The notes below the pieces were generated by a model. It saw only the letters and a list, made by a program, of their open reading frames with translations. It had not been told where the DNA came from and searched no databases. The position numbers and the translations under genes are program-made. This document shows positions 1-64,000 of a DNA stretch of 64,000 nt, one piece after another. Positions within the stretch are counted from its first letter, which is position 1; the number at the start of each line of letters is the position of its first letter. This DNA is from Candidatus Binatia bacterium. Its GTDB lineage: Bacteria > Desulfobacterota > Binatia > DP-6. The DNA lies in NCBI GenBank assembly GCA_041496545.1, contig JBGQET010000004.1:19293-83292 (forward strand). Direction: 5' to 3'.

Positions 1-1003
1 CGAAGAGGTCGTGCTTGACGATGGCGTACGCGAGGGAGAGGGCGAACAGGAAGGGCGTCAGGGCGCCGGCGTTCATGGCGAGGCCGCCACCGAAGAGCGC
101 CGACGCCAAGACGAAGAGCCCGGGAATCGTGAAACCGAAGAGCGTCCCGAGCGTGATGACGCGGACGCGCTGGCGGGCGAGCTGCGAGGTGCCGCGCCGG
201 TACTCGGACACCAGGCGCCAGCCGAAGAAGACGGCGACCAGGCCGAAGTAGAACATGTCGGTCACGAGGACCGTCGAATAGCCGGCCGGGTCGTAGAGAA
301 ACATCTCGTACGGGACGAGGAGGGCGAGCGAGACCGCGTAGCCTGCGAGGCGCAGCCCCGCGCGTCGGTGAGCCTGGGGGAAGAGCATCGCGACGTGGAA
401 GCCGGTGGCCGGCACCATCGTCTCCGCGAAGACGTGGAGGCGGAAGGCGTTGCCGGGGGTGTAGAGCTCCATCGCCGTGAAGAGGAAGAGCGCCCACGCG
501 CCACCGAAGACGAGCATCGCGCGCGCGACCGGCGTCCCTGCGCGCAGCAACCAGACGCTCAAGCCGGCGGTGAGGATGAGCGAGCCGTTCAGGAGGAAGA
601 CGCCGAAGAGCAGGAACCAGTCGCGGGCGAGGAATCGCTGCGTGGCGATGGTGACCTCACGCGCGAAGCCGCTCCGCCGTATGCGGTAGCGTACCGGCGT
701 TCCAGGACGCAGCGTCTCGACGTGCGCGTAGATCTCCGCCGTCGAGCCGACGGGGCGGCCGTCAACCGCCTCGACGACGCTCTGGTACAGTTGCGGAACG
801 GTGGTGCCCGACCAGTGTGCGAGACCGACGGAGGCGATCACGCGATTGTCGAGCAGCATGAATCCCGGGAACACGCGTCCGACCCACCCGCGGCTGACGA
901 GGATGCCGTGGGCGGCGAGGAGCCCGCCGGCGGTGGCGACCGCGAGGGCCACCACCCGAACGGTGCGCGACGCCCGTGGGGTGCTCGGAAAGCTGTCCCG
1001 CAT
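1..1003 (-). CDS. multi-TM sensor histidine kinase, N-terminal part (C-terminus beyond window edge); paralog of 3706..6342
   Basis: Minus-strand translation from ATG at 1003 gives MRDSFPSTP...FPGFMLLDNRVIASVGLAHWSGTTVPQLYQSVVEAV... followed by many hydrophobic helices. It is collinear and clearly homologous to the N-terminus of the 3706..6342 kinase (FPGFMLLENRVVASVSLPWWS...). It runs off the window edge and so is absent from the ORF track. Confidence 0.6.
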   Translation of the reverse strand, partial: MRDSFPSTPRASRTVRVVALAVATAGGLLAAHGILVSRGWVGRVFPGFMLLDNRVIASVGLAHWSGTTVPQLYQSVVEAVDGRPVGSTAEIYAHVETLRPGTPVRYRIRRSGFAREVTIATQRFLARDWFLLFGVFLLNGSLILTAGLSVWLLRAGTPVARAMLVFGGAWALFLFTAMELYTPGNAFRLHVFAETMVPATGFHVAMLFPQAHRRAGLRLAGYAVSLALLVPYEMFLYDPAGYSTVLVTDMFYFGLVAVFFGWRLVSEYRRGTSQLARQRVRVITLGTLFGFTIPGLFVLASALFGGGLAMNAGALTPFLFALSLAYAIVKHDLF

Positions 1004-1066
1004 GACCGGCTCCGTGGGCGCGAATGTAGCCCAACGGGACCCGGCGGCGCCAACCTGGCCAACCGG

Positions 1067-2713
1067 CTAGGTCGGGAGCGGGACGGGGGCGAGCGCGGGG
1101 CGTCGCCACGGGGCCTGGCGGCGCCGGGCCACGAGCGCCGCCGCGGCCGCCGCCGCGCACGCGAAGGCGAAGGCGTCGCCGAGCCGGACGTAGGGGGTGA
1201 GTGTCCGTCGTCCCGCCACGCCGGCCATCAGCACGCCGGCGCGCTGCGCCGGCAGCGTTTCCACGACGCGGCCGTAGGGGTCGATGACGCCCGACACGCC
1301 GGTGGTCGCCGCGCGCACCAGGTAGCGCCGCGTCTCCGTGGCCCGGAAGACAGCCATCGCGAAGTGCTGGCGACTCGCGAAGCCGTAACCGGGGTCGAGC
1401 CAGCCGTCGTTCGAGATGTTGACGAGGAGCTCGGCCCCGGCACCGACGGATCGGTCGATGAGCTCGGGGTAGACGATCTCGTGGCAGATCGACACGCCGA
1501 GGCGCACGAAGCTCTGCAACACGCCGGGCTGGGTACCGGCGCTGAACGCGGTCGGGTTCTCGTCCGGGGCGGCGGCCTCGGTCCGCGCCAGCGGCTTCTC
1601 CTCCGCGAACAAGACGAGATGCTGCTTGTCGTAGTGCCCGCCGTCGTGCCCCGCGGCGGTGATGATCTGCGCGCTGTTGTACGTCCGACCCGCTTCGTAT
1701 CGCGGCGCGCCGAAGAGCAGGTCGGCTCGCCGACGGGTCGCGAGCTCGGTCAGCTCGGCGGCGAGTCCGGGATCCGCGTCGAGGTACTGGGGAACCGCGT
1801 GCTCGGGCCACACGATGAGCGAGGGGTTCGGCTGGCTCGGAAGCGCTTCCGTGGCGCGGACGTGCGCCATCGTCTGGCGCTGCACGTAGACGGGCGTCCA
1901 CTCGAACGCCGGCGGGACGTTGCTCTGCACGATGGCGACGGTGTGACCGCCGAACCCACCGATCGGACCCAGCGCCGCCAGGACCGTCCCGCCGAGCCAG
2001 CAGACGGCGATCACGCCGCCCGGCGCGACGAGACGGGCCGCCGCCTCGGCGAGCCGCCGCCGGCGCCACCAGACGTCGATCGCCTCGGCGATCGCGGTGT
2101 TGCCGAGGACGAGCAGGAAGGAGACGGCGTAGACGCCGCCCAGGGCGGCGATCTGGATGAGACCGGTGTGCGCGTGCTGCGTGTAGCCGATGAGGCCCCA
2201 GGGTTGTCCGGCGACCCGATCCCGCACCAGCTCGGAGGCGACGAAGAGGGCCGGGACGGCGAGCCGCGTGGTGCGCGACGTGCCCCGGCGGAGCAAAGCC
2301 GCCGCCCCGGCGCCGAACAAGCCGAACGTCGGCGTCGCCCAGACCACATAGCAGAGGGTGAGCGCGACGGCCGCGAGCGGGAGCCCGATGCCGAGGTAGT
2401 GCGCCGCGGCTTGCGCGAGCCACCACAGCATGGTCCAGCCGAGCACGACGCCGTACAGCACGCCGTACGCGAGCCCGCGCCGTACGGAGCCGTCGCGCAC
2501 GGCGAGCAGCAGCGGCACGAGCGCGACCCAGGCGAGTGAGCTGAATCCGAAGGGCGGAAGCGCGAGCGCATAGAGCGCCGCGCCACCCACGACGGCGGCG
2601 AGGCGAGGCATCACGCGCCGGTCGCGGCCGGGGGGGCCGAGAACCGCGGCGACGAGCGGAGCCGCGGACGGTGAACGGAGCCCGCGCGGCGGGATGGCGG
2701 CGGGGGCGCCCAC
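1067..2713 (-). CDS. lnt: apolipoprotein N-acyltransferase (CN-hydrolase domain plus N-terminal polytopic membrane domain)
   Basis: 548 aa with an N-terminal multi-TM region followed by a nitrilase/CN-hydrolase domain (IVQSNVPPAFEW, LIVWPEHAVP, ICHEIVYPE, catalytic-Cys context). The start may instead be the internal Met at 2611. Confidence 0.85.
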   Translation of the reverse strand: MGAPAAIPPRGLRSPSAAPLVAAVLGPPGRDRRVMPRLAAVVGGAALYALALPPFGFSSLAWVALVPLLLAVRDGSVRRGLAYGVLYGVVLGWTMLWWLAQAAAHYLGIGLPLAAVALTLCYVVWATPTFGLFGAGAAALLRRGTSRTTRLAVPALFVASELVRDRVAGQPWGLIGYTQHAHTGLIQIAALGGVYAVSFLLVLGNTAIAEAIDVWWRRRRLAEAAARLVAPGGVIAVCWLGGTVLAALGPIGGFGGHTVAIVQSNVPPAFEWTPVYVQRQTMAHVRATEALPSQPNPSLIVWPEHAVPQYLDADPGLAAELTELATRRRADLLFGAPRYEAGRTYNSAQIITAAGHDGGHYDKQHLVLFAEEKPLARTEAAAPDENPTAFSAGTQPGVLQSFVRLGVSICHEIVYPELIDRSVGAGAELLVNISNDGWLDPGYGFASRQHFAMAVFRATETRRYLVRAATTGVSGVIDPYGRVVETLPAQRAGVLMAGVAGRRTLTPYVRLGDAFAFACAAAAAAALVARRRQAPWRRPALAPVPLPT

Positions 2714-2725
2714 GTCCGTGACGTC

Positions 2726-3685
2726 CTAGTTCGGCGACGTCGCCGGCGTCGAGGTGACGGTGAGCGTGAACGGCTTGGTGCTGCCCGGGGCGAGCCGCCG
2801 CCCGTCCAGCATGGCCGTCACGGCGACGAATATCTTATCATGGTCGACGTGTGCGGTGCCGTCGTCGTGCCAGTCGGGGTCCTTGTCGGTGTGCTTTCCG
2901 AACTGCTGCTGATGCATCAGCTTGTAGGCCGCGAAGGAATGCCGCCAGTAGTTAAGTCGCGCGCTCATTCCAGTCGTGGGCGGGTCGATGCGGAAGAGCG
3001 TGCCTTCCTCCTCGACCGGCAGCCGCTGCATCGTGAAGCCCTGCGAGTTGAACATGACGATGTCGGCGGGCGTGAAGACGAAGGAGAGGTCCGCTTGACC
3101 GCGGAAGGTCGTCGCGCCGGTGACCTGCGAGACGTCGACCGCGACGTACATCGTGCCGTCGGTTCCGACCCCTGCCTTGAAGTTGGATCGCGTGAGGGTG
3201 GTCGCGACGTCGCGCAGCGGGATGGGGGCGTTCGTGATGGTGAGCGCGCTCTCGCCGACCTCGAAGAGCGGCGGGCCGGCGAACTGAAGTTGACCGTTCA
3301 CGGTCTTGCCCTGACTCACGTTGAACACGCGGACGCGGCACGGGCCGAGGGCGAGGGGCGGCACGGCCACCCGCATCTGCAGGCTGCGCGCGGCCTTCTT
3401 GCTCGCGCTGTCCGTCATCGTGGTGGCGTCCTTGCGGGACACCGCTTTTCCACCCACCCAGCCCGAGGTGCCGTCTGCGACCGAAACGAACACCACGGTG
3501 TACTTCTTGCGCGACTCCAGGCGCGGGTCGACGACGGTCACCTTGCCGCCGGAATAGGAGATCTGCGGCTGGATCGACCGTCGGATCGGCGCCGGCTTCT
3601 TGCAGCCGCATCCGGCGTGCGCGAGGATCGGGACGGTGAGCGCCGCGAGCGCGGCGGCGACGGCGGTGAAGGTCGTGACTCGCAT
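2726..3685 (-). CDS. hypothetical lipoprotein
   Basis: ATG at 3685 is preceded by GAGGAGG 7 nt upstream. N-terminus MRVTTFTAVAAALAALTVPILAHAGC has a signal peptide plus lipobox. GC3 is high throughout. The 84 nt upstream in the listed ORF lacks an RBS. Confidence 0.6.
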   Translation of the reverse strand: MRVTTFTAVAAALAALTVPILAHAGCGCKKPAPIRRSIQPQISYSGGKVTVVDPRLESRKKYTVVFVSVADGTSGWVGGKAVSRKDATTMTDSASKKAARSLQMRVAVPPLALGPCRVRVFNVSQGKTVNGQLQFAGPPLFEVGESALTITNAPIPLRDVATTLTRSNFKAGVGTDGTMYVAVDVSQVTGATTFRGQADLSFVFTPADIVMFNSQGFTMQRLPVEEEGTLFRIDPPTTGMSARLNYWRHSFAAYKLMHQQQFGKHTDKDPDWHDDGTAHVDHDKIFVAVTAMLDGRRLAPGSTKPFTLTVTSTPATSPN

Positions 3686-3705
3686 TTGAGGCCTCCTCGG
3701 GGCGA

Positions 3706-6342
3706 CTACGCGGCTTGGCATGCCAGCTCCTCTCGGCTCGGTTGACCGGTGACCGTGGACGTCTCGCACTCTTCCTCGTGATGACCCCGCGCCGAGAACG
3801 GGACCGGGAGACGAATCGTGAAGGTCGTCCCCTCGGGGCCGGACGCGGTGCAGGCCAGCGTGCCGCCGAACTCGCCGCTCACGATGTCGCGTGCGATCGA
3901 GAGGCCGAGGCCGGTACCCTTGCCTGGGGGCTTCGTGGTGTAGAACTCGTCGAAGATGCGGGGCCGCGTCTGCTCGGGGATCCCCGTGCCGCGGTCGGAC
4001 ACGCGAACCACGACGTCGGCCGCCTCGGGCTCCACCTGCACCGCGATCCGGCAGCGCTCCGGGGGGAGGCCCTCGCAGGCGTCGATCGCGTTGTTGATGA
4101 GGTTCGCGAGCACCTGCGCGAGCCGGCCGCTGTCGCCGTACAGCTCGGGAATGGCGTGGGCGATCTGCAGGTCGAGCGCGCCGCCCGCGAGGCGAAGGCG
4201 ATGCATCAGCAACGGCTTGAGATCGCGCTCGATCAAGCGCCCGACGTCAAAGGCGGCGAGCGGGCCGCCGTCGGCGCGCCCGTGGGATTTCACGCTCCGC
4301 ACGTAGTCCACGGCCTTGCGGGTCCAATCGCCGACGTCGTTCACGAGCTTGGCGAGGAACACGAAGTGCTCGCGCCGTTCGGCGTCCGGCGTGGTCGGAT
4401 CGGCGGCCATGGCCTCGCATTCGCCGACGATCTCGCTGGCCGTCTTCAGGTGGTTCAGGGCGGCGCCGAGCGGCGTGTTCATCTCGTGGGCGATCTGGGC
4501 GGCGAGGCGACCGAAGGCGGCCATCTTCTGGGCGGCGATCAGTTGCTCCTGGCTGGACTGGAGCGTGGCGTACGCCGCCTCGAGGTGCCGCGTGCGCTCG
4601 TCGACTCGCCGCTCCAGGTCCGTGTTCAGGAGGTGAAGGTCGTGGAACGTGCGCGCGTTCTGGAGCGAGAGCGCCGCGTGGTTCGCGAAGGTGCGGAGGA
4701 ACGAGACGTCAGTGGCGGTGAAGAACGTCCCGGCGGCCTTCCGCCCGCAGACGAGGAAGCCGATCAGGTCCCCCTGGCAGGTGAGCGGGACGATGAGCTC
4801 CGCCCCGAGGTTGTCGAAGTCCTCGAGCGCGGCGGCGTGCTCCACCGCCGTGTCCAGCAGCGGTGTGTCGCGGATGAGGACGTGCGGTAGACGGGCGAGG
4901 ACGCGAAGCAGCGGCCGGCCTGCCGGCAGGCGGTCGAGCGTGGTCGCGGCGTTGCCGGGTCGGCGGGCCGTCTCGACGAAGTCCTGCTCGGTGCGCAGGA
5001 ACACGGCCACCCGCTCGAGGCCGAGGGCGGACTCCGGAAAGGCGAGCGTCAGGTCGAGGATGTCCTGCAGCTTCAGCGTCCCGCCGAGGGCGGTGCTCGC
5101 CGCCGCGAGAACCTCCTGCGCGTCGTAGGTGCGGCGCCTGAAGACGACGTCGACGAGGCGCTGCACCCAATCGCGAAGGCTCGGCATCACGAGCAGGACC
5201 ACGATCGTGAACACGAGCGAGAACGCGGGCGACTTTCCGAAGGAGACCTGAAGGAAGTGACTGGTGAACGCCGCCACGAGGAGATAAGCAGCCGTCACCA
5301 GCCCGGTCAGCACCGCGTAGTAGAGACCACGCTGGACCAGCGCATCGATCTCGAACAGGTCGCGCTTGTGCACGGCGTAGGCGATCGAGAGCGGGAAGAC
5401 GAACGCCGTGTACGCCATCACGTTGGCCGGGACCGGCGTTCCCTCCAGCACCGACAGCACGGCGAGCGGAAGCGGGATGCCGAGGCCGGCGATCAGCCCG
5501 AAGACGACGAAACGCACGCGCTGGCGCACGAGCTCCGAGCTGGAGCGTAGGTAGCCGCTCAGCGCCGACCAGACGAGGAAGAACCCGGTGGCCGAGAGGG
5601 CGACCGCGGCGAGCGCGTGCACGTGCGGGTACAGCGTGGGCGACATCAGCCAGGCCTGGTACACGACGGCCAGCACGACGGCCGGCAGGTAGCAGACCAC
5701 GAGGGCGCGGCGAACGCGGATGCGACGCACCGGGAAGATCAGCGCGAGGTGGAGCACCGTGGCGGGAAGCAGCGATTCCGCCAGCGCGTGAAGCCGGAAG
5801 AACAAGTACGGACCGTAGAGGTCCATCGCCGTGAGGGCGTAGGCGCTGGCGCAGAGCCCGAGCGCGAGCAGCGCGCCTCGGGTGGCGGCTTCGGCGGTCG
5901 CGACGCAGATGCCGAGCCCGATTGCCGCGAACAGCAGCCCGTTCAGGAGATAAGCGCCGAAGAGCAGAAAGCCGTCCGACCAGGTGAAGGAGCGCGACTC
6001 CAGCACGCGGCCGAAGGTGACGCCGTCGCGGGAGAACGTGTAGTTGAGAGGCGTCCCCGGGGGTCGGGCGGCGACGCGCGCGTAGACCTGCTCCGCGCTC
6101 GTCACGTGAACGCCTTCGACTTCGACGACGGTGGCCTGGAAGACTTCGGGGGCCCGCACGACCGACCACCACGGCAGGCTGACCGACGCGACGACGCGGT
6201 TCTCGAGGAGCATGAACCCGGGGAAGGTCCGGTGTATCCAGGCGAGCGCCGACAGCGAGGTGACCGCCGCGACCGCCAGGGTGGCGACCAGGACGAGGCC
6301 CACGCCGCGAACCCGTGCGGTAAGGGTCTGTGTCCGGCTCAC
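3706..6342 (-). CDS. multi-TM sensor histidine kinase (periplasmic domain, about 8 TM helices, GAF-like region, HisKA, HATPase_c)
   Basis: HisKA motif AAQIAHEMNTPLGA and HATPase_c motifs (NLINNAIDA, DRGTGIP, GTGLGLSI). Likely GTG start at 6342 overlapping the TGA stop of the upstream gene (GTGA); the longer listed N-terminal extension has low GC3. Paralog of the partial kinase at 1..1003. Confidence 0.8.
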   Translation of the reverse strand: MSRTQTLTARVRGVGLVLVATLAVAAVTSLSALAWIHRTFPGFMLLENRVVASVSLPWWSVVRAPEVFQATVVEVEGVHVTSAEQVYARVAARPPGTPLNYTFSRDGVTFGRVLESRSFTWSDGFLLFGAYLLNGLLFAAIGLGICVATAEAATRGALLALGLCASAYALTAMDLYGPYLFFRLHALAESLLPATVLHLALIFPVRRIRVRRALVVCYLPAVVLAVVYQAWLMSPTLYPHVHALAAVALSATGFFLVWSALSGYLRSSSELVRQRVRFVVFGLIAGLGIPLPLAVLSVLEGTPVPANVMAYTAFVFPLSIAYAVHKRDLFEIDALVQRGLYYAVLTGLVTAAYLLVAAFTSHFLQVSFGKSPAFSLVFTIVVLLVMPSLRDWVQRLVDVVFRRRTYDAQEVLAAASTALGGTLKLQDILDLTLAFPESALGLERVAVFLRTEQDFVETARRPGNAATTLDRLPAGRPLLRVLARLPHVLIRDTPLLDTAVEHAAALEDFDNLGAELIVPLTCQGDLIGFLVCGRKAAGTFFTATDVSFLRTFANHAALSLQNARTFHDLHLLNTDLERRVDERTRHLEAAYATLQSSQEQLIAAQKMAAFGRLAAQIAHEMNTPLGAALNHLKTASEIVGECEAMAADPTTPDAERREHFVFLAKLVNDVGDWTRKAVDYVRSVKSHGRADGGPLAAFDVGRLIERDLKPLLMHRLRLAGGALDLQIAHAIPELYGDSGRLAQVLANLINNAIDACEGLPPERCRIAVQVEPEAADVVVRVSDRGTGIPEQTRPRIFDEFYTTKPPGKGTGLGLSIARDIVSGEFGGTLACTASGPEGTTFTIRLPVPFSARGHHEEECETSTVTGQPSREELACQAA

Positions 6343-7478
6343 GCCGCCACCTCCCGGGGCGCCGCCACGGCCGGCTGCGACGCCATCGGCAGCCACACCG
6401 TGAACGTGCTGCCCTCGCCCAGGCGGCTCTCGACCTTGATGTCCCCCCGCATCATGCGGGCGAAGCGGCGCGCGAGTGCGAGACCGAGGCCGATGCCGCG
6501 CGTCTGGCCGTCGTGCGGGCGGAGCTGGTGGAAGATGTCGAAGATCGCGTCGTGGTCCTTCTGATCGATGCCGGGGCCGGTGTCGCTGACGCGGATGGCG
6601 ACGCGGCCGTCTTCCGCTCGTGCCGAGAGGCGCACCTCGCCCTCGGACGTGAACTTCTTCGCGTTGTCGAGGAGATTCTGGATGATGATGCGGAGCTTTG
6701 CGGCCTCGGCGAAGATCGTCGGCAGGTCGTCCGGGATGTCGGCGACGAATCGGATCGGCTTCAAGCGCGCGAGCAGCGTGAACCACTCGCCGAGCTCGCG
6801 GAGGAACGGCGTGAGCGGGACCGGCTCCGGCTGGATCTCCATGGCGCCGGCCTCGAGCTTCGACAGGTTGAGGAACTCCTCGATCAAGTCGAGGAGGTAA
6901 GCGGCGTTGCTCAGGACCTTGTCGAAGATCGGCTGGACGTCCGGCGGGCAGACGCCGAACTGACCCTCGCGGAGGAGCGCGACGTACCCCACGATCACGT
7001 TGAGCGGGGTGCGGAACTCGTGCGACACGTTCGCCAGGAGCTCGGTCTTCAGCCGCTCGGCGATGTGGAGCTGCGCGAGCTGGTCGTACGCCTTGAGCGC
7101 GGCGTCGACCCAGAGGAGCAGCCGGTCCGGGCCGTCGCTCTTGTCGTGGTAGCCCTGGATGGCGAGGCGCCCCAGCATCTCACGCGGGGGCTTCTCGCCC
7201 GCGTAGCCGGTTTGGAGCACGATCTGGATGAGCTGGTCGCGGTCGCGGACGCCGGCGATCAGCTCCTCGCCGTTCATGACCGGCATGAAGTAGTCGACGA
7301 GGAGCACCTGCGCCGACTCGCGCTCGAGGACGCTGAGCGCCTCGGTACCCCTCTCGGCCGTGAGCACGCGGTGGCCCTCGCGCTCGAGCAGCACCCGGAC
7401 CGAGGTGAGCGTTTCCGCCTGGTCGTCGACGACCATGATCGTCCGGCCGCTCGCCATCACGTTGCGTCGCGTGCTCAT
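6339..7478 (-). CDS. hybrid response regulator-histidine kinase (REC-HisKA-HATPase_c)
   Basis: REC motifs (IMVVDDQ, LLVDYFMPVMNG), HisKA (SHEFRTPLN), HATPase_c (DTGPGI, GIGLGLAL). Start placed at ATG 7478 (MSTRRNVMASGRTIMVVDD); 7457 is an alternative. Stop overlaps the start of the 3706..6342 kinase. Confidence 0.75.
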   Translation of the reverse strand: MSTRRNVMASGRTIMVVDDQAETLTSVRVLLEREGHRVLTAERGTEALSVLERESAQVLLVDYFMPVMNGEELIAGVRDRDQLIQIVLQTGYAGEKPPREMLGRLAIQGYHDKSDGPDRLLLWVDAALKAYDQLAQLHIAERLKTELLANVSHEFRTPLNVIVGYVALLREGQFGVCPPDVQPIFDKVLSNAAYLLDLIEEFLNLSKLEAGAMEIQPEPVPLTPFLRELGEWFTLLARLKPIRFVADIPDDLPTIFAEAAKLRIIIQNLLDNAKKFTSEGEVRLSARAEDGRVAIRVSDTGPGIDQKDHDAIFDIFHQLRPHDGQTRGIGLGLALARRFARMMRGDIKVESRLGEGSTFTVWLPMASQPAVAAPREVAA

Positions 7479-7823
7479 CGGATGTGTGCGCCGGGACTCT
7501 TGCGCACGTGCCGTGCGGTCCGGGAGCCCGGGTTCCATCTTCTGTGCACGTTCCAGGCCGCTCCCGCGGTGTGCGCCGTTCGCACGCTCTACGGGCGGGC
7601 GCCGTACATTTCGGCGTACGCGACGGTACGGGTTGGCACACAAGGCGTGTCACGGCTGGCACGTCTGGATGCTGCGGTCGGCCCGGCGATGCGCACGCCA
7701 CTCGGCGGGCGACCGTCATCGCCGTCACACCGCGTGCACGTTTACGTACGGGCTCAACTCACCTTGACAACGCCGAGAGCGGAGGCTACCACCACCGGGC
7801 CGGCGTGGACGCGTCGGTCCTGT

Positions 7824-7897
<74 letters not shown>

Positions 7898-7952
7898 CTC
7901 CCGGCGACGCGCGAGCGTCGCCGTCGGCGGTGCACGGCGGGTTCGGGTGCCC

Positions 7953-9236
7953 TCACCCGGACCCGCCGGCCGCGCGCTGCTTCTCGGCGACGGCGTCGCG
8001 GCCGTTCCCGATGATGGCGCGGAGCCCGCGGTCGTAGGTGAGGTAGTTCCAGGCCCAGTTGACGAGCACCACGAGCCGGTTGCGAAAGCCGATCAGCATC
8101 ACGAGGTGGACGACCAGCCACACCCACCACGCGAGGCGTCCCCGGAGGTGGACGCGGCCGATGAATCCCACGGCGCGACTCCGCCCGATCGTCGCCAGCG
8201 AGCCCTTGTCGCGATAGACGAAGGGCTCGAGCGGCTCGCCGCGCATGGCGTGCAGGACGTTGGCGGCGGCGTGCTCGCCCTGCTGGATGGCCACCTGGGC
8301 CACCTGCGGGAGCCGCTCCGTGCCCTCGACCAGCGCCACGTCCCCGACCGCGAAGACGGCCGGCTGGCCGACGACGGCGAGCGTGGGCTCGACCCGGAGC
8401 CGCCCGCTGCGCCCGGTGGGGAGACCGAGGCGGGCGGCGACGGCCGCGGCGCGGATGCCGGCCGCCCAGATGACCGTCTCGCTCGCGATGCGCTCGCCGC
8501 CGGTGAGCTCGACACCGTGCGACCCGATGCGCGCGACCTTGGTCCCCATGCGCAGCTCCACCCCGAATCGCGCGAGATCCTCGCGGGCGCGTGCCCGGAG
8601 GTCGGGCGGGTAGGGCGGCAGCACGTCGGGCCCCGCCTCGACGACGACGATCCGGAGTGTCTCGGCGCCGATGCTCCGGTAGTCGCGCGGGACGACGTGG
8701 CGGCGGAACTCCGCGAGCGCCCCGGCCATCTCGACGCCCGTCGCGCCGGCGCCGACGATGACGAAGGTGAGGAGCGTGGCGCGGGCGGCCGGGTCCTCGG
8801 TGGTCGTCGCGTGCTCGAGAACGCGGAGGACGTGGTTGCGCAGGGCGCGCGCGTCCTCGAGGTCGTAGAGCCGGAAGGCGTCCGCCGCCCCGGGGATGCC
8901 GAAGTCCTCCGCGGCGCCCCCGACGGCGACGATCAGGTAGTCGTACGGGACGCGGTCGCCCTCGGCCGTGTCGAGGACGCGCGCCCGCGGGTCGCCGCCG
9001 ACGACGCGCGCGAGCCGGAAGTCGACCGTCGGATGGTGGTGGAGGATGCTCCGCGCCGGGTAGGCGATGTCCTGCGGCTCGAGGCCCGCCGTCGCGACCT
9101 GATACAGCAGCGGCAGGAAGCAGTGGTAGTTGTGGGCGTCCACCCAGAGCGTCCGGACGCCCGCGCGCCCAAGCCGTCGCACGGCGTGGAGGCCGGCGAA
9201 GCCGGCGCCGAGGACCACGACTCGTGTGTCGTCCAT
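7953..9236 (-). CDS. ndh: type II NADH:quinone oxidoreductase (NDH-2), FAD-dependent pyridine nucleotide-disulfide oxidoreductase
   Basis: Two Rossmann GxGxxG motifs (VVVLGAGFAGL; FVIVGAGATGVE), size of 427 aa and overall NDH-2 collinearity. Confidence 0.85.
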   Translation of the reverse strand: MDDTRVVVLGAGFAGLHAVRRLGRAGVRTLWVDAHNYHCFLPLLYQVATAGLEPQDIAYPARSILHHHPTVDFRLARVVGGDPRARVLDTAEGDRVPYDYLIVAVGGAAEDFGIPGAADAFRLYDLEDARALRNHVLRVLEHATTTEDPAARATLLTFVIVGAGATGVEMAGALAEFRRHVVPRDYRSIGAETLRIVVVEAGPDVLPPYPPDLRARAREDLARFGVELRMGTKVARIGSHGVELTGGERIASETVIWAAGIRAAAVAARLGLPTGRSGRLRVEPTLAVVGQPAVFAVGDVALVEGTERLPQVAQVAIQQGEHAAANVLHAMRGEPLEPFVYRDKGSLATIGRSRAVGFIGRVHLRGRLAWWVWLVVHLVMLIGFRNRLVVLVNWAWNYLTYDRGLRAIIGNGRDAVAEKQRAAGGSG

Positions 9237-9316
9237 GGGGGCCCTGTAGCATGGCGCGCGGATCGACGGGATGCCTCGTTGACGCTGGTGGAGCCCCTCA
9301 TCTATCGTCCCGCGCC

Positions 9317-9688
9317 GTGCCGACCCATACCGGGTGCTGCCATTGCGGGCGAGTGCGGTTCGAAGTGGAGGGCGCGCTCGAGGCGATCGTCGCGTGCAAC
9401 TGCTCGATCTGCACGCGCAAGGGGTATCTCCACTGGATCGTGCCGCGCGACCGCTTCCGGGTCGTCGCCGGCGCGGACGCGCTCGCGACGTACCGCTTCG
9501 GCACCATGACGGCAGAGCACCAGTTCTGTCGGCATTGCGGCGTCGCCGGTTTCTACATTCCGCGCTCGCATCCCGACCGGATCGACGTCAACGTGCGTTG
9601 CCTCGACGGCGTCGACCTCCGCGGCCTCGCCGTCCGGCGCTTCGACGGCCGGCACTGGGAGCAGAGCATCGGCGGGCTGGAGATCTGA
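9317..9688 (+). CDS. GFA (glutathione-dependent formaldehyde-activating/CENP-V-like) family protein
   Basis: Zinc-binding Cys pattern GCCHCGRVRF...CNCSICTRKGY...CRHCG typical of GFA/Mss4-like proteins. Start taken as GTG 9317 giving about 123 aa. ATG 9251 is an alternative. The listed 9224 start would overlap the divergent ndh start. Confidence 0.6.
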   Translation: MPTHTGCCHCGRVRFEVEGALEAIVACNCSICTRKGYLHWIVPRDRFRVVAGADALATYRFGTMTAEHQFCRHCGVAGFYIPRSHPDRIDVNVRCLDGVDLRGLAVRRFDGRHWEQSIGGLEI

Positions 9689-9758
9689 CGGTCTGGTTCG
9701 TACCGGCGCCGCGCGCGCCACGCCGGCGGTCGCCGGCGAGACGAAAGGAGCGACGTGC

Positions 9759-9965
9759 ATGACAGCCAGGGCAGCCTTCGTGCTCGGGGTATTCCTTCTC
9801 CTCGCCGCGCTCGCGCGCGGCGGGCTCTACACCGCCGGGCACGACTTCGTGGTGAACCGTTTCACGGGCCGTTTCCAGTTCGTCCCGGCCGAGGACGAAG
9901 GCGACGAGACGACCGCACCCGTGCGCCGGTCGACGCGCCTTGACGCGGTGGGAACCGGCAGCTAA
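9759..9965 (+). CDS. small secreted/membrane-anchored hypothetical protein
   Basis: GGAG RBS 8 nt upstream of ATG 9759; N-terminal hydrophobic signal MTARAAFVLGVFLLLAALARG. Confidence 0.45.
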   Translation: MTARAAFVLGVFLLLAALARGGLYTAGHDFVVNRFTGRFQFVPAEDEGDETTAPVRRSTRLDAVGTGS

Positions 9966-10022
9966 GTGACCGGAAAGCGGGGCGGGGGCGTCCGCCCGCC
10001 GTCCGGGTTCGGAGGTGATTTC

Positions 10023-10187
10023 ATGGCAGGTGGACGAGCATTCAAGAGCAACGTGCGCGAGCGCCGCGAGGCGGAACGCCGGATGAAGGCGCTTGAGAAG
10101 CGGCAGAAAAAGGACGAGAAACGTAAGCAGGCCGCCGAGGCCTCTGGGGCTCCGCCTGCGATGCCGCCGACCGGCACACCCCGGTAG
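10023..10187 (+). CDS. small lysine/arginine-rich basic protein (54 aa), hypothetical
   Basis: Strong RBS GGAGGTGA 4-5 nt before ATG 10023. Product MAGGRAFKSNVRERREAERRMKALEKRQKKDEKRKQAAEA is highly charged, with a Pro-rich tail. Confidence 0.5.
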   Translation: MAGGRAFKSNVRERREAERRMKALEKRQKKDEKRKQAAEASGAPPAMPPTGTPR

Positions 10188-10243
10188 TGAAACGAGGAGC
10201 GGTGCGGGCACGCTCCGGGATGAGGAGGGGGAGGAGGATGCGT

Positions 10244-10603
10244 ATGAAGTCTCGGATCGCGTGTGTGGTAGTGCTCGGGTTCGTGGTCGGTCACGCGGCC
10301 ACGGCCGGGGCGACGAGCGGCGTCATGCCGCAACCCGTGCGTGACGCAACCTGGAAGCTCATGCGCGGGATCACCAACACCGTGCTCGGGCTCCCCGGAG
10401 AGATCGCGGCGCACTTCCTGGGCGGCCTCGCCGCACCCCAGTCGAAGACCGTCGGCGCCGGGATCAGCGGTGCCGCGTCCGGGCTCGTCATCGGCAGTGC
10501 GGTGGGCGTCGAGCGCGTGGTCAGCGGAATCGTCGACATCGGGACCTTCCCGATCCCCATCGACGACAACCGGCCCCTCCTCGAGCCGGAGTTCCCGTTC
10601 TAG
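10244..10603 (+). CDS. secreted hypothetical protein with Gly/Ala/Ser-rich core and C-terminal EPEFPF
   Basis: GGAGGAGG RBS upstream of ATG 10244. Signal peptide MKSRIACVVVLGFVVGHAATAGA. Ends 4 nt before tRNA-Cys. Confidence 0.55.
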   Translation: MKSRIACVVVLGFVVGHAATAGATSGVMPQPVRDATWKLMRGITNTVLGLPGEIAAHFLGGLAAPQSKTVGAGISGAASGLVIGSAVGVERVVSGIVDIGTFPIPIDDNRPLLEPEFPF

Positions 10604-10607
10604 CAAA

Positions 10608-10680
10608 GGCGGCGTACCCAAGTGGCTAAGGGAGAGGTCTGCAAAACCTCCATTCACCGGTTCGAATCCGGTCGCCGCCT
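10608..10680 (+). tRNA. tRNA-Cys (anticodon GCA)
   Basis: GGCGGCGTACCCAAGTGGCTAAGGGAGAGGTCTGCAAAACCTCCATTCACCGGTTCGAATCCGGTCGCCGCCT. Cloverleaf has a 7-bp acceptor stem, anticodon loop CTGCAAA and discriminator U. Confidence 0.85.
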
Positions 10681-11591
10681 CTCGAGCCCTCCCGTCGCGT
10701 AGTCAGCGCCGCGCGCAGTCCAGACCGAAGTTGCGTGCCCTCGTGGTCCGAGGACCAGCAGATCGGTTGCGGCGCGGGGCCGCACGCGGTGGCGAAAGGG
10801 TTCGGGCGGTCGGCGAAGAGGCGCGTGGCGGCGGGGTCGAGCCGGGCGGTGCACGACGAGCCGGACGCGGGCGGCACCAGGAAGATGAAGTCGATGCGCT
10901 CGTTCTCGTTCGTCTCCGGCGACTCCATCTGCGAGAGGTCCTCGTCGGCGCGTCCCGAGGTGCAGCCCTCGCCGCTCGAGACGTCGCACTCCGCGTTGCC
11001 GGCGGCGAGGTAGGTGTCGAGCCAGCCGCGGCGGGTGAACTGGCCGTAGACCAGGCTGCCGGGGGACTGGTTGAAGTCGCCGGTCGCGACGGCGGGCGTC
11101 GGCACGTTGTGCTTGGCGGCCACCAGCGCCGCCATCTGCACGCCCTGACAGTCGCGGACCGTCCGCGCGCCGGCCGCGACGCACGCGGGCGGGCAGTCGC
11201 CGGCGCAGGGAGCCTCGGCGCCGTCGCTGCTCGAGGCGAGGTGGGTCGAGAAGACGTCCACGGGGCCGAGCGGGTGGTCGAGGCGGGCCCAGAACACGGT
11301 GCGGTAGTTCTTGTAGAGCTTGGTCAGCTCGACCACGCCCGCGGGCCAGCGCGTCAGGATCGTCTCGAGCGGCACGTCGGCGAAGCACTGCCCGGGCGCG
11401 GCGCCGCCCGAGACGACGAGACCGCCCGCGCCCGGCGGCGCGGCCGGTGGCACGATCGCGGCGTCGCGCAGCGTGATGCGGGCGTCGCGGTCTCGCCCGC
11501 CGTGCAGCACGAGCCCGGCGCCCGCGACCGGCACGTCCGCGGCCCAGGCGTGGAGCGCGAGCACGACGGCGAGCGCGACGGCGCGGAGCAC
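10626..11591 (-). CDS. secreted endonuclease/exonuclease/phosphatase (EEP) family protein
   Basis: GTG start at 11591 gives signal peptide MLRAVALAVVLALHAWA. EEP motifs include TGDFN and C-terminal WSSDHEG. The ORF reads through and its last 55 nt overlap tRNA-Cys on the opposite strand. Confidence 0.7.
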   Translation of the reverse strand: MLRAVALAVVLALHAWAADVPVAGAGLVLHGGRDRDARITLRDAAIVPPAAPPGAGGLVVSGGAAPGQCFADVPLETILTRWPAGVVELTKLYKNYRTVFWARLDHPLGPVDVFSTHLASSSDGAEAPCAGDCPPACVAAGARTVRDCQGVQMAALVAAKHNVPTPAVATGDFNQSPGSLVYGQFTRRGWLDTYLAAGNAECDVSSGEGCTSGRADEDLSQMESPETNENERIDFIFLVPPASGSSCTARLDPAATRLFADRPNPFATACGPAPQPICWSSDHEGTQLRSGLRAALTTRREGSRGGDRIRTGEWRFCRPLP

Positions 11592-11599
11592 GGGCGGGC

Positions 11600-11926
11600 C
11601 TACGTGAGCGCGTTGACCTTGGCGGCCATGATGAAGTCGTTCTCGTGCAGGCCCTTGATCTTGTGCGTCCAGAAGAGGACGCGGCAGTAGCCCCAGCCGA
11701 AGGTGAGGTCGGGGTGGTGGTCCTCCGCTTCGGCGAGGTCGGCGACCTTGCGGACGAAGGTGAAGGCGGTCGCGAAGTCGGGGAACCGGAAGGCGCGCTC
11801 GATCTGCGTACCGGCGTCGTTCAGCGTCCAGCCGGGTGTCTCCTGGAGTAGACGCTCGGCCTCGGCGCGCCCGAAGGGTGGGACGCCCCCCCGGCAGGGG
11901 ACGCACTGCTTCGCGGTGAGGCCCAT
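11600..11926 (-). CDS. phhB: pterin-4-alpha-carbinolamine dehydratase (PCD/DCoH)
   Basis: 108 aa from ATG 11926 with the characteristic AEAEDHHPDL motif and typical size. The 104 upstream codons in the listed ORF are Ser/Thr junk with low GC3. Confidence 0.8.
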   Translation of the reverse strand: MGLTAKQCVPCRGGVPPFGRAEAERLLQETPGWTLNDAGTQIERAFRFPDFATAFTFVRKVADLAEAEDHHPDLTFGWGYCRVLFWTHKIKGLHENDFIMAAKVNALT

Positions 11927-12038
11927 GGGGCGGCATCCTCGTCCATCCGCGCACCGGGCGCCATGGGAGGGCCGCCGTTGCCACCGCCGCTTCAAGTCAC
12001 GGCCGGGGCCGGTCGATAGACTCGTGAGTGACCCGAGG
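11927..12038. promoter_or_regulatory. divergent intergenic region between phhB and the che-like operon (putative promoters)
   Basis: 112-bp non-coding gap between two divergently oriented starts. No specific motif identified. Confidence 0.25.
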
Positions 12039-12455
12039 ATGGCGGGCTCAGGGTGTAATTCTGCCGGGCAGCGGTGGACGCTCCGCGTCCTCGTGGTCGA
12101 GGACGATCCGACGGATCGGCTGCTCATCGCGCGCGGGTTCCGCGATCCGGCGCCGCTTCCCGGACCGGTCGAACTCGAAGCCGTCGGCGACGTCGACGCC
12201 GCGCTCGCGGTGCTGGCGGGGCGGAGCTTCGCGGTCATCCTGAGCGACTACTCACTGCCCGGCTGGACGGGGCTCGACCTGCTACGCCGGCTCCGCGAGC
12301 GCGACGACCGGACGCCGCTGGTCCTGATGAGCGGGGGCGCGGACGAGGCGCTCGCCGCGACGGCGAAGCAGCTCGGGGCGGTGGACTGCATCGTCAAACG
12401 CGCCGGCTTCGAGCGGGCGCTCCCGGCTCTCGTCGGTCGGGTGCTCGCGGCATGA
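12039..12455 (+). CDS. single-domain response regulator (CheY-like REC)
   Basis: RVLVVEDDPTDRLL...ILSDYSLPGWTG...LVLMSGG receiver motifs. Stop overlaps the next start (ATGA). Confidence 0.7.
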   Translation: MAGSGCNSAGQRWTLRVLVVEDDPTDRLLIARGFRDPAPLPGPVELEAVGDVDAALAVLAGRSFAVILSDYSLPGWTGLDLLRRLRERDDRTPLVLMSGGADEALAATAKQLGAVDCIVKRAGFERALPALVGRVLAA

Positions 12456-13297
12456 CGGCGCTCGACCCCGATACCTTGCCCGTGCTCCTCGTCGAGGAGA
12501 GCCCCACCGACCGTGCGCTGATCGCGCGCGCCCTGCGCCCGCGTCCGACGGCCGTGGCGGACGCCGAGCGCGTGCTCGACGCCGTCCGGCGGCAGTCGTT
12601 CGCGGCCGTGCTGATCGCCCACGCATTGCCCGGGCGCAGCGGGCTCGACGTGCTGCGCGAGCTGCGCTCCGCCGGGGAGACGACGCCGATCGTGCTGCTC
12701 GCCGACGCCGACGACGACGGGGTGGCGGCGGACGCGCTCCGCGCGGGTGCGGACGCCTGCGTCGTGAAGCAGCCCGGCTTCGAGCGGAGCGTGTCGCGCG
12801 CCGTGACCCAGGCGGCGCGCCAGCGCCTCCAGGTCGCCGCGGCGCCGCGCGCCGAGCCCGAGATGCTCCGCGTCCTCGTCTTCGAGATCGGGGAGCAGCG
12901 CTACGGGCTGCGGGCGGCCGACGTCTTGGAGATCGTCCCGGCGGTGACCGTGACGCCCGTCCCGGACGCGCCCGCACACGTCGAGGGCATGCTGAACCTG
13001 CGCGGGCGCGCGGTGCCGGTCGTCGACGTGCGGGCGAGCCTCGGCCTGCCGCGGCGGGCGGCCGCGCACACCGATCACCTGATCGTCGTCGGGGTGGAGG
13101 AGGGCGCCGCGGCCCTGCGCGTGGACCGCGCCACGGAGCTCGTGAGCGTGAACGCCGTCCGCCCCGACGCCGGACGGCCGGCGGGGCTGATCGAGCTCCG
13201 CGGCGAGCTGCTCTTCGTCCACGAAACGCGGCGCTTTCTCAGCCGCGAGGACCGCGCCGCGTTGGTCGCGCGCCGGGCGCCGCCGGAGGCGCGATGA
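12452..13297 (+). CDS. REC-CheW fusion protein (receiver domain followed by CheW-like domain)
   Basis: REC motifs (PVLLVEESPTDR, LIAHALPGRSG, IVLLAD), then a CheW-like domain (LRVLVFEIGEQRYGLRAADVLEIV...MLNLRGRAVPVVDV). ATGA overlap at both ends. Confidence 0.8.
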   Translation: MTALDPDTLPVLLVEESPTDRALIARALRPRPTAVADAERVLDAVRRQSFAAVLIAHALPGRSGLDVLRELRSAGETTPIVLLADADDDGVAADALRAGADACVVKQPGFERSVSRAVTQAARQRLQVAAAPRAEPEMLRVLVFEIGEQRYGLRAADVLEIVPAVTVTPVPDAPAHVEGMLNLRGRAVPVVDVRASLGLPRRAAAHTDHLIVVGVEEGAAALRVDRATELVSVNAVRPDAGRPAGLIELRGELLFVHETRRFLSREDRAALVARRAPPEAR

Positions 13298-14679
13298 CGG
13301 AGGCCGCCTGGAGTGCCCCGGCGTACGCGCTCATCGCCCGTCGTGTGCAGGCGCGGACGGGTCTCAATTTCACACCGACCTTTCGCGAGCGCGCCGAGGC
13401 GGGCATCGATCGCGCCATGGCCCGCGCCGGGTGTGGCGACCTGGCGAGCTACGTCGACCTGCTCGAGAGCCGCGGCGCCGTGCTCGACGACCTCGTCGTG
13501 GAGCTCGCCGTCGGCGAGACCTACTTCTTCCGCGAGCCGGGTCACTTCGAGGTCGTCCGCCGCTTGATCGTGCCGGAGGTCTGCGAGCGCGGCGGTCCCG
13601 CGCACGTGCTGCGCGCCTGGAGCGCCGGGTGCGCCTCGGGCGAGGAGGCGTACTCCCTGGCCATCGTCCTCGACGAGCTGGGGCACGACGCCAGCGCGCG
13701 GGTGCTGGGGACCGACATCTCCCGCCTCGCGCTCGCCAAGGCCCGGGCCGGGACCTACGGCGCGTGGTCGCTGCGCGGCGACGACGGCCTGCACGCGCGT
13801 CCGTACCTCGCCCGCGCCGGCGACCGGTACGTGGTCGCCGACGCGCTCCGGCGCCGGGTCTCCTTCGAGTACGTGAATCTCGTGCTGGACACGTATCCCT
13901 CGTACGCCAGCGGGCTCTGGGCCATGGACCTCGTCTTCTGCCGCAACGTGCTCATCTACTTCGACGCCGAGACGGTGGCGCGGGTGGCGCGCCGGCTGTT
14001 CGACACCCTGGCGCCGGGCGGCTGGCTCGTGACGGCGTCCTCCGACCCGTCGCTCGTGAACGCGGCGCCCTTCGAAGCGGTGACCACCGAAGCCGGCGTC
14101 GTCTACCGGCGCGGCCCGGCACCCGCGACGGCAGCGGCGACGCCTCCGGAGCGTCCGGCGCGAGCGTCCCTCGCCCCCGCCCGCCCGCCGCGACGACCCC
14201 GCGCCGCGGTCGCGCCTGCGGCCCGAAAGCGCGCTCGCGGTGGCCCCGCGCGGTCGGCGTCTTCCGACGCCGAGGCGAGCGCGCTCCAGGTCCGCGCGCT
14301 CGCCAACCTCGACTCCGCGGCGGCGGAGCGAGCCTGTGCGGCCGCCGCCGTCCGCCATCCGCTCTCGGCCGAGCTGCACTACCTGCGCGCCTTGCTGCTC
14401 TCCGAGCTCGGTCGCGACGCGGAAGCCGTGCAGGCGACGCGCTGCGTGCTCTACCTGGACGCCTCGCTCGCGGCCGCGCATCTGACGCTCGGCACGGTGC
14501 TCCGTCGCCTCGGCGATCGGGAGGGCGCGCGCCGCGCCTACGCCACGGCCCGGGAGCTGAGTGCCGCCCGGCCGCCCGACGAGGTCGTGCCCTTGACGGA
14601 TGGCGAGCGTGCCGGGCGGCTGCTCGAGGCCGCGGAGATGCAGCTCGCGCTGCTCGACGCTCCGGGGAGCCGGCCGTGA
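13294..14679 (+). CDS. cheR: chemotaxis protein methyltransferase CheR with C-terminal TPR-like extension
   Basis: CheR all-alpha N-domain plus SAM-MTase core ([42 protein letters not shown]), followed by an Ala-rich TPR-like C-terminus. Confidence 0.85.
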
Positions 14680-15317
14680 GCGCGCGCGGCAGGGTCCTGC
14701 GCTGGGACGAAGCGCGCGAGCGGCTCCGTCGCGCCGCGGAGACGACGGCGGCGGGCGCGGCGCTGCCGCCCGAACGTGCACGCGCGCTGATGGACGAGCG
14801 GGCCCGCCGGCTGGCGGCGCCGGCGGCGGCGACACCCGACTCGGCGCGGCGCCTCGAGATGCTGTGCCTCTCGCTCGGCGACGAACGCTACGGCGTGGAA
14901 ACGCGACACGTGCGCGAGGTGGTGCGTGCCGGCGATCTGACTCCCGTTCCGTTCACGCCCGACTTCCTGCTGGGAGTGACGAATCTCCGCGGCGAGCTGC
15001 TCGCCGTGGTGGATCTCGGGAGCTTGTTCGGCCTCCCGCCGCGCGCCGTGACGGCGTCTTCACGCGTTGTCGTGCTCGGCGCGGAGCGCGCGGAGATCGG
15101 CGCGCTTGCCGACGTCCTCGACGACGTGACCAGCATCGAGACCGCCGAGCTGCTCGACGCGCCTTCGCTGCGCGACGGGATGGCGGCACGGTTCGTGCGC
15201 GGCGTGACGGCCGAGGGCGTGGTGCTGATCGACGCGGCGGGCCTGCTCGCAGAGGACGGTCTGTTCGATCCGGAGTACAACGCGGGCGGGGAGCCCGCAG
15301 GACGGGGAGTGTCATGA
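14676..15317 (+). CDS. cheW: CheW-like coupling protein
   Basis: GTG start overlapping the cheR stop (GTGA). CheW domain motif [24 protein letters not shown]...[17 protein letters not shown]. Confidence 0.75.
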
Positions 15318-16957
15318 CGATCGGCAGGAAGATGTCGGCTGGATTCGGGGTCGCGCTGGCGATGCTGCTCGGAATCGGCACGGTGTCGTACCGCAACACC
15401 GCGAAGCTGGTCGACACAAGCACCTGGGTGACCCACACGCACACGGTGCTGGAGCACCTGACGATGCTGCTCTCGTTGATGAAGGACGAGACGCTCGCCT
15501 CGCGGGGTTACGTGATCACCGGCAAGGATGAGTTCCTCGATCCGATCCGCGGGAACAACGAGTCGGTCCAAAGAATCCGCGACGAGCTGCGCACGCTCAC
15601 CGCGGACAACGTGCGTCAACAGCGGCGGCTGGAGGAGCTGGAGGCGGCGATGCAATCGCTCGTCGCCTGGCACAAGGAAACGATCGAGACCCGGCGTAGC
15701 GCGGGCTTCGACGCTGCCATGCAGCGTGTATCGGGCGGAGGGGGGCAGAGGCTGACGGAAGAGATCGATCGTATCGTCAAGGCGATGAGAGAGGAAGAGG
15801 ACCGCCTGCTCGTCGAGCGAGATACCGAGGCCCAGGCTGCGGCCACCCAGACGTTCCGGATCATCATCCTCGGCACCTTCGCCGCCGCGGTCCTGGTGTC
15901 GGCGATCGGTATCTTCATCGTCCGTGGGATCGGCGGCGCGTTGCGCGAGCTGATGGCGGGCGCCGCCAAGATCGGCGAGGGCGCGTTCGAGCATCGCATC
16001 GCGGTGGGAACCAGGGACGAGATGGGCGAGCTCGGCGAGGCCTTCAACCGCATGTCGGAGCGCCTGCAGAGCACGACTGTGAGCGCCGAGACCGAGCGCC
16101 TGGCGCGGGGGCGGGTCGAGACCCTGCTCGGGAGCATGCGCGAGGCGGCCACGCGGCTGTCCGCGGCGGCCGCGGAGATCCTCGCCAGCACGACCCAGCA
16201 GGCCTCGGGCGCGGAGCGGCAGGCGGCGGCGACGGCGGAGACGGGCGCCGTGGTGGACGAGGTGACGCGCACCGCGGCGCAGGCGTCCGAGCAGGCGCGC
16301 AGCGTCGGCGAGGCCGTGCAGCGCACGGTGGAGATCGGGGCCGCCGGGCGCGAGGCCGTCGAGGAGTCGATGCGCGCGATGGAGACGGTGCGGGAGCAGG
16401 TCGAGTCCACGGCGGAGACGATCGTCACCCTGGCCGAGCAGGCACAGTCGATCGGCGAGATCATCGCGGCGGTGAACGAGCTGGCGGAGCAGACCAACCT
16501 GCTGGCGCTGAACGCCGCGATCGAAGCGGCGCGGGCGGGCGAGCACGGCAAGGGCTTCGCGGTGGTCGCGGGCGAGGTGAAGACGCTCGCCGAGCAGTCG
16601 AAGAAGGCGACGGCGCAGGTGCGGCAGATCCTGGGCGAGATCCAGAAGGCCACCAACGCGGCCGTCCTCTCGACGGAGGCGGTGACGAAGGGCGTCGCGA
16701 CGGCGAGCAGCATCGGCAGCCAGGCGGGGTCCACGATCACGACGCTGGCCGACACGCTCGGCGCGGCGGCGCGCGTCGCGAGCCAGATCGTCGCCGCCGC
16801 CGAGCAGCAGTCGACGGGCATGACGCAGATCCACGACGCCATGAAGAACATCGACCAGGTGGCGCGGCAGACGATGGCGGCCACCCGGCAGACGGAGCAG
16901 GCGGCGCAGAACCTGAACACGATCGGCACGCAGCTCGCGGAGCTGAGCGTCCGCTGA
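15314..16957 (+). CDS. methyl-accepting chemotaxis protein with CHASE3 sensor, HAMP and MCP signalling domain
   Basis: N-terminal TM plus CHASE3 ([12 protein letters not shown]...ASRGYVITG), second TM, HAMP, then the MCP highly conserved domain ([31 protein letters not shown]). ATGA overlap with the cheW stop. Confidence 0.85.
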
Positions 16958-16968
16958 GCGTCGGACCC

Positions 16969-19179
16969 ATGGAGCAGGCCGCCGCCGACGCCCGTTTGCT
17001 GGCCACGTTCCTCGAGGAGCTCGAGGATCGGGTGCGGGCGCTCAACGAGGACGTCCTCGCGCTCGAGCGAGACGCCGCCCCGGACGCGCCGGCGGGGCCC
17101 GCGCCGGAGCGACTCGGCGCGCTGCTCCGCACCGCACACAGCTTGAAGGGCGCCGCGCGCGCGGTGAACGTGCGGCCGGTCGAGCGCGTCTCGCACCATC
17201 TCGAGGAGCTCCTGATCGCCGTCCAGCAGGGTCGCCTCGCGGTCGGCCCGGAGCTGTGCTCGCTCCTCCTCGGGGCGGCCGACGCGATCGAGGACGCGGG
17301 CGCCCGGCTCCGAGCCGGGCAGGATCTCCGCGGCGCGCCGATCGTGGACGTGCTGGCACGGCTCGAAGCCGGCGCCGGCGCCGGCGCGTCGGGCGAGGCG
17401 GGCCCGGCGAGCGCGCCGCACGCCGTGGAGGCGACGGGGGCCGACGGCGCCGTGCGCGTCGCCGCGGAGCGGCTCGACGCGCTGCTCGCCCACACGGGCG
17501 AGCTGGTGATCGCCCGCCGGAGGGTGGAGTCACGGCGGGTGGAGGTGGCCGCGCTGCGGGAGCTGGCCGCTCGCGCGCGCCTCGAGTGGCGCGGCACGGA
17601 AAAGGCCGTGCGGGCGCTCGCGGAGCACCCGGAAAGAAGCGCGGCGGCGCTGCGACGGGGGCTCCGGCTCACTGGACGGACGGGCGGCCTGCTGCGCCGC
17701 CTCGAAGCCGAGGTGGAGGGCCTGGCCGGCGCGATGATCGGCGACGGGCGACTCCTGGCGCAGACCACGGACCCGCTCGACGACGACGTCCGTCGCATCC
17801 GCATGGTGCGCTTCGCGGAGGCGTGCGGCGGGCTCGAGCGCACGGTCCGCGACGTGGCGCGCGCGACGGGAAAGGAGATCACCGTCGTGATCGAGGGCGG
17901 CGACGTCGAGCTCGACCGCTCCGTCGTCGAGGGCGTCAAGGATCCGTTGCGTCACCTGGTGCGGAACGCCGCCGACCACGGCCTCGAGCCGCCGGCGGAG
18001 CGGCGGGCGGGCGGGAAGAACAGCCAGGGACGCATCACCGTCGGGGCGGCGCTGCGGGGCGCCCAGGTCGAGATCACGGTGCGCGACGACGGTCGTGGAC
18101 TCGACCTTGCGGGGCTCCGGGAGCGCGCGCGCGCCGCGGGGCTCGCGGCGCCCGAGGAAGCGCACGAAGCGGCGCGGCTCGTCTTCGAGCCCGGGGTCTC
18201 GACCGCGCGCGCGGTCACGGACGTCTCGGGACGCGGCGTGGGGCTCGACGTCGTCAAGACCGGCATCGAAGCGCTGCACGGCACGGTCGGCGTGGCCGTC
18301 GAGCCCGGCGGCTCCGGCGTGTGCTTCATCCTCACCGTCCCGCTGACCCTGACCTCGCTGCCCGCGCTGGTGGTGACCGTCGGGCAGCGGACGTTTGCGC
18401 TGGCGAGCGCGAACGTGGCCGCGCTCCTGCGCTTCGCGCCCGCCGACCTCCGCTCGGTCGGGGGCCGTCCCATGCTGCCCCACGGCGGACGGCTCGTGCC
18501 CGTCCTGCGACTCGCGGACAGCGTCCAGCTCGTCCCCGAAGCCCCGTCCGCCGAGCGCGCCAAGGTGGTGGCGGCGCTCGTGACCGCGGGCGAGTCGCGC
18601 GTCGCCTTCGTGGTGGACGAGCTGGTGGCGGCCCACGACGTGGTGGTGAAGAGCCTTGGGCGGCGCCTCCGGCACCTCGCGGGCGTGTCGGGCGCGACGA
18701 TCCTGCCCTCGGGCGGCGTGGCGCTCGTGCTCAACGCCGCGCACCTCGTCCGCCGCGCGCTGGGTGGCACGCCCGGCACGCCCTTCGGGCCGTCGTCGGC
18801 GGGCACGGTTGCGCCGCGCAAGCGCGTCCTCCTCGCGGACGATTCGGTCACGACCCGCGCCCTGGAGCGGAGCCTGCTCGAGGCCGCGGGCTACGAGGTG
18901 GTGCTCGCGGCGGACGGGAGGGCGGCGTGGCGGCTGCTCGAGGACAACGTTCCGGATCTCGTGGTCAGCGACGTCGACATGCCGGGGATGGACGGCTTCG
19001 CCCTGACGGAGGCGATCCGCAGCTCGCCCCGGCTGCGCGACCTGCCGGTCGTCCTCGTCACCGGGCGGGAGAGCCCGGAGGACAAGGCCCGCGGGCTGCG
19101 TGCCGGGGCGAGCGCCTACGTGGTGAAGAGCGCCTTCGATCAGAAGACGTTCCTGGACCTGCTGGCGAGCCTCGCGTGA
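16969..19179 (+). CDS. cheA: CheA histidine kinase with C-terminal receiver domain (CheA-REC hybrid)
   Basis: HPt (LRTAHSLKGAARAV), dimerisation, HATPase_c (DDGRGLD, GRGVGLD), CheW-like regulatory domain, C-terminal REC (RVLLADDSVTTR...SDVDMPGMDG...VVLVTGR). Confidence 0.85.
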   Translation: MEQAAADARLLATFLEELEDRVRALNEDVLALERDAAPDAPAGPAPERLGALLRTAHSLKGAARAVNVRPVERVSHHLEELLIAVQQGRLAVGPELCSLLLGAADAIEDAGARLRAGQDLRGAPIVDVLARLEAGAGAGASGEAGPASAPHAVEATGADGAVRVAAERLDALLAHTGELVIARRRVESRRVEVAALRELAARARLEWRGTEKAVRALAEHPERSAAALRRGLRLTGRTGGLLRRLEAEVEGLAGAMIGDGRLLAQTTDPLDDDVRRIRMVRFAEACGGLERTVRDVARATGKEITVVIEGGDVELDRSVVEGVKDPLRHLVRNAADHGLEPPAERRAGGKNSQGRITVGAALRGAQVEITVRDDGRGLDLAGLRERARAAGLAAPEEAHEAARLVFEPGVSTARAVTDVSGRGVGLDVVKTGIEALHGTVGVAVEPGGSGVCFILTVPLTLTSLPALVVTVGQRTFALASANVAALLRFAPADLRSVGGRPMLPHGGRLVPVLRLADSVQLVPEAPSAERAKVVAALVTAGESRVAFVVDELVAAHDVVVKSLGRRLRHLAGVSGATILPSGGVALVLNAAHLVRRALGGTPGTPFGPSSAGTVAPRKRVLLADDSVTTRALERSLLEAAGYEVVLAADGRAAWRLLEDNVPDLVVSDVDMPGMDGFALTEAIRSSPRLRDLPVVLVTGRESPEDKARGLRAGASAYVVKSAFDQKTFLDLLASLA

Positions 19180-19189
19180 GGGCCGTGGG

Positions 19190-20218
19190 ATGATCCGGAT
19201 CCTGGTCGTGGACGACTCACCCACCGCCCGCCAGAGCCTGGTGCAGGTCCTGCAGGCAGACCCGGAGGTGCAGATCGTCGGCGAGGCAAGCGACGGGCTC
19301 GAGGCCGTCGAGATGACGCGTCGCCTGCGACCGGATCTCGTGACCATGGACGTCCAGATGCCGCGCATGGACGGCTACGAGGCGACGAAGGAGATCATGA
19401 TCGAGTCGCCGACGCCGGTCGTGGTGGTGACCGCCGGCCTGGGCGACCCGGAGGTGTCCGCGTCGATGCGGGCGCTGCGTGCCGGCGCGGTCTGCGTGCT
19501 CCAGAAGCCTCCCGGTCCGGGTGCGCCGGGGCACGCGCGCGAGGCGCAGCAGATCCTGGAGACGGTGAAGGCGATGTCGCAGGTGCGCGTGGTGCACCGC
19601 ATCCGCCAGCCGGCACCGCCCGTGGCCGCGCCGCGCGGTCCGAAGCCGGTCCGGGTGGTCGCGATCGCGGGGTCCACGGGAGGCCCGGGCGTCCTGCACC
19701 AGATCCTCTCGGCGCTGCCCGGGGACTTCCCGGTGCCGATCCTCGTCGTGCAGCACATGACGGTGGGCTTCACGCCAGGCCTGGCCTCGCACCTGGGCGG
19801 CGGCTCGCCGCTGCGCGTGAAGGTGGCGGAGGCGGGCGACACGCTCGCGCCCCACACCGTGTACCTCGCCCCGGACGATCGTCACCTGATGGTGTCCGGA
19901 GCGGGCAGCGTCACGCTCTCGGACGCGCCCGCCGTCGGCGGCTTCCGGCCCTCGGCGAGCGTGCTCTTCGAGTCGGTGGCGAAGGCGTTCGGGTCGGGCA
20001 CCGTGGCCGTCGTGCTGAGCGGCATGGGCGAGGACGGCGTGGCGGGGTTGCGGGCGGTGAAGCAGGCGGGCGGCCGCGTCGTGGTCCAGGACGAGGAGAC
20101 GTCGGTCGTCTTCGGCATGCCCGGCGCGGCCATCACCGCGGGCCTCGCCGAGCGGGGAATCCCGGCCGGTGCGATCGCGGGGACGTTGCTGACGCTCGCC
20201 TCGGGAGCGGCGGCATGA
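19190..20218 (+). CDS. cheB: chemotaxis response regulator protein-glutamate methylesterase CheB (REC plus CheB_methylest)
   Basis: REC (RILVVDDSPTAR, VTMDVQMPRMDG) and methylesterase catalytic domain (VVAIAGSTGGPGVL, ILVVQHM, VVLSGMGEDG). Confidence 0.85.
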   Translation: MIRILVVDDSPTARQSLVQVLQADPEVQIVGEASDGLEAVEMTRRLRPDLVTMDVQMPRMDGYEATKEIMIESPTPVVVVTAGLGDPEVSASMRALRAGAVCVLQKPPGPGAPGHAREAQQILETVKAMSQVRVVHRIRQPAPPVAAPRGPKPVRVVAIAGSTGGPGVLHQILSALPGDFPVPILVVQHMTVGFTPGLASHLGGGSPLRVKVAEAGDTLAPHTVYLAPDDRHLMVSGAGSVTLSDAPAVGGFRPSASVLFESVAKAFGSGTVAVVLSGMGEDGVAGLRAVKQAGGRVVVQDEETSVVFGMPGAAITAGLAERGIPAGAIAGTLLTLASGAAA

Positions 20219-21504
20219 CGCGCGTGCTGATCGTCGAGGACAGCCGGACGCAGGCGACTCGGCTCGAGACCATCCTCGGCGACGCCGGCTTCCAGGTGGA
20301 CGTCGCGCGGGACGGCCTCGAAGGCTACGAGCGCTGCCGGGCGAGCCGCTTCGACGTCGTGTTGAGCGACGTCGTCATGCCGGGGCTCTCGGGCTTCGAG
20401 CTCTGCCGCCGCATCAAGGCGGACCCGGTCACGCGCGACGTCCCGGTGATCCTGCTCACCATGCTGAGCGATCCGGGCAACATCATGGACGCGCTGGTGA
20501 GCGGCGCGGCGAACTTCATCAACAAGCCGTACGACCCCGAGTATCTGGTCGCGCGCGTGAACCAGGTGGTCGCGAACCGGCGGCTGCGTGCCGAGCGTCC
20601 CGCGGGCGCGGGGACGGAGGTCTTCTTCCTCGGCAAGCGGCTCGCGGTCGATTGCGAGGAGGAGCAGATCCTCGACCTCCTCGTCTCGAGCCTGGAGGAC
20701 ACCATCCGGGTGAACCAGAAGCTCCAGGCGAGCCAGGCGGCGCTCGAAGAGGCCGACCGGCAGATCCGCGCCCAGAACAAGGAGCTGGAGGCCTTCGTCT
20801 ACACGGCGTCCCACGACCTGAAGGCACCGCTGCGCGGGGTGGAGGGCATGAGCCGGATACTGGTCGAGGACTACTCCCAATCCCTCGACGACGAGGGCCG
20901 GCGCTACCTCGACCTCGTCCGCGACTCCGCGGCGCGCATGCACCAGTTGATCGACGACCTGCTCGCGTTCGCCCGCGTCGGCCGCCAGCAGACCCCGGTG
21001 GTGAGCGTCGACGTGCGGGCGGCCCTGAGCGACGTGCTGGCGACGCTCCGCTTCTCGCTCGACGAGGTGGGCGCGACGGTCGCCCTGCCCGCGGACGCGC
21101 CGACGGCTTCGGGCCACCCGGTCCTCGTGAAGGAGCTGTTCACGAACCTGATCGGCAACGCGCTCAAGTACCGCCGTCCAGCGACCGCGCCGCGCATCGT
21201 GGTGACGTGGCGTCCCGTCGAGGCGGGAGGGCTCGAGGTGGCGGTGGCGGACGACGGCATCGGGGTGCCGGCCGAGCATCGCGAGCGGGTGTTCGAGCTC
21301 TTCAAGCGGCTGCACGGACAGGACGAGTACCCCGGCACGGGCGTCGGCCTCGCGATCTGCAAGAGGATCGTCGAGGAGCACGGCGGCGAGATCGCTCTCG
21401 AGGAGACACCGGGCGGAGGATGCACGGTGCGCTTCACGCTGCGGGCGGCGGCCGTGGCGGCGGGCGCACGCCGGCGCGAGCCCGAATCGTCGTCGGCGCA
21501 CTGA
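20215..21504 (+). CDS. hybrid response regulator-histidine kinase (REC-HisKA-HATPase_c), terminal gene of the che-like operon
   Basis: ATGA overlap with cheB. REC (RVLIVEDSRTQ, VLSDVVMPGLSG), HisKA (ASHDLKAPLRGV), HATPase_c (NLIGNALKY, DDGIGV, GTGVGLAI). Confidence 0.8.
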   Translation: MTRVLIVEDSRTQATRLETILGDAGFQVDVARDGLEGYERCRASRFDVVLSDVVMPGLSGFELCRRIKADPVTRDVPVILLTMLSDPGNIMDALVSGAANFINKPYDPEYLVARVNQVVANRRLRAERPAGAGTEVFFLGKRLAVDCEEEQILDLLVSSLEDTIRVNQKLQASQAALEEADRQIRAQNKELEAFVYTASHDLKAPLRGVEGMSRILVEDYSQSLDDEGRRYLDLVRDSAARMHQLIDDLLAFARVGRQQTPVVSVDVRAALSDVLATLRFSLDEVGATVALPADAPTASGHPVLVKELFTNLIGNALKYRRPATAPRIVVTWRPVEAGGLEVAVADDGIGVPAEHRERVFELFKRLHGQDEYPGTGVGLAICKRIVEEHGGEIALEETPGGGCTVRFTLRAAAVAAGARRREPESSSAH

Positions 21505-21526
21505 CCTCGACGGCGAGTGGCGCTAC

Positions 21527-21943
21527 TCAGGAGCCGCTTTTCGGCGACTGTCCCGGCGTGCAGGGCATGCCCGGCGCCTTGATGACCATCTGGCGGTTGC
21601 CGAACTGGTCGAATCCCGTCTGGTCGGGCACCTTGCCCTTCGGACACTTGAGCTTGTAGCAGAACATCGGCGCGTCGAATGGCTGGCCGCCCGGGGCGCC
21701 GGGCGGGTTGCCCGCGGTGATGACCTTGTCGACGGGGCTGCAGATGAGCTTCGCCGGCACCTTGACCACGCAGCCGGATTCCTGCGGGAAGGTCCCGCCG
21801 CTCGGCGTCAGGTTGACGACGTACGCCGCCTTGGGCGCCGGGTCCTTCACCGTGTAGCACTTGAGGTGGTCGGCGGCGTGCGCGGGAGCCGCCAACAGCC
21901 CGGCGGCGAGGAGGGTGAGCAACGTCGTTGTCGTTCGCGTCAT
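21527..21943 (-). CDS. small secreted six-cysteine protein (paralog 1)
   Basis: Signal peptide MTRTTTTLLTLLAAGLLAAPAHA, then ADHLKCYTVKD...ESGCVVKVPAKLICSPV...FCYKLKCPKG...MPCTPG. High GC3. Tandem paralog immediately upstream. Confidence 0.6.
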   Translation of the reverse strand: MTRTTTTLLTLLAAGLLAAPAHAADHLKCYTVKDPAPKAAYVVNLTPSGGTFPQESGCVVKVPAKLICSPVDKVITAGNPPGAPGGQPFDAPMFCYKLKCPKGKVPDQTGFDQFGNRQMVIKAPGMPCTPGQSPKSGS

Positions 21944-21952
21944 GGCCGTCAA

Positions 21953-22389
21953 TCAGGTGTTCCCGGCCGGCACGTCGGCCGGGGCGCAGAGGATGGTCGG
22001 CTTCTTCACGGTCACCGTGCGGTCGCCGAACTGGTCCTTCATGCCGATCTGGAAGGTGTCCTGCTTCGGACACTTGATCTTGTAGCAGGCGTACTGGTGG
22101 ACGCGCGGCTGGCCCTGCGGCGCGCCGGGCGGGTTCCCACCCGTGACGATTTTGGAGATCGGATATCAGAGCAACGTGGCGGGCACCTTGACGGTGCAGC
22201 CCGTCTCGTTGGGGAACGCCGCGCTGAAGAGCGGAGTCAGCGTGGCGGTGTACGTCGCCTTCGCCGCGCTGTCCTTCCCCTTGTAGCACTTGAGGTGGTC
22301 GGTGAGGACGCCGGGTCCGGCCGTGGCCGTCCCGCCGAGCACGAGCCCGAGGCCGAGCGCGCAAGAAAGTTTGGAGCCTCGAGCGGCAT
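21953..22389 (-). pseudogene. paralog 2 of the six-cysteine secreted protein, interrupted by an in-frame TGA (22166-22168) at a conserved Cys position; pseudogene or candidate selenoprotein
   Basis: The segments ...DHLKCYKGKD...ETGCTVKVPATLL-TGA-YPISKIVTGGNPPGAPQGQP...CYKIKCPKQ...ILCAPA... align gap-free with paralog 1. The TGA falls exactly on Cys of LIC in paralog 1. No in-frame start codon lies upstream of the signal-like region; the nearest ATG (22387-22389) is in the -1 frame. Confidence 0.4.
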
Positions 22390-22623
22390 GGGGTCGCCTT
22401 CGTGGTAGACCCGCGGCGCGGCGTCGACGCCGATCTCCACCCCGCGCGTGAACACGCACATGCCCGTCGTCGGATCCCAGCCGCACGCCGCGCAGCCCGC
22501 GCGGCAGCGCTTCGGCTGGCGGTTCGGATCGCCCTGGACGCCGTTGGTGTAGTCGCAGCTCCAGCGCAGACCCTCGTCGCGGTTCACGAGCAGGAACGGC
22601 TTCGGGATGTCCTTGACGGGCAT
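22390..22623 (-). CDS. small Cys-rich hypothetical protein segment (78 codons, no in-frame stop before the next coding segment)
   Basis: ATG 22623. Product MPVKDIPKPFLLVNRDEGLRWSCDYTNGVQGDPNRQPKRCRAGCAACGWDPTTGMCVFTRGVEIGVDAAPRVYHEGDP has very high GC3. The frame then loses coding signal while another frame gains it. Confidence 0.4.
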
Positions 22624-22629
22624 GTGATT

Positions 22630-23140
22630 CGATCGCCTTCATGACCTTCGACGAGAGCTTCGCGCCTCCCTGCGGCATCCCGTCGCCCGAGCCCGCGGCC
22701 AGGGCCGCGGGTTGGCCGACGAGGCTCGCGTAGGACAGCTCCTCGTTGTCGAGCACCAGCTCGCCCTTGCGACCGCCTGCCGAATGGCACGAAGGCAGGG
22801 CGCAGCTCGCGGCGAACGTTCCCTGGATGGCGCGGAACGGCCGGATGCCGCGCCCGCAGGCGAGCGCCGCCTCGCAGCGGGTGGTGGCGGCCTTGCACCG
22901 GCGCGCCAGCACCCCGTCGGAGACGGCCGAGGCGACCTGCCGCCGCACGCACTGCATGTATTGTGGCAGGTTCGAGACGCCGGCGCAGTCACACGCCCGG
23001 GCGATGCGATCGCGGGCGGTCGCGATCGCCGCCACGGGACAGCTCGTGCTTCCGCAGCTCGCGTCGTCGCGCGCCGAGGCGAGCCCGACCGTTACGAGGA
23101 GAGCCGCGCCCGTGAGCGTGCCGACGATGGCTCGATGCAC
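22630..23140 (-). CDS. secreted Cys-rich hypothetical protein (gene X); C-terminus undefined because no stop codon occurs in its frame
   Basis: GTG 23140 gives signal peptide MHRAIVGTLTGAALLVTVGLASA, then about 150 residues with 12 Cys at high GC3. Coding signal ends near 22630 (KVMKAIE) where the MPVKD frame begins. Confidence 0.5.
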
Positions 23141-23640
23141 GCGTCCAGGCAGCCGTCGTGAGACGATCGATTTGGGGCGCACGCAGTGAGGAACGGATGG
23201 TGACGGACGATGGGGGTCGCTCGTGCCCGTCTTCTGGACCCGACGTTCCATGCGCCGCGTCCTGGTCCGAAGCATCGTGACCGGATGCGGGCGCCGTCGA
23301 TGCTGCGGACGCCTCGGTGCGAACGCGGAGATGCCGCGCGGGCCTTCGTCGACGTCCCAGGGGGTGGGAACGCCGATTCCCTCCCTCCTGGGACCGCCCG
23401 GTCCCTCCGCCCGCCCGGGCGGTGCCTAGCGGGCCTGTCGCATGTGCGCCACCAGACGGGCCTCGGGTTGGCGCTTGGTTTGCAACGAGCCCGGCAAGGA
23501 CTCGAGTGCAGTCACCATGACCGCAAACGGAAGACGTTCGACACGACAGATGCACACACGGGCGACTCACAGCCCGTTGCGACGATTTCCCGCCTCCATA
23601 TCGGGGGCGGCGGTAACCCCAGAATGGGAGGGTGGGAACA

Positions 23641-24033
23641 ATGGCTAGTCCGGTAAACGTTCGAAGCAATGCGGTCTATGGGACCGCGACGGGTTTTCAG
23701 GTGACCTGGAGGTACTTCATCCTGGCCGCGGTCGGCGTGTTCCTGATCGCTCCGGTCTTCGTCGACCGGAATCTCAACGAACCCCACATGATTCTGACCG
23801 TGATCCTGGGTTCGATGATGATCGCGCTCGCCGCTTCGAAGATCCTGGCGACCGTGGATGGGCGGGCGCTCCGCCTGGCCTTCGCCGTCCTGGGGGCGTT
23901 GTTCGCAGTGCTCCCGTGGCTCGCTCCCGAGCAGTCGAACCCGCTCGGTACGTACCACGTCCTGTCTCACCTCGTCTCCGGCGGGATCGTTCTCACCCTG
24001 TCGCTGGCGCACATCGGCGACGCCAACAAGTAG
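23641..24033 (+). CDS. small integral membrane protein (4 predicted TM helices)
   Basis: GGGAGGG about 8 nt upstream of ATG 23641. Hydrophobic segments FILAAVGVFLIAPVF, ILTVILGSMMIALAA, LAFAVLGALFAVLPWL, LVSGGIVLTLSL. Confidence 0.6.
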   Translation: MASPVNVRSNAVYGTATGFQVTWRYFILAAVGVFLIAPVFVDRNLNEPHMILTVILGSMMIALAASKILATVDGRALRLAFAVLGALFAVLPWLAPEQSNPLGTYHVLSHLVSGGIVLTLSLAHIGDANK

Positions 24034-24309
24034 GGTGGCCGAACCGGGGAGCCTGTCCAGGTACCACTCGGGCTGCGGCGAACGAGTGGGCCACCCAGAA
24101 CGGCCGGTGCCGCGTCGTGAAGAAACGACGACGCGCGCCGGCCGGTCGCCGCACACTCCGACAGCTCTGCACTTCGAAGACTCGTTGCGGTCGCTTGAAC
24201 GACGGACGAGAGCGTTTCGGCCTCATTACTTCTAGCCCGCAAGCGGCGTCGAATCGGAAGCGCGGCTCGAGGAAGCCCGGCTGGGGAGAGTGAGGTCCGA
24301 CGACAGGTC

Positions 24310-24984
24310 ATGCGGTGTCCGCGACGCCCTGACGTCCGCCCTCGCTCACCGATTGCCGACGCGGAGCGTCCCCACCGCCGGCGCCACCTGTTCCACGCCG
24401 CGGTCGTTCACGGCCACCGCGTCGACGGTGTACGTTCGTGCGCCGGGGCGCGGCCGGAGGGCGAGGGTGACACCCGACGTCACGCGCTCGCCGTAGTCGA
24501 CGCGAACGGCAAGCTCGTGGGAATGGTAAACGGGGCCTCCTCATCGCCTTGGCTCGTGGTCGGTGTCTTGGACTTCGGGATCACTCCTGTCGTACGACGG
24601 GTAGGAGATACCGTCGTGCAGTTCATCGTCGATGCTACTAGCTTGCAGGTGCCCGTGCAGGGGAATCCGATTCCCACTGACTTGGTGTTTCCAGCGCCGA
24701 ATTGTACCGGAACACCGTTGGTCCCCGTCGATCGATTCTCCCTCATCAGTGCCGTTTGGGATGAGGCTGATGTCTTTCGCTATGCGATTCTTCCGGGCAG
24801 TCCTCGGACTTGGGAGTCGATCGCGTTCTTCATCACAGATGGTTCACCGTGTTCAGGTACGCTGCTTCCGGGTGGACGATGCTGCGTGAACAAACCGGGC
24901 GGTCCCAAGAACCTTGCCGACACGGCGCTTTTTGACCTAAGCGCGATCGGCCTCGTTGTTCCGTTCCACGTCGAAGGGCCATAG
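24310..24984 (+). pseudogene. N-terminally degraded copy of the secreted-protein family represented by 36995..37750
   Basis: Residues from ALAVVDANGKLVGMV to the C-terminal GGRCCVNKPGG...LVVPFHVEGP align with 36995..37750 (VKDANGVLVGTVV...AGRCCTDGST...LVPPFHVETP). No signal peptide and no convincing start. The upstream GARPEGEGD looks like a decayed collagen-like triplet region. Lower GC. Confidence 0.4.
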
Positions 24985-25088
24985 TTTCGCAGGAAGCTGA
25001 CCGCCAAGAGTCTACGGTTGCAAACGCAAGCGCAGGGCGGATTCGCGGCTCGGCCGCGGTGAAGACCCCGAGCGACTCGGGATGCCCC

Positions 25089-25134
25089 CCGGACTCCCTC
25101 GCCGCCCTCGCCCCTCACGCCCCGGCTTGCGCGG
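25089..25134 (+). repeat. repeat family copy A (3' half only)
   Basis: CCGGACTCCCTCGCCGCCCTCGCCCCTCACGCCCCGGCTTGCGCGG matches the 3' half of the 99-nt repeat at 27612 and 36224. Confidence 0.7.
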
Positions 25135-25166
25135 CCTTGCGTCCTGGGAGTCAGCCTGCCGCGCAA

Positions 25167-25394
25167 CTACGACCGGAGATGCTGAAACGAAGCGCGGAAT
25201 AGAAGCCACAACACGAACACGAGGATCATGCCGACCCCGAGGACGGCGACGTTCCTTACCCACCGCCTGACCATCGCTTCGTAGAACTCGCGCCAGCCAA
25301 GCGTGAGAGGCGGCAGGAAGAGTGTCACGAGAGCCGCCCACGCGGCAGCGATCACGACCACCAGTGCGAGGAGCACGAACAGGCGGCTAGCCAT
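25167..25394 (-). CDS. small membrane protein (2 TM), hypothetical
   Basis: MASRLFVLLALVVVIAAAWAALVTLFLPP...AVLGVGMILVFVLWLLF. AGGGG-like RBS about 10 nt upstream. Lower-GC island context. Confidence 0.45.
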   Translation of the reverse strand: MASRLFVLLALVVVIAAAWAALVTLFLPPLTLGWREFYEAMVRRWVRNVAVLGVGMILVFVLWLLFRASFQHLRS

Positions 25395-25540
25395 TCCAGT
25401 CGCCCCTGCTTACACCTCTGCGGGCTCTACGGGCGAGGGCCCCGAGGGACCAACAAACGCTTGCCGGATGAGCCCGCCCCGGCGTAGACAGCCGCCACGG
25501 AGCGGGATCGCCCTGCTCCATCTGGGAAAGAGGAGACGTC

Positions 25541-26462
25541 ATGGTCAAACGCTCTTGGATTCGGAGTGCGTCGCTCGGAGCGGCCGTGATCGTCTGTGCG
25601 CTGCTTATCGGCTCCCCGCCTGTCCGTGCCGACGGCACTCTGCAGCACGTCAAGCACATCATCATCGTGATGCAGGAGAACCGCTCATTTGACAACTACT
25701 TTGGCGTGCTGCCGTTCGTGCCCAACACGCCGTACCACAGTGCCAAGGGCCGGAGACGCCGCGCGTGCGCGGCCAGCGACCACACCTGCGTCGACGGTCT
25801 GTCCTGCAAGATGAAACGGGGAACGCTCGTCTGCTCGAACGTCAATCGAAGCAACACCCATGGCGCCGTCAGATCCTTCCATGACCCGCGGTACTGTATG
25901 GGGCTGGACCTCACTCACGGCTGGGTAGCCAGCCATAGACAGGGCAACTTCTCGCACCCGAACAACATGCTCCGATCGAGCCCCAATCGGGGGTTTGTCA
26001 GAGTTGATGCGCAGGCCAACCCAGTAGATCAAGCAACCGATCACGACACGATGGGTTACTACACCGACGCCGATCTGCCCTTCTACTATGGTCTCGCCGA
26101 ATCGTTTGCGATCAGCGATCGCTACTTCGCCGCAGTCATCGGTCCGACCTTTCCGAACCGCGCGTACTTCCTGGCGGGGACCTCGTTCGGCCACCTGTCT
26201 ACGAGTGAGACTATCACCGGCGGAGGCTACAAGCCTCGGCTCTCATACGTCATTGCTGGCGCTCCTCGAGAAGCGCTTCTCGCTCCAGAGTCTCACTGCC
26301 CGGGATGCGAACGCCGACGATCTCGAGGACATGTTCGACTTCGACAACTCGCCGTCCGCGAATGTAGCGATCGGCACCGCACCACTGCCGATGCAGCCCG
26401 GGGATCCCAACTGCCCCTTCGGTGGATCGCCTGGCGGCGCCCTTGTGGATGGCGCCGGCTAG
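25541..26462 (+). pseudogene. phosphoesterase family (phospholipase C / AcpA-like) gene remnant with frameshift and internal deletion
   Basis: N-terminal signal peptide plus HVKHIIIVMQENRSFDNYFGVLP signature (frame 1 to about 26250), then a shift to another frame for the conserved C-terminal TARDANADDLEDMFDFDN motif (to stop 26462). Total about 307 aa versus 400-700 for intact family members. Confidence 0.55.
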
Positions 26463-26491
26463 AGCATCCCTCCCGCCTGCCGCGCGGCGGT

Positions 26492-27373
26492 TCAGCGCGC
26501 TCTGACCTCCCATGCGGGATCGACCATCGTGTCGCGGAGCTCCCACAGGAGGCGCCGGTTGTCGAGGTACCGCCACGGGTGGAAGTCGTACCGATGGTAG
26601 GCGGCGACGGCGCGCCAGCGACCCCGCAGCATCCCGCCGCGCCCGAAGACGAAACGGATGAGGTCCCGCCACGCGTGGAGGTCCTGCGCCGCGCCGGCGC
26701 TGGCGAGGATGCGGTGTGAGACCGATGGGAGCGCAAGGGCGAGGAGGACGACGGCGATCCACAGCCCGGCGATGCGGACGGCGTAGGTGTAGAACCCGTG
26801 GCCGCGTGCCGCGTGGAACGTGTCGAAGAGCACCGCCTTGTGCTCCACCTCCTCGTAACCGTGCCACCGGAACAGCCGGGCGATGCGAGGGTCGACGCCG
26901 TCGAGCAGCTCCGGCCGCGAGAGGATCGCGTTGCCGATCTCGCTGAGGAAGTGCTCGCCCGCCATGGCGACCGCGCTCCTGAGATCGCTCGAGGTCCAGT
27001 CGACGACCGCGAGCCATCGCAGCACGGAATCGGCAACGGGCTCGACCGGCACGCCCCACCGAATGAGCAACCGGTTGAACGCCGCGTGCATGCTGGCGTG
27101 GGCGGCCTCCTGGCGAAGGAAGGCATCGCCCTCGGCGCGCCGCTCCTCATCGGCGATGCGGGGCAGCAGGCGGCGGACGTCGTCGATGAAGAAGCCCTCC
27201 ACCACCGGCGCCATCACCGAGAGCGCCTCGAGGAACACCGTGGGCCCGATGCCGGCCGGGTGCCAGGCGCGCGGCACCTCGTCCTCGAGGCCATCGAAGT
27301 CGAAGCCGGGCCGCCGCGGCGTGACCGTGACGCCCAACCCGCAGGTGGAGGCGGGATTTACCCGACGATCCAT
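26492..27373 (-). CDS. predicted metal-dependent hydrolase (COG3687 / PF10118-like)
   Basis: WHPAGIGPTVFLEALSVMAPVVEGFFIDDV ... GYEEVEHKAVLFD pattern typical of this family; high GC3. Confidence 0.65.
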   Translation of the reverse strand: MDRRVNPASTCGLGVTVTPRRPGFDFDGLEDEVPRAWHPAGIGPTVFLEALSVMAPVVEGFFIDDVRRLLPRIADEERRAEGDAFLRQEAAHASMHAAFNRLLIRWGVPVEPVADSVLRWLAVVDWTSSDLRSAVAMAGEHFLSEIGNAILSRPELLDGVDPRIARLFRWHGYEEVEHKAVLFDTFHAARGHGFYTYAVRIAGLWIAVVLLALALPSVSHRILASAGAAQDLHAWRDLIRFVFGRGGMLRGRWRAVAAYHRYDFHPWRYLDNRRLLWELRDTMVDPAWEVRAR

Positions 27374-27472
27374 GAGTTCTCGCGTCCGGGGAGCATGGCG
27401 GCATTGTATCGGCGTCCAACAGCTCCTGCCCAGCTCGATAGATCGCCGCCCGGCGGACGTACAAACACGATT

Positions 27473-27611
27473 TCACACCCGCGGGCGAACGGCGATCGTA
27501 GGCACCGGCGGAAAGAGCAGCCCCGCCGGGATGGGGTACACCCGCCGCTGCGCCTCGACCACGAACCCCGCCGCCTCGAGCAGCGCGCGCATGCGCCGCC
27601 GCGTCGGCCAG
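27473..27611 (-). pseudogene. C-terminal fragment of a class I SAM-dependent methyltransferase fused to repeat-derived start
   Basis: The ORF 27473..27673 begins inside repeat copy B (MSDIEPFRELCGVVVPI). It continues into ...RRRMRALLEAAGFVVEAQRRVYPIPAGLLFP, resembling an MTase C-terminus, with no upstream catalytic part. Confidence 0.3.
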
Positions 27612-27710
27612 TAAAAGGGGCGGATAGGAACGACAACGCCGCAGAGTTCACGGAACGGCTCTATATCCGACATTCCGGACTCCTTCGCCGCCCTCGCCTC
27701 TCACGCCCCG
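27612..27710 (+). repeat. repeat family copy B (full length, 99 nt)
   Basis: GGATAGGAACGACAACGCCGCAGAGTTCACGGAACGGCTCTATATCCGACATTCCGGACTCCTTCGCCGCCCTCGCCTCTCACGCCCCGGCTTGCGTGG; 94/99 identical to copy D. Confidence 0.8.
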
Positions 27711-27716
27711 GCTTGC

Positions 27717-28142
27717 GTGGCATCGTTGATCGCGCTGCGCGGGCAAGGGGATGCCGAGCTGCGCGCGCTCGCTGCTCGCCAGCAGGATCCCGCCAGCCCG
27801 GACTTCGAGACACCACCTCGGAAGAGCGTCGGCATCATCAGCCTGTCGATCGACATCTGTCCGACCGGCCCGCTGGAGCGTCAAGCCACCGAGAGCGGCG
27901 GGTCGAGCGGCGGCGGCGTCACGCGCCAGCGGGCGCCACGCTACCAGAAGTAGCTGGTGCCCCGTCCGAAACGCCGTGAGATTCCCGACGTCGCGTTCCC
28001 CGCCGCACCCGTCTACCCGATCGGCCTCGCGGGAGGCGCCACGCTCGTCGGCGGCACCAGCGCGGCGGCGCCGGCGATGGCCGGCGCGGTCGCGCTGTTG
28101 ACGGCCGACGGTGCGGTCTGGCGAGTCACGATCGAAGCATGA
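27717..28142 (+). pseudogene. remnant of a subtilisin-like (S8) serine peptidase gene
   Basis: Two overlapping frames carry S8-like fragments, including the catalytic-Ser motif context GGTSAAAPAMAGAVALL (27957..28142). No intact N-terminal catalytic Asp/His regions are present. Confidence 0.35.
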
Positions 28143-28151
28143 CTCGGGGAG

Positions 28152-29168
28152 TCACGGATGGGCGCGAATCCAATCGATGAACTTCTGATACACGGGCTTC
28201 AACTGGACCGTCGAGAGATCGAGCAGGCCCCATCCGCACGACGGGTCGTCCTCGATGATGTTCCAGTAGAACGAGCGCTCGCAGAAGCCGGAGGAGCGAC
28301 ACGCCGCCAGTGTGTCGCGCGCCGCGCCACCGACGTCGGGCGGCGGCGACCAGGTGCAGCCCCTCCCGCCCTTGAAGTCGGAATAGCCGAACTCGGTGAC
28401 CCAGAAGCGCGTCACGCAGTACGGCAGGAGCTCGCTGCACCCGATCCATGACTCGGCATCGGAGAGTCGGGTCACGTTCTGTCCTGGCAGGTCGTAGAGG
28501 TGGATGTTGTAGAGGTCGATGGGGCGGCTGAGAAATCGCTGCCCGTTCTTCGCGTACGTGAGCCACGTGTCGAAGTCGGCCGAGTTGAAGAGTGACGCGG
28601 GAAGGATGCGCACGGTCGGGTCGATCGCACGGATGGCGTCGAACCCTGGATTCAACATGAGCTGCCGATATCGGGCGGGCGTCCCCCGGAAGCTCCAGCA
28701 CCCGTTCACCTCGGAGCCGAGCTCGTAGGAGTCCACCCGCCCCTTGAACGTCCGTGCAGCGGAGTCCGCGAGCTCAGCGAAGTACGCGGGATTGGCCGGC
28801 GGGAGCGCGGCCGGTTTCGGACTCGTGCCGCAGTCCCTGTCCGCAGCGCCGCGCGCCCACGTGGGCACCGGATGCTGAAGCGTCAGGGCGATGGAGAGGC
28901 CATGCGCCCGGGCAGTCGTGATCGCGCCGTCGATCAGCTCCCAGTGGAACTCGCCGCGGTTCGGCTCGATCACCTCCCAGGGGGCCGTCACGCGAACCCA
29001 GCCGAACCCGGAGGCGACGGCAAAATCGTACGCAGCCGGCGGCGTGGTCGGCGCGTAGTACGAAAGGTTCACGCCGTACGGAGAGGGGTTGACGCAGCCG
29101 AGCGCAGCGAAAGCAAGCGCGCCGAGCAGCAAGGTAGTCCCGAGACGGATGCTCGTCGTCGAAGCCAT
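28152..29168 (-). CDS. lipoprotein glycoside hydrolase (clan GH-A TIM barrel, GH5/GH39-like)
   Basis: Signal peptide plus lipobox MASTTSIRLGTTLLLGALAFAALGC. GWVRV near the N-terminus and the conserved nucleophile context FWVTEFGYSD. Confidence 0.7.
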   Translation of the reverse strand: MASTTSIRLGTTLLLGALAFAALGCVNPSPYGVNLSYYAPTTPPAAYDFAVASGFGWVRVTAPWEVIEPNRGEFHWELIDGAITTARAHGLSIALTLQHPVPTWARGAADRDCGTSPKPAALPPANPAYFAELADSAARTFKGRVDSYELGSEVNGCWSFRGTPARYRQLMLNPGFDAIRAIDPTVRILPASLFNSADFDTWLTYAKNGQRFLSRPIDLYNIHLYDLPGQNVTRLSDAESWIGCSELLPYCVTRFWVTEFGYSDFKGGRGCTWSPPPDVGGAARDTLAACRSSGFCERSFYWNIIEDDPSCGWGLLDLSTVQLKPVYQKFIDWIRAHP

Positions 29169-29320
29169 GTCTTTGCGTCGCACCAGCGCCGTATGGGATC
29201 AACGAAAATGGCGCGGCCGCATCGAACATTGCCATAGGTATCCGACGACTATGTAGCGTTTGCACCGTGCGGTCCCTCGCCTCGCACGACGTAGGGCAAC
29301 TCGTCGTCCTCAGCCCCGAC

Positions 29321-29362
29321 GGATAGGAACGACAACGCTGCAAAGTTCACGGAACGCCTCTC
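29321..29362 (+). repeat. repeat family copy C (5' half only)
   Basis: GGATAGGAACGACAACGCTGCAAAGTTCACGGAACGCCTCT matches the 5' half of copies B and D. Confidence 0.7.
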
Positions 29363-29412
29363 GAGCGGGGCGGGATTCTTGGCACGAGTGACGGGGGCCA
29401 GTATGCAGCGGC

Positions 29413-30582
29413 TTAGTACAGGAACATCGGCTTGCCGAGCATATCGCGCACTTTGGGGCGGTAGGTTTCGGCGTCGTAGAGGGCGGTCACGTCCACGCGC
29501 TTCTTGGTGGCGACGACCAGATCGAGGGGCACGGTGGTGTAAATGCCCTGCTGGAGGGCCACCATGCGCCCCGTGTGTCCGATGGCAACTTGGTCGAGGG
29601 CCAGGTTGCCGTAGGAGACGGCCACCATCCGGTCGAGGGAATCCGGCGCGCCGGAACGCATGATGTAGGCCAGTTGTTGATACATGATGTTGACGCCGGT
29701 GCGCTTCTTGATTTCCTCGGCGACGATGGCGCCCATGCCCCCCAGTTTTTTGTGACCGTAGGCGTCCGCCTCCCCCGTCTCGAAGACCGTCCCCCCTTTG
29801 GGATGCGCGCCTTCCGAAACGGTCATGATGGCGTAGTCCGAGGGGTTGCGCTCCCGGTCCTCCACCAGGAATTTCGCCAGGCGGTCAATGTCAAAGGGCA
29901 CCTCCGAGATGATGGCCCGGTCCACATCGGCCAGGTAAGCGGCAAACAGCGAGGTTTCGCCGGAGTTGCGACCAAACAGTTCGATCACGCCGATCCGCTC
30001 GTGCGAGCCGACCGAGGACCGGATCGCGGTGATGGCATCCACCGAGCGGGTGACAGCGGTGGAGAAGCCGATGCAGTAGTCGGTGCCAAAGACGTCGTTG
30101 TCCATCGTCTTGGGGATACCCACGACCCGGACACCCTCGTGATGGAGGCGGGCGGCATAACTCAACGTGTCGTCGCCGCCGATGGGGATGATTGCCTCCA
30201 GGCCCAGAAAGTCCAACACGCGCAGGACGTGGCGGGTGCAATCCACGGCACCGTCGGGCGTGGCGACCCGGTCCTCGGCACGGACGCATGCGGGCACCTC
30301 GTCGGGTTTGACCTTGGCCGGATTGATGCGCGAGGTGTGCAGGATGGTGCCCCCGGTCCGGTCAATGGTACGCACGGAGTCGTGCGTGAGGGGCATGGTC
30401 CACTCCTCCCGCGTTTCCGGGTCGTCCGGGTTGATCTGCACCACGCTCAACCAGCCTCGCCGCAGGCCAACCACCTCAATGTCGCCGTCCTCGGCACGGC
30501 TCGCCACGGCTTTGATCGCGACGTTCAGACCAGGAACATCTCCGCCCCCGGTCAGGATACCAATGCGCCGCTTTACGGTCAT
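29413..30582 (-). CDS. pfkA: 6-phosphofructokinase, pyrophosphate-dependent signature (GGDD ... PKTMDND)
   Basis: [25 protein letters not shown] (Asp in place of the second Gly of the ATP-PFK GGDGS motif), [10 protein letters not shown] (Lys typical of PPi-PFK). RBS AGAGGG 8 nt upstream of ATG 30582. Codon usage and GC (about 60%) are atypical for the window. Confidence 0.85.
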
Positions 30583-30713
30583 AGGAACTACCCTCTTTCG
30601 CATTTGTGGTACAATCGCAATCTGCACCGAAAAGGGAAGCAACGCGCGTGGCCTTCGAGCCTGACTGGCGACTCGTTCGAGATCGCGTGAATACCAACGG
30701 CTGGAGGTGCGGG

Positions 30714-31067
30714 GTGAAGGTGTACGCCTTCGACGTAGATCACACGTTGGAGTTGTCGGCCGGGCCCGTTCGCTTCGCCGACGTGGTCAAGCTCCGCGAG
30801 GACGGCCACATCCTTGGCATCTGCGGCAACTGGGGCGCCGTCACGCGCTTCGTCGGGGGCTGGCACAACCTCTTCTCGTTCATCGGGCCGATCGGATCGA
30901 CCAAGGCCGACATGCTTGTGCAGCTGGTGACGTACATCCCGGCCGAGGAGCACATCATGGTCGGCAACGACCCCAGCGTCTTCGGGCAGTCCGCAGACTC
31001 GGATGCCGCCGCGCAGGCGGGATGGCGTTTCATTCGCGAGGAGGCCTTTGCCGGGGGCGCCCGGTGA
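30714..31067 (+). CDS. small HAD-superfamily hydrolase-like protein
   Basis: GTG 30714 is preceded by GGAGGTG. N-terminus [13 protein letters not shown] carries HAD motif I DxDxT. Only about 117 aa, so it may be a truncated HAD. Confidence 0.45.
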
Positions 31068-31333
31068 TCGTGTGCGGGGAGCTTCCGGCTGACGCTGACG
31101 AAGCTGGTCTGGCATCGTAGCCCCGCGGAGGCGGTCACTCGACTATTTCGGGGTGTTTGTCCACCGTCTGGGTTGGTGGTCGCGGCGTTGAAGGGTGCCG
31201 ACTGGACTCTCTCGCCAAGGCCGAGGTCCGCCTCGGAACGCCTCGCGGTCGGGATCGTCTACACGCGCTTCGGGGATGCGGTCGCGTGGCTCGTTGTGGT
31301 GCTGGGCGGCAGTGCTGGTCCTGGGAACGCGCC

Positions 31334-31768
31334 TCAGCCACCGCTCGTGATGTAATTCTCGAGCTGCGAGATGTGGAATTCCTTCTCCGAGATTACCGCC
31401 TTCACCACGTCTCCGATCGAGAGGATGCCCGCCAGCTTGCCTTCTTCGAGCACGGGAAGGTGCCGGCAGCGCTTGGCGGTCATGAGCGCCATGCATTCCT
31501 CGATGTTCTGCTCCGGTCGGACGAACACGACGCGAGAGGTCATGACCTCGTGGACCGGCGTGCCCTTCGACGTCTTGCCCTTGAGGGTCACTTGGCGGGC
31601 GTAATCACGCTCCGAGAAAATCCCGACCGGCCGCTCCCCCTCGAGTACGAGCACCGCGCCGATGTTTTTCTCGGCCATCAGCTTGAGTGCGTCGTACACG
31701 GTGGTCTCGGGCCTGACTGAGGAGATGTCGCTCCCCTTCGTTTTGAGTACGTCTCGCACAGTCTTCAT
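31334..31768 (-). CDS. CBS domain pair protein
   Basis: Two CBS repeats (AVLVLEGERPVGIFSERD; HLPVLEEGKLAGILSIGD). RBS AGGAAGGGG upstream of ATG 31768. Confidence 0.75.
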   Translation of the reverse strand: MKTVRDVLKTKGSDISSVRPETTVYDALKLMAEKNIGAVLVLEGERPVGIFSERDYARQVTLKGKTSKGTPVHEVMTSRVVFVRPEQNIEECMALMTAKRCRHLPVLEEGKLAGILSIGDVVKAVISEKEFHISQLENYITSGG

Positions 31769-32055
31769 AGCCCCTTCCTTTCGCGAACTGGCGCCCGTTC
31801 TTTGCGGTGCGTTGGTCGGTGATGACCTCGGCGGCCTGTTCCGTCATGCCGGGGGCGGCACTAGCCGCGTCCATCGTCGGATCCGGGCGTGCACCGCCTC
31901 CACGGTTGCGCAGAGGTGGGCGACCAGGCGGTCGAACATGGCCGCACGTCTTCACCACCGCTCGCTCCGCCGTCAACCCTGCGGCGACGGGGGTGGGCGG
32001 GGCGAGAATCTCTCGCGATTCCAGCGGGGACGGGCGAAGTAGCCAGTATGGGCAG

Positions 32056-32409
32056 TTACTTCACGCTCTGGACGACGATGCCGTTGAGGCCGTCCTGAGT
32101 GACCTTGTTGCCCTCGACGGTGATTGTGTCGGCAACCTTCGACAGCACATCGGCGTAGGCCTTCGGGTTGTCATGGTCCCCGAGGAGTAGGAACAGGTGG
32201 TTGTCCTCGGTGAGGAGACCCACCGGGGCCCCGTTCTTCGCACACGTCTGCGCGCACTTCCGGTGGCCCGAGCCGTGACCCGTCTCCGGATGCGCCAGGT
32301 AGCAGGTGAGGTCCACGACCTCTCCCTTCACCGCCACCGCGTCTGCGGCACACGCCACGCTGCCCGTGGCCAGCACGCCGAGCATCCCGAGCATCAGCAG
32401 CGTTTTCAT
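32056..32409 (-). CDS. secreted hypothetical protein
   Basis: Signal peptide MKTLLMLGMLGVLATGSVACAAD from ATG 32409. The listed longer ORF start lacks support. Confidence 0.5.
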   Translation of the reverse strand: MKTLLMLGMLGVLATGSVACAADAVAVKGEVVDLTCYLAHPETGHGSGHRKCAQTCAKNGAPVGLLTEDNHLFLLLGDHDNPKAYADVLSKVADTITVEGNKVTQDGLNGIVVQSVK

Positions 32410-32579
32410 GCGTTTCCCATACCGGCCATCCGTGAAACAGTCAAAAGGGGGATCACCTCTCGGTGGGTCGACGAAGGCAACTAACGGACGGCGACGTCGC
32501 AGGAGGAGGCGGCGAGGTCCGGGTCGGCCACCAGGATCGAAGACTCGCAAACGCTGAGGGCGGGCACGTGAGTGCAGCG

Positions 32580-33128
32580 TCAGGACGGCGGAACGACTGA
32601 TTCGGCGAGACCCGTGGCAAAGGCGTCCATCATGCTAAGGAACGCCGACCGTTGGCGCTCGGGCACTCGATGATAGAGCCGGATGAGATGCCCGAACGCC
32701 GCATCGCGTGCGACCTCCACCCGCTCGACGTCGATGCTCGCCGCGCCATGACGTCCGCGGACCAAGTGAGGCGGCGGCGAGAAATGCTCCATGAACTCGA
32801 GAAACCGTCGAACCTCCTCCGCGAGCGAGTCTGGATCAAACGTGCGGAGCGCGGCCGCCAAGGCGCTCCCAACCTTCACGAGAACCAGGAACGGGGTGGC
32901 GAGACCTCGTCCTGATTCGAGCCGGCTGATGGCTCCCTGGCTCACGCCGGAGCGTTGCGCGAGCTCTTGCTGGGAAAGTCCGAGGAACTCGCGCAAGCCG
33001 CGCGCATGGCGACCGACCCGTCCCATCCACTGGCGCCACTCGGATTCTTCGGATGGCGTGCCTGCGTTGGGTTGGAGATCCCGGGCGGACGGTTCCATTG
33101 TCGCCTCCAAATACTGCTTGCGAGGCAT
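32580..33128 (-). CDS. XRE-family helix-turn-helix transcriptional regulator
   Basis: HTH_XRE motif LREFLGLSQQELAQRSGVSQGAISRLESG; the C-terminal domain is unknown. Confidence 0.7.
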   Translation of the reverse strand: MPRKQYLEATMEPSARDLQPNAGTPSEESEWRQWMGRVGRHARGLREFLGLSQQELAQRSGVSQGAISRLESGRGLATPFLVLVKVGSALAAALRTFDPDSLAEEVRRFLEFMEHFSPPPHLVRGRHGAASIDVERVEVARDAAFGHLIRLYHRVPERQRSAFLSMMDAFATGLAESVVPPS

Positions 33129-33333
33129 AAGGCCGGCGGGCCGTGACCGTCAAGACACAGCGTGCCGATGGTGCGACGTGTCCGACCCGGGGGGGCGTCG
33201 CTGGGCTAGACGAGTCCCTGAAGCGGCCTCAAGGGTCGCGGGAGCCGCCACGATACACAGCCGGGGGCAGCCGACCAGGGCGCTCGATTCGGCTTGCTCA
33301 GCGTGTGCGTCGCGCTGCGGCTCACCGCCGTCA

Positions 33334-34203
33334 CTACCCCGCCCATCGGCTCGTGGTCTCCGGCAACGGCCCCACCCGCCACCCGATCCGACATCCCCGC
33401 GCCACCAGCTCCACCCGGATCTCCCGCACCACCCCGCGGTACCGAAACCACGGAATCGTCGTCCACAGATGATGCACCAGGTGCTGGTTCTGCCCCAGCA
33501 GCGCCGCGTTCAGCACCGCCCCGCCGTAGATCCGCGTGTCGTAGTACCGCGCCGTCGTGTCGTACGGGTAGTGCGGCAGGAAGTCGAAGGCGAAGCCAAG
33601 GAAGAGCACCGCGAGCAGCGCCGGCCCGAGCCACAGCACGCACAGCGCCTGCCCGAGGCCCGCGGCGATCGCCGCCACGATCAGCGCGCCGAGCGTTGCG
33701 TCGTATACGATCGACTCCCACCGATCGCGTGGCGACCGCCAGAGCCGCCGCCCGTAGAAGTGCCACCGGTATGCCACCACGATGCCGACGCTCCAGAGCG
33801 GCAGCAGCCAGCGCGGCCGCCGTGCGACGACGTGGTCCGGGTCGCGCGCTGGGTCGTTCGTGTGCGAGTGGTGCTCGTAGTGCACGGCGCGGAAGAGCGG
33901 CAGCGAGATCGTCAGCAGCGCGCCCGCCACGCGGCCGATCCACTCGTTGGCGACGTCGCGACGGTGCGCGATGCCGTGCATGGACTCGTGCAGCGGCGTG
34001 AAGACGACGTAGAGCGCCACCGCGTGGAGTGCCACGATCGCCCCCGTGGGGAGCCGTCCGCCCGCGTACGCCCACGTCCCCACCGTGAGCGTCGCCAGTG
34101 ACGCCCCGAACAGCCAGAGCGTCGGGTTGACGAGCGTGCCGGCCGGTGCGCCGATCCACTCCCGCCGGACCGGGATGCGCGGGGATGCCGCGGCGGTGCT
34201 CAT
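33334..34203 (-). CDS. membrane fatty acid desaturase / hydroxylase family protein (three His boxes)
   Basis: ATG 34203. Histidine boxes HESMH, HYEHHSH and HLVHH separated by TM helices. The 958-aa listed ORF is an upstream-extended artefact. Confidence 0.75.
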   Translation of the reverse strand: MSTAAASPRIPVRREWIGAPAGTLVNPTLWLFGASLATLTVGTWAYAGGRLPTGAIVALHAVALYVVFTPLHESMHGIAHRRDVANEWIGRVAGALLTISLPLFRAVHYEHHSHTNDPARDPDHVVARRPRWLLPLWSVGIVVAYRWHFYGRRLWRSPRDRWESIVYDATLGALIVAAIAAGLGQALCVLWLGPALLAVLFLGFAFDFLPHYPYDTTARYYDTRIYGGAVLNAALLGQNQHLVHHLWTTIPWFRYRGVVREIRVELVARGCRIGWRVGPLPETTSRWAG

Positions 34204-34301
34204 GGCGTGGCCGTCCCTACTGCGCGCCGAGGGCCGGCTCAAGCGCACCTGGCCCCAGGGCCACCGCCGGTAGTCTGGATAGTCCTGCGAAGTGGGGAGC
34301 G

Positions 34302-36086
34302 TCAGGCGGCTTCGCCGGCGCGGCGGAGGTCGGGCTCGTCGGCCCCCGAGTCGAGCGGCACCATGACGTCGAAGGCAGAGCCGCGCCCCGGGGCGCTGTC
34401 GAGCCGGATCGATCCGCCGAGCTGCTGCACGAAGCGCCGGACGATGTAGAGCCCGAGGCCGGTGCCGCCGTAGCGGCGGGCGTCCGAGCCATCGGCCTGG
34501 CGGAACATCTCGAAGATCGTCTCGTGGTTCTCCGGCCGGATCCCGATCCCGGTGTCGGAGACGCGGATGCAGAGCCGACCGTCGGCCGCGCGAGCGGCGG
34601 CTCGGACCTCCCCCTGCTCCGTGAACTTGAGCGCGTTGCTCACCAGGTTGCGGACGATGACGGTGAGCTTCCGCGGGTCGCTGCGAAGCGCGACCGGAGG
34701 CCGCGCCTCGTCCCAGACGAGCTCGACGCCGGGACGCCGCGGCATCCGGTGGCACGACGTCCCGAGCTCCGCCCAGAGCTCGGTGAGCCCGACGCGCTCG
34801 AGCTGCACCTCGTCGCGGCCCGCCTCCATCTTGCCGATCTCGAGCGTCGTCTCGATCAGCGTGAGCAGCTCGCGCCCCGCGCCTTCGACGCGGCGGACGA
34901 ACTCGGCCCGCTGCTCCGGGGCGAGCGCCGGGTCCTGCGCCATCTCGGAGAAGCCGATGATGACGTTGAGCGGCGTCCGCAGCTCGTGCGAGACGGTGGA
35001 CACGAACTGCGACTTCGCCTGGTTCGCCGAGCGGAGGTCCGCCACCAGCTGCGCGGTGCGAATGGCGAGTGCCGCTTGGTCGGCGATGAACCGCGCGAGC
35101 GCGCGGTCCGCGGCCGTGAACGGTCCGTCGTGCTTCCGCGTGAAGTTGGCGATGCCGACCACGTCGGCGCCATGGACGAGCGCGACGTAGAGCACGCGGC
35201 GGCCGCCCAGCTCCTCCACCACCTTCCCGATCGGGCTCGCCGGATCGTCGTCGGGCAGGACGAGGATTCCCTCCGAGACGATGCGAGCCGCGAGCGGGTA
35301 GTCCGCGGGCGCCTCGCAGCCGACGCTCCAGCGCGCGGTCGGGGAGACGCTGCCCACGACCGCGGCCACCCGGTAGACGCGGCGGGACGCGTCGTGGAGC
35401 GCGAGCACGCCCGAGTCGGCCGCCATGAGCCGGAGGCCGTGCTCCAGCACCTTCGCGATCACCCATTCGCCCTCGACCCGCTCCGCGAGCCGCCGCGCGA
35501 GCGACACGAGCTGCTCCTGCTGCCAGCCGTGCTCGAAGGAGACCATGCGGTAGCGGTCGATGAGCCGCGCGCCCACGATGGCGACGGGGACGGCGCTCAG
35601 GACGAGGGCCAGGGCGCTGAAACTGATGAACTCGGGCGCGATGACGAGCGTCACCATGTAGCCGCAGACCGCCAGGAGGCTGCTCACCGCCTGCGGGACA
35701 GCCCCCCAGGGGAGGAGCAACGTCGTCCCCATCATGAGCGCCACGAAGCTCGCCGGCGCGGCCGCCCGGTCGCCGACTCCTCGGCCGTAGTCGAGCGTCA
35801 TGGCGAGGGTCAACAGGAACACGTACGCGAGGGCGAGCGACCTCGCCCGACCGCGCCCGAGCGCGGTGTTGGTGAGCGCCCAGGTCGCGAGACCGAGGGC
35901 GGTACCGGCGGCGATGAGCTCGACCGGCGGCGCGACACCCGGCGGGCGCACCGCGTCGACGACGCTCAGGATGCCGAGCCCGCCCAAGCTGAGCGCCACG
36001 CACCAACGCAGGCGCCCGAGGACGAGCGCGTCGCGCTCCGCCCGGAAGATGGGCACCCACGCGCCAACCGCCCCACGCCGAGGCAT
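34302..36086 (-). CDS. membrane sensor histidine kinase with GAF domain
   Basis: N-terminal TM helices, GAF-like region, HisKA (SHELRTPLN), HATPase_c (NALKF, DTGIGI, GTGLGLYI). Start uncertain (36086 or 36164). Confidence 0.75.
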   Translation of the reverse strand: MPRRGAVGAWVPIFRAERDALVLGRLRWCVALSLGGLGILSVVDAVRPPGVAPPVELIAAGTALGLATWALTNTALGRGRARSLALAYVFLLTLAMTLDYGRGVGDRAAAPASFVALMMGTTLLLPWGAVPQAVSSLLAVCGYMVTLVIAPEFISFSALALVLSAVPVAIVGARLIDRYRMVSFEHGWQQEQLVSLARRLAERVEGEWVIAKVLEHGLRLMAADSGVLALHDASRRVYRVAAVVGSVSPTARWSVGCEAPADYPLAARIVSEGILVLPDDDPASPIGKVVEELGGRRVLYVALVHGADVVGIANFTRKHDGPFTAADRALARFIADQAALAIRTAQLVADLRSANQAKSQFVSTVSHELRTPLNVIIGFSEMAQDPALAPEQRAEFVRRVEGAGRELLTLIETTLEIGKMEAGRDEVQLERVGLTELWAELGTSCHRMPRRPGVELVWDEARPPVALRSDPRKLTVIVRNLVSNALKFTEQGEVRAAARAADGRLCIRVSDTGIGIRPENHETIFEMFRQADGSDARRYGGTGLGLYIVRRFVQQLGGSIRLDSAPGRGSAFDVMVPLDSGADEPDLRRAGEAA

Positions 36087-36223
36087 TTCCAGCCAACAGC
36101 GGAGCAACGGCCGTGCCACGGCCGCTACCCCGCCCCGGCGTCGCTGGGATGCAGGCGGACACACACGCCCGGTGGCGCATGTGCCACGCGCGGCACGCTG
36201 GATCTGTCAACGGCGCGGTAAGC

Positions 36224-36322
36224 GGATAGGAACGACAACGCTGCAGAGTTCACGGAACGCCTCTATATCCGACATTCCGGACTCCCTCGCCGCCCTCGCC
36301 CCTCACGCCCCGGCTTGCGCGG
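36224..36322 (+). repeat. repeat family copy D (full length, 99 nt)
   Basis: GGATAGGAACGACAACGCTGCAGAGTTCACGGAACGCCTCTATATCCGACATTCCGGACTCCCTCGCCGCCCTCGCCCCTCACGCCCCGGCTTGCGCGG. Confidence 0.8.
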
Positions 36323-36578
36323 CCGATCGAGGCGAAGTCCGAGACCGCTGCCACGCCGATGATCCGGGGCTTTGCGCCCGATGGTCATGAGATTGGCGGT
36401 ACACTCTGCCCCGGCGCGTGGGTGCCGATCGGCAAGTAGTCGCGCCGCTCACGGGTCGTCGTCGAACAGCTCGCGCGTCGAGACGCAGGGTCGCGTCGTC
36501 ACGCCAGGCGACGACGGCCGGCCGCGGGTCGGGTGTGGGCGGAGACGCCGCGCGCGCAAGGTACGCGAGCGATCGGAA

Positions 36579-36628
36579 TGCCGGGAGGGAGGCTCGAACT
36601 CCCACGGGCTTTCGGCCAGCGGATTTTA
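36579..36628 (-). repeat. duplicated 3' half of tRNA-Leu (pseudo-tRNA / att-like direct repeat)
   Basis: 46/50 nt identical to 38600..38649, from the discriminator through T-arm and variable arm to the anticodon loop. Identity stops exactly at the tRNA 3' end and in the anticodon loop. Confidence 0.7.
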
Positions 36629-36994
36629 GAGCACGACGACGCGGCTCAGGGGTCCACCAGCGCTGCATGGCCGGCTTCCCAAGCACTGGCGACACGTAAT
36701 CGCTGGGCTCACACAGTCCGACTGATTGCAGGTAGAGCCACTGACAATCTGCGCCGTGCAGGTATTCGGAGGGCCCTTTTTGCACCATTTCCTCGGCAAA
36801 CAGTCGTTGTCGACGATGCAGGGGGTTGATGTCTGAGGGGTCTCGGCACTGGGGACCTCCGTCCGGAAGCGGCGATTGCCTTGTGTAGCACTTCGTGGAA
36901 CCGACCATCAACGATCGTTGGGGGCGTTCCGGCTTGACGCCCAGGCGAAGGCCGTCGTAGCCGTCACCTGTCGTCCTACGGCAGGAGGTCAGCC

Positions 36995-37750
36995 ATGCGT
37001 TCACTCGTCAGCCTGATGATCGTCGCCCTTGGGCTTCCTACGCAGGCGGCAGTACTGTGCGTTAGCCGCATGGGCGCGGTCCATGTCCGAGATGCGTGTC
37101 GCTCGCGTGAGACGCCAGCCAACCCGGCCACGCTCGGGCTTCAGGGGCCGCCAGGACCGCCGGGCCCCGGGCTTACGGTGAAGGACGCCAATGGTGTGCT
37201 CGTCGGGACGGTCGTGGAGGAGGCGCACGCCGGAGACGTCGATGTCCGCACCTCCGCTGTCGGCGACATACTTGGCGTCTCGCAGATCACTCCAACGCCT
37301 TTCATCCACCTTATGCAGGTGGCGCGCGTCGTGAACGGCACGGCGCTTCGTTTCACGGTGAGCCCGGCGGGATTCGTGAACACTGGACCCGAGTTGGGCT
37401 ACATCGTCGCGTTCGACGGCCCGTCCTGCACCGGGCAGGCGTACTTTGACGTCGGGTCACCTGGATCGTCGCTTACCATCCCGAGGTTTCTGGAGTCGGC
37501 GTGGATCAACGGCACGACGCTTTACTACCGTCCCCATGGGCCGGCCTCAACGGCGGCGATGCAGCGGTCGATCCTGACATTCCCGGTAGACGCTTCCCAG
37601 TCGTGCCCATTCGGCACAACGGATTTCATCGCCCCCGCGGGCCGGTGCTGTACGGATGGATCAACCTACGCCATCGAGGGCGTGTCGCTAACGGTGCTCG
37701 ACATCGCGTCGCTCGGCCTCGTTCCGCCGTTTCACGTCGAGACGCCGTAG
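36995..37750 (+). CDS. secreted protein with short collagen-like GPPGPPGPG triplet region (family also at 24310..24984)
   Basis: Strong RBS GGAGGTCAGCC before ATG 36995. Signal peptide MRSLVSLMIVALGLPTQAAVL and conserved C-terminal AGRCCTDGSTYAIEG...LVPPFHVETP. Lower GC. Confidence 0.65.
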   Translation: MRSLVSLMIVALGLPTQAAVLCVSRMGAVHVRDACRSRETPANPATLGLQGPPGPPGPGLTVKDANGVLVGTVVEEAHAGDVDVRTSAVGDILGVSQITPTPFIHLMQVARVVNGTALRFTVSPAGFVNTGPELGYIVAFDGPSCTGQAYFDVGSPGSSLTIPRFLESAWINGTTLYYRPHGPASTAAMQRSILTFPVDASQSCPFGTTDFIAPAGRCCTDGSTYAIEGVSLTVLDIASLGLVPPFHVETP

Positions 37751-38047
37751 CGCCCGCCGCTACTCGGGCTCCTTGTCAAGTGCGCAATCGTCTTCTTCGC
37801 GGCGTAGAGCCCGCTCTTCCGGTACGCCCGGTAGGCCCTGCGCGCCTTCGGCGGCGAAGAAGCGGGCATCATGGCGTGGTCAGAACGCGGTCGGCCGGCG
37901 AGAACTGCCGCGACGCCGCGGGGTTGGAGGCGCACAACGGATTGGTACACCGCGGGAAGCGCGCGCCGGCGCCGCACTTTGTGACGCCATGAACTCGGCG
38001 CGCGCGTCCCCGGCCCGCGTGCCGCGTGGGTTCGCGCCAGACAATAC

Positions 38048-38374
38048 TCATATGTCGCAATCGTCCGGTGCGAGGCAGACAAGCAGCACACGCGCTCCGA
38101 GCAGGCTGAATGCCGGTTCGAGCCGCCGCGGTACCAGCGATCTACCTTGAGGAACGATGCTCGGCTGGAGCGTGACGGTCACGTCGGCAACGGTCGGGTC
38201 CGAGCAAAGCTGGATATCGGGCCGCCTCACACCGTGACCGACGAGACAGAGCGGGAACGTGCAGGTGGCGGAGCACCGGTCGATCCTGACCACGAGTCTC
38301 TTTGGCTTGGCGACGATAGGCGAGGCGACAAGGGTGAAAGCAACCGTTAGAGCGGCGGCTACCAACGTTTTCAT
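38048..38374 (-). CDS. small secreted Cys-containing hypothetical protein
   Basis: GGGGAGG RBS before ATG 38374. Signal peptide MKTLVAAALTVAFTLVASPIVA. Confidence 0.55.
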   Translation of the reverse strand: MKTLVAAALTVAFTLVASPIVAKPKRLVVRIDRCSATCTFPLCLVGHGVRRPDIQLCSDPTVADVTVTLQPSIVPQGRSLVPRRLEPAFSLLGARVLLVCLAPDDCDI

Positions 38375-38599
38375 GGAGAACCTCCCCGTCTGGGGCTACT
38401 AGGTCGCCCGGCAACTTACCACGACTGCTCGGCACGACCACGAGCGTCGTGGTTGCCGAGCCATGGACGACGCGTGCGCGTTTCTCCGGTCCACTGTGGG
38501 CACAGGCCCAATTCGTTTGGGGACACTTTGGGGACAATCGAGCCGTGCGGAGGGGGAGGGAAGGGCGAGCGGACTGGCTAACTAGTTGAACTCGCTGAG

Positions 38600-38683
38600 T
38601 GCCGGGAGGGAGGATCGAACTCCCACGGGCTTTCACCCAGCGGATTTTAAGTCCGCCGCGTCTGCCAGTTCCGCCATCCCGGC
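38600..38683 (-). tRNA. tRNA-Leu (anticodon TAA)
   Basis: GCCGGGATGGCGGAACTGGCAGACGCGGCGGACTTAAAATCCGCTGGGTGAAAGCCCGTGGGAGTTCGATCCTCCCTCCCGGCA on the minus strand. Long variable arm typical of Leu. Confidence 0.85.
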
Positions 38684-38778
38684 GTCCGACGCTCACTAGC
38701 GCACGCTCGGCGACACCCTGCAAGGATCCGCTCGACGCTGTGCAGGCGGCCCTCCTAGCCTAGGGTCGGCGCCCCGGC

Positions 38779-39201
38779 ATGAGCACCCGACGCCTCTTCG
38801 TCGCGGCACTCCTCCTCGCCGTCGTCACGCGCGCGCCCGCGCAGTGCGACCGCCCCGCGAGCTGTGTCACCGTCACGCAGCCGCCCGGCTCCTGCACGAC
38901 GAGCCTCGGCTGCCCGGCGGGCTACGCTTGCGTCGCGGGCGAGTGCCGCGCCGGCGCGTGCGTCGTCCGCGCCGACTGCGCGGCCGGCGGGCAGTGCGTC
39001 CACCAGGGCTCGGCCGCGGACGGCGTCTGCGTCTGCCGTGGCTGTGCGGAGTGGGACTGCTCGCTCGGCTGTAGCCTGGGGGGCGTCTTCACCGGTTGCC
39101 GCTGCTCGCGGCTCGACGACTGCCCGGCGGAGGACTCCGGCGTGTCGCCCGTGGCATCACCGTGTCCGTTTCGGCGTGTTTGCGACGCGCCGTGCCGCTG
39201 A
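38779..39201 (+). CDS. secreted cysteine-rich protein (25 Cys in 140 aa)
   Basis: Signal peptide MSTRRLFVAALLLAVVTRAPAQC, followed by repeated CxxGxC / CVC-like modules. Confidence 0.55.
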   Translation: MSTRRLFVAALLLAVVTRAPAQCDRPASCVTVTQPPGSCTTSLGCPAGYACVAGECRAGACVVRADCAAGGQCVHQGSAADGVCVCRGCAEWDCSLGCSLGGVFTGCRCSRLDDCPAEDSGVSPVASPCPFRRVCDAPCR

Positions 39202-39448
39202 AGCCGTCGTCGGAGCGCCGTTTCGCGGCGGCATGTGGGTTGCTTGAGGGGTGTGCTCCGCGTCGCGCTCACCGGGCTCCTCGTCCTCTGGGTGGTGTCG
39301 CTCGCGCGCCTCGTGACGGCGCGGCGGGCGCCCGCCGTGATCCGCGTGCGGGCGATTCAGCGACCCCGCGCGGCGTAGCGCGTCCCGGCTCCGGTCGCGG
39401 TTGTCCCCCCCGTCCGGGTCCACTATCTTGGCCTGTCTTGCAGCCCCT

Positions 39449-42043
39449 ATGACACAGGCCATGCTGCGCCCGCTCCCCGAGCGGGCTCCCGCCCTCGCGC
39501 TGGACCACACGCCGCCGACGATCGGCGGCAAGTTCTTCTTCGTGGGCGATCACAAGCTCTACCTGCGGGGCGTGTCCTACGGGCCGTTCGCCGTCGGCCC
39601 CCACGGCTTTCCCTTCCCCGACGAGCGCACGCTGGAGACGGACCTCCGGCTCATGGCCGAGGTGGGCATCAACACGCTCCGCACCTTCACCGTGCCGCCG
39701 CGCTGGCTCCTCGACCGCGCCGCCGAGCACGGCATCCGCGCCCTGATCACGATTCCGTGGGCGCAGCACGTCTGCTTCCTCGATCGCAAGGAGATCGTGA
39801 ACGAGATCCGCGGCACCGTCCGCGCCGCGGCCGAGAACTGCGGCAACCATCCCGCGCTCTTCGGCTTCCTCATCGGCAACGAGATCCCGCCCGACATCGT
39901 CCGCTGGTACGGGCCCGACCGCGTGCGCGACTTCCTCCGCACGCTCCGCGACGAGGTGAAGGACCGCGCGCCGCAGGCGCTCGTCAGCTACGCGAACTTC
40001 CCGTCCACCGAGTACCTCGACCTCACGGACTTCCTCGACTTCGTCTCCTTCAACGTCTACCTCCACCGCGAGGCCGACTTCCGCCGCTACCTCTCGCGCC
40101 TCCAGAACATCGCCGAGGACAGGCCCCTCGTCATGACCGAGTTCGGCATCGACTCGATGCGCGAGGGACAGGAGGCGCAAGCGGAGCACCTCTCGTGGAT
40201 GATCCGGGCCGCCTTCGAGTCGGGCGCCGCCGGCGCCTTCGTCTTCTCCTGGACCGACGACTGGTTCACCGGTGGCTCGCAGATCGCGGACTGGGCGTTC
40301 GGCCTGGTGGACGCGCAGCGGAACCGCAAGCCGGCGTTCACCTCCGTACAGACGCAGTACACGGCGCCGCTGCCGCCGCCGCTCGAGCGCTCGCCCAAGG
40401 TGTCGGTCGTCGTCTGCGCCTACAACGCGGAGCGGACGATGGACGCCTGCCTGGCGTCGCTGCGCACCATGAACTACCCGAACTACGAGGTCGTCGTGGT
40501 CAACGACGGCTCGACCGACCGCACGCCGGAGATCACCGCGCAGCACAAGAGCGAGTACGACGCCCATCCCGACGGCCCGCGCATGATCGTCATCGACCAG
40601 CCCAACAAGGGCCTCTCGGTCGCGCGCAACGTGGGCGCCGACGCCGCAACGGGTGAGATCGTGGCGTACACGGACTCCGACTGCGTGCCGGACCCGGACT
40701 GGCTCGCGTTCCTGGTCTACAAGTTCGTGCGCTCCGGCTTCGTGGCGGTCGGCGGGCCCAACTTCCCGCCCCCGGAGCCGAGCCTGGTGCCCGCGGCGGT
40801 TGCGGTGTCGCCCGGCGGCCCGACGCACGTGCTGCTCGAAGACGAGGTCGCCGAGCACATCCCCGGCTGCAACATGGCCTTCACCAAGAAGGCGATCGAG
40901 GAGGTGCACGGCTTCGAGCCCACGTACACCGCGGCGGGCGACGACGTCGACTTCTGCTGGCGCCTCCAGAATCGCGGCTACGCGATCGGCTTCAGCCCCG
41001 CCGCGACCGTGTGGCACTACCGGCGCAACACCGTGAAGGCGTACCTGAAGCAGCAGATGGGCTACGGCAAGGCGGAGGCGCTCCTCTACTTCAAGCATCC
41101 GTACCGCTTCAATCTCCTCGGGCAGTCGCGCTGGCTCGGCCGCATCTACGGCGAGCTCACCTCCGCCGTCCTCTCGCGCCGCCCCATCATCTACTTCGGC
41201 GCCTTCGGCCGCGGGCTCTTCCAGTCGATGTACGAGCCGCCGTCGTCGCTGCTCGCGTACCTGCCGTTCACGCTCGAGTGGAACGCGATCGGCCTCCTGC
41301 TCGTGCTGGCGGCGCTCTTCACGCCGCGCCTGCTGCCCTTCGCCGTCCTGCCGCTCGCCGTGTCGTTCGTCTGGTCCGTCGCGACGGCCATGCGCGCCCG
41401 GGTCGACCCTCGCTTCAGCGGCGTGCGGGCCCGCGCGCTGATCGCGCTCCTCACCTACCTCGGGCCGCTGGTCCGTGCGCTCCAGCGCTATCTGTGGCGC
41501 GTCCGCGGTCAGGGTGCGGTCGAGAAGATCCGGTTCGAAGGGCCCCAGCAGGCGCCGCGCGTCTCCTGGCTCCGGCGCGCCTTCACGGTCGGCTACTGGA
41601 GCGAGCACGGGCACGAGAAGGAAGCGTTGCTCGGCGCGATCATGGAGTTCCTGATCCCGCGGAAGTACCTCATCGCGGTCGACCCGGGCTGGAACCGCTG
41701 GGACCTCGAGGTGTACCGCGGGGTCTGGTCGAAGGCGCGGCTCACCGTCGCGGCCGAGAATCACGGTGGGCCGAAGCGCTTGCTGAACGTCCGCTGCGAG
41801 ATCCGCCTCACGCGCGTCGCGCAGCTGGCGCTGGTGGGCTACGCGCTCGCGACCGTTTGCGGGCTGCTCTTCGGGGTCCCGGAGCTCACGGGGGTGGGCT
41901 TCGCGCTCGGCACCATCAACCTCGCCGTCATCGTCGCGGAGAACATCCGCCTCGGGAACATCCTGAACGACACCTTCGACATCGTGGCCGCCGGCGTGGC
42001 GCTCCGTCCGCTCGGCAGCACGCCGCCCGCCGCGGCGGCCTGA
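39449..42043 (+). CDS. bifunctional membrane protein: clan GH-A glycoside hydrolase domain fused to family-2 glycosyltransferase and C-terminal multi-TM region
   Basis: N-terminal TIM-barrel hydrolase features (LIGNEIPPD acid/base context, RPLVMTEFGIDS nucleophile). GT2 domain (VSVVVCAYNAERTM...VVNDGSTDRT...YTDSDCVPDPDW). At least 6 predicted TM helices at the C-terminus. ATG 39449 preferred over TTG 39401. Confidence 0.75.
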   Translation: MTQAMLRPLPERAPALALDHTPPTIGGKFFFVGDHKLYLRGVSYGPFAVGPHGFPFPDERTLETDLRLMAEVGINTLRTFTVPPRWLLDRAAEHGIRALITIPWAQHVCFLDRKEIVNEIRGTVRAAAENCGNHPALFGFLIGNEIPPDIVRWYGPDRVRDFLRTLRDEVKDRAPQALVSYANFPSTEYLDLTDFLDFVSFNVYLHREADFRRYLSRLQNIAEDRPLVMTEFGIDSMREGQEAQAEHLSWMIRAAFESGAAGAFVFSWTDDWFTGGSQIADWAFGLVDAQRNRKPAFTSVQTQYTAPLPPPLERSPKVSVVVCAYNAERTMDACLASLRTMNYPNYEVVVVNDGSTDRTPEITAQHKSEYDAHPDGPRMIVIDQPNKGLSVARNVGADAATGEIVAYTDSDCVPDPDWLAFLVYKFVRSGFVAVGGPNFPPPEPSLVPAAVAVSPGGPTHVLLEDEVAEHIPGCNMAFTKKAIEEVHGFEPTYTAAGDDVDFCWRLQNRGYAIGFSPAATVWHYRRNTVKAYLKQQMGYGKAEALLYFKHPYRFNLLGQSRWLGRIYGELTSAVLSRRPIIYFGAFGRGLFQSMYEPPSSLLAYLPFTLEWNAIGLLLVLAALFTPRLLPFAVLPLAVSFVWSVATAMRARVDPRFSGVRARALIALLTYLGPLVRALQRYLWRVRGQGAVEKIRFEGPQQAPRVSWLRRAFTVGYWSEHGHEKEALLGAIMEFLIPRKYLIAVDPGWNRWDLEVYRGVWSKARLTVAAENHGGPKRLLNVRCEIRLTRVAQLALVGYALATVCGLLFGVPELTGVGFALGTINLAVIVAENIRLGNILNDTFDIVAAGVALRPLGSTPPAAAA

Positions 42044-42051
42044 GGCTGGCG

Positions 42052-43824
42052 ATGCTCCTGAAGATCCTCCGGCGCCTCGTGCCCTACCGCGGGCTCTTCG
42101 CCTGGGCGGTGGCGCAGGTGCTGCTGATCGGCGTGCTCGAGCTGGCGAAGCCCTGGCCGCTCAAGGTCGTCGTCGACAACGTGCTCGGCGGGCGGCCGCT
42201 CGGCTGGCCGGTCGTCGGCGGGCTCGCCCCGCGGCCGCTCCTGGCCGTCGCCTGCCTGGTGCTGGTCGGCGTCTACGCGCTGCTCGGGCTCCTCAGCGTG
42301 ACCAGCAACTACGCCACCATCAGCGTCGGCCAGCGCATGGTGAACGACTTCCGGAGCGAGCTGTACGCGCACCTCCAGCGGCTCTCGCTCGCCTTCCACA
42401 GCCGCCGCTCGGTCGGCGACCTCCTCTATCGCCTCACCGCCGACACCTTCGCCATCCAGACGCTCACCATGAACGGCGTCTTCCCGCTGCTCACCTCGGC
42501 GGTGCTGCTCGGCGGGATGGTCGTCGTGATGCTCCGCATGGACTGGGTGCTGACGCTCGTCGCGCTCGGCGTCGTGCCGGCGCTCTTCCTCTCGATCGCC
42601 GCCATGAGCCGCCGCATCACCGCGCTCGCCACCGACGCGCGCGTCAAGGAGAGCGCGCTCTGGGCCGTCGCGCAGCGGACGATCGGCGCGATCCGCGTCA
42701 TCCAGGCATTCACCACCGAGGGGGAGGAGCACCGCCGCTTCGTCGGTACCAGCCGCGCGAGCCTCGACGCGAACCTTCGCCTCTACACCTTCCAGACCGT
42801 CTATGGGTCGGGCGTGAACGTGCTCATCGCGGCCGGCACCGCGGGCGTCCTCTGGTTCGGCGCGGTGCACGTGCTGGAGGGCGGGCTCACCGTCGGGCAG
42901 GTGCTCGTCTTCACCACGTACCTCGCTTCGCTCTACGCGCCCATCAACAGCCTGACCCAGACCTACGGCCTGATCCAGGGGGCGCGCACCGGCGCCGAGC
43001 GCGTGTTCGAGATCCTCGACACCGCGCCCGATCTCGTCGACGGGACGCGCGAGCTCGGTCGCGACGAGGTCCACGGCGCCGTCACCTTCGAGGACGTCCG
43101 CTTCGGCTACGACGCCTCGCGCCTCGTCTTGCAGGGCGTCGACTTCCACGCCCGCGCCGGCGAGGTCGTCGCCGTCGTCGGCGCGACGGGCGCCGGCAAG
43201 ACGACGCTCGTGAGCCTGATCCCTCGCTTCTACGACCCGGTCGCCGGCCGCGTGCTGCTCGACGGCATCGACGTGCGCGAGTTCCGGCTGCACGCGCTCC
43301 GCCGGCAGGTGGCGATGGTACTCCAGCCGGCGCTCGTCTTCCCGACCAGCGTCCGCGACAACATCGCCTACGGCCGTCCCGACGCGACGCTCGCCCAGGT
43401 CCGCGAGGCCGCGCGGCTGGCGCAGCTCACCGACTTCCTCGAGCGCCTGCCGGCGGGGCTCGACACGATGGTGGGGGAGGGGGGCGCGACGCTCTCGGCC
43501 GGCGAGCAGCTCCGCATCACGATCGCGCGCGCCATCCTCCGCGACGCGCCGCTGCTCATCCTCGACGAGCCCACGTCCGCGCTCGACGCGACCACCGAGG
43601 CCCTCGTCATGCAGGGCCTCGAGCGCTTGATGGCCGGCCGCACGACGTTCGTCATCGCGCACCGGCTCTCCACGGTCCGCCGCGCCGACGTCATCCTCGT
43701 CATCGACGACGGCCGCATCGTCGAGCAGGGACCCTTCCACGAGCTGGTGGCGCGCGGCGGACACTTCGCGCGCCTCCACCGGACGCAGTTCGGCGAGGAG
43801 CCGGAGCGTGCCGCGTCGTCCTGA
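42052..43824 (+). CDS. ABC exporter, fused permease-ATPase (MsbA/lipid or polysaccharide exporter-like)
   Basis: Six-TM ABC_membrane domain, then Walker A GATGAGKTT, ABC signature LSAGEQLRI and Walker B LLILDEPTSALD. GAGG RBS before ATG 42052. Confidence 0.85.
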   Translation: MLLKILRRLVPYRGLFAWAVAQVLLIGVLELAKPWPLKVVVDNVLGGRPLGWPVVGGLAPRPLLAVACLVLVGVYALLGLLSVTSNYATISVGQRMVNDFRSELYAHLQRLSLAFHSRRSVGDLLYRLTADTFAIQTLTMNGVFPLLTSAVLLGGMVVVMLRMDWVLTLVALGVVPALFLSIAAMSRRITALATDARVKESALWAVAQRTIGAIRVIQAFTTEGEEHRRFVGTSRASLDANLRLYTFQTVYGSGVNVLIAAGTAGVLWFGAVHVLEGGLTVGQVLVFTTYLASLYAPINSLTQTYGLIQGARTGAERVFEILDTAPDLVDGTRELGRDEVHGAVTFEDVRFGYDASRLVLQGVDFHARAGEVVAVVGATGAGKTTLVSLIPRFYDPVAGRVLLDGIDVREFRLHALRRQVAMVLQPALVFPTSVRDNIAYGRPDATLAQVREAARLAQLTDFLERLPAGLDTMVGEGGATLSAGEQLRITIARAILRDAPLLILDEPTSALDATTEALVMQGLERLMAGRTTFVIAHRLSTVRRADVILVIDDGRIVEQGPFHELVARGGHFARLHRTQFGEEPERAASS

Positions 43825-44971
43825 GCGCATCCTCGTCCTCGGCATCGTCGGGCAGTACCCGATGGCCGGCGTCGCCTGGCAGGCGGTGCACTACCTGGTC
43901 GGCCTCCGCGACCTCGGCTGGGACGTCTTCTACGTCGAGGACTCGGGCGCCACGCCCTACGACCCGCGGAGCGGCGGCAAGACCGACGACTGCTCGTACG
44001 CCGTCTCGTACGTCGCCGAGGTGATGCGCCGCTTCGGTCTGGAAGACCGCTGGGTCTACCTCGACATGATGCGCAACCAGACCCACGGCGTCCCGCGGCT
44101 CGCCGACCTCTACCGTGACGCGACGGCGATCGTGAATCTCTGCGGCGCGACGGCACCGCGCGCCGAGCACCGCCAGGGCGCGAAGCTCCTCTACATCGAG
44201 ACGGACCCGGTCTACGAGCAGATCCGCATCGCGACGGGCACGGCGTCGTCGCTGGAGTTCCTCGAGAGCCACGACGTCCTCTTCACCTACGGCGAGAACC
44301 TGGGCTCACCCGACTGCGCGGTGCCGATCCTGAAGTTCCGCTGGCAGACGACGCGCCCGCCCGTCGTGACGCACCTCTGGGAGCCGCGCCTGGACGCGAA
44401 GGCCGTCCATTTCACCTCGATCGCGTCGTGGGAGAACAAGGGGAAGGACGTGACCTACGGCGGCGTCACCTACCAGTGGTCGAAGCACGTCAACTTCCTC
44501 CGCTTCCTCGACCTGCCCAAGCGCACGCCGCAGAAGTTCCGCCTCGCCATGGACCCGGCCGACGCCGGGGTCGAAGCGCGCCTGCGAAACCTGGGCTGGG
44601 ACCTGGTCGACCCGGCGCCCATCTCGCGCGACGTCGGCACCTATCAGGAGTTCATCTACGGCTCGCGGGGCGAGTTCACGGTGGCGAAGGACATCTACGT
44701 GCGCCCGCTCTCGGGCTGGTTCAGCGACCGGAGCGTCTGCTACCTCGCCGCCGGCAAGCCCGTCGTCACGCAGAGCACGGGCTTCGAGAAGTTCGTGCCG
44801 GCGGGCGAGGGTCTGCTGGCCTACTCGACCATGGCCGAGGCGGTGGACGCGCTGGCCCTGGTGAACGCCGACTACGCGAAGCACGCCGCGGCGGCGCGGC
44901 AGATCGCGGTCGAGCACTTCGGCGCCGGGCCGGTTCTCCGGCGACTCCTCGCCGACGCGGGGCTCGGGTGA
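43808..44971 (+). CDS. putative GT-B fold glycosyltransferase, tandem paralog 1 of 3
   Basis: N-terminal RILVLGIVGQYPMAGVAW and C-terminal SGWFSDRSVCYLAAGKPVVTQSTGFEKFV...GLLAY resemble GT1/GT4 nucleotide-sugar-binding domains. About 35-40% identical to the next two genes. GTG start overlaps the ABC gene end. Confidence 0.65.
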   Translation: MPRRPERILVLGIVGQYPMAGVAWQAVHYLVGLRDLGWDVFYVEDSGATPYDPRSGGKTDDCSYAVSYVAEVMRRFGLEDRWVYLDMMRNQTHGVPRLADLYRDATAIVNLCGATAPRAEHRQGAKLLYIETDPVYEQIRIATGTASSLEFLESHDVLFTYGENLGSPDCAVPILKFRWQTTRPPVVTHLWEPRLDAKAVHFTSIASWENKGKDVTYGGVTYQWSKHVNFLRFLDLPKRTPQKFRLAMDPADAGVEARLRNLGWDLVDPAPISRDVGTYQEFIYGSRGEFTVAKDIYVRPLSGWFSDRSVCYLAAGKPVVTQSTGFEKFVPAGEGLLAYSTMAEAVDALALVNADYAKHAAAARQIAVEHFGAGPVLRRLLADAGLG

Positions 44972-46128
44972 GAATCGTCGTCACGGGCCTGGTGGCGACC
45001 TACCCCGTGGGCGGCGTTGCCTGGGACTACCTCCAGTACGTGCAGGGGTTCCGCCGCCTCGGCTGCGAGGTCACGTACCTGGAGGACACGGGGCAGTGGC
45101 TCTACGATCCGGTCGCCCAGACCTTCACCGACGACGCGACGGCGAGCGCGCGCTACCTCGGCGCCGCGCTCGCCCGGCTCGACGCCGGGACGCGGTGGGC
45201 GCTCCGCGGCCCCGACGGCACGTACCACGGCCTCGACGAAGCCGCCGTCGCGGGCGCGTGCCGCGGCGCGGACCTCTTCCTCAACCTCTCCGGCTCCTGC
45301 TGGCTCCGTGACACCTACCGCGCCGCGCGCGTCAAGGCCTACGTCGACACCGACCCCGGCTACAGCCAGGCGAAGCTCGCCGCGGTCGCGGCGGGGACGG
45401 CGGGCGAGTCGGTCGAGTTCTCCGTCAACCTGATCCGCCAGCACGACGTCTTCTTCACCCTCGGCGAGTCGATCGGGCGGCCCGAGTGCCCGATCCCGAC
45501 CGGCGGCCTCGTCTGGCACCCGACGCGCCAGCCGATCGTGCTCGAGAACTGGCCCGCCCGCGCTGCGCCCGAGGGCGCGTTCACCACCGTCATGTCGTGG
45601 AAGATCGAGCCGACGTCACCCACGGTGGGCGGCAAGGTGTACGGCGGCAAGGACGTCGAGTTCGAGCGCTTCATGGACTTGCCGTCGCGGACGGGAGAGA
45701 CCCTCGAGGTCGCGATCTCCGGCGCCGCGCCGCGCGAGCGGATCGCCGCCGCCGGCTGGCGGCTCCGTGACGCGCACACCGTGTCGGCGACGATGGACGG
45801 CTACCGCGACTACGTCGTCGGCTCGCGCGGCGAGTGCTCGATCGCGAAGAACGTCTACGTGGCGCTCGGGAGCGGCTGGTTCAGCACCCGGAGCGCGGCG
45901 TACCTGGCCTGCGGCAAGCCGGTCGTCGTCGAGGAGACGGGCTTCTCGGCGCACGTTCCACCCGGTCCGGGGCTCCATCCCTTCACCACGGCCGAGGAGG
46001 CGGTCGCGGGCCTCGCCGCGATCCGCGCCGACTACTCGCGCGCCTGCGAGCACGCGCGCGCGCTGGCAGTGGAGCACTTCGACGCCAAGCAGGTGTGCGC
46101 CCGGTTGCTCGCGGACGCGGGGCTCTAG
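44968..46128 (+). CDS. putative GT-B fold glycosyltransferase, tandem paralog 2 of 3
   Basis: GTGA overlap with paralog 1. Conserved N-terminus RIVVTGLVATYPVGGVAW and C-terminus SGWFSTRSAAYLACGKPVVVEETGF. Confidence 0.65.
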   Translation: MRIVVTGLVATYPVGGVAWDYLQYVQGFRRLGCEVTYLEDTGQWLYDPVAQTFTDDATASARYLGAALARLDAGTRWALRGPDGTYHGLDEAAVAGACRGADLFLNLSGSCWLRDTYRAARVKAYVDTDPGYSQAKLAAVAAGTAGESVEFSVNLIRQHDVFFTLGESIGRPECPIPTGGLVWHPTRQPIVLENWPARAAPEGAFTTVMSWKIEPTSPTVGGKVYGGKDVEFERFMDLPSRTGETLEVAISGAAPRERIAAAGWRLRDAHTVSATMDGYRDYVVGSRGECSIAKNVYVALGSGWFSTRSAAYLACGKPVVVEETGFSAHVPPGPGLHPFTTAEEAVAGLAAIRADYSRACEHARALAVEHFDAKQVCARLLADAGL

Positions 46129-46130
46129 GA

Positions 46131-47290
46131 TGGCGCGCGTCGTCCTCGCCGGCTACCTCGTCCGCAACCCGATCGGCGGCTACGCCTGGCAGGCGGCGCA
46201 CTACCTCCTCGGGCTGCGTGCCTGCGGCCACGACGCATACTTCTACGAGGACACCGGACACTTCGCGCCGGCGTACAACCCGACGACGGGCGAGTACGGC
46301 GACGCGTACGACTACGGCATCCGCATCGCCGGCGCCTTCCTCGACCGCCTCGGGCTCGGCGAGCGCTGGGTCTTCTGCGACACGACGCGCGGTGTCGAGC
46401 ACGGCCCGGGCGCCGGCCACGCGGCGGCCTGGCTCCGCGAGGCGGATCTCCTCGTCAACCTGGCGGGCGTGAATCGCATCCCGCCCGAGCGCCGCGGCGG
46501 CCGGCCGTCCGTCTACGTCGACATCGACCCGGCCGTCACGCAGATCCGCGCGGCGGAAGGCGACACGCTGCTGCGCGCCATCCTCGACGAGCACGCGTGC
46601 CTCTTCACCTACGGCGAGAACGTCGGCACGCCGCGCTCGCCGCTGCCGACCGGCGGCTACGTCTGGCATCCGACGCGCGCCCCCGTCGCGCTCGAGTGGT
46701 GGCGGGACGCAGGCGCGCCGGGCGCCGCGTACACGACGGTCGGCACCTGGGACGCGCGCGGGCGCGACCTCGTCTTCGGCGGCGAGACGTTCCGCTGGCG
46801 GAAGCGCTCCGAGTGGATGCGCTGCCTCGACCTCCCCGAGCGGACGGGCGCGGGCTTCGAGGTGGCGATGGACGTCGCCAGCGTCCCCGGCGACCCGCAG
46901 GTGCTCGGCGCGCACGGCTGGCGGATCGTCGACCCGCTCGCCATCTCCGCCGACCCCTGGCGCTACCGCGACTACCTCCGCGGCTCGCGGGGAGAGTTCA
47001 CGGTCGCGAAGGACGTGAACGTGCGCCTGCGGAGCGGCTGGTTCAGCGACCGCGCCGCCTGCTACCTCGCCGCCGGCCGTCCCGTCGTCGAGCAGGACAC
47101 CGGCTTCGGCGACGTGCTGCCGCTCGGGCCGGGGCTCCACGCCTTCCGGACCGTCGAGCAGGCGGCGGACGCGGTGCGCGCGGTCGAAGCCGACTGGGCG
47201 CGCGCGAGCGCCCACGCCGCGGAGGTGGCGCGCGAGTGCTTCGCGGCGGAGCGGGTGGTCGGCGACCTGCTACGGACGGCGGGGCTCTAG
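46131..47290 (+). CDS. putative GT-B fold glycosyltransferase, tandem paralog 3 of 3
   Basis: ATG 3 nt after the previous stop. RVVLAGYLVRNPIGGYAW ... SGWFSDRAACYLAAGRPVVEQDTGF. Confidence 0.65.
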
Positions 47291-47330
47291 AGCTCGCGGG
47301 TCGCAGCGGTGGATCGCGGCGTCGGGCGAT

Positions 47331-47624
47331 TCAGTCCGCGATGTGGCTCGCGGGAAGCTCCGCCGCAGGCGGCAGGGCCGGCTCCCGAGGCGCTCGCAGC
47401 TCCCGTCGCAGGGAGCCGGCGCTCAGGCCGAGCGCGTCGCAAAGGTTCTCGAAGCTGTACGGCCACGCGCGGTCCGTGCTCGCCATGTAGGCGCTCGCTT
47501 TCTGAACGGACAGCCGGCCGACGGTCTTGTCGTAGCCCCTCGCTCGCCGGTAGGACGAGCCCCGGCAGTCGTCGACGACGGTTTGCAGCACGGCCGCCAT
47601 CAGCCGCTTGTGCGGCTCGTCCAT
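47331..47624 (-). CDS. small hypothetical protein with C-terminal HTH-like segment
   Basis: High GC3. MDEPHKRLMAAVLQTVVDDCRG...PYSFENLCDALGLSAGSLRREL suggests a DNA-binding helix-turn-helix. Confidence 0.45.
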   Translation of the reverse strand: MDEPHKRLMAAVLQTVVDDCRGSSYRRARGYDKTVGRLSVQKASAYMASTDRAWPYSFENLCDALGLSAGSLRRELRAPREPALPPAAELPASHIAD

Positions 47625-47695
47625 GGACGAGCCACGGCGACGAAGGTACTGCGTCGGAAGCATCACGTGAATCATCGTCGTGTCCTCCAGTCAGG

Positions 47696-47887
47696 TCAGG
47701 GACGAACCTTCGCGCGGAGGGCCTCGGCTTCACGCTGTCCTTCGCGAAACTCGGCCCAGAAGCGAGCACGGGCGGCGACCCGCCCGCCGCCCGCCTGCTC
47801 TTCCACTTTCCTGGCGGCGACGGGAGCGCGCCGTCGCCGCAGCGATGTCCAGAGGCGCGCGAGCGCCTCGCCGAACGGATTCCGCAT
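47696..47887 (-). CDS. small hypothetical ORF (63 aa)
   Basis: ATG 1 nt after the stop of the 47889..48176 gene; moderately high GC3; no recognisable domain. Confidence 0.3.
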   Translation of the reverse strand: MRNPFGEALARLWTSLRRRRAPVAARKVEEQAGGGRVAARARFWAEFREGQREAEALRAKVRP

Positions 47888-47888
47888 G

Positions 47889-48176
47889 CTAACTTCCCAC
47901 CAGGTGCAGCTGCACCGGCAGGCGTGACGGTGCGATGAACGTCTCCACGGACGGGATCCCCGTCCCGTGAAGGTCGATCAGGTGTCGGTCGCGAGCCACC
48001 CAGCGGCGGATGAGCAACTTGCCGCGATCGCCGACGCACCAGAGCTTGCCGCTGATGTGTCCGCGCGGGAGCCAGACCTTCCTGCCCCCGATCCGGCAGA
48101 GCAGGGCCGGAGCCGTCGAGCGGATGACCGTGACGTCCTGGAACATCACGAGGTCATCGGCGTCGTCCCTGGCCAT
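47889..48176 (-). CDS. small hypothetical protein (95 aa)
   Basis: GGAAGGA RBS 8 nt before ATG 48176. MARDDADDLVMFQDVTVIRSTAPALLCRIGGRKVWLPRGHISGKLWCVGDRGKLLIRRW. Confidence 0.45.
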   Translation of the reverse strand: MARDDADDLVMFQDVTVIRSTAPALLCRIGGRKVWLPRGHISGKLWCVGDRGKLLIRRWVARDRHLIDLHGTGIPSVETFIAPSRLPVQLHLVGS

Positions 48177-48744
48177 GGCGCGATTGTCCTTCCGAAGTCC
48201 GCGCCGAGCACACGTGGGTAGGGGACATGGCCCCTGCACAGATCGCGCTGCGGGGCTCTACGGCCTCGGGGGTGAGTGTATCGGACTCGCGCCGAAACCG
48301 CAATCCGTGTTCAATCTGTCAGCCGGACTGTAAGGCTAGGAAATTTGACAGCCGACGTGGTTGCGCCTACTGTGGCATCGTCCGGGACTGCTTCGCGCGT
48401 CAAAGGCCTCCGCGCGGTTTGTGCGTATTCAGGCCGCCGCCAAGGAGGTACGATGGATCTCTTCCAGAACTCGTTTCGCGCGCGCTCGGCGGTTCGCTTG
48501 CGCGCTTCCGACGTCGACGCGCTCGTCGGGCCGCCGCGTGAGTTCGCCGGCATTCGCCGCCGCGTTCGTTCGTCGTCCGACGACCTCGAGGGTGGGCTCG
48601 CGGCCACGATCGCGTCCGCATCCACGACTGCCCCGCGGCGGCGAGTGAAGAGGCTCGGAAACTGACTGAACTGAGGAGGTGGAATTGGGATCTGCGGAGT
48701 GTACGGTGACTCGAAGAGTTCCGGTGGGCTTGGGGAGATGGGGC

Positions 48745-50085
48745 ATGTACGAGTTCGTGGAATCGCACGTTCGACGCCTGGTGGCCGAGCATCTCGGGGT
48801 ACGGGGCGAGGATCTCTTGTCCGGGATCTCCCTGCGTGAGGACCTGGCCGCCGATTCGCTCGATCTCGTCGAGCTGGCGATGGCACTCGAAGCGGAGTTC
48901 GCGATCGTGGTGCCGGAGCGCATCCTCGATGGCGTGCGGACCTACGGCGATCTCGTCCATGCCACCGGCGTCCTCCTCCGCGCGCGGTGCGTGGCGGAGA
49001 CGCGCGGGGCGGAGCCGCCGTCTCGAATCCAGACACGCATCGTGTCCGCGGCCGGCGAGTCGGGCGGCACGTTCGAACGGACCTGCTGGCTCACCGCGTA
49101 CGCGGCCGAGACGATCGCCGACGACACGATGCGGGCAGGTCGTGGTGCGCGGCTCGACGTCACGGTCGCGGCGGGCACCACGGCGGGCCTGGCTCGCGTG
49201 CGGCACCAGTTCTCCCAGCTCGAGGAGCGCGGTGTCCAGGTGACCGTCCGGCACGACGAACGGCCCGCTCTGCCGCCCGTCCATTCGACCGCGGACCGCG
49301 TCGCCGAGCGGTGCCAGGTCGCGGCCGCCGGCAGAGACCCCGCCTTGACCCATCGGCTGCTCGACGAGCTGACCGGCGCGCACACGACCGTCAGGGTCAC
49401 CGACTACGTCGGCGACGACCCGTGGCAAGCGGAGGACCTCATCGGGTGCATCGACGAGGAAGCCAAACGCTTCGGAGACGGCACGCCGACGGAGCAGGCG
49501 CAGGCGCTGAGTGGCAGCGGACCCTGCCACTTCGTGGAGGCTGATCCTGCGGGTGGTGGCTATCGGGCCACCACGGAAGAGCACCACGTCCACGCGCAAT
49601 TCGACCAGCCCGCCGGTGACGAGCTCATCGGCAAGGACCCGACGCGCCTGGTGACCGGGCCTGGCGTCGCCGGGAGCTCGCGATACTTCCGGACCGACCT
49701 CTGCACCGTGGTCGGGGTGAAGGGCGAGCGCCTCACCTCGCGGGAAGCGACGTGCTACTCGAAGGACCGGGAAGGACGGGCCTTCGACGTCGCGAGCTCG
49801 GCGACGCGGCTCGCTCCGGCGGGAGCCAGCGCGGGCCGCCAGCGGGGGCTTCGGGCCACGTTCGATCTGTCCGCCCCGTCACCGAACGGGTTCCGGCCGC
49901 TCACCGCGGTGCTCCACGGGGCTGCCGAGGGCAGCGCCTGCACGCTGCTCATTCAGGTGTCCGCGCAGGTCGCGGGGACCGAGCGCGTGGCGCAGGTCAC
50001 GGTGCGGCGGGGTGCGGAGTCCACGATGGACGTGCGGCTCCTGCCCGTCGCGGCCGCCGCGGCGAGGTTCGTCGCGTCCCCGTGA
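48745..50085 (+). CDS. acyl-carrier-protein domain fused to a ~360-aa uncharacterised C-terminal domain
   Basis: GGGGAGA RBS before ATG 48745. N-terminal PP-binding domain with phosphopantetheine-attachment context LREDLAADSLDLVELAMALEAEF. The rest has uniformly high GC3 but no motif I can recognise. Confidence 0.65.
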   Translation: MYEFVESHVRRLVAEHLGVRGEDLLSGISLREDLAADSLDLVELAMALEAEFAIVVPERILDGVRTYGDLVHATGVLLRARCVAETRGAEPPSRIQTRIVSAAGESGGTFERTCWLTAYAAETIADDTMRAGRGARLDVTVAAGTTAGLARVRHQFSQLEERGVQVTVRHDERPALPPVHSTADRVAERCQVAAAGRDPALTHRLLDELTGAHTTVRVTDYVGDDPWQAEDLIGCIDEEAKRFGDGTPTEQAQALSGSGPCHFVEADPAGGGYRATTEEHHVHAQFDQPAGDELIGKDPTRLVTGPGVAGSSRYFRTDLCTVVGVKGERLTSREATCYSKDREGRAFDVASSATRLAPAGASAGRQRGLRATFDLSAPSPNGFRPLTAVLHGAAEGSACTLLIQVSAQVAGTERVAQVTVRRGAESTMDVRLLPVAAAAARFVASP

Positions 50086-50101
50086 CCGTCGCGGCGACTG
50101 C

Positions 50102-51112
50102 TCAGTGGATCGAGGCGATCTTGGCCAGGATCTTCCCGTCCACGCTGCCGAAGAGCTCGTTGCGGGAGAGAAAGAGCCGCAGGAAGCCGTTCATCACCTC
50201 GAGCTGGCTCTTGTACTCGGCGAGCGCCGCGCGCTTCGCCGCCAGCTCGGTGGGGCTCAAGTCGGTCTCGCGCCAGACGGTGAAGGGGACGCTCGCGACC
50301 GGATACGCGTAGTCGAAGGTCGGACCGCGCAGGGCCGGCCACGACGGGTAGTGGACGAGGTAGGTGAGCACGACCATGTCCTTCGGGAGGACGCCGCGCT
50401 CCTCGAGCGTGCTCATCGCCTCGGTGACGAAGTAGCTCGTGTGCAGGTGATCCGAGTGGCTGTCGTAGGGATGCGGCATCACGACGACGTTCGGCCGGAA
50501 GTCGCGTAAGAGGTGGGTGATGACGGAGGTGAGGTCCTGGCCGTCGTACTCGGCGTCGGTGTCGACCGTGCCCTCGTAGGGCACGCTGTCCTCCTTGGTG
50601 TACGGCGAGGTGTAGGGGCGGGCGCGCGACCAGTGCGCCGCCCACAGCTCGGCGAGGCCGCCGTCGGGGAAGCCGAGGAAGCGGACGTCGGGCTTCCCGA
50701 CGCCGAGGTGGCGGGCGGCGGCGAGCGCTTCGCGTTGTCGCAGCTCGCCGAGGGCGAGGTAGTCCTCGTCGGTGGGCTTGGTCAGGTGGAAGTCGCCCTT
50801 CACGGCCTCGGGGTAGCCGTCGCCGTTGGTGACGAAGACGATCTCCACGGGGACCTTGGCGTGCGCGAGGCGGTGGATGAGCCCGCCGACGGCGATCGTC
50901 TCGTCGTCAGGGTGCGGGGAGAAGACGACGACGCGTGGCTTCTGGGGGAGGCCGACCGGGCGGACGAGCGGCGTTGCGGGCGCGCCGGGTGCGGCGGATG
51001 CGGCCACCGGCACGACGACCGTCACCGGGCGCACGCGCGCGCGGAGCCCGATCGCCGCCACCACGGCGAGCACCGCCGTCGCCACCACCACGGCCCTGGC
51101 TGCGTCCTTCAC
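50102..51112 (-). CDS. PIG-L/LmbE family N-acetylglucosaminyl deacetylase with N-terminal membrane anchor
   Basis: VVVFSPHPDDETIAVGG and HPYDSHSDH metal-binding motifs. GTG 51112 gives a TM anchor MKDAARAVVVATAVLAVVAAIGL. The listed upstream extension is junk. Confidence 0.75.
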   Translation of the reverse strand: MKDAARAVVVATAVLAVVAAIGLRARVRPVTVVVPVAASAAPGAPATPLVRPVGLPQKPRVVVFSPHPDDETIAVGGLIHRLAHAKVPVEIVFVTNGDGYPEAVKGDFHLTKPTDEDYLALGELRQREALAAARHLGVGKPDVRFLGFPDGGLAELWAAHWSRARPYTSPYTKEDSVPYEGTVDTDAEYDGQDLTSVITHLLRDFRPNVVVMPHPYDSHSDHLHTSYFVTEAMSTLEERGVLPKDMVVLTYLVHYPSWPALRGPTFDYAYPVASVPFTVWRETDLSPTELAAKRAALAEYKSQLEVMNGFLRLFLSRNELFGSVDGKILAKIASIH

Positions 51113-51114
51113 GG

Positions 51115-52260
51115 TCAGATCTTGTAGCGCTGGATCAGATTCCGCGCGATGACGAGCCGCTGGATCTCGTTCGTGCCCTCGCCGATGATCATGAGCGGGG
51201 CGTCGCGGTAGTAGCGCTCCACCTTGAATTCCTGGGTATAGCCGTAGCCGCCGAGCACGCGCATCGCCTCGAGCGCGACCTCCTGGCAAGTCTCCGAGGC
51301 GAAGAGCTTCGCCATCCCGGCTTCGATGTCGCAGCGCTCCCCGCGGTCCTTCATGGCCGCCGCGTTACGAACCAGGAGCCGCGCGGCCTCGATCTTGGTG
51401 GCCATGTCGGCGAGCTTGAGCTGGATGGCCTGGTGCTCGCAGATGGGCTTGCCGAAGGTCGTCCGCTGCTGCGAATAGCGGATGGCGTCCTCGAAGGCGG
51501 CCCGCGCGACGCCGACGGCGCGCGCGGCGATGTTGATGCGGCCGACCTCGAGCCCCGACATCGCATACTGGAAACCGCGCCCCTCTTCGCCGATCAGGCT
51601 CGCGGCCGGGATGCGGAAGTCCTCGAACACGACCTCGCAGGTCTCGATCCCCTTGTAGCCGAGCTTGTGGATGTCGCGGGAGACGGTGACGCCGGGTCCC
51701 TTCTCGGCGACGAAGAGGCTGATCCCCCGGTGCGGCGGGTCGGTCTTCGGATCGGTCTTGGCGACGATCTCGAGCAGCGTGGCGGTGCGCGCGTTGGTGA
51801 TGAACATCTTGGCGCCGTTCACCACGTAGTGGTCGCCGTCGCGCCGGGCCGTCGTCTTGATACGCTGGGCGTCGCTGCCGGCGTGCGGCTCCGTCAGGCA
51901 GAAGGCGCCGCGATGCTCGCCCCGCGCCATCGCCGGGAGCCACCGCGTCTTCTGTTCGGGGCTGCCGAAGTGGACGAGCGCGTAAGCGAGCATGAGATGC
52001 GTATTGAGGACGCCGGAGAGGCTCATCCAGCCGCGGCAGAGTTCCTCCACCACGCGCGCGTAGGTGCTGTAGTCGAGGCCGAGGCCGCCATACTCCTCCG
52101 GGATGATGGCGCCGAAGAGGCCGAGCTGCTTCATGCGCTCGACGAGCGGCCCGGGGTAGGCGTCGGCGTGCTCGAACTCGCTGGCCGTGGGCAGCACCTC
52201 GCGCTCGACGAAGCGGCGCACGGTTTCGATGATCTGCGCGAGCTCTGGGCGTTCCTCCAC
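51115..52260 (-). CDS. acyl-CoA dehydrogenase family protein
   Basis: ACAD N, middle and C domains (CLTEPHAGSDA, YVVNGAKMFITN, GGYGYTQEFKVERYYRDA). GTG start 52260 with AGGGGGA RBS. Confidence 0.85.
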   Translation of the reverse strand: MEERPELAQIIETVRRFVEREVLPTASEFEHADAYPGPLVERMKQLGLFGAIIPEEYGGLGLDYSTYARVVEELCRGWMSLSGVLNTHLMLAYALVHFGSPEQKTRWLPAMARGEHRGAFCLTEPHAGSDAQRIKTTARRDGDHYVVNGAKMFITNARTATLLEIVAKTDPKTDPPHRGISLFVAEKGPGVTVSRDIHKLGYKGIETCEVVFEDFRIPAASLIGEEGRGFQYAMSGLEVGRINIAARAVGVARAAFEDAIRYSQQRTTFGKPICEHQAIQLKLADMATKIEAARLLVRNAAAMKDRGERCDIEAGMAKLFASETCQEVALEAMRVLGGYGYTQEFKVERYYRDAPLMIIGEGTNEIQRLVIARNLIQRYKI

Positions 52261-52329
52261 GGACCGATTCCCCCTGACCGTTGGCGAACTTCACCATGTT
52301 TGCATAAGTACTTCAACCGAACGGTCGCC
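52261..52329. promoter_or_regulatory. divergent intergenic region between acyl-CoA dehydrogenase and the 7TM-transglutaminase/ATP-grasp pair
   Basis: 69-bp AT-richer gap (TTGCATAAGTACTTCAACCGAACGG) between divergent starts. Confidence 0.25.
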
Positions 52330-54552
52330 ATGCTGCGTGTCGCGCGTATGCTCGTCGCCATGCTGCTCGCCGGCGCGCTGCCGGCCGCCGCACGCGACCG
52401 TCCCGCGCCGCACCCGAGCGACGAAACCGAGGTCTACACCGGCGGCGAGGACGTCGAGCGCGGGCGCGCGGCGAAGCCGCCGGCGGTCGGCTACTGGCGG
52501 GTGCGCGTGACGCTCCACGTGCCGCCGACGGAGCGCGCGCTCCGCCTGGCGCTCCTCGTCCCGCTCTCCGATGGCCGCCAGGACGTGCTCGCCCGCCGCG
52601 CGAGCGCGCGCGGCTTCGGCTTCCGCGAGACCCAGGCGCCGCCCAACCTCCACGCGGCGTGGACCGGCACCGCGCCCGCGGGCGCGGAGGTCGTCTACGA
52701 CGTCGCGGTGCGGATCGCGGAGACGGGCGGCAGCGTGCCGGCCGTGCTGCTGGCGACGCTCCCGCCCCCGCCCCCCGGCGAGGCGCCCGCGCCGGCGCCG
52801 TTCATCCAGGCCGCGGACCCGGCGGTCGTCCGTCGCGCGCGCGGCATCGTCGGGAAAGCGAGGCGGCTGGATGAAGTGGTGTGGTCGCTCTACCAGTACA
52901 CGGCGGCGTTCCTCCCCGCCGCCGACCCGCCCGGCCCCCAGGACGCGGCGAGCGTGCTCGCGGCGCGGCGCGGGACGAGCCTCGGCCGCGCCCGCGCGCT
53001 GGTCGCGCTGCTCGGGGCGGCCGGCGTGCCGGCACGGCTCGTCGGCGGGCTCCGGCTGGCGAACACGGCCGAGAAGCGGGCCACCAACTCCTGGGTGGAG
53101 GCGTGGGTCGGCACCGGCTGGGTGCCGCTCGACCCGGCGGGCGGCTTCTTCGGCTGGCTCCCAACCAGCTACCTCGCGCTCTACCGCGGCGACCTGCCGC
53201 TCATCGTCCACACCCGCGGCGTCGAGGTCGCGTACGCGTTCGCGATCCGGCAGACGACCCGCCGCGCCGTCGAGGAGGCGGAGGACGAGGAGGGCGTGCG
53301 GCTCGAGGCCGGCCGGCGTCCCGTCGTGCGCGGGCCCGGCCGCCACCGCGTCGAGACGCACACCGCGTACGTGAGCGAGCCCGTCGCCTCGGTCGTGCTG
53401 ATCGCCGACCAGAGCGTGCCCGAGGCGGTGACCGACCGCATCCTCGAGGAGGCGCGGGCGGCGGCCATCGACTGCGTGCTGCTGACGGCGCGCTTCGAGT
53501 CGCGCTACTTCCGCGAGTCGTACCTGAGCGCGCTCGTCGCCGCCAACCTGACGCTCATCCGCCAGGCGAACCTGGTCCTGGTCGCGACGGCGGACGACGC
53601 CGGCCTCTACGCGCTCATCGGGCTCGGCGAGCGCGGCATCCGCATGGAGGACAGCCGGATCGTCATCGCCGGCGCGATGAGCGAGCCGGCGGCGCTCATG
53701 CTGGGCTCGCTCCTCTTCCACCTGATCGAGCCGGGTGAGGTCGTGGTGGTGCCGCACCAGGCGGACCTGCTGCCGCTCTGGGAGATGAGCCGCGCCAACC
53801 TGATCGACGGCACGCCGATGGCCGACGAGGCGGGCCGCTGGGGCATCGCGCCGGTCGTCCTCGGCGAAGCGGGCACGACGCTCCCGCGCTGGCGCCGCCC
53901 GCTCATGCACGCGTGGGCGCGCGTGGTGCGCGCGCAGGTGCCGCTCGGCGCGCTCACGCTGATCCTCATCCTGCCGGTCATCGCCTCGATCGTGGTCGTG
54001 GCCCGGGTCGTGGTCGGCATCGAGACGTTCGGCATGTTCGGGCCCGTCATCGTGTCGCTCGCCTTCATCACCACCGGCCTCTGGTGGGGGACGTTCATCT
54101 TCCTCGCCATCGTCGGCCTCGGCGTGACGCTCCGCGCGGCTCTCCTCCGGCTCCGCCTCCAGGCCGTGTCGCGGCTCGCCATCCTGATCGCGCTGGTCGC
54201 GGCGGTGATGGGCGGGCTCACGCTGGTCGGCGCGACGCTCGGCATCGGGCCGCTCCTCAACATCAGCATCTTCCCGATGGTGATCATGTCGAACGTGATC
54301 GAGAACTTCGCCGCGTCGCAGGTGGAGCTCGGCACCCGGAAGGCGCTCGCCATGACGCTCACCACGCTCCTCCTCTCGATCACGTGCTACCTCGTGGTCG
54401 ACCGCGGCGGCCTCCAGTCGCTGGTGCTGGCGTACCCCGAGATCCTGCTCGGCGTCGTCGCCTTCGACGTCCTGCTCGGCAAATGGCGCGGGCTCCGCGT
54501 GGCGGAGTACGTCCGCTTCTACCGCGCGGTGCCGGAGCCGCCGGCGTCGTGA
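52330..54552 (+). CDS. inactive transglutaminase-like domain fused to a 7-TM region (7TM_transglut architecture)
   Basis: Signal peptide, then a transglutaminase-like core in which the catalytic Cys/His positions appear substituted (RRGTSLGRARALVALLGAAGVPARLVGG ... NSWVEAWVGTGWVPLDPAGG). About seven hydrophobic helices at the C-terminus. Confidence 0.75.
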   Translation: MLRVARMLVAMLLAGALPAAARDRPAPHPSDETEVYTGGEDVERGRAAKPPAVGYWRVRVTLHVPPTERALRLALLVPLSDGRQDVLARRASARGFGFRETQAPPNLHAAWTGTAPAGAEVVYDVAVRIAETGGSVPAVLLATLPPPPPGEAPAPAPFIQAADPAVVRRARGIVGKARRLDEVVWSLYQYTAAFLPAADPPGPQDAASVLAARRGTSLGRARALVALLGAAGVPARLVGGLRLANTAEKRATNSWVEAWVGTGWVPLDPAGGFFGWLPTSYLALYRGDLPLIVHTRGVEVAYAFAIRQTTRRAVEEAEDEEGVRLEAGRRPVVRGPGRHRVETHTAYVSEPVASVVLIADQSVPEAVTDRILEEARAAAIDCVLLTARFESRYFRESYLSALVAANLTLIRQANLVLVATADDAGLYALIGLGERGIRMEDSRIVIAGAMSEPAALMLGSLLFHLIEPGEVVVVPHQADLLPLWEMSRANLIDGTPMADEAGRWGIAPVVLGEAGTTLPRWRRPLMHAWARVVRAQVPLGALTLILILPVIASIVVVARVVVGIETFGMFGPVIVSLAFITTGLWWGTFIFLAIVGLGVTLRAALLRLRLQAVSRLAILIALVAAVMGGLTLVGATLGIGPLLNISIFPMVIMSNVIENFAASQVELGTRKALAMTLTTLLLSITCYLVVDRGGLQSLVLAYPEILLGVVAFDVLLGKWRGLRVAEYVRFYRAVPEPPAS

Positions 54553-55529
54553 TCGCCCGGCTCCGGCGGCTCCGGGCGGAGGTGCTCGGCCTCAACCGCC
54601 GCAACCACGCCTATCTCTTCGCGTACAACGTCCGCGACCGCCACCGCCTCGTCGACGACAAGCTCGCCACCAAACGGACCCTGGCGGCCGGCGACGTGCC
54701 GACGCCGGCGCTGCACGATGTCTGCACCGCACCGTGGCAGGTGCGCGCCCTCGGCGGGCGGCTCGCCGAAGCGACCGACTTCGTGCTCAAGCCCGCGCGC
54801 GGCGCGGGCGGGGCGGGGATCGTGGTCGTCGTCGGACGGGACGGCGAGCGCTTCGTCAAGGCGAGCGGCGTCGTGCTCGGGCGGCGCGATCTCGAAGCGC
54901 ACGCCTACGACGTCGTCGGGGGCGCGTACTCGGTCGGCGGGCGCGAGGACGCGCTGCTGGTCGAGGAGCGCGTCGTGCCCGACGCCGTGCTGGGCGCGCT
55001 CGCCTATCGCGGCGTGCCGGACGTCCGCGTCCTCGTCTTCCGCGGCGTGCCGGTGCTCGGCATGCTGCGCTTGCCGACCCGCCGCTCCGACGGGCGGGCG
55101 AACCTCCACCTCGGCGGGGTCGGGGTGGGCGTCGAGCTGGCGAGCGGGCGGACGACGTTCGCCGTCGCCGGCGGCCGGCCCGTCGGCGCGCACCCGGACC
55201 TCGGCACGGCGCTGGGCGGGCTCGTCGTGCCCGCCTGGGACGAGATGCTGACCCTCGCCGTGCGCGCCGCCGACGCGGTCGGCCTCGGCTTCGTCGGCGT
55301 CGACGTGGTGCTCGACGCGCGCCGCGGGCCGCTCGTGCTCGAGCTGAACGCGCGGCCGGGGCTCACCATCCAGCTCGCGAACCGCCGCGGGCTGCGTCCG
55401 CTGCTCGACGCGGTCGCGGCCGCCGGCACGCCGGTGTTGCCGGCGGGGCGGGTGGCCCTGGGGCAGCGCCTCAGCGCGCCGCGCGCGTGTCGCTCTCCGG
55501 CTCCAGCCGGTAGTCGAGCGCCACGATGA
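54549..55529 (+). CDS. RimK-like ATP-grasp ligase (alpha-L-glutamate ligase-related) partnered with the 7TM-transglutaminase gene
   Basis: GTGA overlap with the upstream gene. ATP-grasp motifs FVLKPARGAGGAGIVVV, LLVEERVVPD, DVRVLVFRGVPVLGMLRLPTRRSDGRANLHLGG. Confidence 0.75.
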   Translation: MIARLRRLRAEVLGLNRRNHAYLFAYNVRDRHRLVDDKLATKRTLAAGDVPTPALHDVCTAPWQVRALGGRLAEATDFVLKPARGAGGAGIVVVVGRDGERFVKASGVVLGRRDLEAHAYDVVGGAYSVGGREDALLVEERVVPDAVLGALAYRGVPDVRVLVFRGVPVLGMLRLPTRRSDGRANLHLGGVGVGVELASGRTTFAVAGGRPVGAHPDLGTALGGLVVPAWDEMLTLAVRAADAVGLGFVGVDVVLDARRGPLVLELNARPGLTIQLANRRGLRPLLDAVAAAGTPVLPAGRVALGQRLSAPRACRSPAPAGSRAPR

Positions 55530-57021
55530 GGGGGCGGCCTTCGCGGCGCTCGAGGCGCCACTCGGCTTCGCCGCGGATCTCGCCGCTCGCCCCGCTCGGG
55601 GCGCGGTAGTCGATCACGAACGGCGAGCGGACGTCGGCGCGCTCGCCGCGCGGCTCGACCGCGAGGTGCGCGAGCGTGTAGCGGACCTCGTCGAGCGAGC
55701 CGAACTGCGTGCGGTACGTGGACGCGATGCGCTCGCGGTCGCCGCGGCCGTTCTCGACCGCGTCGGCGGCGAAGAGGGCGCGGAGCGCGTCCGCGTCGCG
55801 CGCGTCGAAGGCGGCGCGGAAGGCGTCGATGACGGCGGTGGCCTCGCCGGAGGAGACGGGCCCGTTGCCCACGGGCGCCACGAACGGCGCGATGGGCGTG
55901 GGCGGTGCGGCCGGCCGGGCGGCGACCACGGCGGGCGCGGCGTCGAGGCTGGCGCGCTGGAGCATGAGCCCGCCGAGGACGCCGGCGAGCAGGAGTACGG
56001 CGCCGATCATGGCGGGGACGCTGAAGGTGCGGGCGGGCGGGGCGGGCGTCTCCGCGGCCGGCGCTGCGGGTGCCGTGACAGCCGGCGGCTCGGGCGCGGG
56101 CTCGACCCGGGCCGGCGACTCGAGCGCCGCCGGGGCGACGACCTCCGCGGCGGGCGCGGGCGCCGGCTCCGCCGGGGCGAGCGCGGCGGGCGCGGCCTCG
56201 GCCGGGCGCGGCGGCAGGTGCGGCGCGAAGTCGCGCCACACCTCGTCGACGACCTCGGGCGTCACCTGGCGCTTCTCGGTGACGAAGGCATTCAGGAGGG
56301 CGGCGTCGCAGACGACGTTGATCAGGCGCGGAATGCCCTGGCTCACCGCCGCGATGCGCGCCAGCGCGGCGGCGGAGAAGAGGTGCGGGTCGGTGCCGCC
56401 GACGCGCTCCACCCGGGTGCGCACGTAGGCTGCGACGTCCTCGGGCCCGAGCGTGCGGATGCGGATCGGCAGCGTGACCCGCTGTCTCAACTGGCGGAGC
56501 CGCGGGTCGGAGAGCTTCTCCTCCAGCTCGGGCTGCCCGGCGAGGACGATCTGGAGGATCTTCTCGCGCGCGGTCTCGAGGTTCGAGAGCAGGCGCAGCT
56601 CCTCGAGCACGTCGATGGCGAGGTCCTGCGCTTCGTCGATCAGCAGCGCGACGTTACCGCCGGCGCGCGTGTGCTCGAGCAGGAACTCGTTCAGACGCTG
56701 GAGAAGGGCGAGCTTGCGGCCGCCGTCGCTCGGGATGCCGAGCTCGGCGAGGATGTGCTCGAGGATCTCGTCGAAGCCGACGGTGGGGTTGAGCAGCAGG
56801 ACGGTGCGCGTGCTGGGCGCGACGGTGTCGAGCAGGCGGCGCAGCAGCGTCGTCTTCCCGGTGCCGGCCTCGCCGATCACCGAGATGAAACCCTTGCGCG
56901 CGTCGATGCCGTAGGTGAGCGCGGCGAGCGCCTCCTGGTAGCAGCCGTTCAGATAGAGGAAGCGCGGGTCGGGCGTGATGTTGAACGGCAGCTCGCTGAA
57001 GCCGAAGAAGCTCGCGTACAT
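55471..57021 (-). CDS. ExeA/GspA-like AAA ATPase with Pro/Ala-rich linker, TM helix and C-terminal NTF2/SnoaL-like domain
   Basis: ATG 57021. MYASFFGFSELPFNITPDPRFLYL..., Walker A GEAGTGKTT, Walker B LLIDEAQDL. A long APA-rich linker, then TM MIGAVLLLAGVLGGLML. The 3' end overlaps the ATP-grasp gene by about 58 nt (convergent). Confidence 0.7.
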   Translation of the reverse strand: MYASFFGFSELPFNITPDPRFLYLNGCYQEALAALTYGIDARKGFISVIGEAGTGKTTLLRRLLDTVAPSTRTVLLLNPTVGFDEILEHILAELGIPSDGGRKLALLQRLNEFLLEHTRAGGNVALLIDEAQDLAIDVLEELRLLSNLETAREKILQIVLAGQPELEEKLSDPRLRQLRQRVTLPIRIRTLGPEDVAAYVRTRVERVGGTDPHLFSAAALARIAAVSQGIPRLINVVCDAALLNAFVTEKRQVTPEVVDEVWRDFAPHLPPRPAEAAPAALAPAEPAPAPAAEVVAPAALESPARVEPAPEPPAVTAPAAPAAETPAPPARTFSVPAMIGAVLLLAGVLGGLMLQRASLDAAPAVVAARPAAPPTPIAPFVAPVGNGPVSSGEATAVIDAFRAAFDARDADALRALFAADAVENGRGDRERIASTYRTQFGSLDEVRYTLAHLAVEPRGERADVRSPFVIDYRAPSGASGEIRGEAEWRLERREGRPLIVALDYRLEPESDTRAAR

Positions 57022-57165
57022 GACGAAGTCCCAAGCAGGGGAGCAAGGCCTATGCCCGGGGGGGACGTGGCCGCGCCGGCCGTTCCCTCGCACACCCTCG
57101 TGCACGGATGCAAGGTCCCGCCCGAATCGTGCAGGGGGTGGGGGGGGCGGTCGGCTCAGGGGGCG

Positions 57166-57865
57166 GAAAGCATCAGCGACTTCGACGGGAAGGGCGGCGT
57201 GACGTTCTTGTCCATCCCGAAGACGTCGAAGAGCGTCGGCGCGATCGCGGTCTGGAAGGGCGGGACCGTCGTGTCCCCGATGACCCGCGCTTGATTGCTC
57301 GCGAGCCAGACGTTCCGGTTGTCGGTGATGCACGCCTCGTGCTGCGTGTCGCGACGCCGTTCGCCGCGCCGGGTGCGGCCATGAAGTACCAGTCGATCTT
57401 GCCCGCGGCTCTGGCGGTGCTGAGCGGCGTGATGGGCCAGAAGTCGTAGTGCTTGCTCGTGATCATCCCCGTCACGACCTCGGGGTGCGCCGCCTTCACG
57501 CGCTCGAAGAACGTGCGGCCGGGTGGGATCGGATTCGGTGCGGTGTTGTCCTGGTTGGCCTGCGCGGGAAACCCGTAGCCGGTGATGATCGCCGAGTTTG
57601 CCGGGCCCGTCTCCGTGTCGTAACCGTCGCCGCAGCCCGCGGTGCAGAGCGGCGTGTTGATGACGAGGTCGTCCCGCAGGAGTCCGCCGTTCTCGACCAG
57701 GGCGCGCAGGGTAGGGAGGTGCCCGGCGTCGTACGCTTGGCGCATGTGGTGGCGCTGCGTGCCGTCCCAGAGGAAGACGATGGCGCGCGCGGTGGTGGCG
57801 GCGTGTGCCGCGGGTGCTGTGAGCGCGACGACGAGGGCGAGAGCGCGGATCGGGGTGAGCGTCAT
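57166..57865 (-). pseudogene. type I phosphodiesterase/nucleotide pyrophosphatase (NPP, alkaline-phosphatase superfamily) gene with a frameshift
   Basis: Signal peptide plus AIVFLWDGTQRHHM ... ETGPANSAIITGYG (NPP-like). In-frame coding signal is lost near 57350. The conserved C-terminus (...EACITDNRNVWLASNQARVIGDTTVPPFQTAIAPTLFDVFGMDKNV, stop 57166) is in another frame with high GC3. Confidence 0.5.
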
Positions 57866-57969
57866 GCGCGCGAGGCTATGAAAGCGCTCCCGCGCGCGTC
57901 AACGTCGATGCGTGCGCCGGGCGCACCATAGGTACGAGTAGATACGGATAGGTAGCGCGCGCCGGCTGG

Positions 57970-58728
57970 CTAGCGGAACAGGTCGAACTCGGGGCTGCGC
58001 ACGAGCCGGCGCGCGGCGCCGCCCGGCCCCGGCGTGTAGCGGACGCCGCGCACGATCGCGGCCGCCACGCCGCTGTCCTTCTCCATCACCAGGCCCGCGG
58101 CGGCGGCCACCTCGTCGGCCAGCGCGACGACGGTGTGGTGCAGCGTACGCCCGGCGAGGTCGGCGCGACCGCGCAGGTCGAGCAGCGGGTCCATCCCCGC
58201 GCAGCCGAGCGCGACCTCGACCAGCCCCTCGCGCCACGGCCGCCCGAAGGTGTCGGTGACGACGACCGCCAGCTCGACGCCGAAGCGCGTTCGCAGGCGC
58301 TCGCAGAGCGCGGCGGCCGAGGCGTCGGCGTCGCGCGGCAGCAGCGTCAGCACCTCGGGCGCGACGCCGTTCGACTCGTCCACGCCGGCGTTGGCGCAGA
58401 CCCAGCCGTGGCGCGTCTCGCAGATGACGTGCCCGCGGTCCATGCGGACGACGCGCGCCGTCTCGCGCAGCACGACCTCCATGACGCGCGGGTCCTTGCC
58501 GCCCTCGCTCCGCGCCGCGAGCCGCTCGGCGAAGGGCGACGCCGTCACGTCGGCGAGGCGCACCACGGCGCCCTCGGCCTTGGACACGACCTTCTGGCAG
58601 ACGGCCACCACGTCGCCCGCCTTGACGCCGACGCGCGCCGCCTCGATCGCGTCGCCGAGGAGGAGCGTGAGGTCGTCCCCGGGCTTCACCATGGGCAGCC
58701 CGGGGATGGGGATGACGGCCACCGTCAT
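57970..58728 (-). CDS. cofE: coenzyme F420-0:L-glutamate ligase
   Basis: MTVAVIPIPGLPMVKPGDDL... CofE family N-terminus; 252 aa; ATG 58728 abuts the cofD stop. Confidence 0.8.
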   Translation of the reverse strand: MTVAVIPIPGLPMVKPGDDLTLLLGDAIEAARVGVKAGDVVAVCQKVVSKAEGAVVRLADVTASPFAERLAARSEGGKDPRVMEVVLRETARVVRMDRGHVICETRHGWVCANAGVDESNGVAPEVLTLLPRDADASAAALCERLRTRFGVELAVVVTDTFGRPWREGLVEVALGCAGMDPLLDLRGRADLAGRTLHHTVVALADEVAAAAGLVMEKDSGVAAAIVRGVRYTPGPGGAARRLVRSPEFDLFR

Positions 58729-59675
58729 GCGCCGCGGTCTAGCGCACGCAGCACGACGCCGGCAAGGCGGGCGGCGTGGGCGGGCGTGCGCATGATCGTG
58801 TCGGTGACGACGGCGCGCATGCCGAGCGCCTCGACCGCGGGCGCGTGGCGCGCGTCCACGCGGTCGAGGACGAACACGTCGACGAGGCCCCGGTAGAAGC
58901 GCGCCACGCCGCGCGCCGACACCTCGTGCCCGAGGCCGCGGAGCATGCGATGAAGCGGACCTTTCAGCGGCCGGCCGCCGACGAGCGGGGTGATCGCCGC
59001 CGCCGGCGCGCGGCGGCGCGCGAGCGCGCGGCGGATCGCGGGCACGGCCAGCATGGGGCCGATCGAGACGAGCGGGTTGGAGGGCGCGATCACGATCGCG
59101 TCGGTGTCGCGGAGCGCGGCGAGGACACCCGGCGCGGGCCGGGCGCGCGCCGCCCCGGCGACCTCGACCCGCCGGACGCGCCCGCGCGCGCGGCGGTGCA
59201 CGAGGTAGTCCTGGAAGGCGAGCCGGCCGCGCTCGGTGTGGACGAAGGTGCGGACGCGGTCGTCGGTCATGGGCAGGAGCCGCGTGCGGACGCGGTGGCG
59301 GCGCGCCAGCTCGGCGGTCACCCAGGAGAGCGGGCGGCCGCGGCGGAGCCACGCGGTGCGGAGGAGGTGCGTCGCGAGGTCGCGATCGCCGAGACGGAAC
59401 CACGCCGGCGCGCCGAGCGCCGCGGCGGCGTCGAGACAGGCGAACGTGTCCCCCAGGATCCCCCAGCCGCGCATCGGGTCGGAGCGCCCCGCGAGCGTGT
59501 AGAGGACCGTGTCCAGGTCCGGGGCGACGTGGAGGCCGAAGAACTCCTCGTCGTCGCCCGTGTTGCCGATGACGGTCGTCCGGCGCGGGTCAGTGCGACG
59601 CGAGAGGCCCCGGAGGAACCGGGCTGCTCCCACGCCACCCGCCAACACCGTGATCCGTCTGCCCGACGCGGCCAT
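58725..59675 (-). CDS. cofD: 2-phospho-L-lactate transferase
   Basis: RITVLAGGVGAARFLRGL N-terminus and overall CofD/UPF0052 collinearity. Overlaps the 3' end of cofH by about 86 nt. Confidence 0.8.
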   Translation of the reverse strand: MAASGRRITVLAGGVGAARFLRGLSRRTDPRRTTVIGNTGDDEEFFGLHVAPDLDTVLYTLAGRSDPMRGWGILGDTFACLDAAAALGAPAWFRLGDRDLATHLLRTAWLRRGRPLSWVTAELARRHRVRTRLLPMTDDRVRTFVHTERGRLAFQDYLVHRRARGRVRRVEVAGAARARPAPGVLAALRDTDAIVIAPSNPLVSIGPMLAVPAIRRALARRRAPAAAITPLVGGRPLKGPLHRMLRGLGHEVSARGVARFYRGLVDVFVLDRVDARHAPAVEALGMRAVVTDTIMRTPAHAARLAGVVLRALDRGA

Positions 59676-60831
59676 AGAGGGTCGTCCGCTCGACCGGCGT
59701 GCGGCCCATCGCCCGCACCAGTGCCTCGATCTCCTCGGCCGACGTGTACTCGCCGGCGTCCGCCCCCGCCTCGCGCGAGATACTCTCCTCCATCAGCGTG
59801 CCGCCGAAGTCGTTGCAGCCGGCGCGCAGCGTGAGCTGGGCCAGGCGGTGCCCGAGCTTCACCCACGACGTCTGGAGGTTGTCGATCCGGCCGCGCAGCA
59901 TCAAGCGGCTGGTGGCGTAGACACGGAGGTCGCGCAGCCCCTTCGGCTGCGGCGTGACCTTGCCGTCGTGGTAGAGCTTCGTGTTCTCCCAGATGAAGCC
60001 GAGCGGCACGAACTCCGTGAAGCCGCGGGTGGCCTTCTGGATGTCGCGGATGAGGGCGATGTGGCGGGCGACGTGGCCCGCGGTCTCGACGTGGCCGTAC
60101 ATCACGGTGGACGTGGTCGGCACGCCGAGCCGGTGGGCGGTGGTGATGATCTCGATCCAGGTGCGGACGTCCACCTTCTTGTGGGAGAGGATCTCGCGCA
60201 CCTCGTCGTCGAGGATCTCGGCCGCGGTGCCCGGGATGGAGCCGAGGCCGCCGTCGCGCAGCATGCCGATGTAGGCCGGGTAGTCCATGTTCGTGCGCCG
60301 CGCGCCGTACATGATCTCCATGGGCGAGAAGGCGTGGACGTGGAGGCGCGGGTAGCGCGTCTTGATGGCGACCAGGACGTCCCGGTACGTGAACGGCTCC
60401 ATGTCGGGGTTGATGCCGCCCTGCATGCACACTTCCGTGGCGCCGCGCGCGATCGCTTCCTCGACCTTGCCGAGCACGATGTCGAGGCCGTGGGTGTAGG
60501 CGTCCTCCTCCCAGCGCTGGCGCTTGAAGGCGCAGAACTGGCAGTTCACGAAGCAGACGTTGGTGAAGTTGATGTTGCGGTTGACGACGTAGGTGACCTC
60601 GTCGCCGACGTCGGTCTCGCGCACCAGGTCGGCGGTGCGGACGAGGGCGGTCAGGTCGTCGTCGGCGGTGCCGAGGAGGGCCTCGCCCTCGTCGGCCGTC
60701 AGCTCGGCGCCGTCGAGCGCGCGGTCGAGGATGCGACGCACGGCGGGGCGGGCGCGGTCGAGCACGGTCGGGAGGGGCGCGTCGTCGAGCACCACGCGCT
60801 CGATAGTGTCCCAGGGGTCGATCCAGCTCAT
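59590..60831 (-). CDS. cofH: FO synthase subunit 2 (radical SAM)
   Basis: Radical SAM cluster motif NVCFVNCQFCAF plus CofH-specific regions. ATG 60831 overlaps the cofG stop (ATGA). Confidence 0.8.
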   Translation of the reverse strand: MSWIDPWDTIERVVLDDAPLPTVLDRARPAVRRILDRALDGAELTADEGEALLGTADDDLTALVRTADLVRETDVGDEVTYVVNRNINFTNVCFVNCQFCAFKRQRWEEDAYTHGLDIVLGKVEEAIARGATEVCMQGGINPDMEPFTYRDVLVAIKTRYPRLHVHAFSPMEIMYGARRTNMDYPAYIGMLRDGGLGSIPGTAAEILDDEVREILSHKKVDVRTWIEIITTAHRLGVPTTSTVMYGHVETAGHVARHIALIRDIQKATRGFTEFVPLGFIWENTKLYHDGKVTPQPKGLRDLRVYATSRLMLRGRIDNLQTSWVKLGHRLAQLTLRAGCNDFGGTLMEESISREAGADAGEYTSAEEIEALVRAMGRTPVERTTLYGRVGQTDHGVGGWRGSSPVPPGPLASH

Positions 60832-62042
60832 GAGAGGGTGGCCTCCGCGGCCGTGCCGGCGGCCTCGGCCGCGAGCGCCGCGACAGGGCCGCGGAGCGCT
60901 GGGGCGAGGAAGTCGGGACGGTCGATGTAGCGGGGGTAGATGGCGAGCCGCTCGGCGAGGCCGAAGCCTTCCGCGCGGCACGCGCCGGCGAGCGCCGCAA
61001 CGTGCGGCCACGGCGCCTCGGGGTTCACGTAGTCGGGGGTGAGCGGCGAGATGCCGCCCCAGTCGTTCACCCCGGCGGCCAGCAGTAGCGCCACGTCCTC
61101 GGGGGCAGAGAGGTTGGGCGGCGCTTGCACGCTCACCTCGTCGTCGAGGACGAGGCGTGCGACCGCGACCGTGCGCGCCAGGTCGAGCGCGTCGGGCTCG
61201 GCGGCGTCGGAGCGACCGATCAGTGGCTTCGCCTTGAAGTTCTGGACGATCACTTCCTGCACGTGACCGTAGGCGCGGTGCAGGTCGCGGATGGCGACGA
61301 GGGTGTCGACGCGCTCGGCGAGCGTCTCGCCGATGCCGATCAGCAGCCCCGTGGTGAAGGGAATCGCCAGCTCGCCGGCTTCGCGCAGCATGCGGAGACG
61401 CAGCGCGGGCTCCTTGTCCGGCGCCCACTGGTGCACCTCACCCCTGGCGCGAAGACGCGGCGACACGTTCTCGAGCATGAGCCCGAGGCTCACGTTGACG
61501 TCCTTCAGACGGTGCATCTCGTCCTGGGTGAGGATGCCGGCGTTGGTGTGCGGCAGGAGCCCGGCCTCGAGCGCCAGGACGGAGGCGCGGTGGACGTACT
61601 CGGCCGTGGTGCGGTGGCCGAGCCCGGCGAGGAGCGCGCGGTAGCTCGGGAACGCGACCTCCGGCTTGTCGCCCAGGCAGAGGAGCGCCTCCTTGCAGCC
61701 GAGGGCGCGGCCGCGGCGGCTCCACTCGGAGATCTCCTCGGGCGTCATGGTCCAGGCGTCGGGGTCGTCGGGGTCCTTCCGGAAGGTGCAGTAGGTGCAC
61801 CGGTCGCGGCAGAGGTTCGTGACTGGGAGGAAGACCTTCGGGGAGAAGGTGACGGTCCGCCCCCACGCCCGATCGCGGCGCCGGCCGGCCGTGGCGAGCA
61901 GCACGGGCGTGGCGTCGGCGTCGTCGAGCAGCGCCGTCGCCTCCGCTCGCGTCAAGTCCGCGCCCAGAAGAGCGCGCGCGAGCGCGTCGCGGAGCGCTTC
62001 CGGCGCAGGGGGCGCGTCGGCGCCACACGCAGGGGGCGGCAT
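60828..62042 (-). CDS. cofG: FO synthase subunit 1 (radical SAM)
   Basis: CRDRCTYCTF radical SAM motif and CofG collinearity. GGAAGG RBS before ATG 62042. Confidence 0.8.
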   Translation of the reverse strand: MPPPACGADAPPAPEALRDALARALLGADLTRAEATALLDDADATPVLLATAGRRRDRAWGRTVTFSPKVFLPVTNLCRDRCTYCTFRKDPDDPDAWTMTPEEISEWSRRGRALGCKEALLCLGDKPEVAFPSYRALLAGLGHRTTAEYVHRASVLALEAGLLPHTNAGILTQDEMHRLKDVNVSLGLMLENVSPRLRARGEVHQWAPDKEPALRLRMLREAGELAIPFTTGLLIGIGETLAERVDTLVAIRDLHRAYGHVQEVIVQNFKAKPLIGRSDAAEPDALDLARTVAVARLVLDDEVSVQAPPNLSAPEDVALLLAAGVNDWGGISPLTPDYVNPEAPWPHVAALAGACRAEGFGLAERLAIYPRYIDRPDFLAPALRGPVAALAAEAAGTAAEATLS

Positions 62043-62145
62043 AAGAAGACCGCCTTCCGGCTATCGGACGGGTTCAGACCTGTCAAGCCGTGGCGCGTGG
62101 TGGAAACGGGGTGTGGGCCGCGGTATGGAAACGGCAGGAGGAACC

Positions 62146-63579
62146 ATGAAGGACTGCCGCCAGCTCTACATCGACGGGAAGTGGGTCGCCCCGACGAAGC
62201 CCAATGACTACAAGGTCGTCAACCCGGCTACCGAGGAGTCCATCGCGGTCATCTCGCTCGGCAGCGCGGCCGACGTCGACAAAGCCGTCGCCGCCGCCAA
62301 GAAGGCCTTCGCGTCGTACTCCGAGACGAGCCGCGAGGAGCGGCTGGCGCTGATCCAGCGGATCGTCGACGTCTATCAGTCGAAGTACGAGGAGATGGCC
62401 ACCACGATCTCCGAGGAGATGGGCGCCCCGATGTGGCTCTCGCGCGCGGCCCAGGCCGCCGCCGGGCTCGGGCACTTCCTCGAGATGCTGAACGTCCTCG
62501 GCTCCTTCCAGTTCGAGGAGCTGCGGGGCTCCACGCTGCTGCGCAAGGAGCCGATCGGCGTCTGCGGTCTGATCACGCCGTGGAACTGGCCCGTGAACCA
62601 GATCGCCTGCAAGGTGGCGCCGGCGCTGGCGGCCGGCTGCACGATGGTGCTCAAGCCGAGCGAGATCGCGCCGCTCTCCGGGTACCTCTTCACGCAGATC
62701 ATGCACGAAGCCGGCGTGCCCGCCGGTGTCTTCAACATGGTGAACGGCGACGGTCCCACCGTCGGCGCCGCCATCTCCTCCCACCCCGACGTCGACATGG
62801 TGTCGTTCACCGGCTCGACGCGGGCCGGCGTCGCCGTCGCCACCGCCGCCGCGCCGACCGTGAAGCGCGTCACCCAGGAGCTGGGCGGCAAGTCCGCCAA
62901 CATCATCCTGGACGACGCCGACCTCGAAGCCACCGTCGCCGCCGGCGTGCAGAGCTGCTTCCTCAACACGGGCCAGTCCTGCAACGCGCCGACGCGCATG
63001 CTCGTGCCGCGCGCGAAGATGGCGCAGGCGGCCGCCGCGGCCAAGCGCGCCGCCGAGGCCGTCCAGGTCGGCGCCCCGGACGCCGACGGCACCAACATCG
63101 GCCCGCTGGCGAGCGCGGCGCAGTTCGAGAAGGTGCAGCGCTTGATCAACCAGGGCGTCAAGGAGGGCGCCGAGCTGGTGACGGGCGGGCCCGGCCGTCC
63201 CGACGGGCTCGGCAAGGGCTACTTCGTCAAGCCCACGGTCTTCGCCAACGTGCGCAACGACATGACCATCGCGCGCGAGGAGATCTTCGGACCCGTCCTC
63301 TCCATCATCCCATACGAGGACGAGAACGACGCCGTCCGCATCGCCAACGACACGCCGTACGGGCTCTCCGGCTACGTCACCTCGGGAAACGTCGAGCGTG
63401 CGCGGCGCATCGCCAAGCGTATCCGCTCCGGCAACGTCCACGTGAACGGCGCGCAGCCCGACTTCAGCGGCGCCTTCGGCGGCTTCAAGCAGTCGGGCAA
63501 CGGCCGCGAGTGGGGCGAAGCCGGGCTGGCGGAGTTCCTCGAGCTGAAGGCGGTCTTCGGCTTCGCGGCCGCGGGGTAG
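62146..63579 (+). CDS. NAD(P)-dependent aldehyde dehydrogenase
   Basis: AGGAGG RBS 5 nt before ATG 62146. ALDH motifs ELGGKSANIIL (catalytic Glu) and GQSCNAPTRMLV (catalytic Cys); 477 aa. Confidence 0.85.
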   Translation: MKDCRQLYIDGKWVAPTKPNDYKVVNPATEESIAVISLGSAADVDKAVAAAKKAFASYSETSREERLALIQRIVDVYQSKYEEMATTISEEMGAPMWLSRAAQAAAGLGHFLEMLNVLGSFQFEELRGSTLLRKEPIGVCGLITPWNWPVNQIACKVAPALAAGCTMVLKPSEIAPLSGYLFTQIMHEAGVPAGVFNMVNGDGPTVGAAISSHPDVDMVSFTGSTRAGVAVATAAAPTVKRVTQELGGKSANIILDDADLEATVAAGVQSCFLNTGQSCNAPTRMLVPRAKMAQAAAAAKRAAEAVQVGAPDADGTNIGPLASAAQFEKVQRLINQGVKEGAELVTGGPGRPDGLGKGYFVKPTVFANVRNDMTIAREEIFGPVLSIIPYEDENDAVRIANDTPYGLSGYVTSGNVERARRIAKRIRSGNVHVNGAQPDFSGAFGGFKQSGNGREWGEAGLAEFLELKAVFGFAAAG

Positions 63580-63621
63580 GGTAGGCCGCGCCACGCCGGA
63601 CCCGGCGTCCAGAACGACGAT

Positions 63622-64000
63622 CTAGGCGAGCGCCGGGAGCGTGACGCGGTAGACGGTGCCGTTCGCGGCCGTCGCGACGTCGATCGTTCCCTCGAGCGCG
63701 CGTACCAGGCGGCCGACCAGGCGGAGCCCGAAACCGAGCAGCCGCGTCGGTCGCTGCGCGGCCTCGGCCGACGCTTCGATCAGCGTCTCGGCGACCATCT
63801 CGCCGTCGAGGCCCGGGCCCGTGTCGCGGACCTCGAGGCGCAAGCCGCCGGGCGCCGCCGCCGCGGTGAGCGTCACCTTGCCCGCGGGCGTGAACTTGAC
63901 GGCGTTGTCGGCAAGCGCCCGGACCAACCGCGCGAGCTTGTCCTCGTCGGTGCGGAAGACGAGGTCGGCCGGCGACTCGACCCGGACGATGACGCCCTTG
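63622..64000 (-). CDS. histidine kinase, C-terminal HATPase_c part (gene continues beyond window end)
   Basis: ALADNAVKF ... DTGPGLD ... GFGLRLV HATPase_c motifs. The reading frame is open to the window edge. Confidence 0.6.
   Translation of the reverse strand, partial: KGVIVRVESPADLVFRTDEDKLARLVRALADNAVKFTPAGKVTLTAAAAPGGLRLEVRDTGPGLDGEMVAETLIEASAEAAQRPTRLLGFGLRLVGRLVRALEGTIDVATAANGTVYRVTLPALA

Follow-up and report, generated by a model that had tools for sequence, protein, structure and literature searches.

An eight-gene chemosensory operon of probable ACF class, with a receiver-regulated histidine kinase as its putative output, in Candidatus Binatia bacterium

We investigated the organisation of a chemosensory locus in the window, i.e. 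the whole stretch of 64,000 nucleotides that was analysed. Eight co-directional genes occupy positions 12039-21504 of the + strand, and Pfam assigned to them, in this order, a single receiver domain (REC), REC-CheW, CheR-TPR, CheW, a CHASE3-HAMP chemoreceptor (MCP), CheA-REC, CheB and REC-HisKA-HATPase (g1 to g8), which are the translationally coupled, che-like genes and the architectures that the first-pass annotation had proposed. The g1/g2, g2/g3, g3/g4, g4/g5 and g7/g8 junctions are 4-nt overlaps (ATGA or GTGA), so that five of the seven junctions overlap as expected, and the gaps at g5/g6 and g6/g7 measure 11 and 10 nt, within the 9-13 nt announced between MCP, CheA and CheB. The IMG and NCBI gene calls give the same gene models for the operon, and GC3 lies between 0.86 and 0.96 across all eight genes. 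The same annotation had counted three receiver-fused components; REC-CheW, CheA-REC and the REC-kinase are indeed present, but the receiver of CheB was not included in this count and the operon holds five REC domains in all (g1, g2, g6, g7 and g8). Upstream, a divergent intergenic region of 112 nt (11927..12038, with no strand assigned), delimited from the gene calls in locus L098 and the sequence, separates g1 from a minus-strand pterin-4a-carbinolamine dehydratase gene and is presumed to be the operon promoter region; a search of these 112 nt for a sigma-70 consensus gave no match. All gene coordinates below are on the + strand.

The adaptation enzymes are encoded by g3 and g7. The 461-aa product of g3 (13294..14679) is a CheR methyltransferase (Pfam CheR_N and CheR) with a C-terminal TPR tail, matched by TPR_2, TPR_16 and TPR_1 at residues 335-422; such CheR-TPR fusions are reported to occur predominantly in ACF (alternative cellular function) clusters (PMC3447774). 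The 342-aa product of g7 (19190..20218) is a CheB methylesterase with a regulatory receiver, recognised by the Pfam REC and methylesterase models and by NCBIfam (PRK00742, 328 bits, cutoff 293), in which the motifs GSTGG, VQHM and GEDG are present. The NCBIfam matches to CheA, CheB and CheR were the generic ones only. The second CheW scaffold, g4 (14676..15317, 213 aa, Pfam CheW E 8.5e-28), starts with GTG, and the public gene calls agree. The transmembrane chemoreceptor g5 (15314..16957; Pfam CHASE3, HAMP and MCPsignal) is laid out as TM1, periplasmic CHASE3, TM2, HAMP and a signalling domain of 40 heptads, with two TM-like segments in the hydropathy profile and QQ pairs at plausible methylation sites. 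It belongs to class 40H, having two symmetric 14-residue insertions in comparison with Tar (36H), and it aligns without gaps with Sinorhizobium meliloti McpS, a receptor of heptad class 40H (PMC8429497), across the conserved signalling domain.

The CheA-REC hybrid kinase g6 (16969..19179) exhibits Pfam Hpt (residues 9-109), dimerisation (162-194), HATPase (324-460), CheW (466-596) and REC (620-722) domains, and no P2 domain was detected with Pfam. Its phosphorylation site, His57, lies in the HSLKG motif of P1, and the Asp of the C-terminal receiver is intact. Particular CheA architectures are tied to ACF/F3 in a preprint (bioRxiv 10.1101/2022.05.07.491037). The best plasmid match to g6 by tblastn was the CheA of S. 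meliloti pSymA, with 38-41% identity over 93-98% of the query. A neighbour-joining tree of CheA cores (16 sequences and 336 core columns, with few classes sampled) separated the window CheA and its orthologues, together with the S. meliloti ACF, Azospirillum, Wsp and ChpA-like proteins, from the E. coli/Ralstonia F7, Phaeobacter and Methylobacterium CheAs, with 87% bootstrap support. Among these few references, the CheA does not group with the flagellar proteins, a placement that would have counted against the non-motility assignment made beforehand. The node uniting the window clade with S. meliloti ACF had only 51% support, and the kinase core is 41% identical to a Methylobacterium flagellar-type CheA versus 40% to the S. 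meliloti ACF protein.

Residue comparison with E. coli CheY showed equivalents of D57, T87 and K109 in the receivers of g1, CheA, CheB and g8. In the single-domain receiver g1 (12039..12455, 138 aa, Pfam REC E 1e-17, called by both IMG and NCBI), the intact active site consists of the E/D, D57, S87 and K109 equivalents. The receiver of g2 (12452..13297, 281 aa, Pfam REC and CheW) carries Ala at the positions of both D57 and T87, and the phospho-acceptor position is Ala or Gly in 15/15 of the retrieved members of its family, which is very small. This dead receiver is nonetheless strongly conserved, and the AF2 model of g2 has a pLDDT of 85.7, with both domains folded. In the same way as CheV, g2 joins a CheW scaffold domain to a receiver domain; its order is, however, reversed (REC-CheW) and, the phospho-acceptor Asp being absent, it cannot act as a phosphorylatable CheV, so that an assignment to CheV was rejected. 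The g1 receiver is 45% identical to that of g2 and 37-38% identical to those of HK2, a second REC-kinase that is found in relatives lacking g1 and is absent from the window. It groups with this g2/HK2 receiver family, outside the CheY-like group; no counterpart exists in the orthologous clusters L085, L086, L097 and L109, and a metagenome scan returned no close relative. By these comparisons, g1 is a paralogue of the receiver in g2, specific to this lineage and with its Asp intact.

The last gene, g8 (20215..21504, 429 aa), encodes the putative output kinase and was characterised with Pfam, 33 homologues and an AF2 model. Its CheY-like receiver, which contains Asp52, is connected by a long signalling helix to the DHp domain (His200), and its catalytic domain is complete; in the model the receiver is followed by a beta-hairpin and a continuous helix (149-223) that passes His200. 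Residues D52, T82, H200, N311 and N315, as well as those of the G1 and G2 boxes, are invariant across the 33 homologues, and the kinase module is nearest to bacteriophytochrome-type kinases. Neither Pfam nor the model revealed any sensory domain in g8 besides this REC. In a similarity ranking, this receiver was closest to those of other che-linked kinases (38-55%), then to genuine CheYs (67-73 bits), both far above g1 and g2. The g8 receiver being CheY-like and not g1/g2-like, the data are consistent with g8 as a substrate of CheA.

The che module recurs in other phyla, Gemmatimonadota and Bacteroidota: the same gene order, with a related terminal REC-kinase, was found in Gemmatimonadaceae (L007 and L009), in Draconibacterium (L006) and in deltaproteobacterial MAGs. 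The module and a related kinase with 57-59% identity to g8 are present in L085, L086 and L109, while in L087 (Polyangiaceae) the kinase is divergent from the che cluster. A g8 counterpart was always present in the orthologous clusters lacking g1 (L085, L086, L097 and L109).

The operon thus combines a CheR-TPR, a CheA-REC without P2, an in-cluster multidomain regulator (the REC-kinase) and a 40H receptor, and has no auxiliary che genes of flagellar type. Flagellar, cheZ, cheD, cheC, cheX and cheV genes were absent from the 64 kb, as judged by Pfam, by precomputed Pfam on the called genes and by phmmer of all ORFs, in line with the absence of cheZ, cheD and flagellar targets reported in the first-pass annotation; in particular, no flagellar complement adjoins the operon inside the window. 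The ACF reading is supported: all the hallmarks accessible to the analysis were found, the kinship with S. meliloti pSymA and the split among CheA cores pointing in the same direction. We consider it probable that the operon is a non-motility, ACF-class system with a Wsp-like gene order and a receiver-regulated histidine kinase as its output module. The relay to transcription or second messengers through a downstream partner, which had also been suggested, stands in part: the terminal histidine kinase is there, but nothing indicates a second-messenger output. Pfam detected no GGDEF domain in the cluster or the 64-kb window, and phmmer of all ORFs found no DNA-binding or enzymatic response regulator encoded within the 64 kb.

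By analogy with the Che3 system of Rhodospirillum centenum and with Wsp, from which the phosphotransfer steps, their sign and the g8-to-g1 pairing are taken, the following sequence of events may be proposed. The CHASE3 receptor g5 would form complexes with CheA through two scaffolds, the CheW g4 and the pseudo-receiver-CheW g2, and would be adapted by methylation by the CheR-TPR g3 and demethylation by the CheB g7. The state of the receptor would set the autophosphorylation of CheA at His57, and the phosphorylated kinase would serve three receivers, i.e. its own C-terminal REC as a phosphate sink, the REC of CheB and the CheY-like REC of g8. Phosphorylation of the latter would be transmitted by the long helix to the DHp and switch the autokinase or the phosphatase activity of g8, which in turn would set the phosphorylation of a downstream receiver, for which g1 is the best local candidate; g1 would then act on some target by protein-protein contact. 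The partner of the kinase, which had been expected elsewhere in the genome, need not be sought there because g1, a single-domain receiver, is a candidate within the operon, as CheY3 is for CheS3. As g1 is missing from all the orthologous clusters examined, such a pairing cannot be the conserved output.

The receiver g1 could, in another arrangement, be phosphorylated directly by CheA as a CheY, g8 being mainly a phosphate sink or phosphatase or feeding an orphan regulator elsewhere. Its complete active site and its first place in the operon, where cheY often is, agree with such a branched output, single-domain regulators are contained in some ACF clusters (PMC3447774), and a phosphate sink has a precedent in a CheA-REC (PMC3868531). 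We nevertheless hold it to be unlikely, since g1 scores 36 bits to E. coli CheY, compared with 68 for the g8 receiver, belongs to the g2/HK2 receiver family and is missing where g8 is always kept, and since the CheY3 of R. centenum receives its phosphate from CheS3, not from CheA3 (PMC3868531). A link with motility, in which the cluster would modulate flagellar or other movement or the expression of motility genes, is suggested by orthologous loci: in L085, genes for flagellin, FliD, FliS and FliT follow at a distance of about 5-9 kb and a portion of a further cheB lies upstream, and in L086 and L110 MotA and MotB are encoded some 4 kb downstream. Some motility classes also use 40H receptors, the mcp.40H type being linked with CheV.I and F6 in the preprint cited above. 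No synteny with the relatives is shared beyond the che module, however, and the window is devoid of motility genes and of cheZ, cheC, cheD and cheV, which, with the ACF hallmarks and the position of the CheA core apart from the sampled flagellar CheAs, makes this link decidedly improbable. That g8 is instead an input, autophosphorylating constitutively and feeding the CheA or CheB receivers to bias adaptation, is very improbable: it is a complete kinase with several receivers on offer in the operon, but, as it has no other sensory domain, regulation can reach it only through phosphorylation of its own receiver.

Considering the operon as an ACF-class system with g8 as output, its one unusual part is g2, a CheW scaffold fused to a dead receiver. 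Two details are new, this CheW-fused receiver of a very small family, Asp-less in all the members retrieved, and g1 as its intact-Asp, lineage-specific paralogue. A speculative role for g2, to which we give a rather low probability, would be that of a distinct, uncharacterised array scaffold, i.e. a phosphorylation-independent dock recruiting g8/HK2 or g1 to the receptor-CheA complex; if true, a two-component kinase would thereby be physically coupled to a chemosensory array. The small conserved family is a modest lead on scaffold variants that specialise such arrays. ACF systems are common and have a known function in only a handful of cases (Wsp, Myxococcus xanthus Che3, and the Che3 systems of R. 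centenum and Azospirillum). The locus opens no new question; it adds an uncultured, high-GC example of the commonest and least studied ACF output, a receiver-controlled histidine kinase.

Among known proteins, the Leptospira LvrB (PDB 8vc9) shares the REC-DHp-CA architecture of g8 and was the top Foldseek match to its model. It is 16-17% identical and has no link to a che cluster, and the two structures superpose poorly overall (TM 0.33-0.38), so that the domain organisation alone is in common.

Wsp (WspA-F and WspR; comparison example on a Mesorhizobium ciceri plasmid, L096) resembles the operon in the order CheW-CheR(TPR)-CheW...CheA-REC-CheB-output and in an output protein, encoded last, that joins a receiver to an enzymatic domain. 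The Wsp MCP is, however, first in the order MCP-CheW-CheR-CheW-CheA-CheB-output, whereas here it follows the second CheW and precedes CheA; WspR, the Wsp output, is a REC-GGDEF cyclase and the present one a histidine kinase, and the CheA cores are just 31% identical. With its MCP displaced and no GGDEF, the operon is not a Wsp system.

The accessory che cluster of S. meliloti pSymA, published as ACF with the 40H McpS (PMC8429497), is the best class-labelled relative of the window CheA and is colinear over five genes (CheR-CheW-MCP-CheA-REC-CheB), with a 40H receptor; it has no first CheW, single-domain REC or terminal REC-kinase, all of which are present here. The ACF-type plasmid cluster of Azospirillum ramasamyi (L090) is identical in its core order, CheW-CheR-CheW-MCP-CheA-REC-CheB, and also continues with output genes of two-component type, but these are a response-regulator transcription factor and a hybrid kinase, and its first CheW is receiver-less.

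The R. centenum Che3 cluster is of ACF class as well and also comprises eight genes, those for two CheWs, CheR, CheB, one MCP, a CheA-REC, a second kinase, whose N-terminus is a REC, and a single-domain REC (PMC3868531), the last three corresponding to g6, g8 and g1. In this cascade, which has been tested, phosphate passes from CheA3 to the CheS3 receiver and from CheS3 to CheY3, with the CheA3 receiver serving as a phosphate sink (PMC3868531). CheS3 is a REC-REC(degenerate)-PAS-HWE kinase, whereas g8 is a REC-helix-HisKA kinase with a single receiver, no PAS and a HisKA-type DHp with a SHDL H-box; these architectures differ, therefore the two kinases are not orthologous. The degenerate receiver is in CheS3 in R. 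centenum and on the CheW (g2) here, and g1 is not conserved among relatives of the present operon. Of the response regulators encoded in CheR-TPR clusters, about 40% have HisKA plus HATPase domains (PMC3447774); a REC-kinase output in ACF clusters is thus already described, and the operon is an ordinary new example of it.

The eight open reading frames of the che-like operon (12039-21504, + strand; genes g1 to g8 in order) have a third-position GC of 0.86-0.96, which is typical of real genes in a window with 71% GC. Pfam assigned a receiver (REC) domain to g1, REC and CheW to g2, CheR_N, CheR and TPR repeats to g3, CheW to g4, CHASE3, HAMP and MCPsignal to g5, Hpt, dimerisation, HATPase, CheW and REC domains to g6 (CheA), REC and CheB methylesterase to g7, and REC, HisKA and HATPase to g8. 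Five of the seven junctions overlap by 4 nt (ATGA or GTGA), the remaining two being gaps of 11 and 10 nt, and the gene models are identical in IMG and NCBI calls on several metagenomic contigs. Considering that domains, junctions and public gene models agree, the eight-gene chemosensory operon described in the first-pass annotation is correct. A divergent intergenic region of 112 nt lies upstream of g1, and a scan of 11400-22400 detected neither a sigma-70 consensus promoter nor an intrinsic terminator.

Alignment to E. coli CheY showed that the acidic pair, the acceptor Asp, the Thr/Ser and the Lys are kept in the receivers of g1, CheA, CheB and g8. The CheA presents His57 within an HSLKG motif, and g8 presents His200 within an SHDL H-box, with N, G1, F and G2 box residues that are invariant over 33 homologues. 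As judged by eye, the CheB keeps GSTGG, VQHM and GEDG motifs at the places expected for the Ser/His/Asp catalytic triad. The g5 receptor has its CHASE3 domain flanked by two hydrophobic segments and carries QQ pairs at positions where methylation is plausible. The exception is the g2 receiver, which exhibits Ala at the positions of both Asp57 and Thr87 of E. coli CheY.

This pseudo-receiver is well conserved despite the missing Asp, which is replaced by Ala or Gly in 15/15 family members retrieved, and the g2 model (pLDDT 85.7) predicts a normal receiver fold beside a normal CheW domain. The family is tiny: a word-based search of 5.8 billion proteins gave 11 clusters at 90% identity, and an exhaustive HMMER search of 1.84 billion 50%-identity clusters gave about 5 full-length representatives, the further matches being multi-CheW proteins. 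Plain CheWs are its nearest relatives. No description of a receiver-CheW protein came up when the literature was searched in full text for names of such a fusion. According to the abstract of the Bourret-lab survey, about 94% of CheW-like domains fall in 16 CheA, CheW and CheV architectures, and the sections of its text that were consulted name no receiver-first CheW among these.

With 36 bits against E. coli CheY, the g1 receiver is not of the CheY-like type, and the metagenome scan returned no close relative of it. It is 45% identical to the g2 pseudo-receiver and 37-38% identical to the receivers of HK2, a second conserved REC-HisKA-HATPase kinase carried by the relatives; by these identities, g1, the g2 receiver and the HK2 receiver form one receiver family, separate from the receivers of g6, g7 and g8, which are CheY-like. 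Among the comparison loci (L numbers), HK2 lies just upstream of the operon in L097 (8733-9989, +) and L109 (1244-2512, +), and is convergent and downstream of it in L086 (11308-12657, −) and L110 (11306-12679, −). No HK2 orthologue is present in the window, where g1 sits in the upstream position instead. The reading that takes g1 for a truncated HK2 orthologue was rejected, because HK2 orthologues share 60-63% mutual identity, well above the value for g1.

Two unusual sequences were observed in these families. P0169, a protein of 271 aa, combines an N-terminal pseudo-receiver half, 60% identical to g2, with a C-terminal half that by eye resembles an HK2-type ATPase domain; the protein is a recombinant or else the product of a chimeric assembly. 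In L110 (8380-8910), residues 1-83 of the pseudo-receiver-CheW, 93% identical to their counterpart in L086, are joined in frame to the C-terminal ~90 residues of an MCP. The locus looks like a deletion derivative, in which the CheW, CheR, MCP and CheA genes were lost and CheB, the REC-kinase and HK2 were kept; the fusion itself could be an assembly artefact.

Receivers of other che-linked kinases resemble the g8 receiver most (38-55%), genuine CheYs come second (67-73 bits), and g1 and g2 barely match it, a ranking that fits g8 as the putative phospho-acceptor of CheA. The AF2 model of g8 (pLDDT 85.7) presents the receiver, a short beta-hairpin and a single continuous helix (149-223) that runs via His200 into the DHp bundle; among PDB folds the model matches the REC-kinase LvrB best, and by sequence the g8 kinase module is nearest to the kinases of bacteriophytochromes. 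In the R. centenum cascade, the receiver of CheS3 is phosphorylated by CheA3, CheS3 in turn phosphorylates CheY3, and CheA3's own receiver serves as a phosphate sink (PMC3868531). The receiver similarity and the model, together with this analogy, suggest that phosphorylated CheA would transfer its phosphate to the g8 receiver, that the phosphorylated receiver would change the kinase or phosphatase activity of g8, and that g8 would then act on a downstream receiver, for which g1 is the only candidate partner inside the operon. The g8-to-g1 step is the weakest link of the chain, since none of the orthologous clusters examined contains g1 and these relatives carry HK2 instead. The alternative, in which g1 is a direct CheY-type output and g8 a sink, agrees with the intact acceptor site of g1 and has to accommodate its distance from CheY; it is less well supported than the chain through g8.

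The g8 family is large (3221 matches at E<=1e-20 among 8000 candidates scored), with 'Deltaproteobacteria bacterium' and Polyangiaceae MAGs as the nearest named relatives. A profile search of genome contigs with the g8 alignment was swamped by generic histidine-kinase motifs: most of the at least 80 loci are unrelated REC-kinases, and che clusters occur only at L006, L007 and L009 among the matches listed. The closest family members reside in the same che module as g8. The order in L085, L086 and L109 (57-59% identity to g8) is CheW, with or without a fused pseudo-receiver, then CheR-TPR, CheW, CHASE3-MCP, CheA-REC, CheB and REC-HK. The order in L007 and L009 (Gemmatimonadaceae) and in L006 (Draconibacterium) is CheR-CheW-MCP-CheA-CheB-REC-HK, with a plain CheW 5' of CheR in L006 and L007 and none found upstream of CheR in L009; in L087 (a Polyangiaceae MAG), the kinase is divergent from the che cluster. 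A fatty-acid desaturase link, as in M. xanthus Che7/Des7, was prompted by a desaturase near the operon in both L109 and the window, and was rejected because the desaturases of these loci are not orthologues of each other and the relatives share no synteny beyond the che module.

CheR-TPR fusions are found predominantly in clusters of alternative cellular function (ACF), and in CheR-TPR clusters a HisKA and HATPase module is present on about 40% of response regulators (PMC3447774). By Pfam, the g6 CheA has its REC at the C-terminus and lacks a P2 domain. Compared with E. coli Tar, a receptor of the 36H heptad class, g5 and its orthologues present two symmetric 14-residue insertions, and they align without gaps over the conserved signalling domain to S. 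meliloti McpS, a 40H member of the S. meliloti ACF cluster (PMC8429497). The plasmid-encoded proteins that match the window CheA best are the CheA-REC proteins of pSymA, with 38-41% identity across 93-98% of the query. A neighbour-joining tree of the CheA kinase core, built with split-based bootstrap support on a small sampling, has an 87% split. On one side of it are the window CheA and its orthologues, S. meliloti ACF, a CheA-REC from an Azospirillum plasmid, the CheAs of two Wsp systems and a ChpA-like protein, and on the other the CheAs of E. coli and Ralstonia F7, Phaeobacter and Methylobacterium; the node uniting the window clade with S. meliloti ACF is weak (51%, few sequences sampled). 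Together with the colinear S. meliloti cluster, these features of CheR, CheA, the receptor and the CheA-core split support the ACF interpretation proposed in the first-pass annotation; as a class assignment made by sequence comparison, they are consistent with it and do not prove it.

The absence of a motility complement beside the operon, also proposed at that stage, holds within the 64-kb window: Pfam, in agreement with Pfam on the public gene calls and phmmer of all ORFs, found neither flagellar, pilus or additional che genes nor a DNA-binding response regulator among the other predicted genes. A system linked to motility is less well supported beside this result, even with flagellin, FliD, FliS and FliT lying within 5-9 kb of the orthologue in L085, and with MotA and MotB at a distance of ~4 kb in L086 and L110. 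In L085, the closest orthologous locus, a partial second cheB (1-129, −) and a 359-aa REC protein (332-1411, −) lie divergently upstream, and flagellin, fliD, fliS and fliT lie downstream (16480-21302); these genes indicate that this genome has another che system next door, probably a flagellar one. Less well supported, too, is the reading that g8, with its intact kinase boxes, supplies phosphate to the Che module, since g8 has no sensory domain besides its own receiver.

The other signalling genes of the window are a REC-kinase (6339-7478, −), two GAF-kinases (3706-6303, −; 34302-36086, −) and a kinase fragment at the right edge. Directly 3' of the operon, the region ~22000-33300 may be an acquired island, because its GC falls from ~72% to 63-68% and its ORFs are mostly short or hypothetical and Pfam-less. 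A stretch of ~2.5 kb (36100-38600) without any ORF of gene-typical high third-position GC is closed by a tRNA-Leu gene (38599-38683, −). A family-2 glycosyltransferase (39449-42043) and an ABC exporter (42052-43824) directly precede three tandem paralogous ORFs (43808-47290, +) of 386-387 aa, with 40-42% mutual identity and no Pfam match. Additionally, genes for an F420-0:gamma-glutamyl ligase (57970-58728, −) and a CofH/MqnC-family radical-SAM protein (59590-60831, −) hint at cofactor F420 biosynthesis in the source organism.

The operon is thus a genuine, well-formed ACF-type chemosensory system with a receiver-kinase output, and only the conserved pseudo-receiver-CheW scaffold (g2) and its live paralogue g1 go beyond the textbook. 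The conserved gene orders across relatives make it a standard ACF core whose output is one of several standard types, of a kind already known and surveyed. The S. meliloti pSymA cluster is colinear with it (CheR-CheW-MCP-CheA-CheB); an Azospirillum ramasamyi plasmid has the same core order with a regulator-transcription factor and a hybrid kinase after it, and a Mesorhizobium plasmid carries a canonical Wsp system with a PleD-type regulator at its end.

What the first reader, a model, noticed from the sequence alone, without database searches (positions are those of the whole stretch)
22126..22168. In-frame TGA exactly at a conserved cysteine in a tandem paralog pair: selenocysteine candidate or fresh nonsense mutation
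The two adjacent secreted six-Cys proteins (21527..21943 and 21953..22389) align without gaps. Paralog 2 has TGA (22166-22168) precisely where paralog 1 has Cys (AKLICSPVDKVI vs ATLL-TGA-YPISKIV). The 70 codons downstream of the TGA remain conserved with very high GC3, so the downstream part is not decaying. TGA-for-Cys is the classic selenoprotein signature. A GC hairpin (CGGGUGG-GAAC-CCGCCCG, 22126..22143) lies 23-40 nt downstream in mRNA sense, within the distance range expected for a bacterial SECIS. However, paralog 2 also lacks an in-frame start codon, which favours the pseudogene reading.
Basis: partly seen in the sequence, partly recalled or inferred. Interest (0 to 1): 0.6.

Follow-up and report, generated by a model that had tools for sequence, protein, structure and literature searches.

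The report
Broken gene copy, not a selenoprotein
The stop codon sitting where a conserved cysteine should be is a recent knockout mutation in a duplicate gene that has also lost its start, next to another wrecked gene, so it is an ordinary young pseudogene and not a hidden selenocysteine site.

Summary
On the minus strand, TGA (22168-22166) lies at a cysteine column that is Cys in paralog 1, in 14 database homologues and in 117/117 unique family copies from other genomes and metagenomes. The TGA and its surroundings are 100% identical in 10 independently assembled contigs, so it is not a sequencing error.

The selenocysteine reading is not supported:
- No homologue has TGA at this position.
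- Paralog 2 has lost its start codon and the first residues of its signal peptide to a deletion.
- That deletion also removed the last 27 codons of the upstream gene, a ~675-aa secreted-protein gene that additionally lacks ~320 central codons and changes frame.
- The hairpin does meet the loose published bSECIS constraints. However, 16% of all TGA triplets in this 71% GC window do too (3% at equal stability), and its stem is the codons for Gly-Gly-Asn-Pro-Pro-Gly.
- TGA is the normal stop here (15 of 21 Pfam-supported genes), and TGC to TGA is one base change.

The coding sequence is otherwise undecayed, scoring 123.6 bits on the family HMM against 109.2 for intact paralog 1, so the inactivation is recent. 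The Sec machinery outside the window could not be checked. Verdict: a young pseudogene in a decaying locus, of low interest.

The parts
21527..21943 (-). Paralog 1: an intact gene for a small secreted six-Cys protein (138 aa; ATG 21943, stop TGA 21529-21527). It has TGC (21742-21740) at the column where paralog 2 has TGA.
   Evidence: The exact protein (P0001) is called in 19 public contigs. GC3 is 0.90-1.00. Family HMM score is 109.2 bits.
21953..22380 (-). Paralog 2: a pseudogene of the same family. What remains is most of the signal peptide (from ..GSKLSCALGLGLVLGGTATA) plus the whole mature domain. It has no start codon and an internal TGA. Its own stop is TGA 21955-21953.
   Evidence: With Cys restored it scores 123.6 bits on an HMM of 117 outside members.
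22166..22168 (-). In-frame TGA at the third conserved Cys of the family. It is one base away from TGC, the usual Cys codon here.
   Evidence: 117/117 Cys in outside members. TGC:TGT = 96:12, and TGA is the stop of 15/21 Pfam-supported genes. It is identical in 10 independent contigs.
22126..22143 (-). A 7-bp GC hairpin with a GAAC loop, with 29 nt between the TGA and the loop. The stem arms lie in the codons GGT GGG / CCG CCC G and the loop (G-AAC) spans the Gly-Asn codons, within ACG GGT GGG AAC CCG CCC GGC (T-G-G-N-P-P-G).
   Evidence: -12.1 kcal/mol; it passes the loose bSECIS constraints, as do 15.6% of all TGA triplets, 2.8% at equal stability; 10-12% of positions have a hairpin of at least 7 bp starting 5-30 nt downstream; no Rfam SECIS match.
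22340..22342 (-). The only in-frame start-type codon (GTG) upstream of the mature domain. It lies inside the hydrophobic core of the signal peptide (the V of LGLGLVLGG), so starting there would give a protein without an export signal.
   Evidence: Read directly.
22381..22629 (-). Remnant B: an 83-codon piece in a different frame (GC3 frame k=0). It matches residues 565-648 of a ~675-aa secreted protein family (P0016; also P0017, P0020, P0026, P0027). It ends at ...EGDPMPL, and the 27 C-terminal residues found in homologues (VFGELADDDMCNMFGYF...) are missing.
   Evidence: 60% identity to P0016, E 2e-29.
22610..23140 (-). Remnant A: the N-terminal part of the same ~675-aa gene, with a probable start at GTG 23140 and a signal peptide. 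It aligns to P0016 residues 8-251, with in-frame gaps of 51 and 22 residues. It is followed directly by remnant B in another frame, so about 320 central codons are missing.
   Evidence: (E 6e-26), (frame switch near 22640). The sequence is shown.
22166..23275 (-). An open frame of 369 codons, which public gene callers report as a 361-aa 'hypothetical protein'. It is a chimera made of remnant A, an out-of-frame reading of remnant B, and the N-terminal half of paralog 2, and it ends at the TGA.
   Evidence: In one search, GC3 in this frame drops to 0.35-0.55 over most of 22620-22410 (two overlapping windows reach 0.75-0.80), while the other frame has 0.90-1.00 through 22440.

Best explanation
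Paralog 2 is a recently inactivated pseudogene inside a small decaying locus.

Ancestral state (inferred): three minus-strand genes in a row. The first encoded a ~675-aa secreted Cys-rich protein. The other two were tandem copies of a ~140-aa secreted six-Cys protein.

What the sequence shows now:
1. The large gene has lost about 320 central codons, with a change of frame.
2. A second deletion removed its last 27 codons, its stop, the spacer, and the start codon of paralog 2 with at most a few N-terminal residues.
3. Paralog 2 carries a single-base TGC-to-TGA change at an invariant cysteine that probably forms a structural disulfide.

TGA works here as the ordinary stop codon. Any translation entering from the upstream chimeric frame ends there, and the 70 codons after it are not translated. 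Paralog 1 stays intact and presumably supplies the function.

The remaining paralog 2 sequence still looks fully family-like because too little time has passed for further decay. The hairpin after the TGA is a by-product of GC-rich Gly (GGN) and Pro (CCN) codons, which are complementary to each other.

Shown: the lesions, their positions, and their presence in every sampled contig. Inferred: the order of events, and that no protein is made.
For: - TGA at a column that is Cys in 14 database homologues and in 117/117 unique outside copies. There is no in-frame stop in 57 genome copies or 82 metagenome copies.
- No ATG, GTG or TTG is placed so as to give a signal peptide. All homologues start with Met plus a signal peptide.
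- The upstream DNA is a wreck of a larger gene. Remnant B matches residues 565-648 of P0016 (675 aa), at E 2e-29 against P0016 in the direct comparison with the window; the library search gave hits from E 1.7e-27, P0016 at 6.2e-27. Remnant A matches residues 8-251 at E about 1e-25. The two are in different frames and abut near 22630. The 27 C-terminal residues are absent.
- The GC3 frame profile independently shows the coding frame switching at about 22640 and again at about 22390.
- The lesions are real. The 2-kb sequence is identical (0-1 mismatches) in 10 contigs from different samples and assemblers, and these contigs differ from one another at 19 sites elsewhere.
- TGA ends 15 of 21 Pfam-supported genes and TGC is 89% of Cys codons, so one C-to-A change is enough.
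- The hairpin is not specific.
- Another family copy with a frameshift or deletion exists in an unrelated metagenome contig (L096), so loss of copies happens in this family.
Against: - Apart from the two lesions, paralog 2 shows no decay. It keeps every invariant family residue, has GC3 of 0.80-1.00, and scores higher on the family HMM than intact paralog 1, 123.6 against 109.2 bits. Its post-TGA half alone scores 60.1 against 43.7.
- The hairpin formally satisfies the published bSECIS consensus: 4-nt loop starting with G, 7-bp stem, 29-nt spacing, -12.1 kcal/mol. It is in the top 3-8% for stability in this window (model from PMC13188914).
- No polymorphism is seen in paralog 2 among the 10 contigs, although the numbers are too small to weigh.
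- The presence or absence of selA, selB, selC and selD in the rest of the genome could not be checked.
- No close orthologue (more than 53% identity) was found that would show the ancestral TGC directly.
Confidence: 0.9

Rival explanations
1. The TGA encodes selenocysteine. Paralog 2 would be a secreted selenoprotein in which Sec replaces a cysteine, possibly forming a selenylsulfide, and the hairpin at 22143-22126 would act as a bacterial SECIS bound by SelB.
For: - TGA lies exactly at an invariant Cys column.
- The sequence downstream is fully conserved.
- The hairpin meets the loose consensus bSECIS constraints of PMC13188914, and only 2.8% of TGA triplets have one as stable.
- The TGA is fixed in all 10 sampled contigs.
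Against: - There is no start codon able to give the signal peptide. The 5' end was cut off by a deletion that also truncated the neighbouring gene.
- 0 of about 130 other family copies have TGA at this column. TGA-containing homologues in other organisms are a standard filter for new selenoproteins (PMC13188914).
- The cysteine is one of six in a small exported all-beta domain. Cys4 and Cys6 are lost together in 7 members, which is the behaviour of structural disulfides, and there is no CxxC/CxxU-type redox motif. From established knowledge, bacterial Sec sits almost always in redox active sites.
- The loop reads GAAC, not the usual G[G/U] pattern.
- The region folds no better than shuffles (z = -0.69).
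- There is no Rfam SECIS hit.
- The stem is dictated by the G-G-N-P-P-G codons.
- There is no tRNA-Sec or sel gene in the 64-kb window.
Confidence: 0.03
2. The TGA and the frame changes are sequencing or assembly errors in a metagenome-assembled genome, and the real organism has TGC and intact genes.
For: The window comes from a MAG-type, 71% GC source, where indel errors can mimic frameshifts (for the GC content).
Against: The 2-kb region is identical in 8 of 10 contigs assembled independently from different samples by different pipelines (NCBI MAGs, JGI, Logan). The other two differ at one unrelated base. These contigs carry real strain variation elsewhere, 19 sites in 6.4 kb, so they are not copies of a single assembly. 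Losing about 320 codons is not an error type of any sequencing platform.
Confidence: 0.01
3. The 361-369-aa open frame (23275/23251..22166) is a real, newly formed fusion gene. It would consist of the signal peptide and N-terminal domain of the large protein, a linker, and the first half of the six-Cys domain, with the TGA serving as its proper stop.
For: - The frame is open over 369 codons, and every public gene caller reports it.
- It begins with a plausible signal peptide and a conserved N-terminal Cys-rich module.
- It is fixed in the population.
Against: - Over about 22620-22410 the frame has GC3 of 0.35-0.55 in most windows (two reach 0.75-0.80), while another frame has 0.90-1.00 through 22440 and encodes the conserved remnant B. 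The 'linker' is therefore an out-of-frame, Arg-rich reading of old coding sequence.
- Long open frames arise by chance at 71% GC; 149 ORFs of at least 150 aa are listed in 64 kb.
- Half a disulfide-bonded domain, with 3 of its 6 Cys, is unlikely to fold.
- This reading is still a consequence of the same gene decay, not an alternative to it.
Confidence: 0.05
4. TGA is read through or reassigned in this organism (for example to Trp or Gly), so paralog 2 is translated in full.
For: None beyond the conserved downstream sequence.
Against: TGA terminates 15 of 21 Pfam-supported genes in the window, including paralog 1 and paralog 2 themselves. The missing start remains unexplained.
Confidence: 0.01

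Closest known systems
Bacterial pseudogenes formed by a nonsense substitution plus a 5' deletion in one copy of a tandem duplicate
   Same: - One disabling point mutation at a conserved residue and one deletion removing the start.
- An intact paralogue sits next door.
- The neighbouring gene is also degraded.
- The lesions are fixed in the population.
- Gene callers report a chimeric 'hypothetical protein'.
   Different: The remaining sequence shows no further decay at all, so it is very young. Lack of expression was not tested.
Bacterial selenoprotein genes recognised by Cys/Sec pairs with a downstream bSECIS (for example fdhF-type genes, and candidates from bSECISearch or deep-Sep)
   Same: An in-frame TGA aligned with Cys in homologues, conserved sequence on both sides, and a stem-loop with a G-initial apical loop 29 nt after the TGA. 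That spacing is within the 16-37 nt of the consensus model (PMC13188914).
   Different: - No start codon.
- No TGA-containing homologue in about 130 copies.
- The cysteine looks structural (a disulfide in an exported domain), not catalytic.
- The loop lacks the usual G[G/U].
- The hairpin is explained by Gly/Pro codons.
- The Sec machinery has not been shown.
Pfam DUF7450 (repeat of unknown function)
   Same: Paralog 2 gives a weak sub-threshold match (E 2.4e-4, 21.3 bits against a cutoff of 27) over residues 60-136.
   Different: The match is below the gathering score, and paralog 1 has no match. The family of about 140-aa secreted six-Cys proteins has no curated family, and the model of paralog 1 has no PDB fold match.

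Membership tests
Bacterial selenoprotein gene (Sec-UGA) | In-frame UGA aligned with Cys (or Sec) in homologues | tested here: met
   TGA 22168-22166 aligns with the invariant Cys.
Bacterial selenoprotein gene (Sec-UGA) | bSECIS stem-loop just downstream: 3-9 nt loop with G in its first two positions, 4-16 bp stem, 16-37 nt spacing, MFE of -7.5 kcal/mol or lower (PMC13188914) | tested here: inconclusive
   The hard constraints are met (GAAC loop, 7 bp, 29 nt, -12.1 kcal/mol). However, 15.6% of all TGA triplets and 21% of ordinary Cys codons in the window also pass. The usual G[G/U] is absent. The fold z-score is -0.69 and there is no Rfam match. bSECISearch itself was not available.
Bacterial selenoprotein gene (Sec-UGA) | TGA-containing homologues in other organisms | tested here: not met
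   0 of 57 genome copies, 0 of 82 metagenome copies, and 117/117 unique copies have Cys. Caveat: the closest outside copy is only about 50% identical, and the metagenome list kept only the best 80 of 253 matches.
Bacterial selenoprotein gene (Sec-UGA) | Complete translatable ORF (start codon, here with signal peptide) spanning the UGA | tested here: not met
   There is no in-frame ATG, GTG or TTG before the signal-peptide core. The only candidate, GTG 22342, lies inside it. The 5' end is replaced by a remnant of the upstream gene.
Bacterial selenoprotein gene (Sec-UGA) | selA, selB, selC (tRNA-Sec) and selD present in the genome | not testable with these tools
   None is in the 64-kb window.
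Bacterial selenoprotein gene (Sec-UGA) | Sec located at a redox-active site | tested here: inconclusive
   There are six invariant Cys in a small exported all-beta domain with no CxxC-type motif. Cys4 and Cys6 are lost together in 7 members, which points to structural disulfides. No biochemical data exist.
Pseudogene (disabled copy of a protein-coding gene) | Disabling lesion relative to intact homologues | tested here: met
   A nonsense codon at an invariant Cys cuts off 70 of about 116 mature-domain codons.
Pseudogene (disabled copy of a protein-coding gene) | Independent second lesion or loss of expression signals | tested here: met
   The start codon and upstream region were deleted, and the junction lies directly after ...EGDPMPL of the truncated upstream gene.
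Pseudogene (disabled copy of a protein-coding gene) | Lesions are genuine and not assembly artefacts | tested here: met
   They are identical in 10 contigs from different samples and assemblers.
Pseudogene (disabled copy of a protein-coding gene) | Relaxed selection (accumulating substitutions or indels) | tested here: not met
   No decay is detectable: 123.6 bits on the family HMM against 109.2 for paralog 1, and GC3 of 0.80-1.00. This is expected if the inactivation is recent, so it dates the event and does not contradict it.
Pseudogene (disabled copy of a protein-coding gene) | No full-length protein product | not testable with these tools
   This needs transcript or proteome data from the source community.

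The most novel reading that the evidence does not exclude
Paralog 2 is translated after all, for example from the upstream chimeric frame or from an unrecognised start, and its UGA is decoded as selenocysteine through the GGN/CCN hairpin. That would give the first exported bacterial protein with a selenylsulfide in place of a structural disulfide, in a Binatia-like lineage.
Probability: 0.02. Interest if true: 0.8.

Novelty: already known. Interest (0 to 1): 0.1.

Why it matters
It matters mainly as a cautionary example. A TGA aligned with a conserved Cys, conserved downstream sequence and a hairpin that fits the SECIS model look like the classic signs of a selenoprotein. In a 71% GC genome, a young pseudogene can show all three.

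The features that decide the case lie outside the flagged 43 bases: the missing start, the wrecked neighbouring gene, and the lack of any TGA homologue.

There is also a practical point for annotation. Public gene calls for this locus report a 361-aa 'hypothetical protein' that is a chimera of three unrelated reading frames.

If the Sec reading were true, it would be a notable extension of selenoprotein biology to exported structural cysteines. The evidence makes that very unlikely.

Tried and rejected
- **Close orthologues of paralog 2.** A protein search with paralog 2 (Cys restored) found a single hit, at 49% identity. The single-protein scan of metagenome contigs matched 600 pattern stretches, none confirmed. 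The family-profile scans of genome contigs and metagenome contigs returned only copies of 53% identity or less. The ancestral codon could therefore not be read directly from a sister strain.
- **Sec machinery.** There is no tRNA-Sec in the window or in 48 fetched loci from other genomes (uninformative). Pfam on 30 window proteins found no SelA, SelB or SelD.
- **Literature.** There were no papers with 'Binatia' plus 'selenocysteine' and none naming the assemblies or samples.
- **Rfam.** An E-value-mode search around the site gave only chance-level hits to unrelated families.
- **Promoter and terminator scan** of 21400-23700 found nothing.
- **Synteny.** The ~675-aa gene family is not next to six-Cys genes in the other genomes fetched; there was only a weak N-terminal motif hit in L052. 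The P0016 contig ends 250 bp after the gene. No intact version of the three-gene arrangement was found.
- **Fold search.** The paralog 1 model (pLDDT 76.7) had no match in the PDB at E of 0.001 or better, so the fold gives no functional lead.
- **Sequencing error, stop-codon reassignment and a genuine fusion gene** were considered and rejected. The reasons are given under the rival explanations.

Full report
**1. The observation**

All relevant features are on the minus strand.

- Paralog 1 (21943..21527) is an intact 138-aa gene with an ATG start, a signal peptide and six cysteines.
- Directly upstream, its stop abutting the start region of paralog 1, lies a second copy. This copy reads in frame from about 22380 to TGA 21955-21953 and has an internal TGA at 22168-22166.
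- With Cys placed at the TGA, the two copies are 50% identical over 118 residues (E 1e-38) with one 1-residue gap. The TGA falls on the Cys of KLICSP.
- In a 15-sequence alignment that column is invariant.
- In a profile alignment of 117 unique copies from other genomes and metagenomes it is Cys in 117/117.
- The hairpin CGGGUGG-GAAC-CCGCCCG is at 22143-22126 as described.

Small corrections: the alignment is not gap-free. One in-frame GTG (22342-22340) exists, but it lies inside the hydrophobic core of the signal peptide.

**2. Not an artefact**

The exact paralog 1 protein is called on 19 public contigs. Ten were fetched:

- two NCBI MAGs (GCA_041491345.1 and GCA_041492335.1);
- three JGI metagenomes;
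- five Logan assemblies of separate sequencing runs.

Across 21400-23400, eight of the ten are 100% identical to the window. The other two differ at one base (22968), outside paralog 2. Over the wider 6.4 kb the contigs differ at 19 sites in varying combinations, so they sample a real population and are not copies of one assembly. The TGA and the frame changes described below are genuine and fixed in that population.

**3. What surrounds the TGA**

A GC3 frame profile of the minus strand shows the coding frame switching twice:

| Region | Coding frame |
|---|---|
| about 23130-22650 | k=2 |
| about 22640-22400 | k=0 |
| about 22380 onward (paralog 2, then paralog 1) | k=2 |

An exhaustive HMMER search with the middle piece found 16 relatives. 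Its residues 2-82 match a near-C-terminal stretch of much longer proteins:

- 568-649 of P0016 (675 aa);
- 323-403 of P0020 (429 aa);
- 580-653 of P0026 (715 aa);
- 502-589 of P0027 (616 aa).

The full-length homologues continue after ...EGDPMPL with VFGELADDDMCNMFGYF.... In the window the homology stops exactly at MPL (22381).

The first piece (23116-22610) aligns to residues 8-251 of P0016 (E about 1e-25) with in-frame gaps of 51 and 22 residues.

So the 0.75 kb upstream of paralog 2 is the wreck of one ~675-aa secreted-protein gene. About 320 central codons are gone, with a frame change near 22630, and the last 27 codons are gone as well.

That second deletion runs into paralog 2. What remains of the signal peptide begins ..GSKLSCALGLGLVLGGTATAGPGVL-TDHLKCY, whereas homologues begin M-(K/R)-x-x-hydrophobic. 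The start codon and at most a few residues were removed, together with the spacer and any ribosome-binding site.

The 361-369-aa open frame that public gene callers report is a chimera. It consists of remnant A, an out-of-frame Arg-rich reading of remnant B, and the N-terminal half of paralog 2, and it is closed by the TGA.

**4. Tests of the selenocysteine reading**

- **Homologues.** There was no in-frame stop in 57 family copies in 49 loci from GTDB species genomes, mostly Candidatus Binatia, Myxococcota and "Deltaproteobacteria" MAGs with some Gemmatimonadota. There was none in 82 copies in 80 metagenome loci either. TGA-bearing homologues are a standard criterion for accepting a new selenoprotein (PMC13188914).
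[quoted passage not shown] The hairpin formally meets this: loop GAAC, 7 bp, 29 nt, -12.1 kcal/mol.
- **Hairpin against background.** I implemented those constraints with perfect stems on the whole window. 15.6% of the 1199 TGA triplets pass, and 2.8% are as stable. For 103 ordinary in-frame Cys codons the figures are 21% and 7.8%.
- **Hairpin, other measures.** A generic hairpin of at least 7 bp starts 5-30 nt after 10-12% of all positions. The 69 nt after the TGA fold no better than shuffles (z = -0.69). The matching region of paralog 1, which has TGC, folds better (-30.1 kcal/mol, z = -1.77). No Rfam family is matched.
- **Origin of the stem.** The stem is made of the codons GGT GGG AAC CCG CCC GGC (G-G-N-P-P-G). 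Gly and Pro codons are complementary, so a GC-rich G-x-P motif forms such a hairpin automatically.
- **Nature of the cysteine.** It is one of six in a small exported domain that AlphaFold models as all-beta (pLDDT 76.7). Cys4 and Cys6 are lost together in 7 members, which is how structural disulfides behave. There is no CxxC/CxxU-type motif. From established knowledge, bacterial Sec residues are almost always catalytic redox residues.
- **Stop-codon usage.** TGA is the ordinary stop (15 of 21 Pfam-supported genes) and TGC the ordinary Cys codon (96:12), so one C-to-A change produces the observed state.
- **Sec machinery.** The window has no tRNA-Sec, and no SelA, SelB or SelD among 30 proteins scanned. 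The rest of the genome could not be reached.

**5. What argues the other way**

- Paralog 2 is otherwise pristine. It keeps every invariant family residue and has GC3 of 0.80-1.00.
- On an HMM built from 117 outside members it scores 123.6 bits, against 109.2 for the intact paralog 1. Training members score 80-141, median 129.
- The half after the TGA scores 60.1 against 43.7.

It is what a functional gene would show, and it is equally what a pseudogene younger than about 1% divergence would show. The population carrying it differs by only 0.02-0.17% from the window, so at most about one further change would be expected in 420 bp. This dates the knockout as recent and does not contradict it.

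**6. Best explanation**

This is a small decaying locus. Two deletions wrecked the 675-aa gene, and the second also decapitated paralog 2. Paralog 2 also carries a TGC-to-TGA nonsense change. The order of these events is unknown.

TGA acts as a plain stop. Paralog 1 remains intact and presumably carries the function. Confidence is about 0.9.

Rival readings and their confidence:

| Reading | Confidence |
|---|---|
| Selenocysteine | 0.03 |
| The chimeric ORF is a real fusion gene ending at the TGA (itself a product of the same decay) | 0.05 |
| Assembly error | 0.01 |
| Stop-codon reassignment or read-through | 0.01 |

**7. Comparison with known things**

- **Selenoprotein genes.** The locus resembles a selenoprotein gene in three classic features: a Cys/TGA pair, downstream conservation and a hairpin. 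It fails two tested membership criteria: there are no TGA homologues, and there is no translatable ORF. It cannot be filed as a selenoprotein gene.
- **Pseudogenes.** It meets the defining features of a pseudogene: two independent disabling lesions relative to intact homologues, genuine and fixed. It lacks only the accumulated decay that comes with age.
- **The six-Cys family itself.** It is uncharacterised. There is no Pfam family, only a sub-threshold DUF7450 match, and no PDB fold match. That is a side observation.

**8. Verdict**

The flagged feature is real but ordinary: a young pseudogene. Interest is low (0.1), and the kind of thing is already known.

The most novel reading not strictly excluded is an exported selenoprotein with a selenylsulfide. 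It has a probability of about 2% and could be settled by checking the two public MAGs for the Sec machinery and the raw reads for intact haplotypes.

Noticed in passing
window 22166-23275 (-); same gene at L001 1693-2778: NCBI, JGI and Logan gene calls list a 361-aa 'hypothetical protein' here. By GC3 and homology it is a chimera of three pieces: remnant A, an out-of-frame reading of remnant B, and half of paralog 2. This is an annotation artefact that is now in public protein databases.
   Followed up: yes
window 21527-21943 and loci L011-L140: The ~140-aa secreted six-Cys family has no Pfam family. It has 253 confirmed relatives in JGI metagenomes, and among genomes it occurs mainly in Binatia, Myxococcota, 'Deltaproteobacteria' and Gemmatimonadota MAGs, often as tandem pairs (L019, L023, L027, L046, L049). 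Cys4 and Cys6 are replaced together in 7 members, which implies a Cys4-Cys6 disulfide. The AF2 model is all-beta (pLDDT 76.7) with no PDB fold match. Its function is unknown.
   Followed up: partly
window 22381-23140 (-); P0016, P0026, P0027: The wrecked upstream gene belongs to an uncharacterised family of 600-715-aa secreted proteins. Members have an N-terminal Cys-rich module, a C-x4-CH motif (SCALPSCHS) and a conserved C-terminus ...EGDPMPLVFGxLADDDMCNMFGYF. Five members scanned had no Pfam hit.
   Followed up: partly
window 18527-24943 (contigs L001-L010): There are 19 polymorphic sites among the 10 population contigs. Of these, 17 lie in the CheA-CheB-response-regulator/kinase genes (18763-21001), with a cluster at 19777-20107 that looks like a recombined tract. 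Only one (22968) lies in the pseudogene stretch, and none lies in either paralog.
   Followed up: partly
L096 3990-4226: A second family copy on an unrelated metagenome contig is split between two frames and lacks the middle of the domain (signal peptide and DHLNCFKVKD in one frame, ...CCDAVDK...CCYQVKCPK... in another). This is another decayed member, or an assembly indel.
   Followed up: partly
window 25541-26719 (+) and 26492-27373 (-): The 392-aa ORF matches only positions 1-153 of the 356-position Phosphoesterase profile. It overlaps a well-supported Metal_hydrol gene on the other strand by about 230 bp, so it may be another truncated gene or an over-extended ORF.
   Followed up: no
window 13294-21504 and 57970-62042: Gene context from Pfam. 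There is a chemotaxis cluster (CheR, a CHASE3-HAMP MCP, a CheA-CheW-receiver hybrid, CheB, and a receiver-histidine kinase) immediately downstream of paralog 1 on the other strand. There are also F420 biosynthesis genes (F420 ligase, CofD, a radical SAM protein). No selenium-related genes were found.
   Followed up: partly
L060 5218-5295 (-); L012 11882-11973 (-): ARAGORN calls a tRNA-Val inside the P0016 coding sequence and a 92-nt tRNA-Gly in a Binatia contig. Both look like possible false positives or unusual tRNAs in GC-rich DNA.
   Followed up: no

Follow-up and report, generated by a model that had tools for sequence, protein, structure and literature searches.

The question raised by this locus is what kind of element lies behind a short sequence that recurs four times among the accessory genes of a 64-kb stretch of DNA (here called the window) from an uncultured Candidatus Binatia bacterium. 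The first-pass annotation had described two complete and two half copies that share one orientation and enclose accessory genes, and this description was borne out. The self-repeat search, nhmmer/blastn and a covariance model, each applied to the 64 kb, all agreed on the same four places, and none of them detected further copies in the window. The repeat unit comprises 102 nt, and all four copies have the same orientation; the minus strand of the repeat is the G-rich, stem-loop-forming one, and the genes nearby are read in the same sense. The arrangement seen in the window was recovered at an identity of at least 99.9% from five JGI samples, from NCBI GCA_041485145.1 and from Logan unitigs, and because these assemblies are independent it is not an assembly artefact. 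The 102-base repeat is real and non-coding.

The full copy B (36222..36323, minus strand) was found with nhmmer, the self-repeat search and the covariance model (125 bits); it had earlier been read on the plus strand. The other full copy in the window, A (27620..27721, minus strand; nhmmer, blastn and covariance model), is identical to B at 97 of 102 positions, and the nhmmer E-values for A and B were 5e-35 and 7e-34. The earlier figure of 94/99 identical positions between the full copies holds when A is placed at 27622-27720, but not at 27612..27710 where it had been drawn, since that interval is shifted by 10 nt and 32 of 99 positions match there. Also both half copies exist, with adjusted boundaries. 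Copy C covers 29320..29361 (previously 29321..29362; minus strand, 41/42 identical to B) and is the plus-strand 5' half, corresponding to the 3' arm of the stem on the minus strand. Copy D covers 25089..25136 (previously 25089..25134; minus strand, 48/48 identical to B) and is the plus-strand 3' half, that is, the 5' arm of the same stem. The right end of C at 29361 reads ...GGAACGCCTCT and the left end of D at 25089 reads CCGGACTCC, and both one-arm copies are without the central 12 nt. The Logan unitigs terminate within copy C.

Restriction of the repeat to the window, which the first-pass annotation had named as an outcome that would speak against a repeat family, does not hold, because a fifth copy exists outside it. 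This copy, E, is full-length and lies on another contig (L010/L022-24) from the same samples; the accessory DNA of this locus encodes an IS3 transposase and an RHS/TcdB toxin. The known copies number five, of which four fall within 11 kb and none in the remaining 53 kb of the window, the genome sequence read being the 64 kb and ~15 kb of the second locus. No copies were present in ~110 kb of related or neighbouring loci: four related Binatia loci gave no repeat match, and the repeat was found neither in the relatives' DNA beside tRNA-Leu or the GT2 gene nor beside their homologues of the PFK and 75-aa genes discussed below. Public collections were scanned with four exact patterns, all taken from the 5' half or from the inverted repeat at the centre. 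There were no matches among 185,579 reference genomes or among viral contigs, and in the JGI metagenome set none and then one chance match inside a coding gene; all these collections were without the source samples, so that absence from them is weaker than it appears. Rfam, plasmids and phages gave no matches, apart from chance BLAST matches of plasmids and phages to the C-rich tail, in keeping with the earlier remark that the unit resembles no known RNA or element family. No presence/absence polymorphism or empty site was seen, the nine window-locus contigs and all E-locus contigs being colinear. The repeat appears to be confined to a single uncultured lineage of Candidatus Binatia.

The DNA that contains all four window copies is strain-specific and lower in GC, and it adjoins a hot spot of integration at tRNA-Leu. 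GC is 67% across 23.4-38.6 kb versus 72% on either side, and tRNA-Leu(taa) (38599..38683, minus strand) forms the right edge of this variable region. Relatives retain the tRNA-Leu, but with different adjoining DNA. A duplicate of the 3' 50 nt of the tRNA-Leu (36579..36630, minus strand; 47/50 identical, E 2e-16) lies 255 nt from copy B, and the intact tRNA-Leu and this fragment bracket a 2-kb islet in the manner of att-type direct repeats. The relative L019 likewise has a second tRNA-Leu fragment. The repeat itself was rejected as a tRNA-derived att repeat, since the 102-nt unit is without similarity to tRNA-Leu or any other tRNA: blastn-short of tRNA-Leu against the window matched 36579-36628 only and nothing in the repeat, and ARAGORN found no tRNA-like structure in it.

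The copies are found where gene-sized modules and gene fragments meet. A truncated ORF tail (27473-27619, GC3 0.95) abuts the left edge of copy A and a subtilase fragment (27957-28142) lies to its right, while a phosphoesterase fragment occupies 25541-26719; these pieces, together with the GC values, confirm that the sites are intergenic and near gene fragments in lower-GC DNA, as first noted. Copy B lies 58-136 nt upstream of a GAF histidine kinase gene (34302-36086/36164). Copy C begins 51 nt past the stop codon of a PFK gene, and the homology of this gene to other strains stops at the stop codon. Copy D begins 30 nt after the stop codon of a 75-aa gene, 11 nt past the end of the homology of this gene module to five other contigs, and copy E lies 42 nt after a stop codon. 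The PFK and 75-aa gene modules show 89-94% identity across strains, with flanks that change right at the stop codon. The inter-copy segments contain one to seven genes together with pseudogenes.

The unit ends are sharp in every copy and the flanks of all copies are unrelated, the left edge being common to A, B, C and E and the right edge to A, B and D. Like classical MITEs, the unit is small, non-coding and discrete and occurs at several loci. Unlike them, it has no terminal inverted repeats, its ends (GCGGATAGG... and ...GCGCGGCC) being non-complementary; no target-site duplication of 2-10 nt is seen in the flanks of A, B, C, D or E; and it has no parent IS. The nearest IS (IS3 on L010) shares no sequence with it. 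The MITE-like element suggested in the first-pass annotation fails as a classical MITE for want of the inverted repeats and the duplication. Also IS200-type target insertion was rejected, because the bases abutting the copies on either strand differ (...AAGGGG, ...CGGTAA, ...GCCCCGA, ...GATCCT); the copy flanks contain no conserved target tetranucleotide or pentanucleotide as in IS200/IS605-derived, PATE-like insertion. No recombinase, integrase or transposase (Y1/HUH, DDE, tyrosine recombinase) was detected among the window ORFs scanned with Pfam.

Structurally, the unit consists of a 17-nt mini-hairpin followed by a ~76-nt imperfect stem-loop. The inverted repeat CGGAACG...CATTCCG and the C-rich tail reported earlier are both present, and they constitute the top of this longer imperfect stem, which forms on the opposite strand. 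The plus strand gave no fold. On the minus strand, RNA of all three full copies folds into a long, G·U-rich stem with 7 G·U pairs (B: -47.2 kcal/mol, z -2.06; A: -39.8 kcal/mol, z -0.48; E: z -1.97), and the folds with DNA parameters were not significant (z 0.15, -1.39 and -1.05). None of the 33 predicted pairs showed compensatory change, and the stem-loop showed no gain in stability over random genomic DNA attached to the G-rich arm (p 0.59). With shuffles placing it at z of about -2, random-DNA joins folding equally and compensatory pairs absent, the stem-loop was downgraded and no longer taken as strong evidence. A G-quadruplex motif that copy B shows on its minus strand was discarded, since A and E do not conserve it.

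The reading tentatively favoured here is that of a small non-coding, non-autonomous interspersed palindromic repeat of the REP/REPIN, ERIC or Bru-RS-like kind, present in low copy number and marking recombination breakpoints. It is supported by the sharp ends, the occurrence at two loci, the non-coding character, the minus-strand fold, the positions after stop codons and at junctions, and the precedent of REP singlets. It is opposed by the lack of terminal inverted repeats and target duplications, of a Y1/HUH or DDE transposase among the ORFs scanned and of an empty site, as well as by the weakness of the fold, and it is further weakened because four of the five copies cluster, whereas a free disperser should scatter more. 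We infer that recombination or transposition events using the ends of the unit would have spread it or taken it with them, that the stem tip may have been a preferred breakpoint, producing the two one-arm copies, and that on a transcript the unit would be at most a 3' stem-loop acting as a terminator or stabiliser of the upstream gene.

The main rival reading, possible if unlikely, is that the repeat is a dedicated att-like site with its crossover near the centre. Circular gene modules that carry a copy would integrate into a resident copy or a related site and so build the island stepwise, by means of a recombinase encoded elsewhere in the genome. Four co-oriented copies that bracket accessory genes beside the tRNA-Leu hot spot would suit such a site, as would the location of copies at the borders of gene-sized modules whose neighbours differ between strains. 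By inspection of the sequence, the centre TCTATAT is the sole AT-rich stretch and lies between inverted arms, an arrangement also known from tyrosine recombinase core sites. Furthermore, the half copies follow each other as R-arm (25089)...L-arm (29361), which is the order of an integrated circle, and they stand between the two members of a 15-nt imperfect direct repeat. The left member (25069..25083, plus strand; CGAGCGACTCGGGAT) lies just outside D and the right one (29362..29376, plus strand; CGAGCGGGGCGGGAT) abuts C; the two are 12/15 identical, and their pattern CGAGCGnnnCGGGAT occurs at these two window places only (P ~0.008 for random 30 x 30 nt pairs, a post hoc statistic). When the half-copy flanks were treated as diverged halves of a second subfamily, the alignment did not rise above random genomic segments (p 0.21 and 0.81), and this idea was rejected.

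Several observations oppose an att-like site. Besides the lack of an integrase or recombinase among the window ORFs scanned, the central 12 nt are missing from the one-arm copies, although a shared core would be expected to survive conservative recombination. Three positions differ between the 15-nt repeats, whose statistic is post hoc, the inter-copy units range from one to seven genes plus pseudogenes, and no excision or empty-site variant was seen in nine independent contigs. Also, the D-C and A-B pairs interleave, so they cannot both be att pairs. The first-pass suggestion of a recombination site for island accretion may hold: the module junctions and the R-arm...L-arm order within the 15-nt repeat lend it some indirect support, but it lacks a recombinase among the window ORFs scanned and a conserved core in the half copies.

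A more elaborate version, and a rather improbable one, is a hitherto undescribed, integron-like accretion system in Binatia that is unrelated to attC and works with circular modules ending just past a stop codon, a recombinase encoded elsewhere and a crossover at the stem tip. In such a system, circular modules of one to a few genes would carry the stem-loop site, the full copies would represent module-module joints, and the one-arm copies (25089-29361, flanked by CGAGCGnnnCGGGAT) would represent module-chromosome joints.

There is also a small chance that the repeat is a cis-acting RNA element or a small RNA, either a 3'-UTR/intergenic stem-loop serving as terminator, insulator or mRNA stabiliser or a leader with a sequestered Shine-Dalgarno and AUG, that was duplicated with genes and is not mobile. 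The restriction of the stem-loop, with its G·U pairs, to the gene-sense strand agrees with this, as do the presence of GGGAG-N6-AUG within the stem and the distances of D and E from the preceding stop codons. Moreover, D retains a well-defined stem-loop through a different 3' arm: its flank (25056..25088, minus strand), though unrelated in sequence, pairs with the conserved arm and so stands in for the missing one, and the resulting stem-loop (25056-25135; -44.7 kcal/mol, 73% of the ensemble, z -2.25) scored 26.7 bits with the covariance model (E 0.003). Random genomic 33-mers put in place of this flank gave an equally good fold with the D arm in 6.5% of trials, which makes the flank weak support. 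Copy C forms no stem-loop with its own flank, and A folds poorly. The Rfam search of the whole window at the gathering threshold returned three tRNAs only, and that of 36150-36400 returned no matches even at E of 10 or less. No promoter-like site or U-tract terminator was found in or beside the copies; the one terminator-like match, which lies within A, has a stem of 5 bp, and shuffled sequence gave as many matches in total. Identical sharp ends in unrelated flanks are, furthermore, unlike the duplication of a regulatory region. The first-pass proposal of a small RNA gene family accordingly finds little support, given also the lack of covariation and a fold no better than the genomic-composition null.

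The repeat is hardly likely to be the relic of a larger thing, whether the 5' UTR and first 18 codons of a gene targeted and replaced by integrating elements or the terminus of an IS or integrative element that remained after successive insertions and deletions. The idea draws on the minus strand, where 18 open codons come after GGGAG-N6-ATG. This frame runs on, in copy A, into a 48-codon tail with a GC3 of 0.95, native to this genome, forming the 66-aa ORF P0001, and in A, B and C it is in phase with the next gene. Against it, the changes between copies alter the amino acid in this frame, the only one led by an ATG (A to P, S to G), the GC3 of the 18 codons (~0.6) is foreign to this genome, and the P0001 product has no homologues and resembles a truncated protein's tail. 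The phasing with downstream genes was discarded, as three of four copies is not significant (about 0.1). A one-ended relic would give one sharp edge, whereas both edges are sharp here, and the unit shares no sequence with the nearest IS. The six-frame peptide query against 5.8 billion clusters found only P0002, a spurious ORF over copy E, and a protein-coding gene fragment was rejected for lack of frame homology and because of the non-synonymous substitutions.

If the favoured reading as a palindromic repeat is true, the unit would be one more lineage-specific small palindromic repeat, of use as a strain marker and as an explanation of assembly breaks in Binatia MAGs. If it is a recombination site, a defined shuffling site would offer a new handle on accessory-gene exchange in an uncultured phylum.

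Among known systems, the att repeats of tandemly accreted tRNA-linked islands resemble the present repeat in that same-orientation direct repeats bracket acquired genes beside a tRNA. The repeat differs from them in having no tRNA similarity, no integrase among the window ORFs scanned and a copy, E, at an unrelated locus. The tRNA-Leu 3' fragment at 36579-36630 is a true tRNA-linked att-type example in the same region.

Integron attC sites are 57-141 nt long, have RYYYAAC / GTTRRRY core sites at the stem base and recombine at the R' box, and the copies in one chromosomal-integron array can be ~95% alike. Like attC/CALIN sites, the unit measures ~100 nt, is co-oriented with the genes, brackets accessory genes, folds on one strand and has copies that are ~95% alike. 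Unlike in attC, its pairing depends on G·U, thus on RNA rather than DNA, the DNA folds being not significant; no intI was found in the window, units comprise one to seven genes, and the breaks of the half copies are central. Reading both strands of A, B and E showed a stem base of AGGGGCGA / TCGTTCCT, without the RYYYAAC ... GTTRRRY cores and without an AAC/GTT pair. An integron attC was therefore rejected, there being no core sites, no DNA hairpin support and no integrase among the window ORFs scanned.

Repeats of the ERIC/IRU, Bru-RS1/2 and RIME type are intergenic imperfect palindromes of 100-130 nt in transcribed spacers. Their truncated or variant copies are common, they occur in either orientation throughout the chromosome, and some are hot spots for insertion and rearrangement. 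The present unit is like them in its length of ~100 nt, its imperfect palindrome, its intergenic position and its truncated copies, and unlike them in its single orientation and in having been seen in variable DNA only; there is no sequence similarity.

REPs have a conserved GTAG/CTAC motif, and neither GTAG nor CTAC occurs in the 102-nt unit. REPINs consist of two short inverted REP palindromes, are usually present in tens to hundreds and flank a RAYT gene (PMC3116915, PMC3337134). In contrast, the arms of the 102-nt unit are without an internal palindrome, its known copies are only five and clustered in accessory DNA, and, unlike in REPIN-RAYT systems, there was no Y1_Tnp match among the window ORFs scanned. 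Single-arm remnants are known for REPINs as REP singlets (PMC3116915, PMC3337134). Like REP/REPIN elements, the repeat is a short non-coding extragenic unit, here with a putative hairpin, that is without terminal inverted repeats or target duplications, its mobilising enzyme, if any, is unlinked, and its one-arm remnants stand beside full copies.

The 102-nt repeat is real and far beyond chance. It is present in the window as two full copies, A (27620-27721) and B (36222-36323), with 97/102 identical positions, and as two one-arm copies, named after the plus strand, of which the 3' half D (25089-25136) is identical to B at 48/48 and the 5' half C (29320-29361) at 41/42 positions. Repeat finding, nhmmer, blastn and a covariance model detected the same four places and none other in the 64 kb, all in one orientation, as the first-pass annotation had reported for its two full and two half copies. 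The 94/99 identity that it gave for the full copies was reproduced only with copy A at 27622-27720, and its coordinates for A are thus shifted by 10 nt. The identical arrangement, at no less than 99.9% identity, was found in independent assemblies (five JGI samples, NCBI GCA_041485145.1 and Logan unitigs), so it is not an assembly artefact. Two independent Logan unitigs (L007 and L008) both terminate inside copy C at window 29349; at this length the repeat can interrupt k-mer assembly of the genome.

The left edge of the unit (GCGGATAGG...) is sharp and common to A, B, C and the fifth copy E described below, and the right edge (...GCTTGCGCGGCC) is equally sharp and common to A, B and D, while the flanking DNA outside both edges is unrelated between copies. 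Two sharp ends in unrelated flanks show a discrete unit, apparently handled by some end-specific or site-specific process; had a promoter or terminator simply been duplicated, such ends would not be left.

Outside the window, plasmid and phage BLAST gave only chance matches to the C-rich tail. Exact-pattern scans, with patterns from the 5' half and centre only and over collections excluding the source samples, gave zero matches in 185,579 species-representative genomes and in viral contigs, and one chance match, inside a coding gene, in the JGI metagenome set. Restriction to the window, named beforehand in the first-pass annotation as one outcome that would refute its proposal, is not what was observed, as a six-frame peptide query found the full-length copy E on another contig (L010:3300-3402). 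Over its first 89 nt, copy E shares ~93% identity with B; the remaining tail is divergent. The contig that carries E has 65-68% GC and occurs both in the same samples and in another NCBI MAG (GCA_041495325.1). The locus (L022/L024; JBGQCN010000020.1) carries, ~2-11 kb from E, a frameshifted IS3-family transposase, an acyltransferase and a gene for a SpvB/TcdB/RHS-type toxin of >2300 aa, and is accessory DNA, as with the window copies.

The window copies lie in a block (23.4-38.6 kb) of 67% GC, compared with 72% on both sides. Nearly all genes at 26.5 to 36.1 kb are on the minus strand: a GAF histidine kinase (34302-36086), a fatty-acid desaturase (33334-34203), an HTH protein (32580-33098), a CBS protein (31334-31768), a phosphofructokinase (PFK; 29413-30582), a 338-aa protein (28152-29168), a 66-aa ORF (27473-27673) and a metal-dependent hydrolase (26492-27373). 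Also encoded on the minus strand is a 75-aa membrane protein (25167-25394), so that in every copy the strand that is G-rich and forms the stem coincides with the sense strand of the adjacent genes. Two plus-strand gene fragments lie near copies A and D, one with the subtilase Ser motif GTSAAAPAMAG (27957-28142; PF00082, E 3e-4) and the other the N-terminal half of a phosphoesterase (25541-26719; PF04185). Towards the two ends of the block, a 224-aa protein on the left (24310-24984, plus strand) and a 251-aa protein on the right (36995-37750, plus strand), both without a Pfam domain, are distant paralogues (27% identity over ~190 aa, E 1e-7). Further left, 21527-22302 contains two similar adjoining segments ~429 nt apart with 72-80% identity (21553-21610 / 21979-22036 and 21803-21873 / 22232-22302), which suggests that two small paralogous genes lie in tandem where the variable region starts on its left side.

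The right end of the block is formed by tRNA-Leu(taa) (38599-38683). The 3' 50 nt of this tRNA are duplicated at 36579-36630, and the pair brackets a 2-kb islet, which has genes for two small secreted proteins but none for an integrase. A relative (L019, 82% identity) has a tRNA-Leu plus fragment pair (2910-2993, 6597-6681) around different genes, and this tRNA seems to have served repeatedly as an integration hot spot within the lineage. The glycosyltransferase to its right (39401-42043) has homologues of 86%, 77% and 62% identity, all labelled Candidatus Binatia bacterium. Right of the tRNA, four related loci carry syntenic genes at ~82% nucleotide identity, and to its left all DNA differs from one genome to the next, which places the repeat in a lineage-wide hot spot of variation. 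The tRNA-Leu is kept in two of these loci, a second tRNA-Leu fragment is found in one (L019), and none contains a copy of the repeat. Following the glycosyltransferase and ABC-transporter genes, three tandem paralogous ~387-aa genes (43808-47290; period ~1160 nt, 62-70% nucleotide identity) have only a weak Glyco_trans_1_2 match, and the relatives L016, L018 and L019 have two to four copies.

Individual genes retain 89-94% nucleotide identity to contigs from other samples. Two such contigs match the PFK gene (29414-30651) at 93.6% identity, and the homology breaks off at the stop codon on one side and 20-70 nt before the start on the other. The 75-aa gene (25147-25441), whose protein has a 90% cluster of 26 members, is 89% identical to five other contigs, with the homology ending right after the stop codon. 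The region is thus mosaic, built of gene-sized modules whose neighbours change from strain to strain. Copies C and D begin 51 and 11 nt past two such module ends, and A sits between two gene fragments, the 48-codon tail described below and the subtilase fragment. The sequence of copy C stops after ...GGAACGCCTCT and that of D starts at CCGGACTCC..., so both are without the central 12 nt ATATCCGACATT, the stem tip. A comparison rejected their flanks as diverged versions of the missing halves. Just outside D and C a shared CGAGCGnnnCGGGAT (25069-25083 and 29362-29376, 12/15 identical) forms the only such pair in the window (P ~0.008 for random 30 x 30 nt pairs, post hoc).

Tentatively, the repeat is best read as a low-copy, lineage-private palindromic repeat in accessory DNA that acts as or marks a recombination breakpoint; its stem tip would be the fragile point. 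The main rival, a true att-like site at which an unlinked recombinase accreted modules stepwise, is rather doubtful. It accounts for the clustering of copies, their single orientation and the junction positions, as well as for the plus-strand order of D (right arm) and, 4.2 kb on, C (left arm), which is how the arms would lie after integration of a circle with a complete site. However, the core is missing from both half copies, the D-C and A-B pairs interleave, no excision variant was found, and no ORF scanned in the window has a recombinase or transposase domain. We regard an attC-unrelated, stem-loop-centred system for gene module accretion in Binatia as improbable.

On the minus strand the unit consists of a 17-nt mini-hairpin, a G-rich arm (GUGAGGGGCGAGGGCGGCGAGGGAGUCCGGAAUG), a 9-nt loop and a U/C-rich arm, with a predicted stem of ~28 pairs, seven of them G·U; the inverted repeat CGGAACG...CATTCCG noticed earlier is present as the top of this stem. 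Compared with shuffled versions of themselves, B and E gave z of ~-2 and A of -0.5, the plus strand gave no fold signal, and DNA folding parameters no significant fold. Against a null of greater relevance, in which random DNA of this 71% GC genome was attached to the conserved arm, B was unremarkable (p 0.59) and D marginal (p 0.065). None of the 33 predicted pairs showed compensatory changes among the three full copies. Copy D with its flank folds into a well-defined stem-loop (-44.7 kcal/mol, 73% of the ensemble) accepted by the covariance model (E of 0.003); C forms none. Given these fold statistics and the lack of compensatory change, the modelled stem-loop is a property of the sequence, with no sign of selection in these tests. 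The G-rich arm of B contains a canonical G-quadruplex motif (GGGG-N5-GGGG-N3-GGG-N6-GGG; minus strand, 36240-36300), probably incidental since A interrupts it and E has only part of it. Copies D and E lie 30 and 42 nt downstream of a stop codon. In the favoured breakpoint reading, the role on the transcript would be that of a 3' stem-loop at most; a purely RNA-level element is ranked below both the breakpoint repeat and the att-like site, as a poor prospect.

The minus strand also carries GGGAG-N6-ATG followed by 18 open codons, fused in frame in copy A to an abutting 48-codon tail (27473-27619, minus strand) with a native GC3 of 0.95 and no Pfam match, which we take to resemble the C-terminus of a methyltransferase. 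Copy-to-copy differences in this frame are non-synonymous (A to P, S to G), and none of the six frames resembled a protein among 5.8 billion clusters, save one spurious ORF called across copy E; on these two grounds the unit was treated as non-coding and a gene fragment rejected. A relic, either of the 5' end of a gene or of the terminus of an element, is the least probable reading, ranked below the breakpoint repeat and the att-like site.

Among known systems, the unit failed as an attC and as a tRNA-derived att site, and no Rfam family matched it, even at E of 10 or less. It is not a classical MITE, having no terminal inverted repeats and no target-site duplication around its copies, nor does it fit IS200-type targeting, as no conserved base adjoins either end. 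The breakpoint repeat favoured here is of the general kind of REP/REPIN, ERIC and Bru-RS, although its arms are not REP palindromes and the copy number seen is low, and with the RAYT search confined to the window it cannot be filed with them. It is like these palindromic units in its size, its non-coding nature, its intergenic transcribed position and its single-arm remnants, for which there is precedent in REP/REPIN (PMC3116915, PMC3337134). The sequence family is new to every library searched; its kind, the small interspersed palindromic repeat, is well known.
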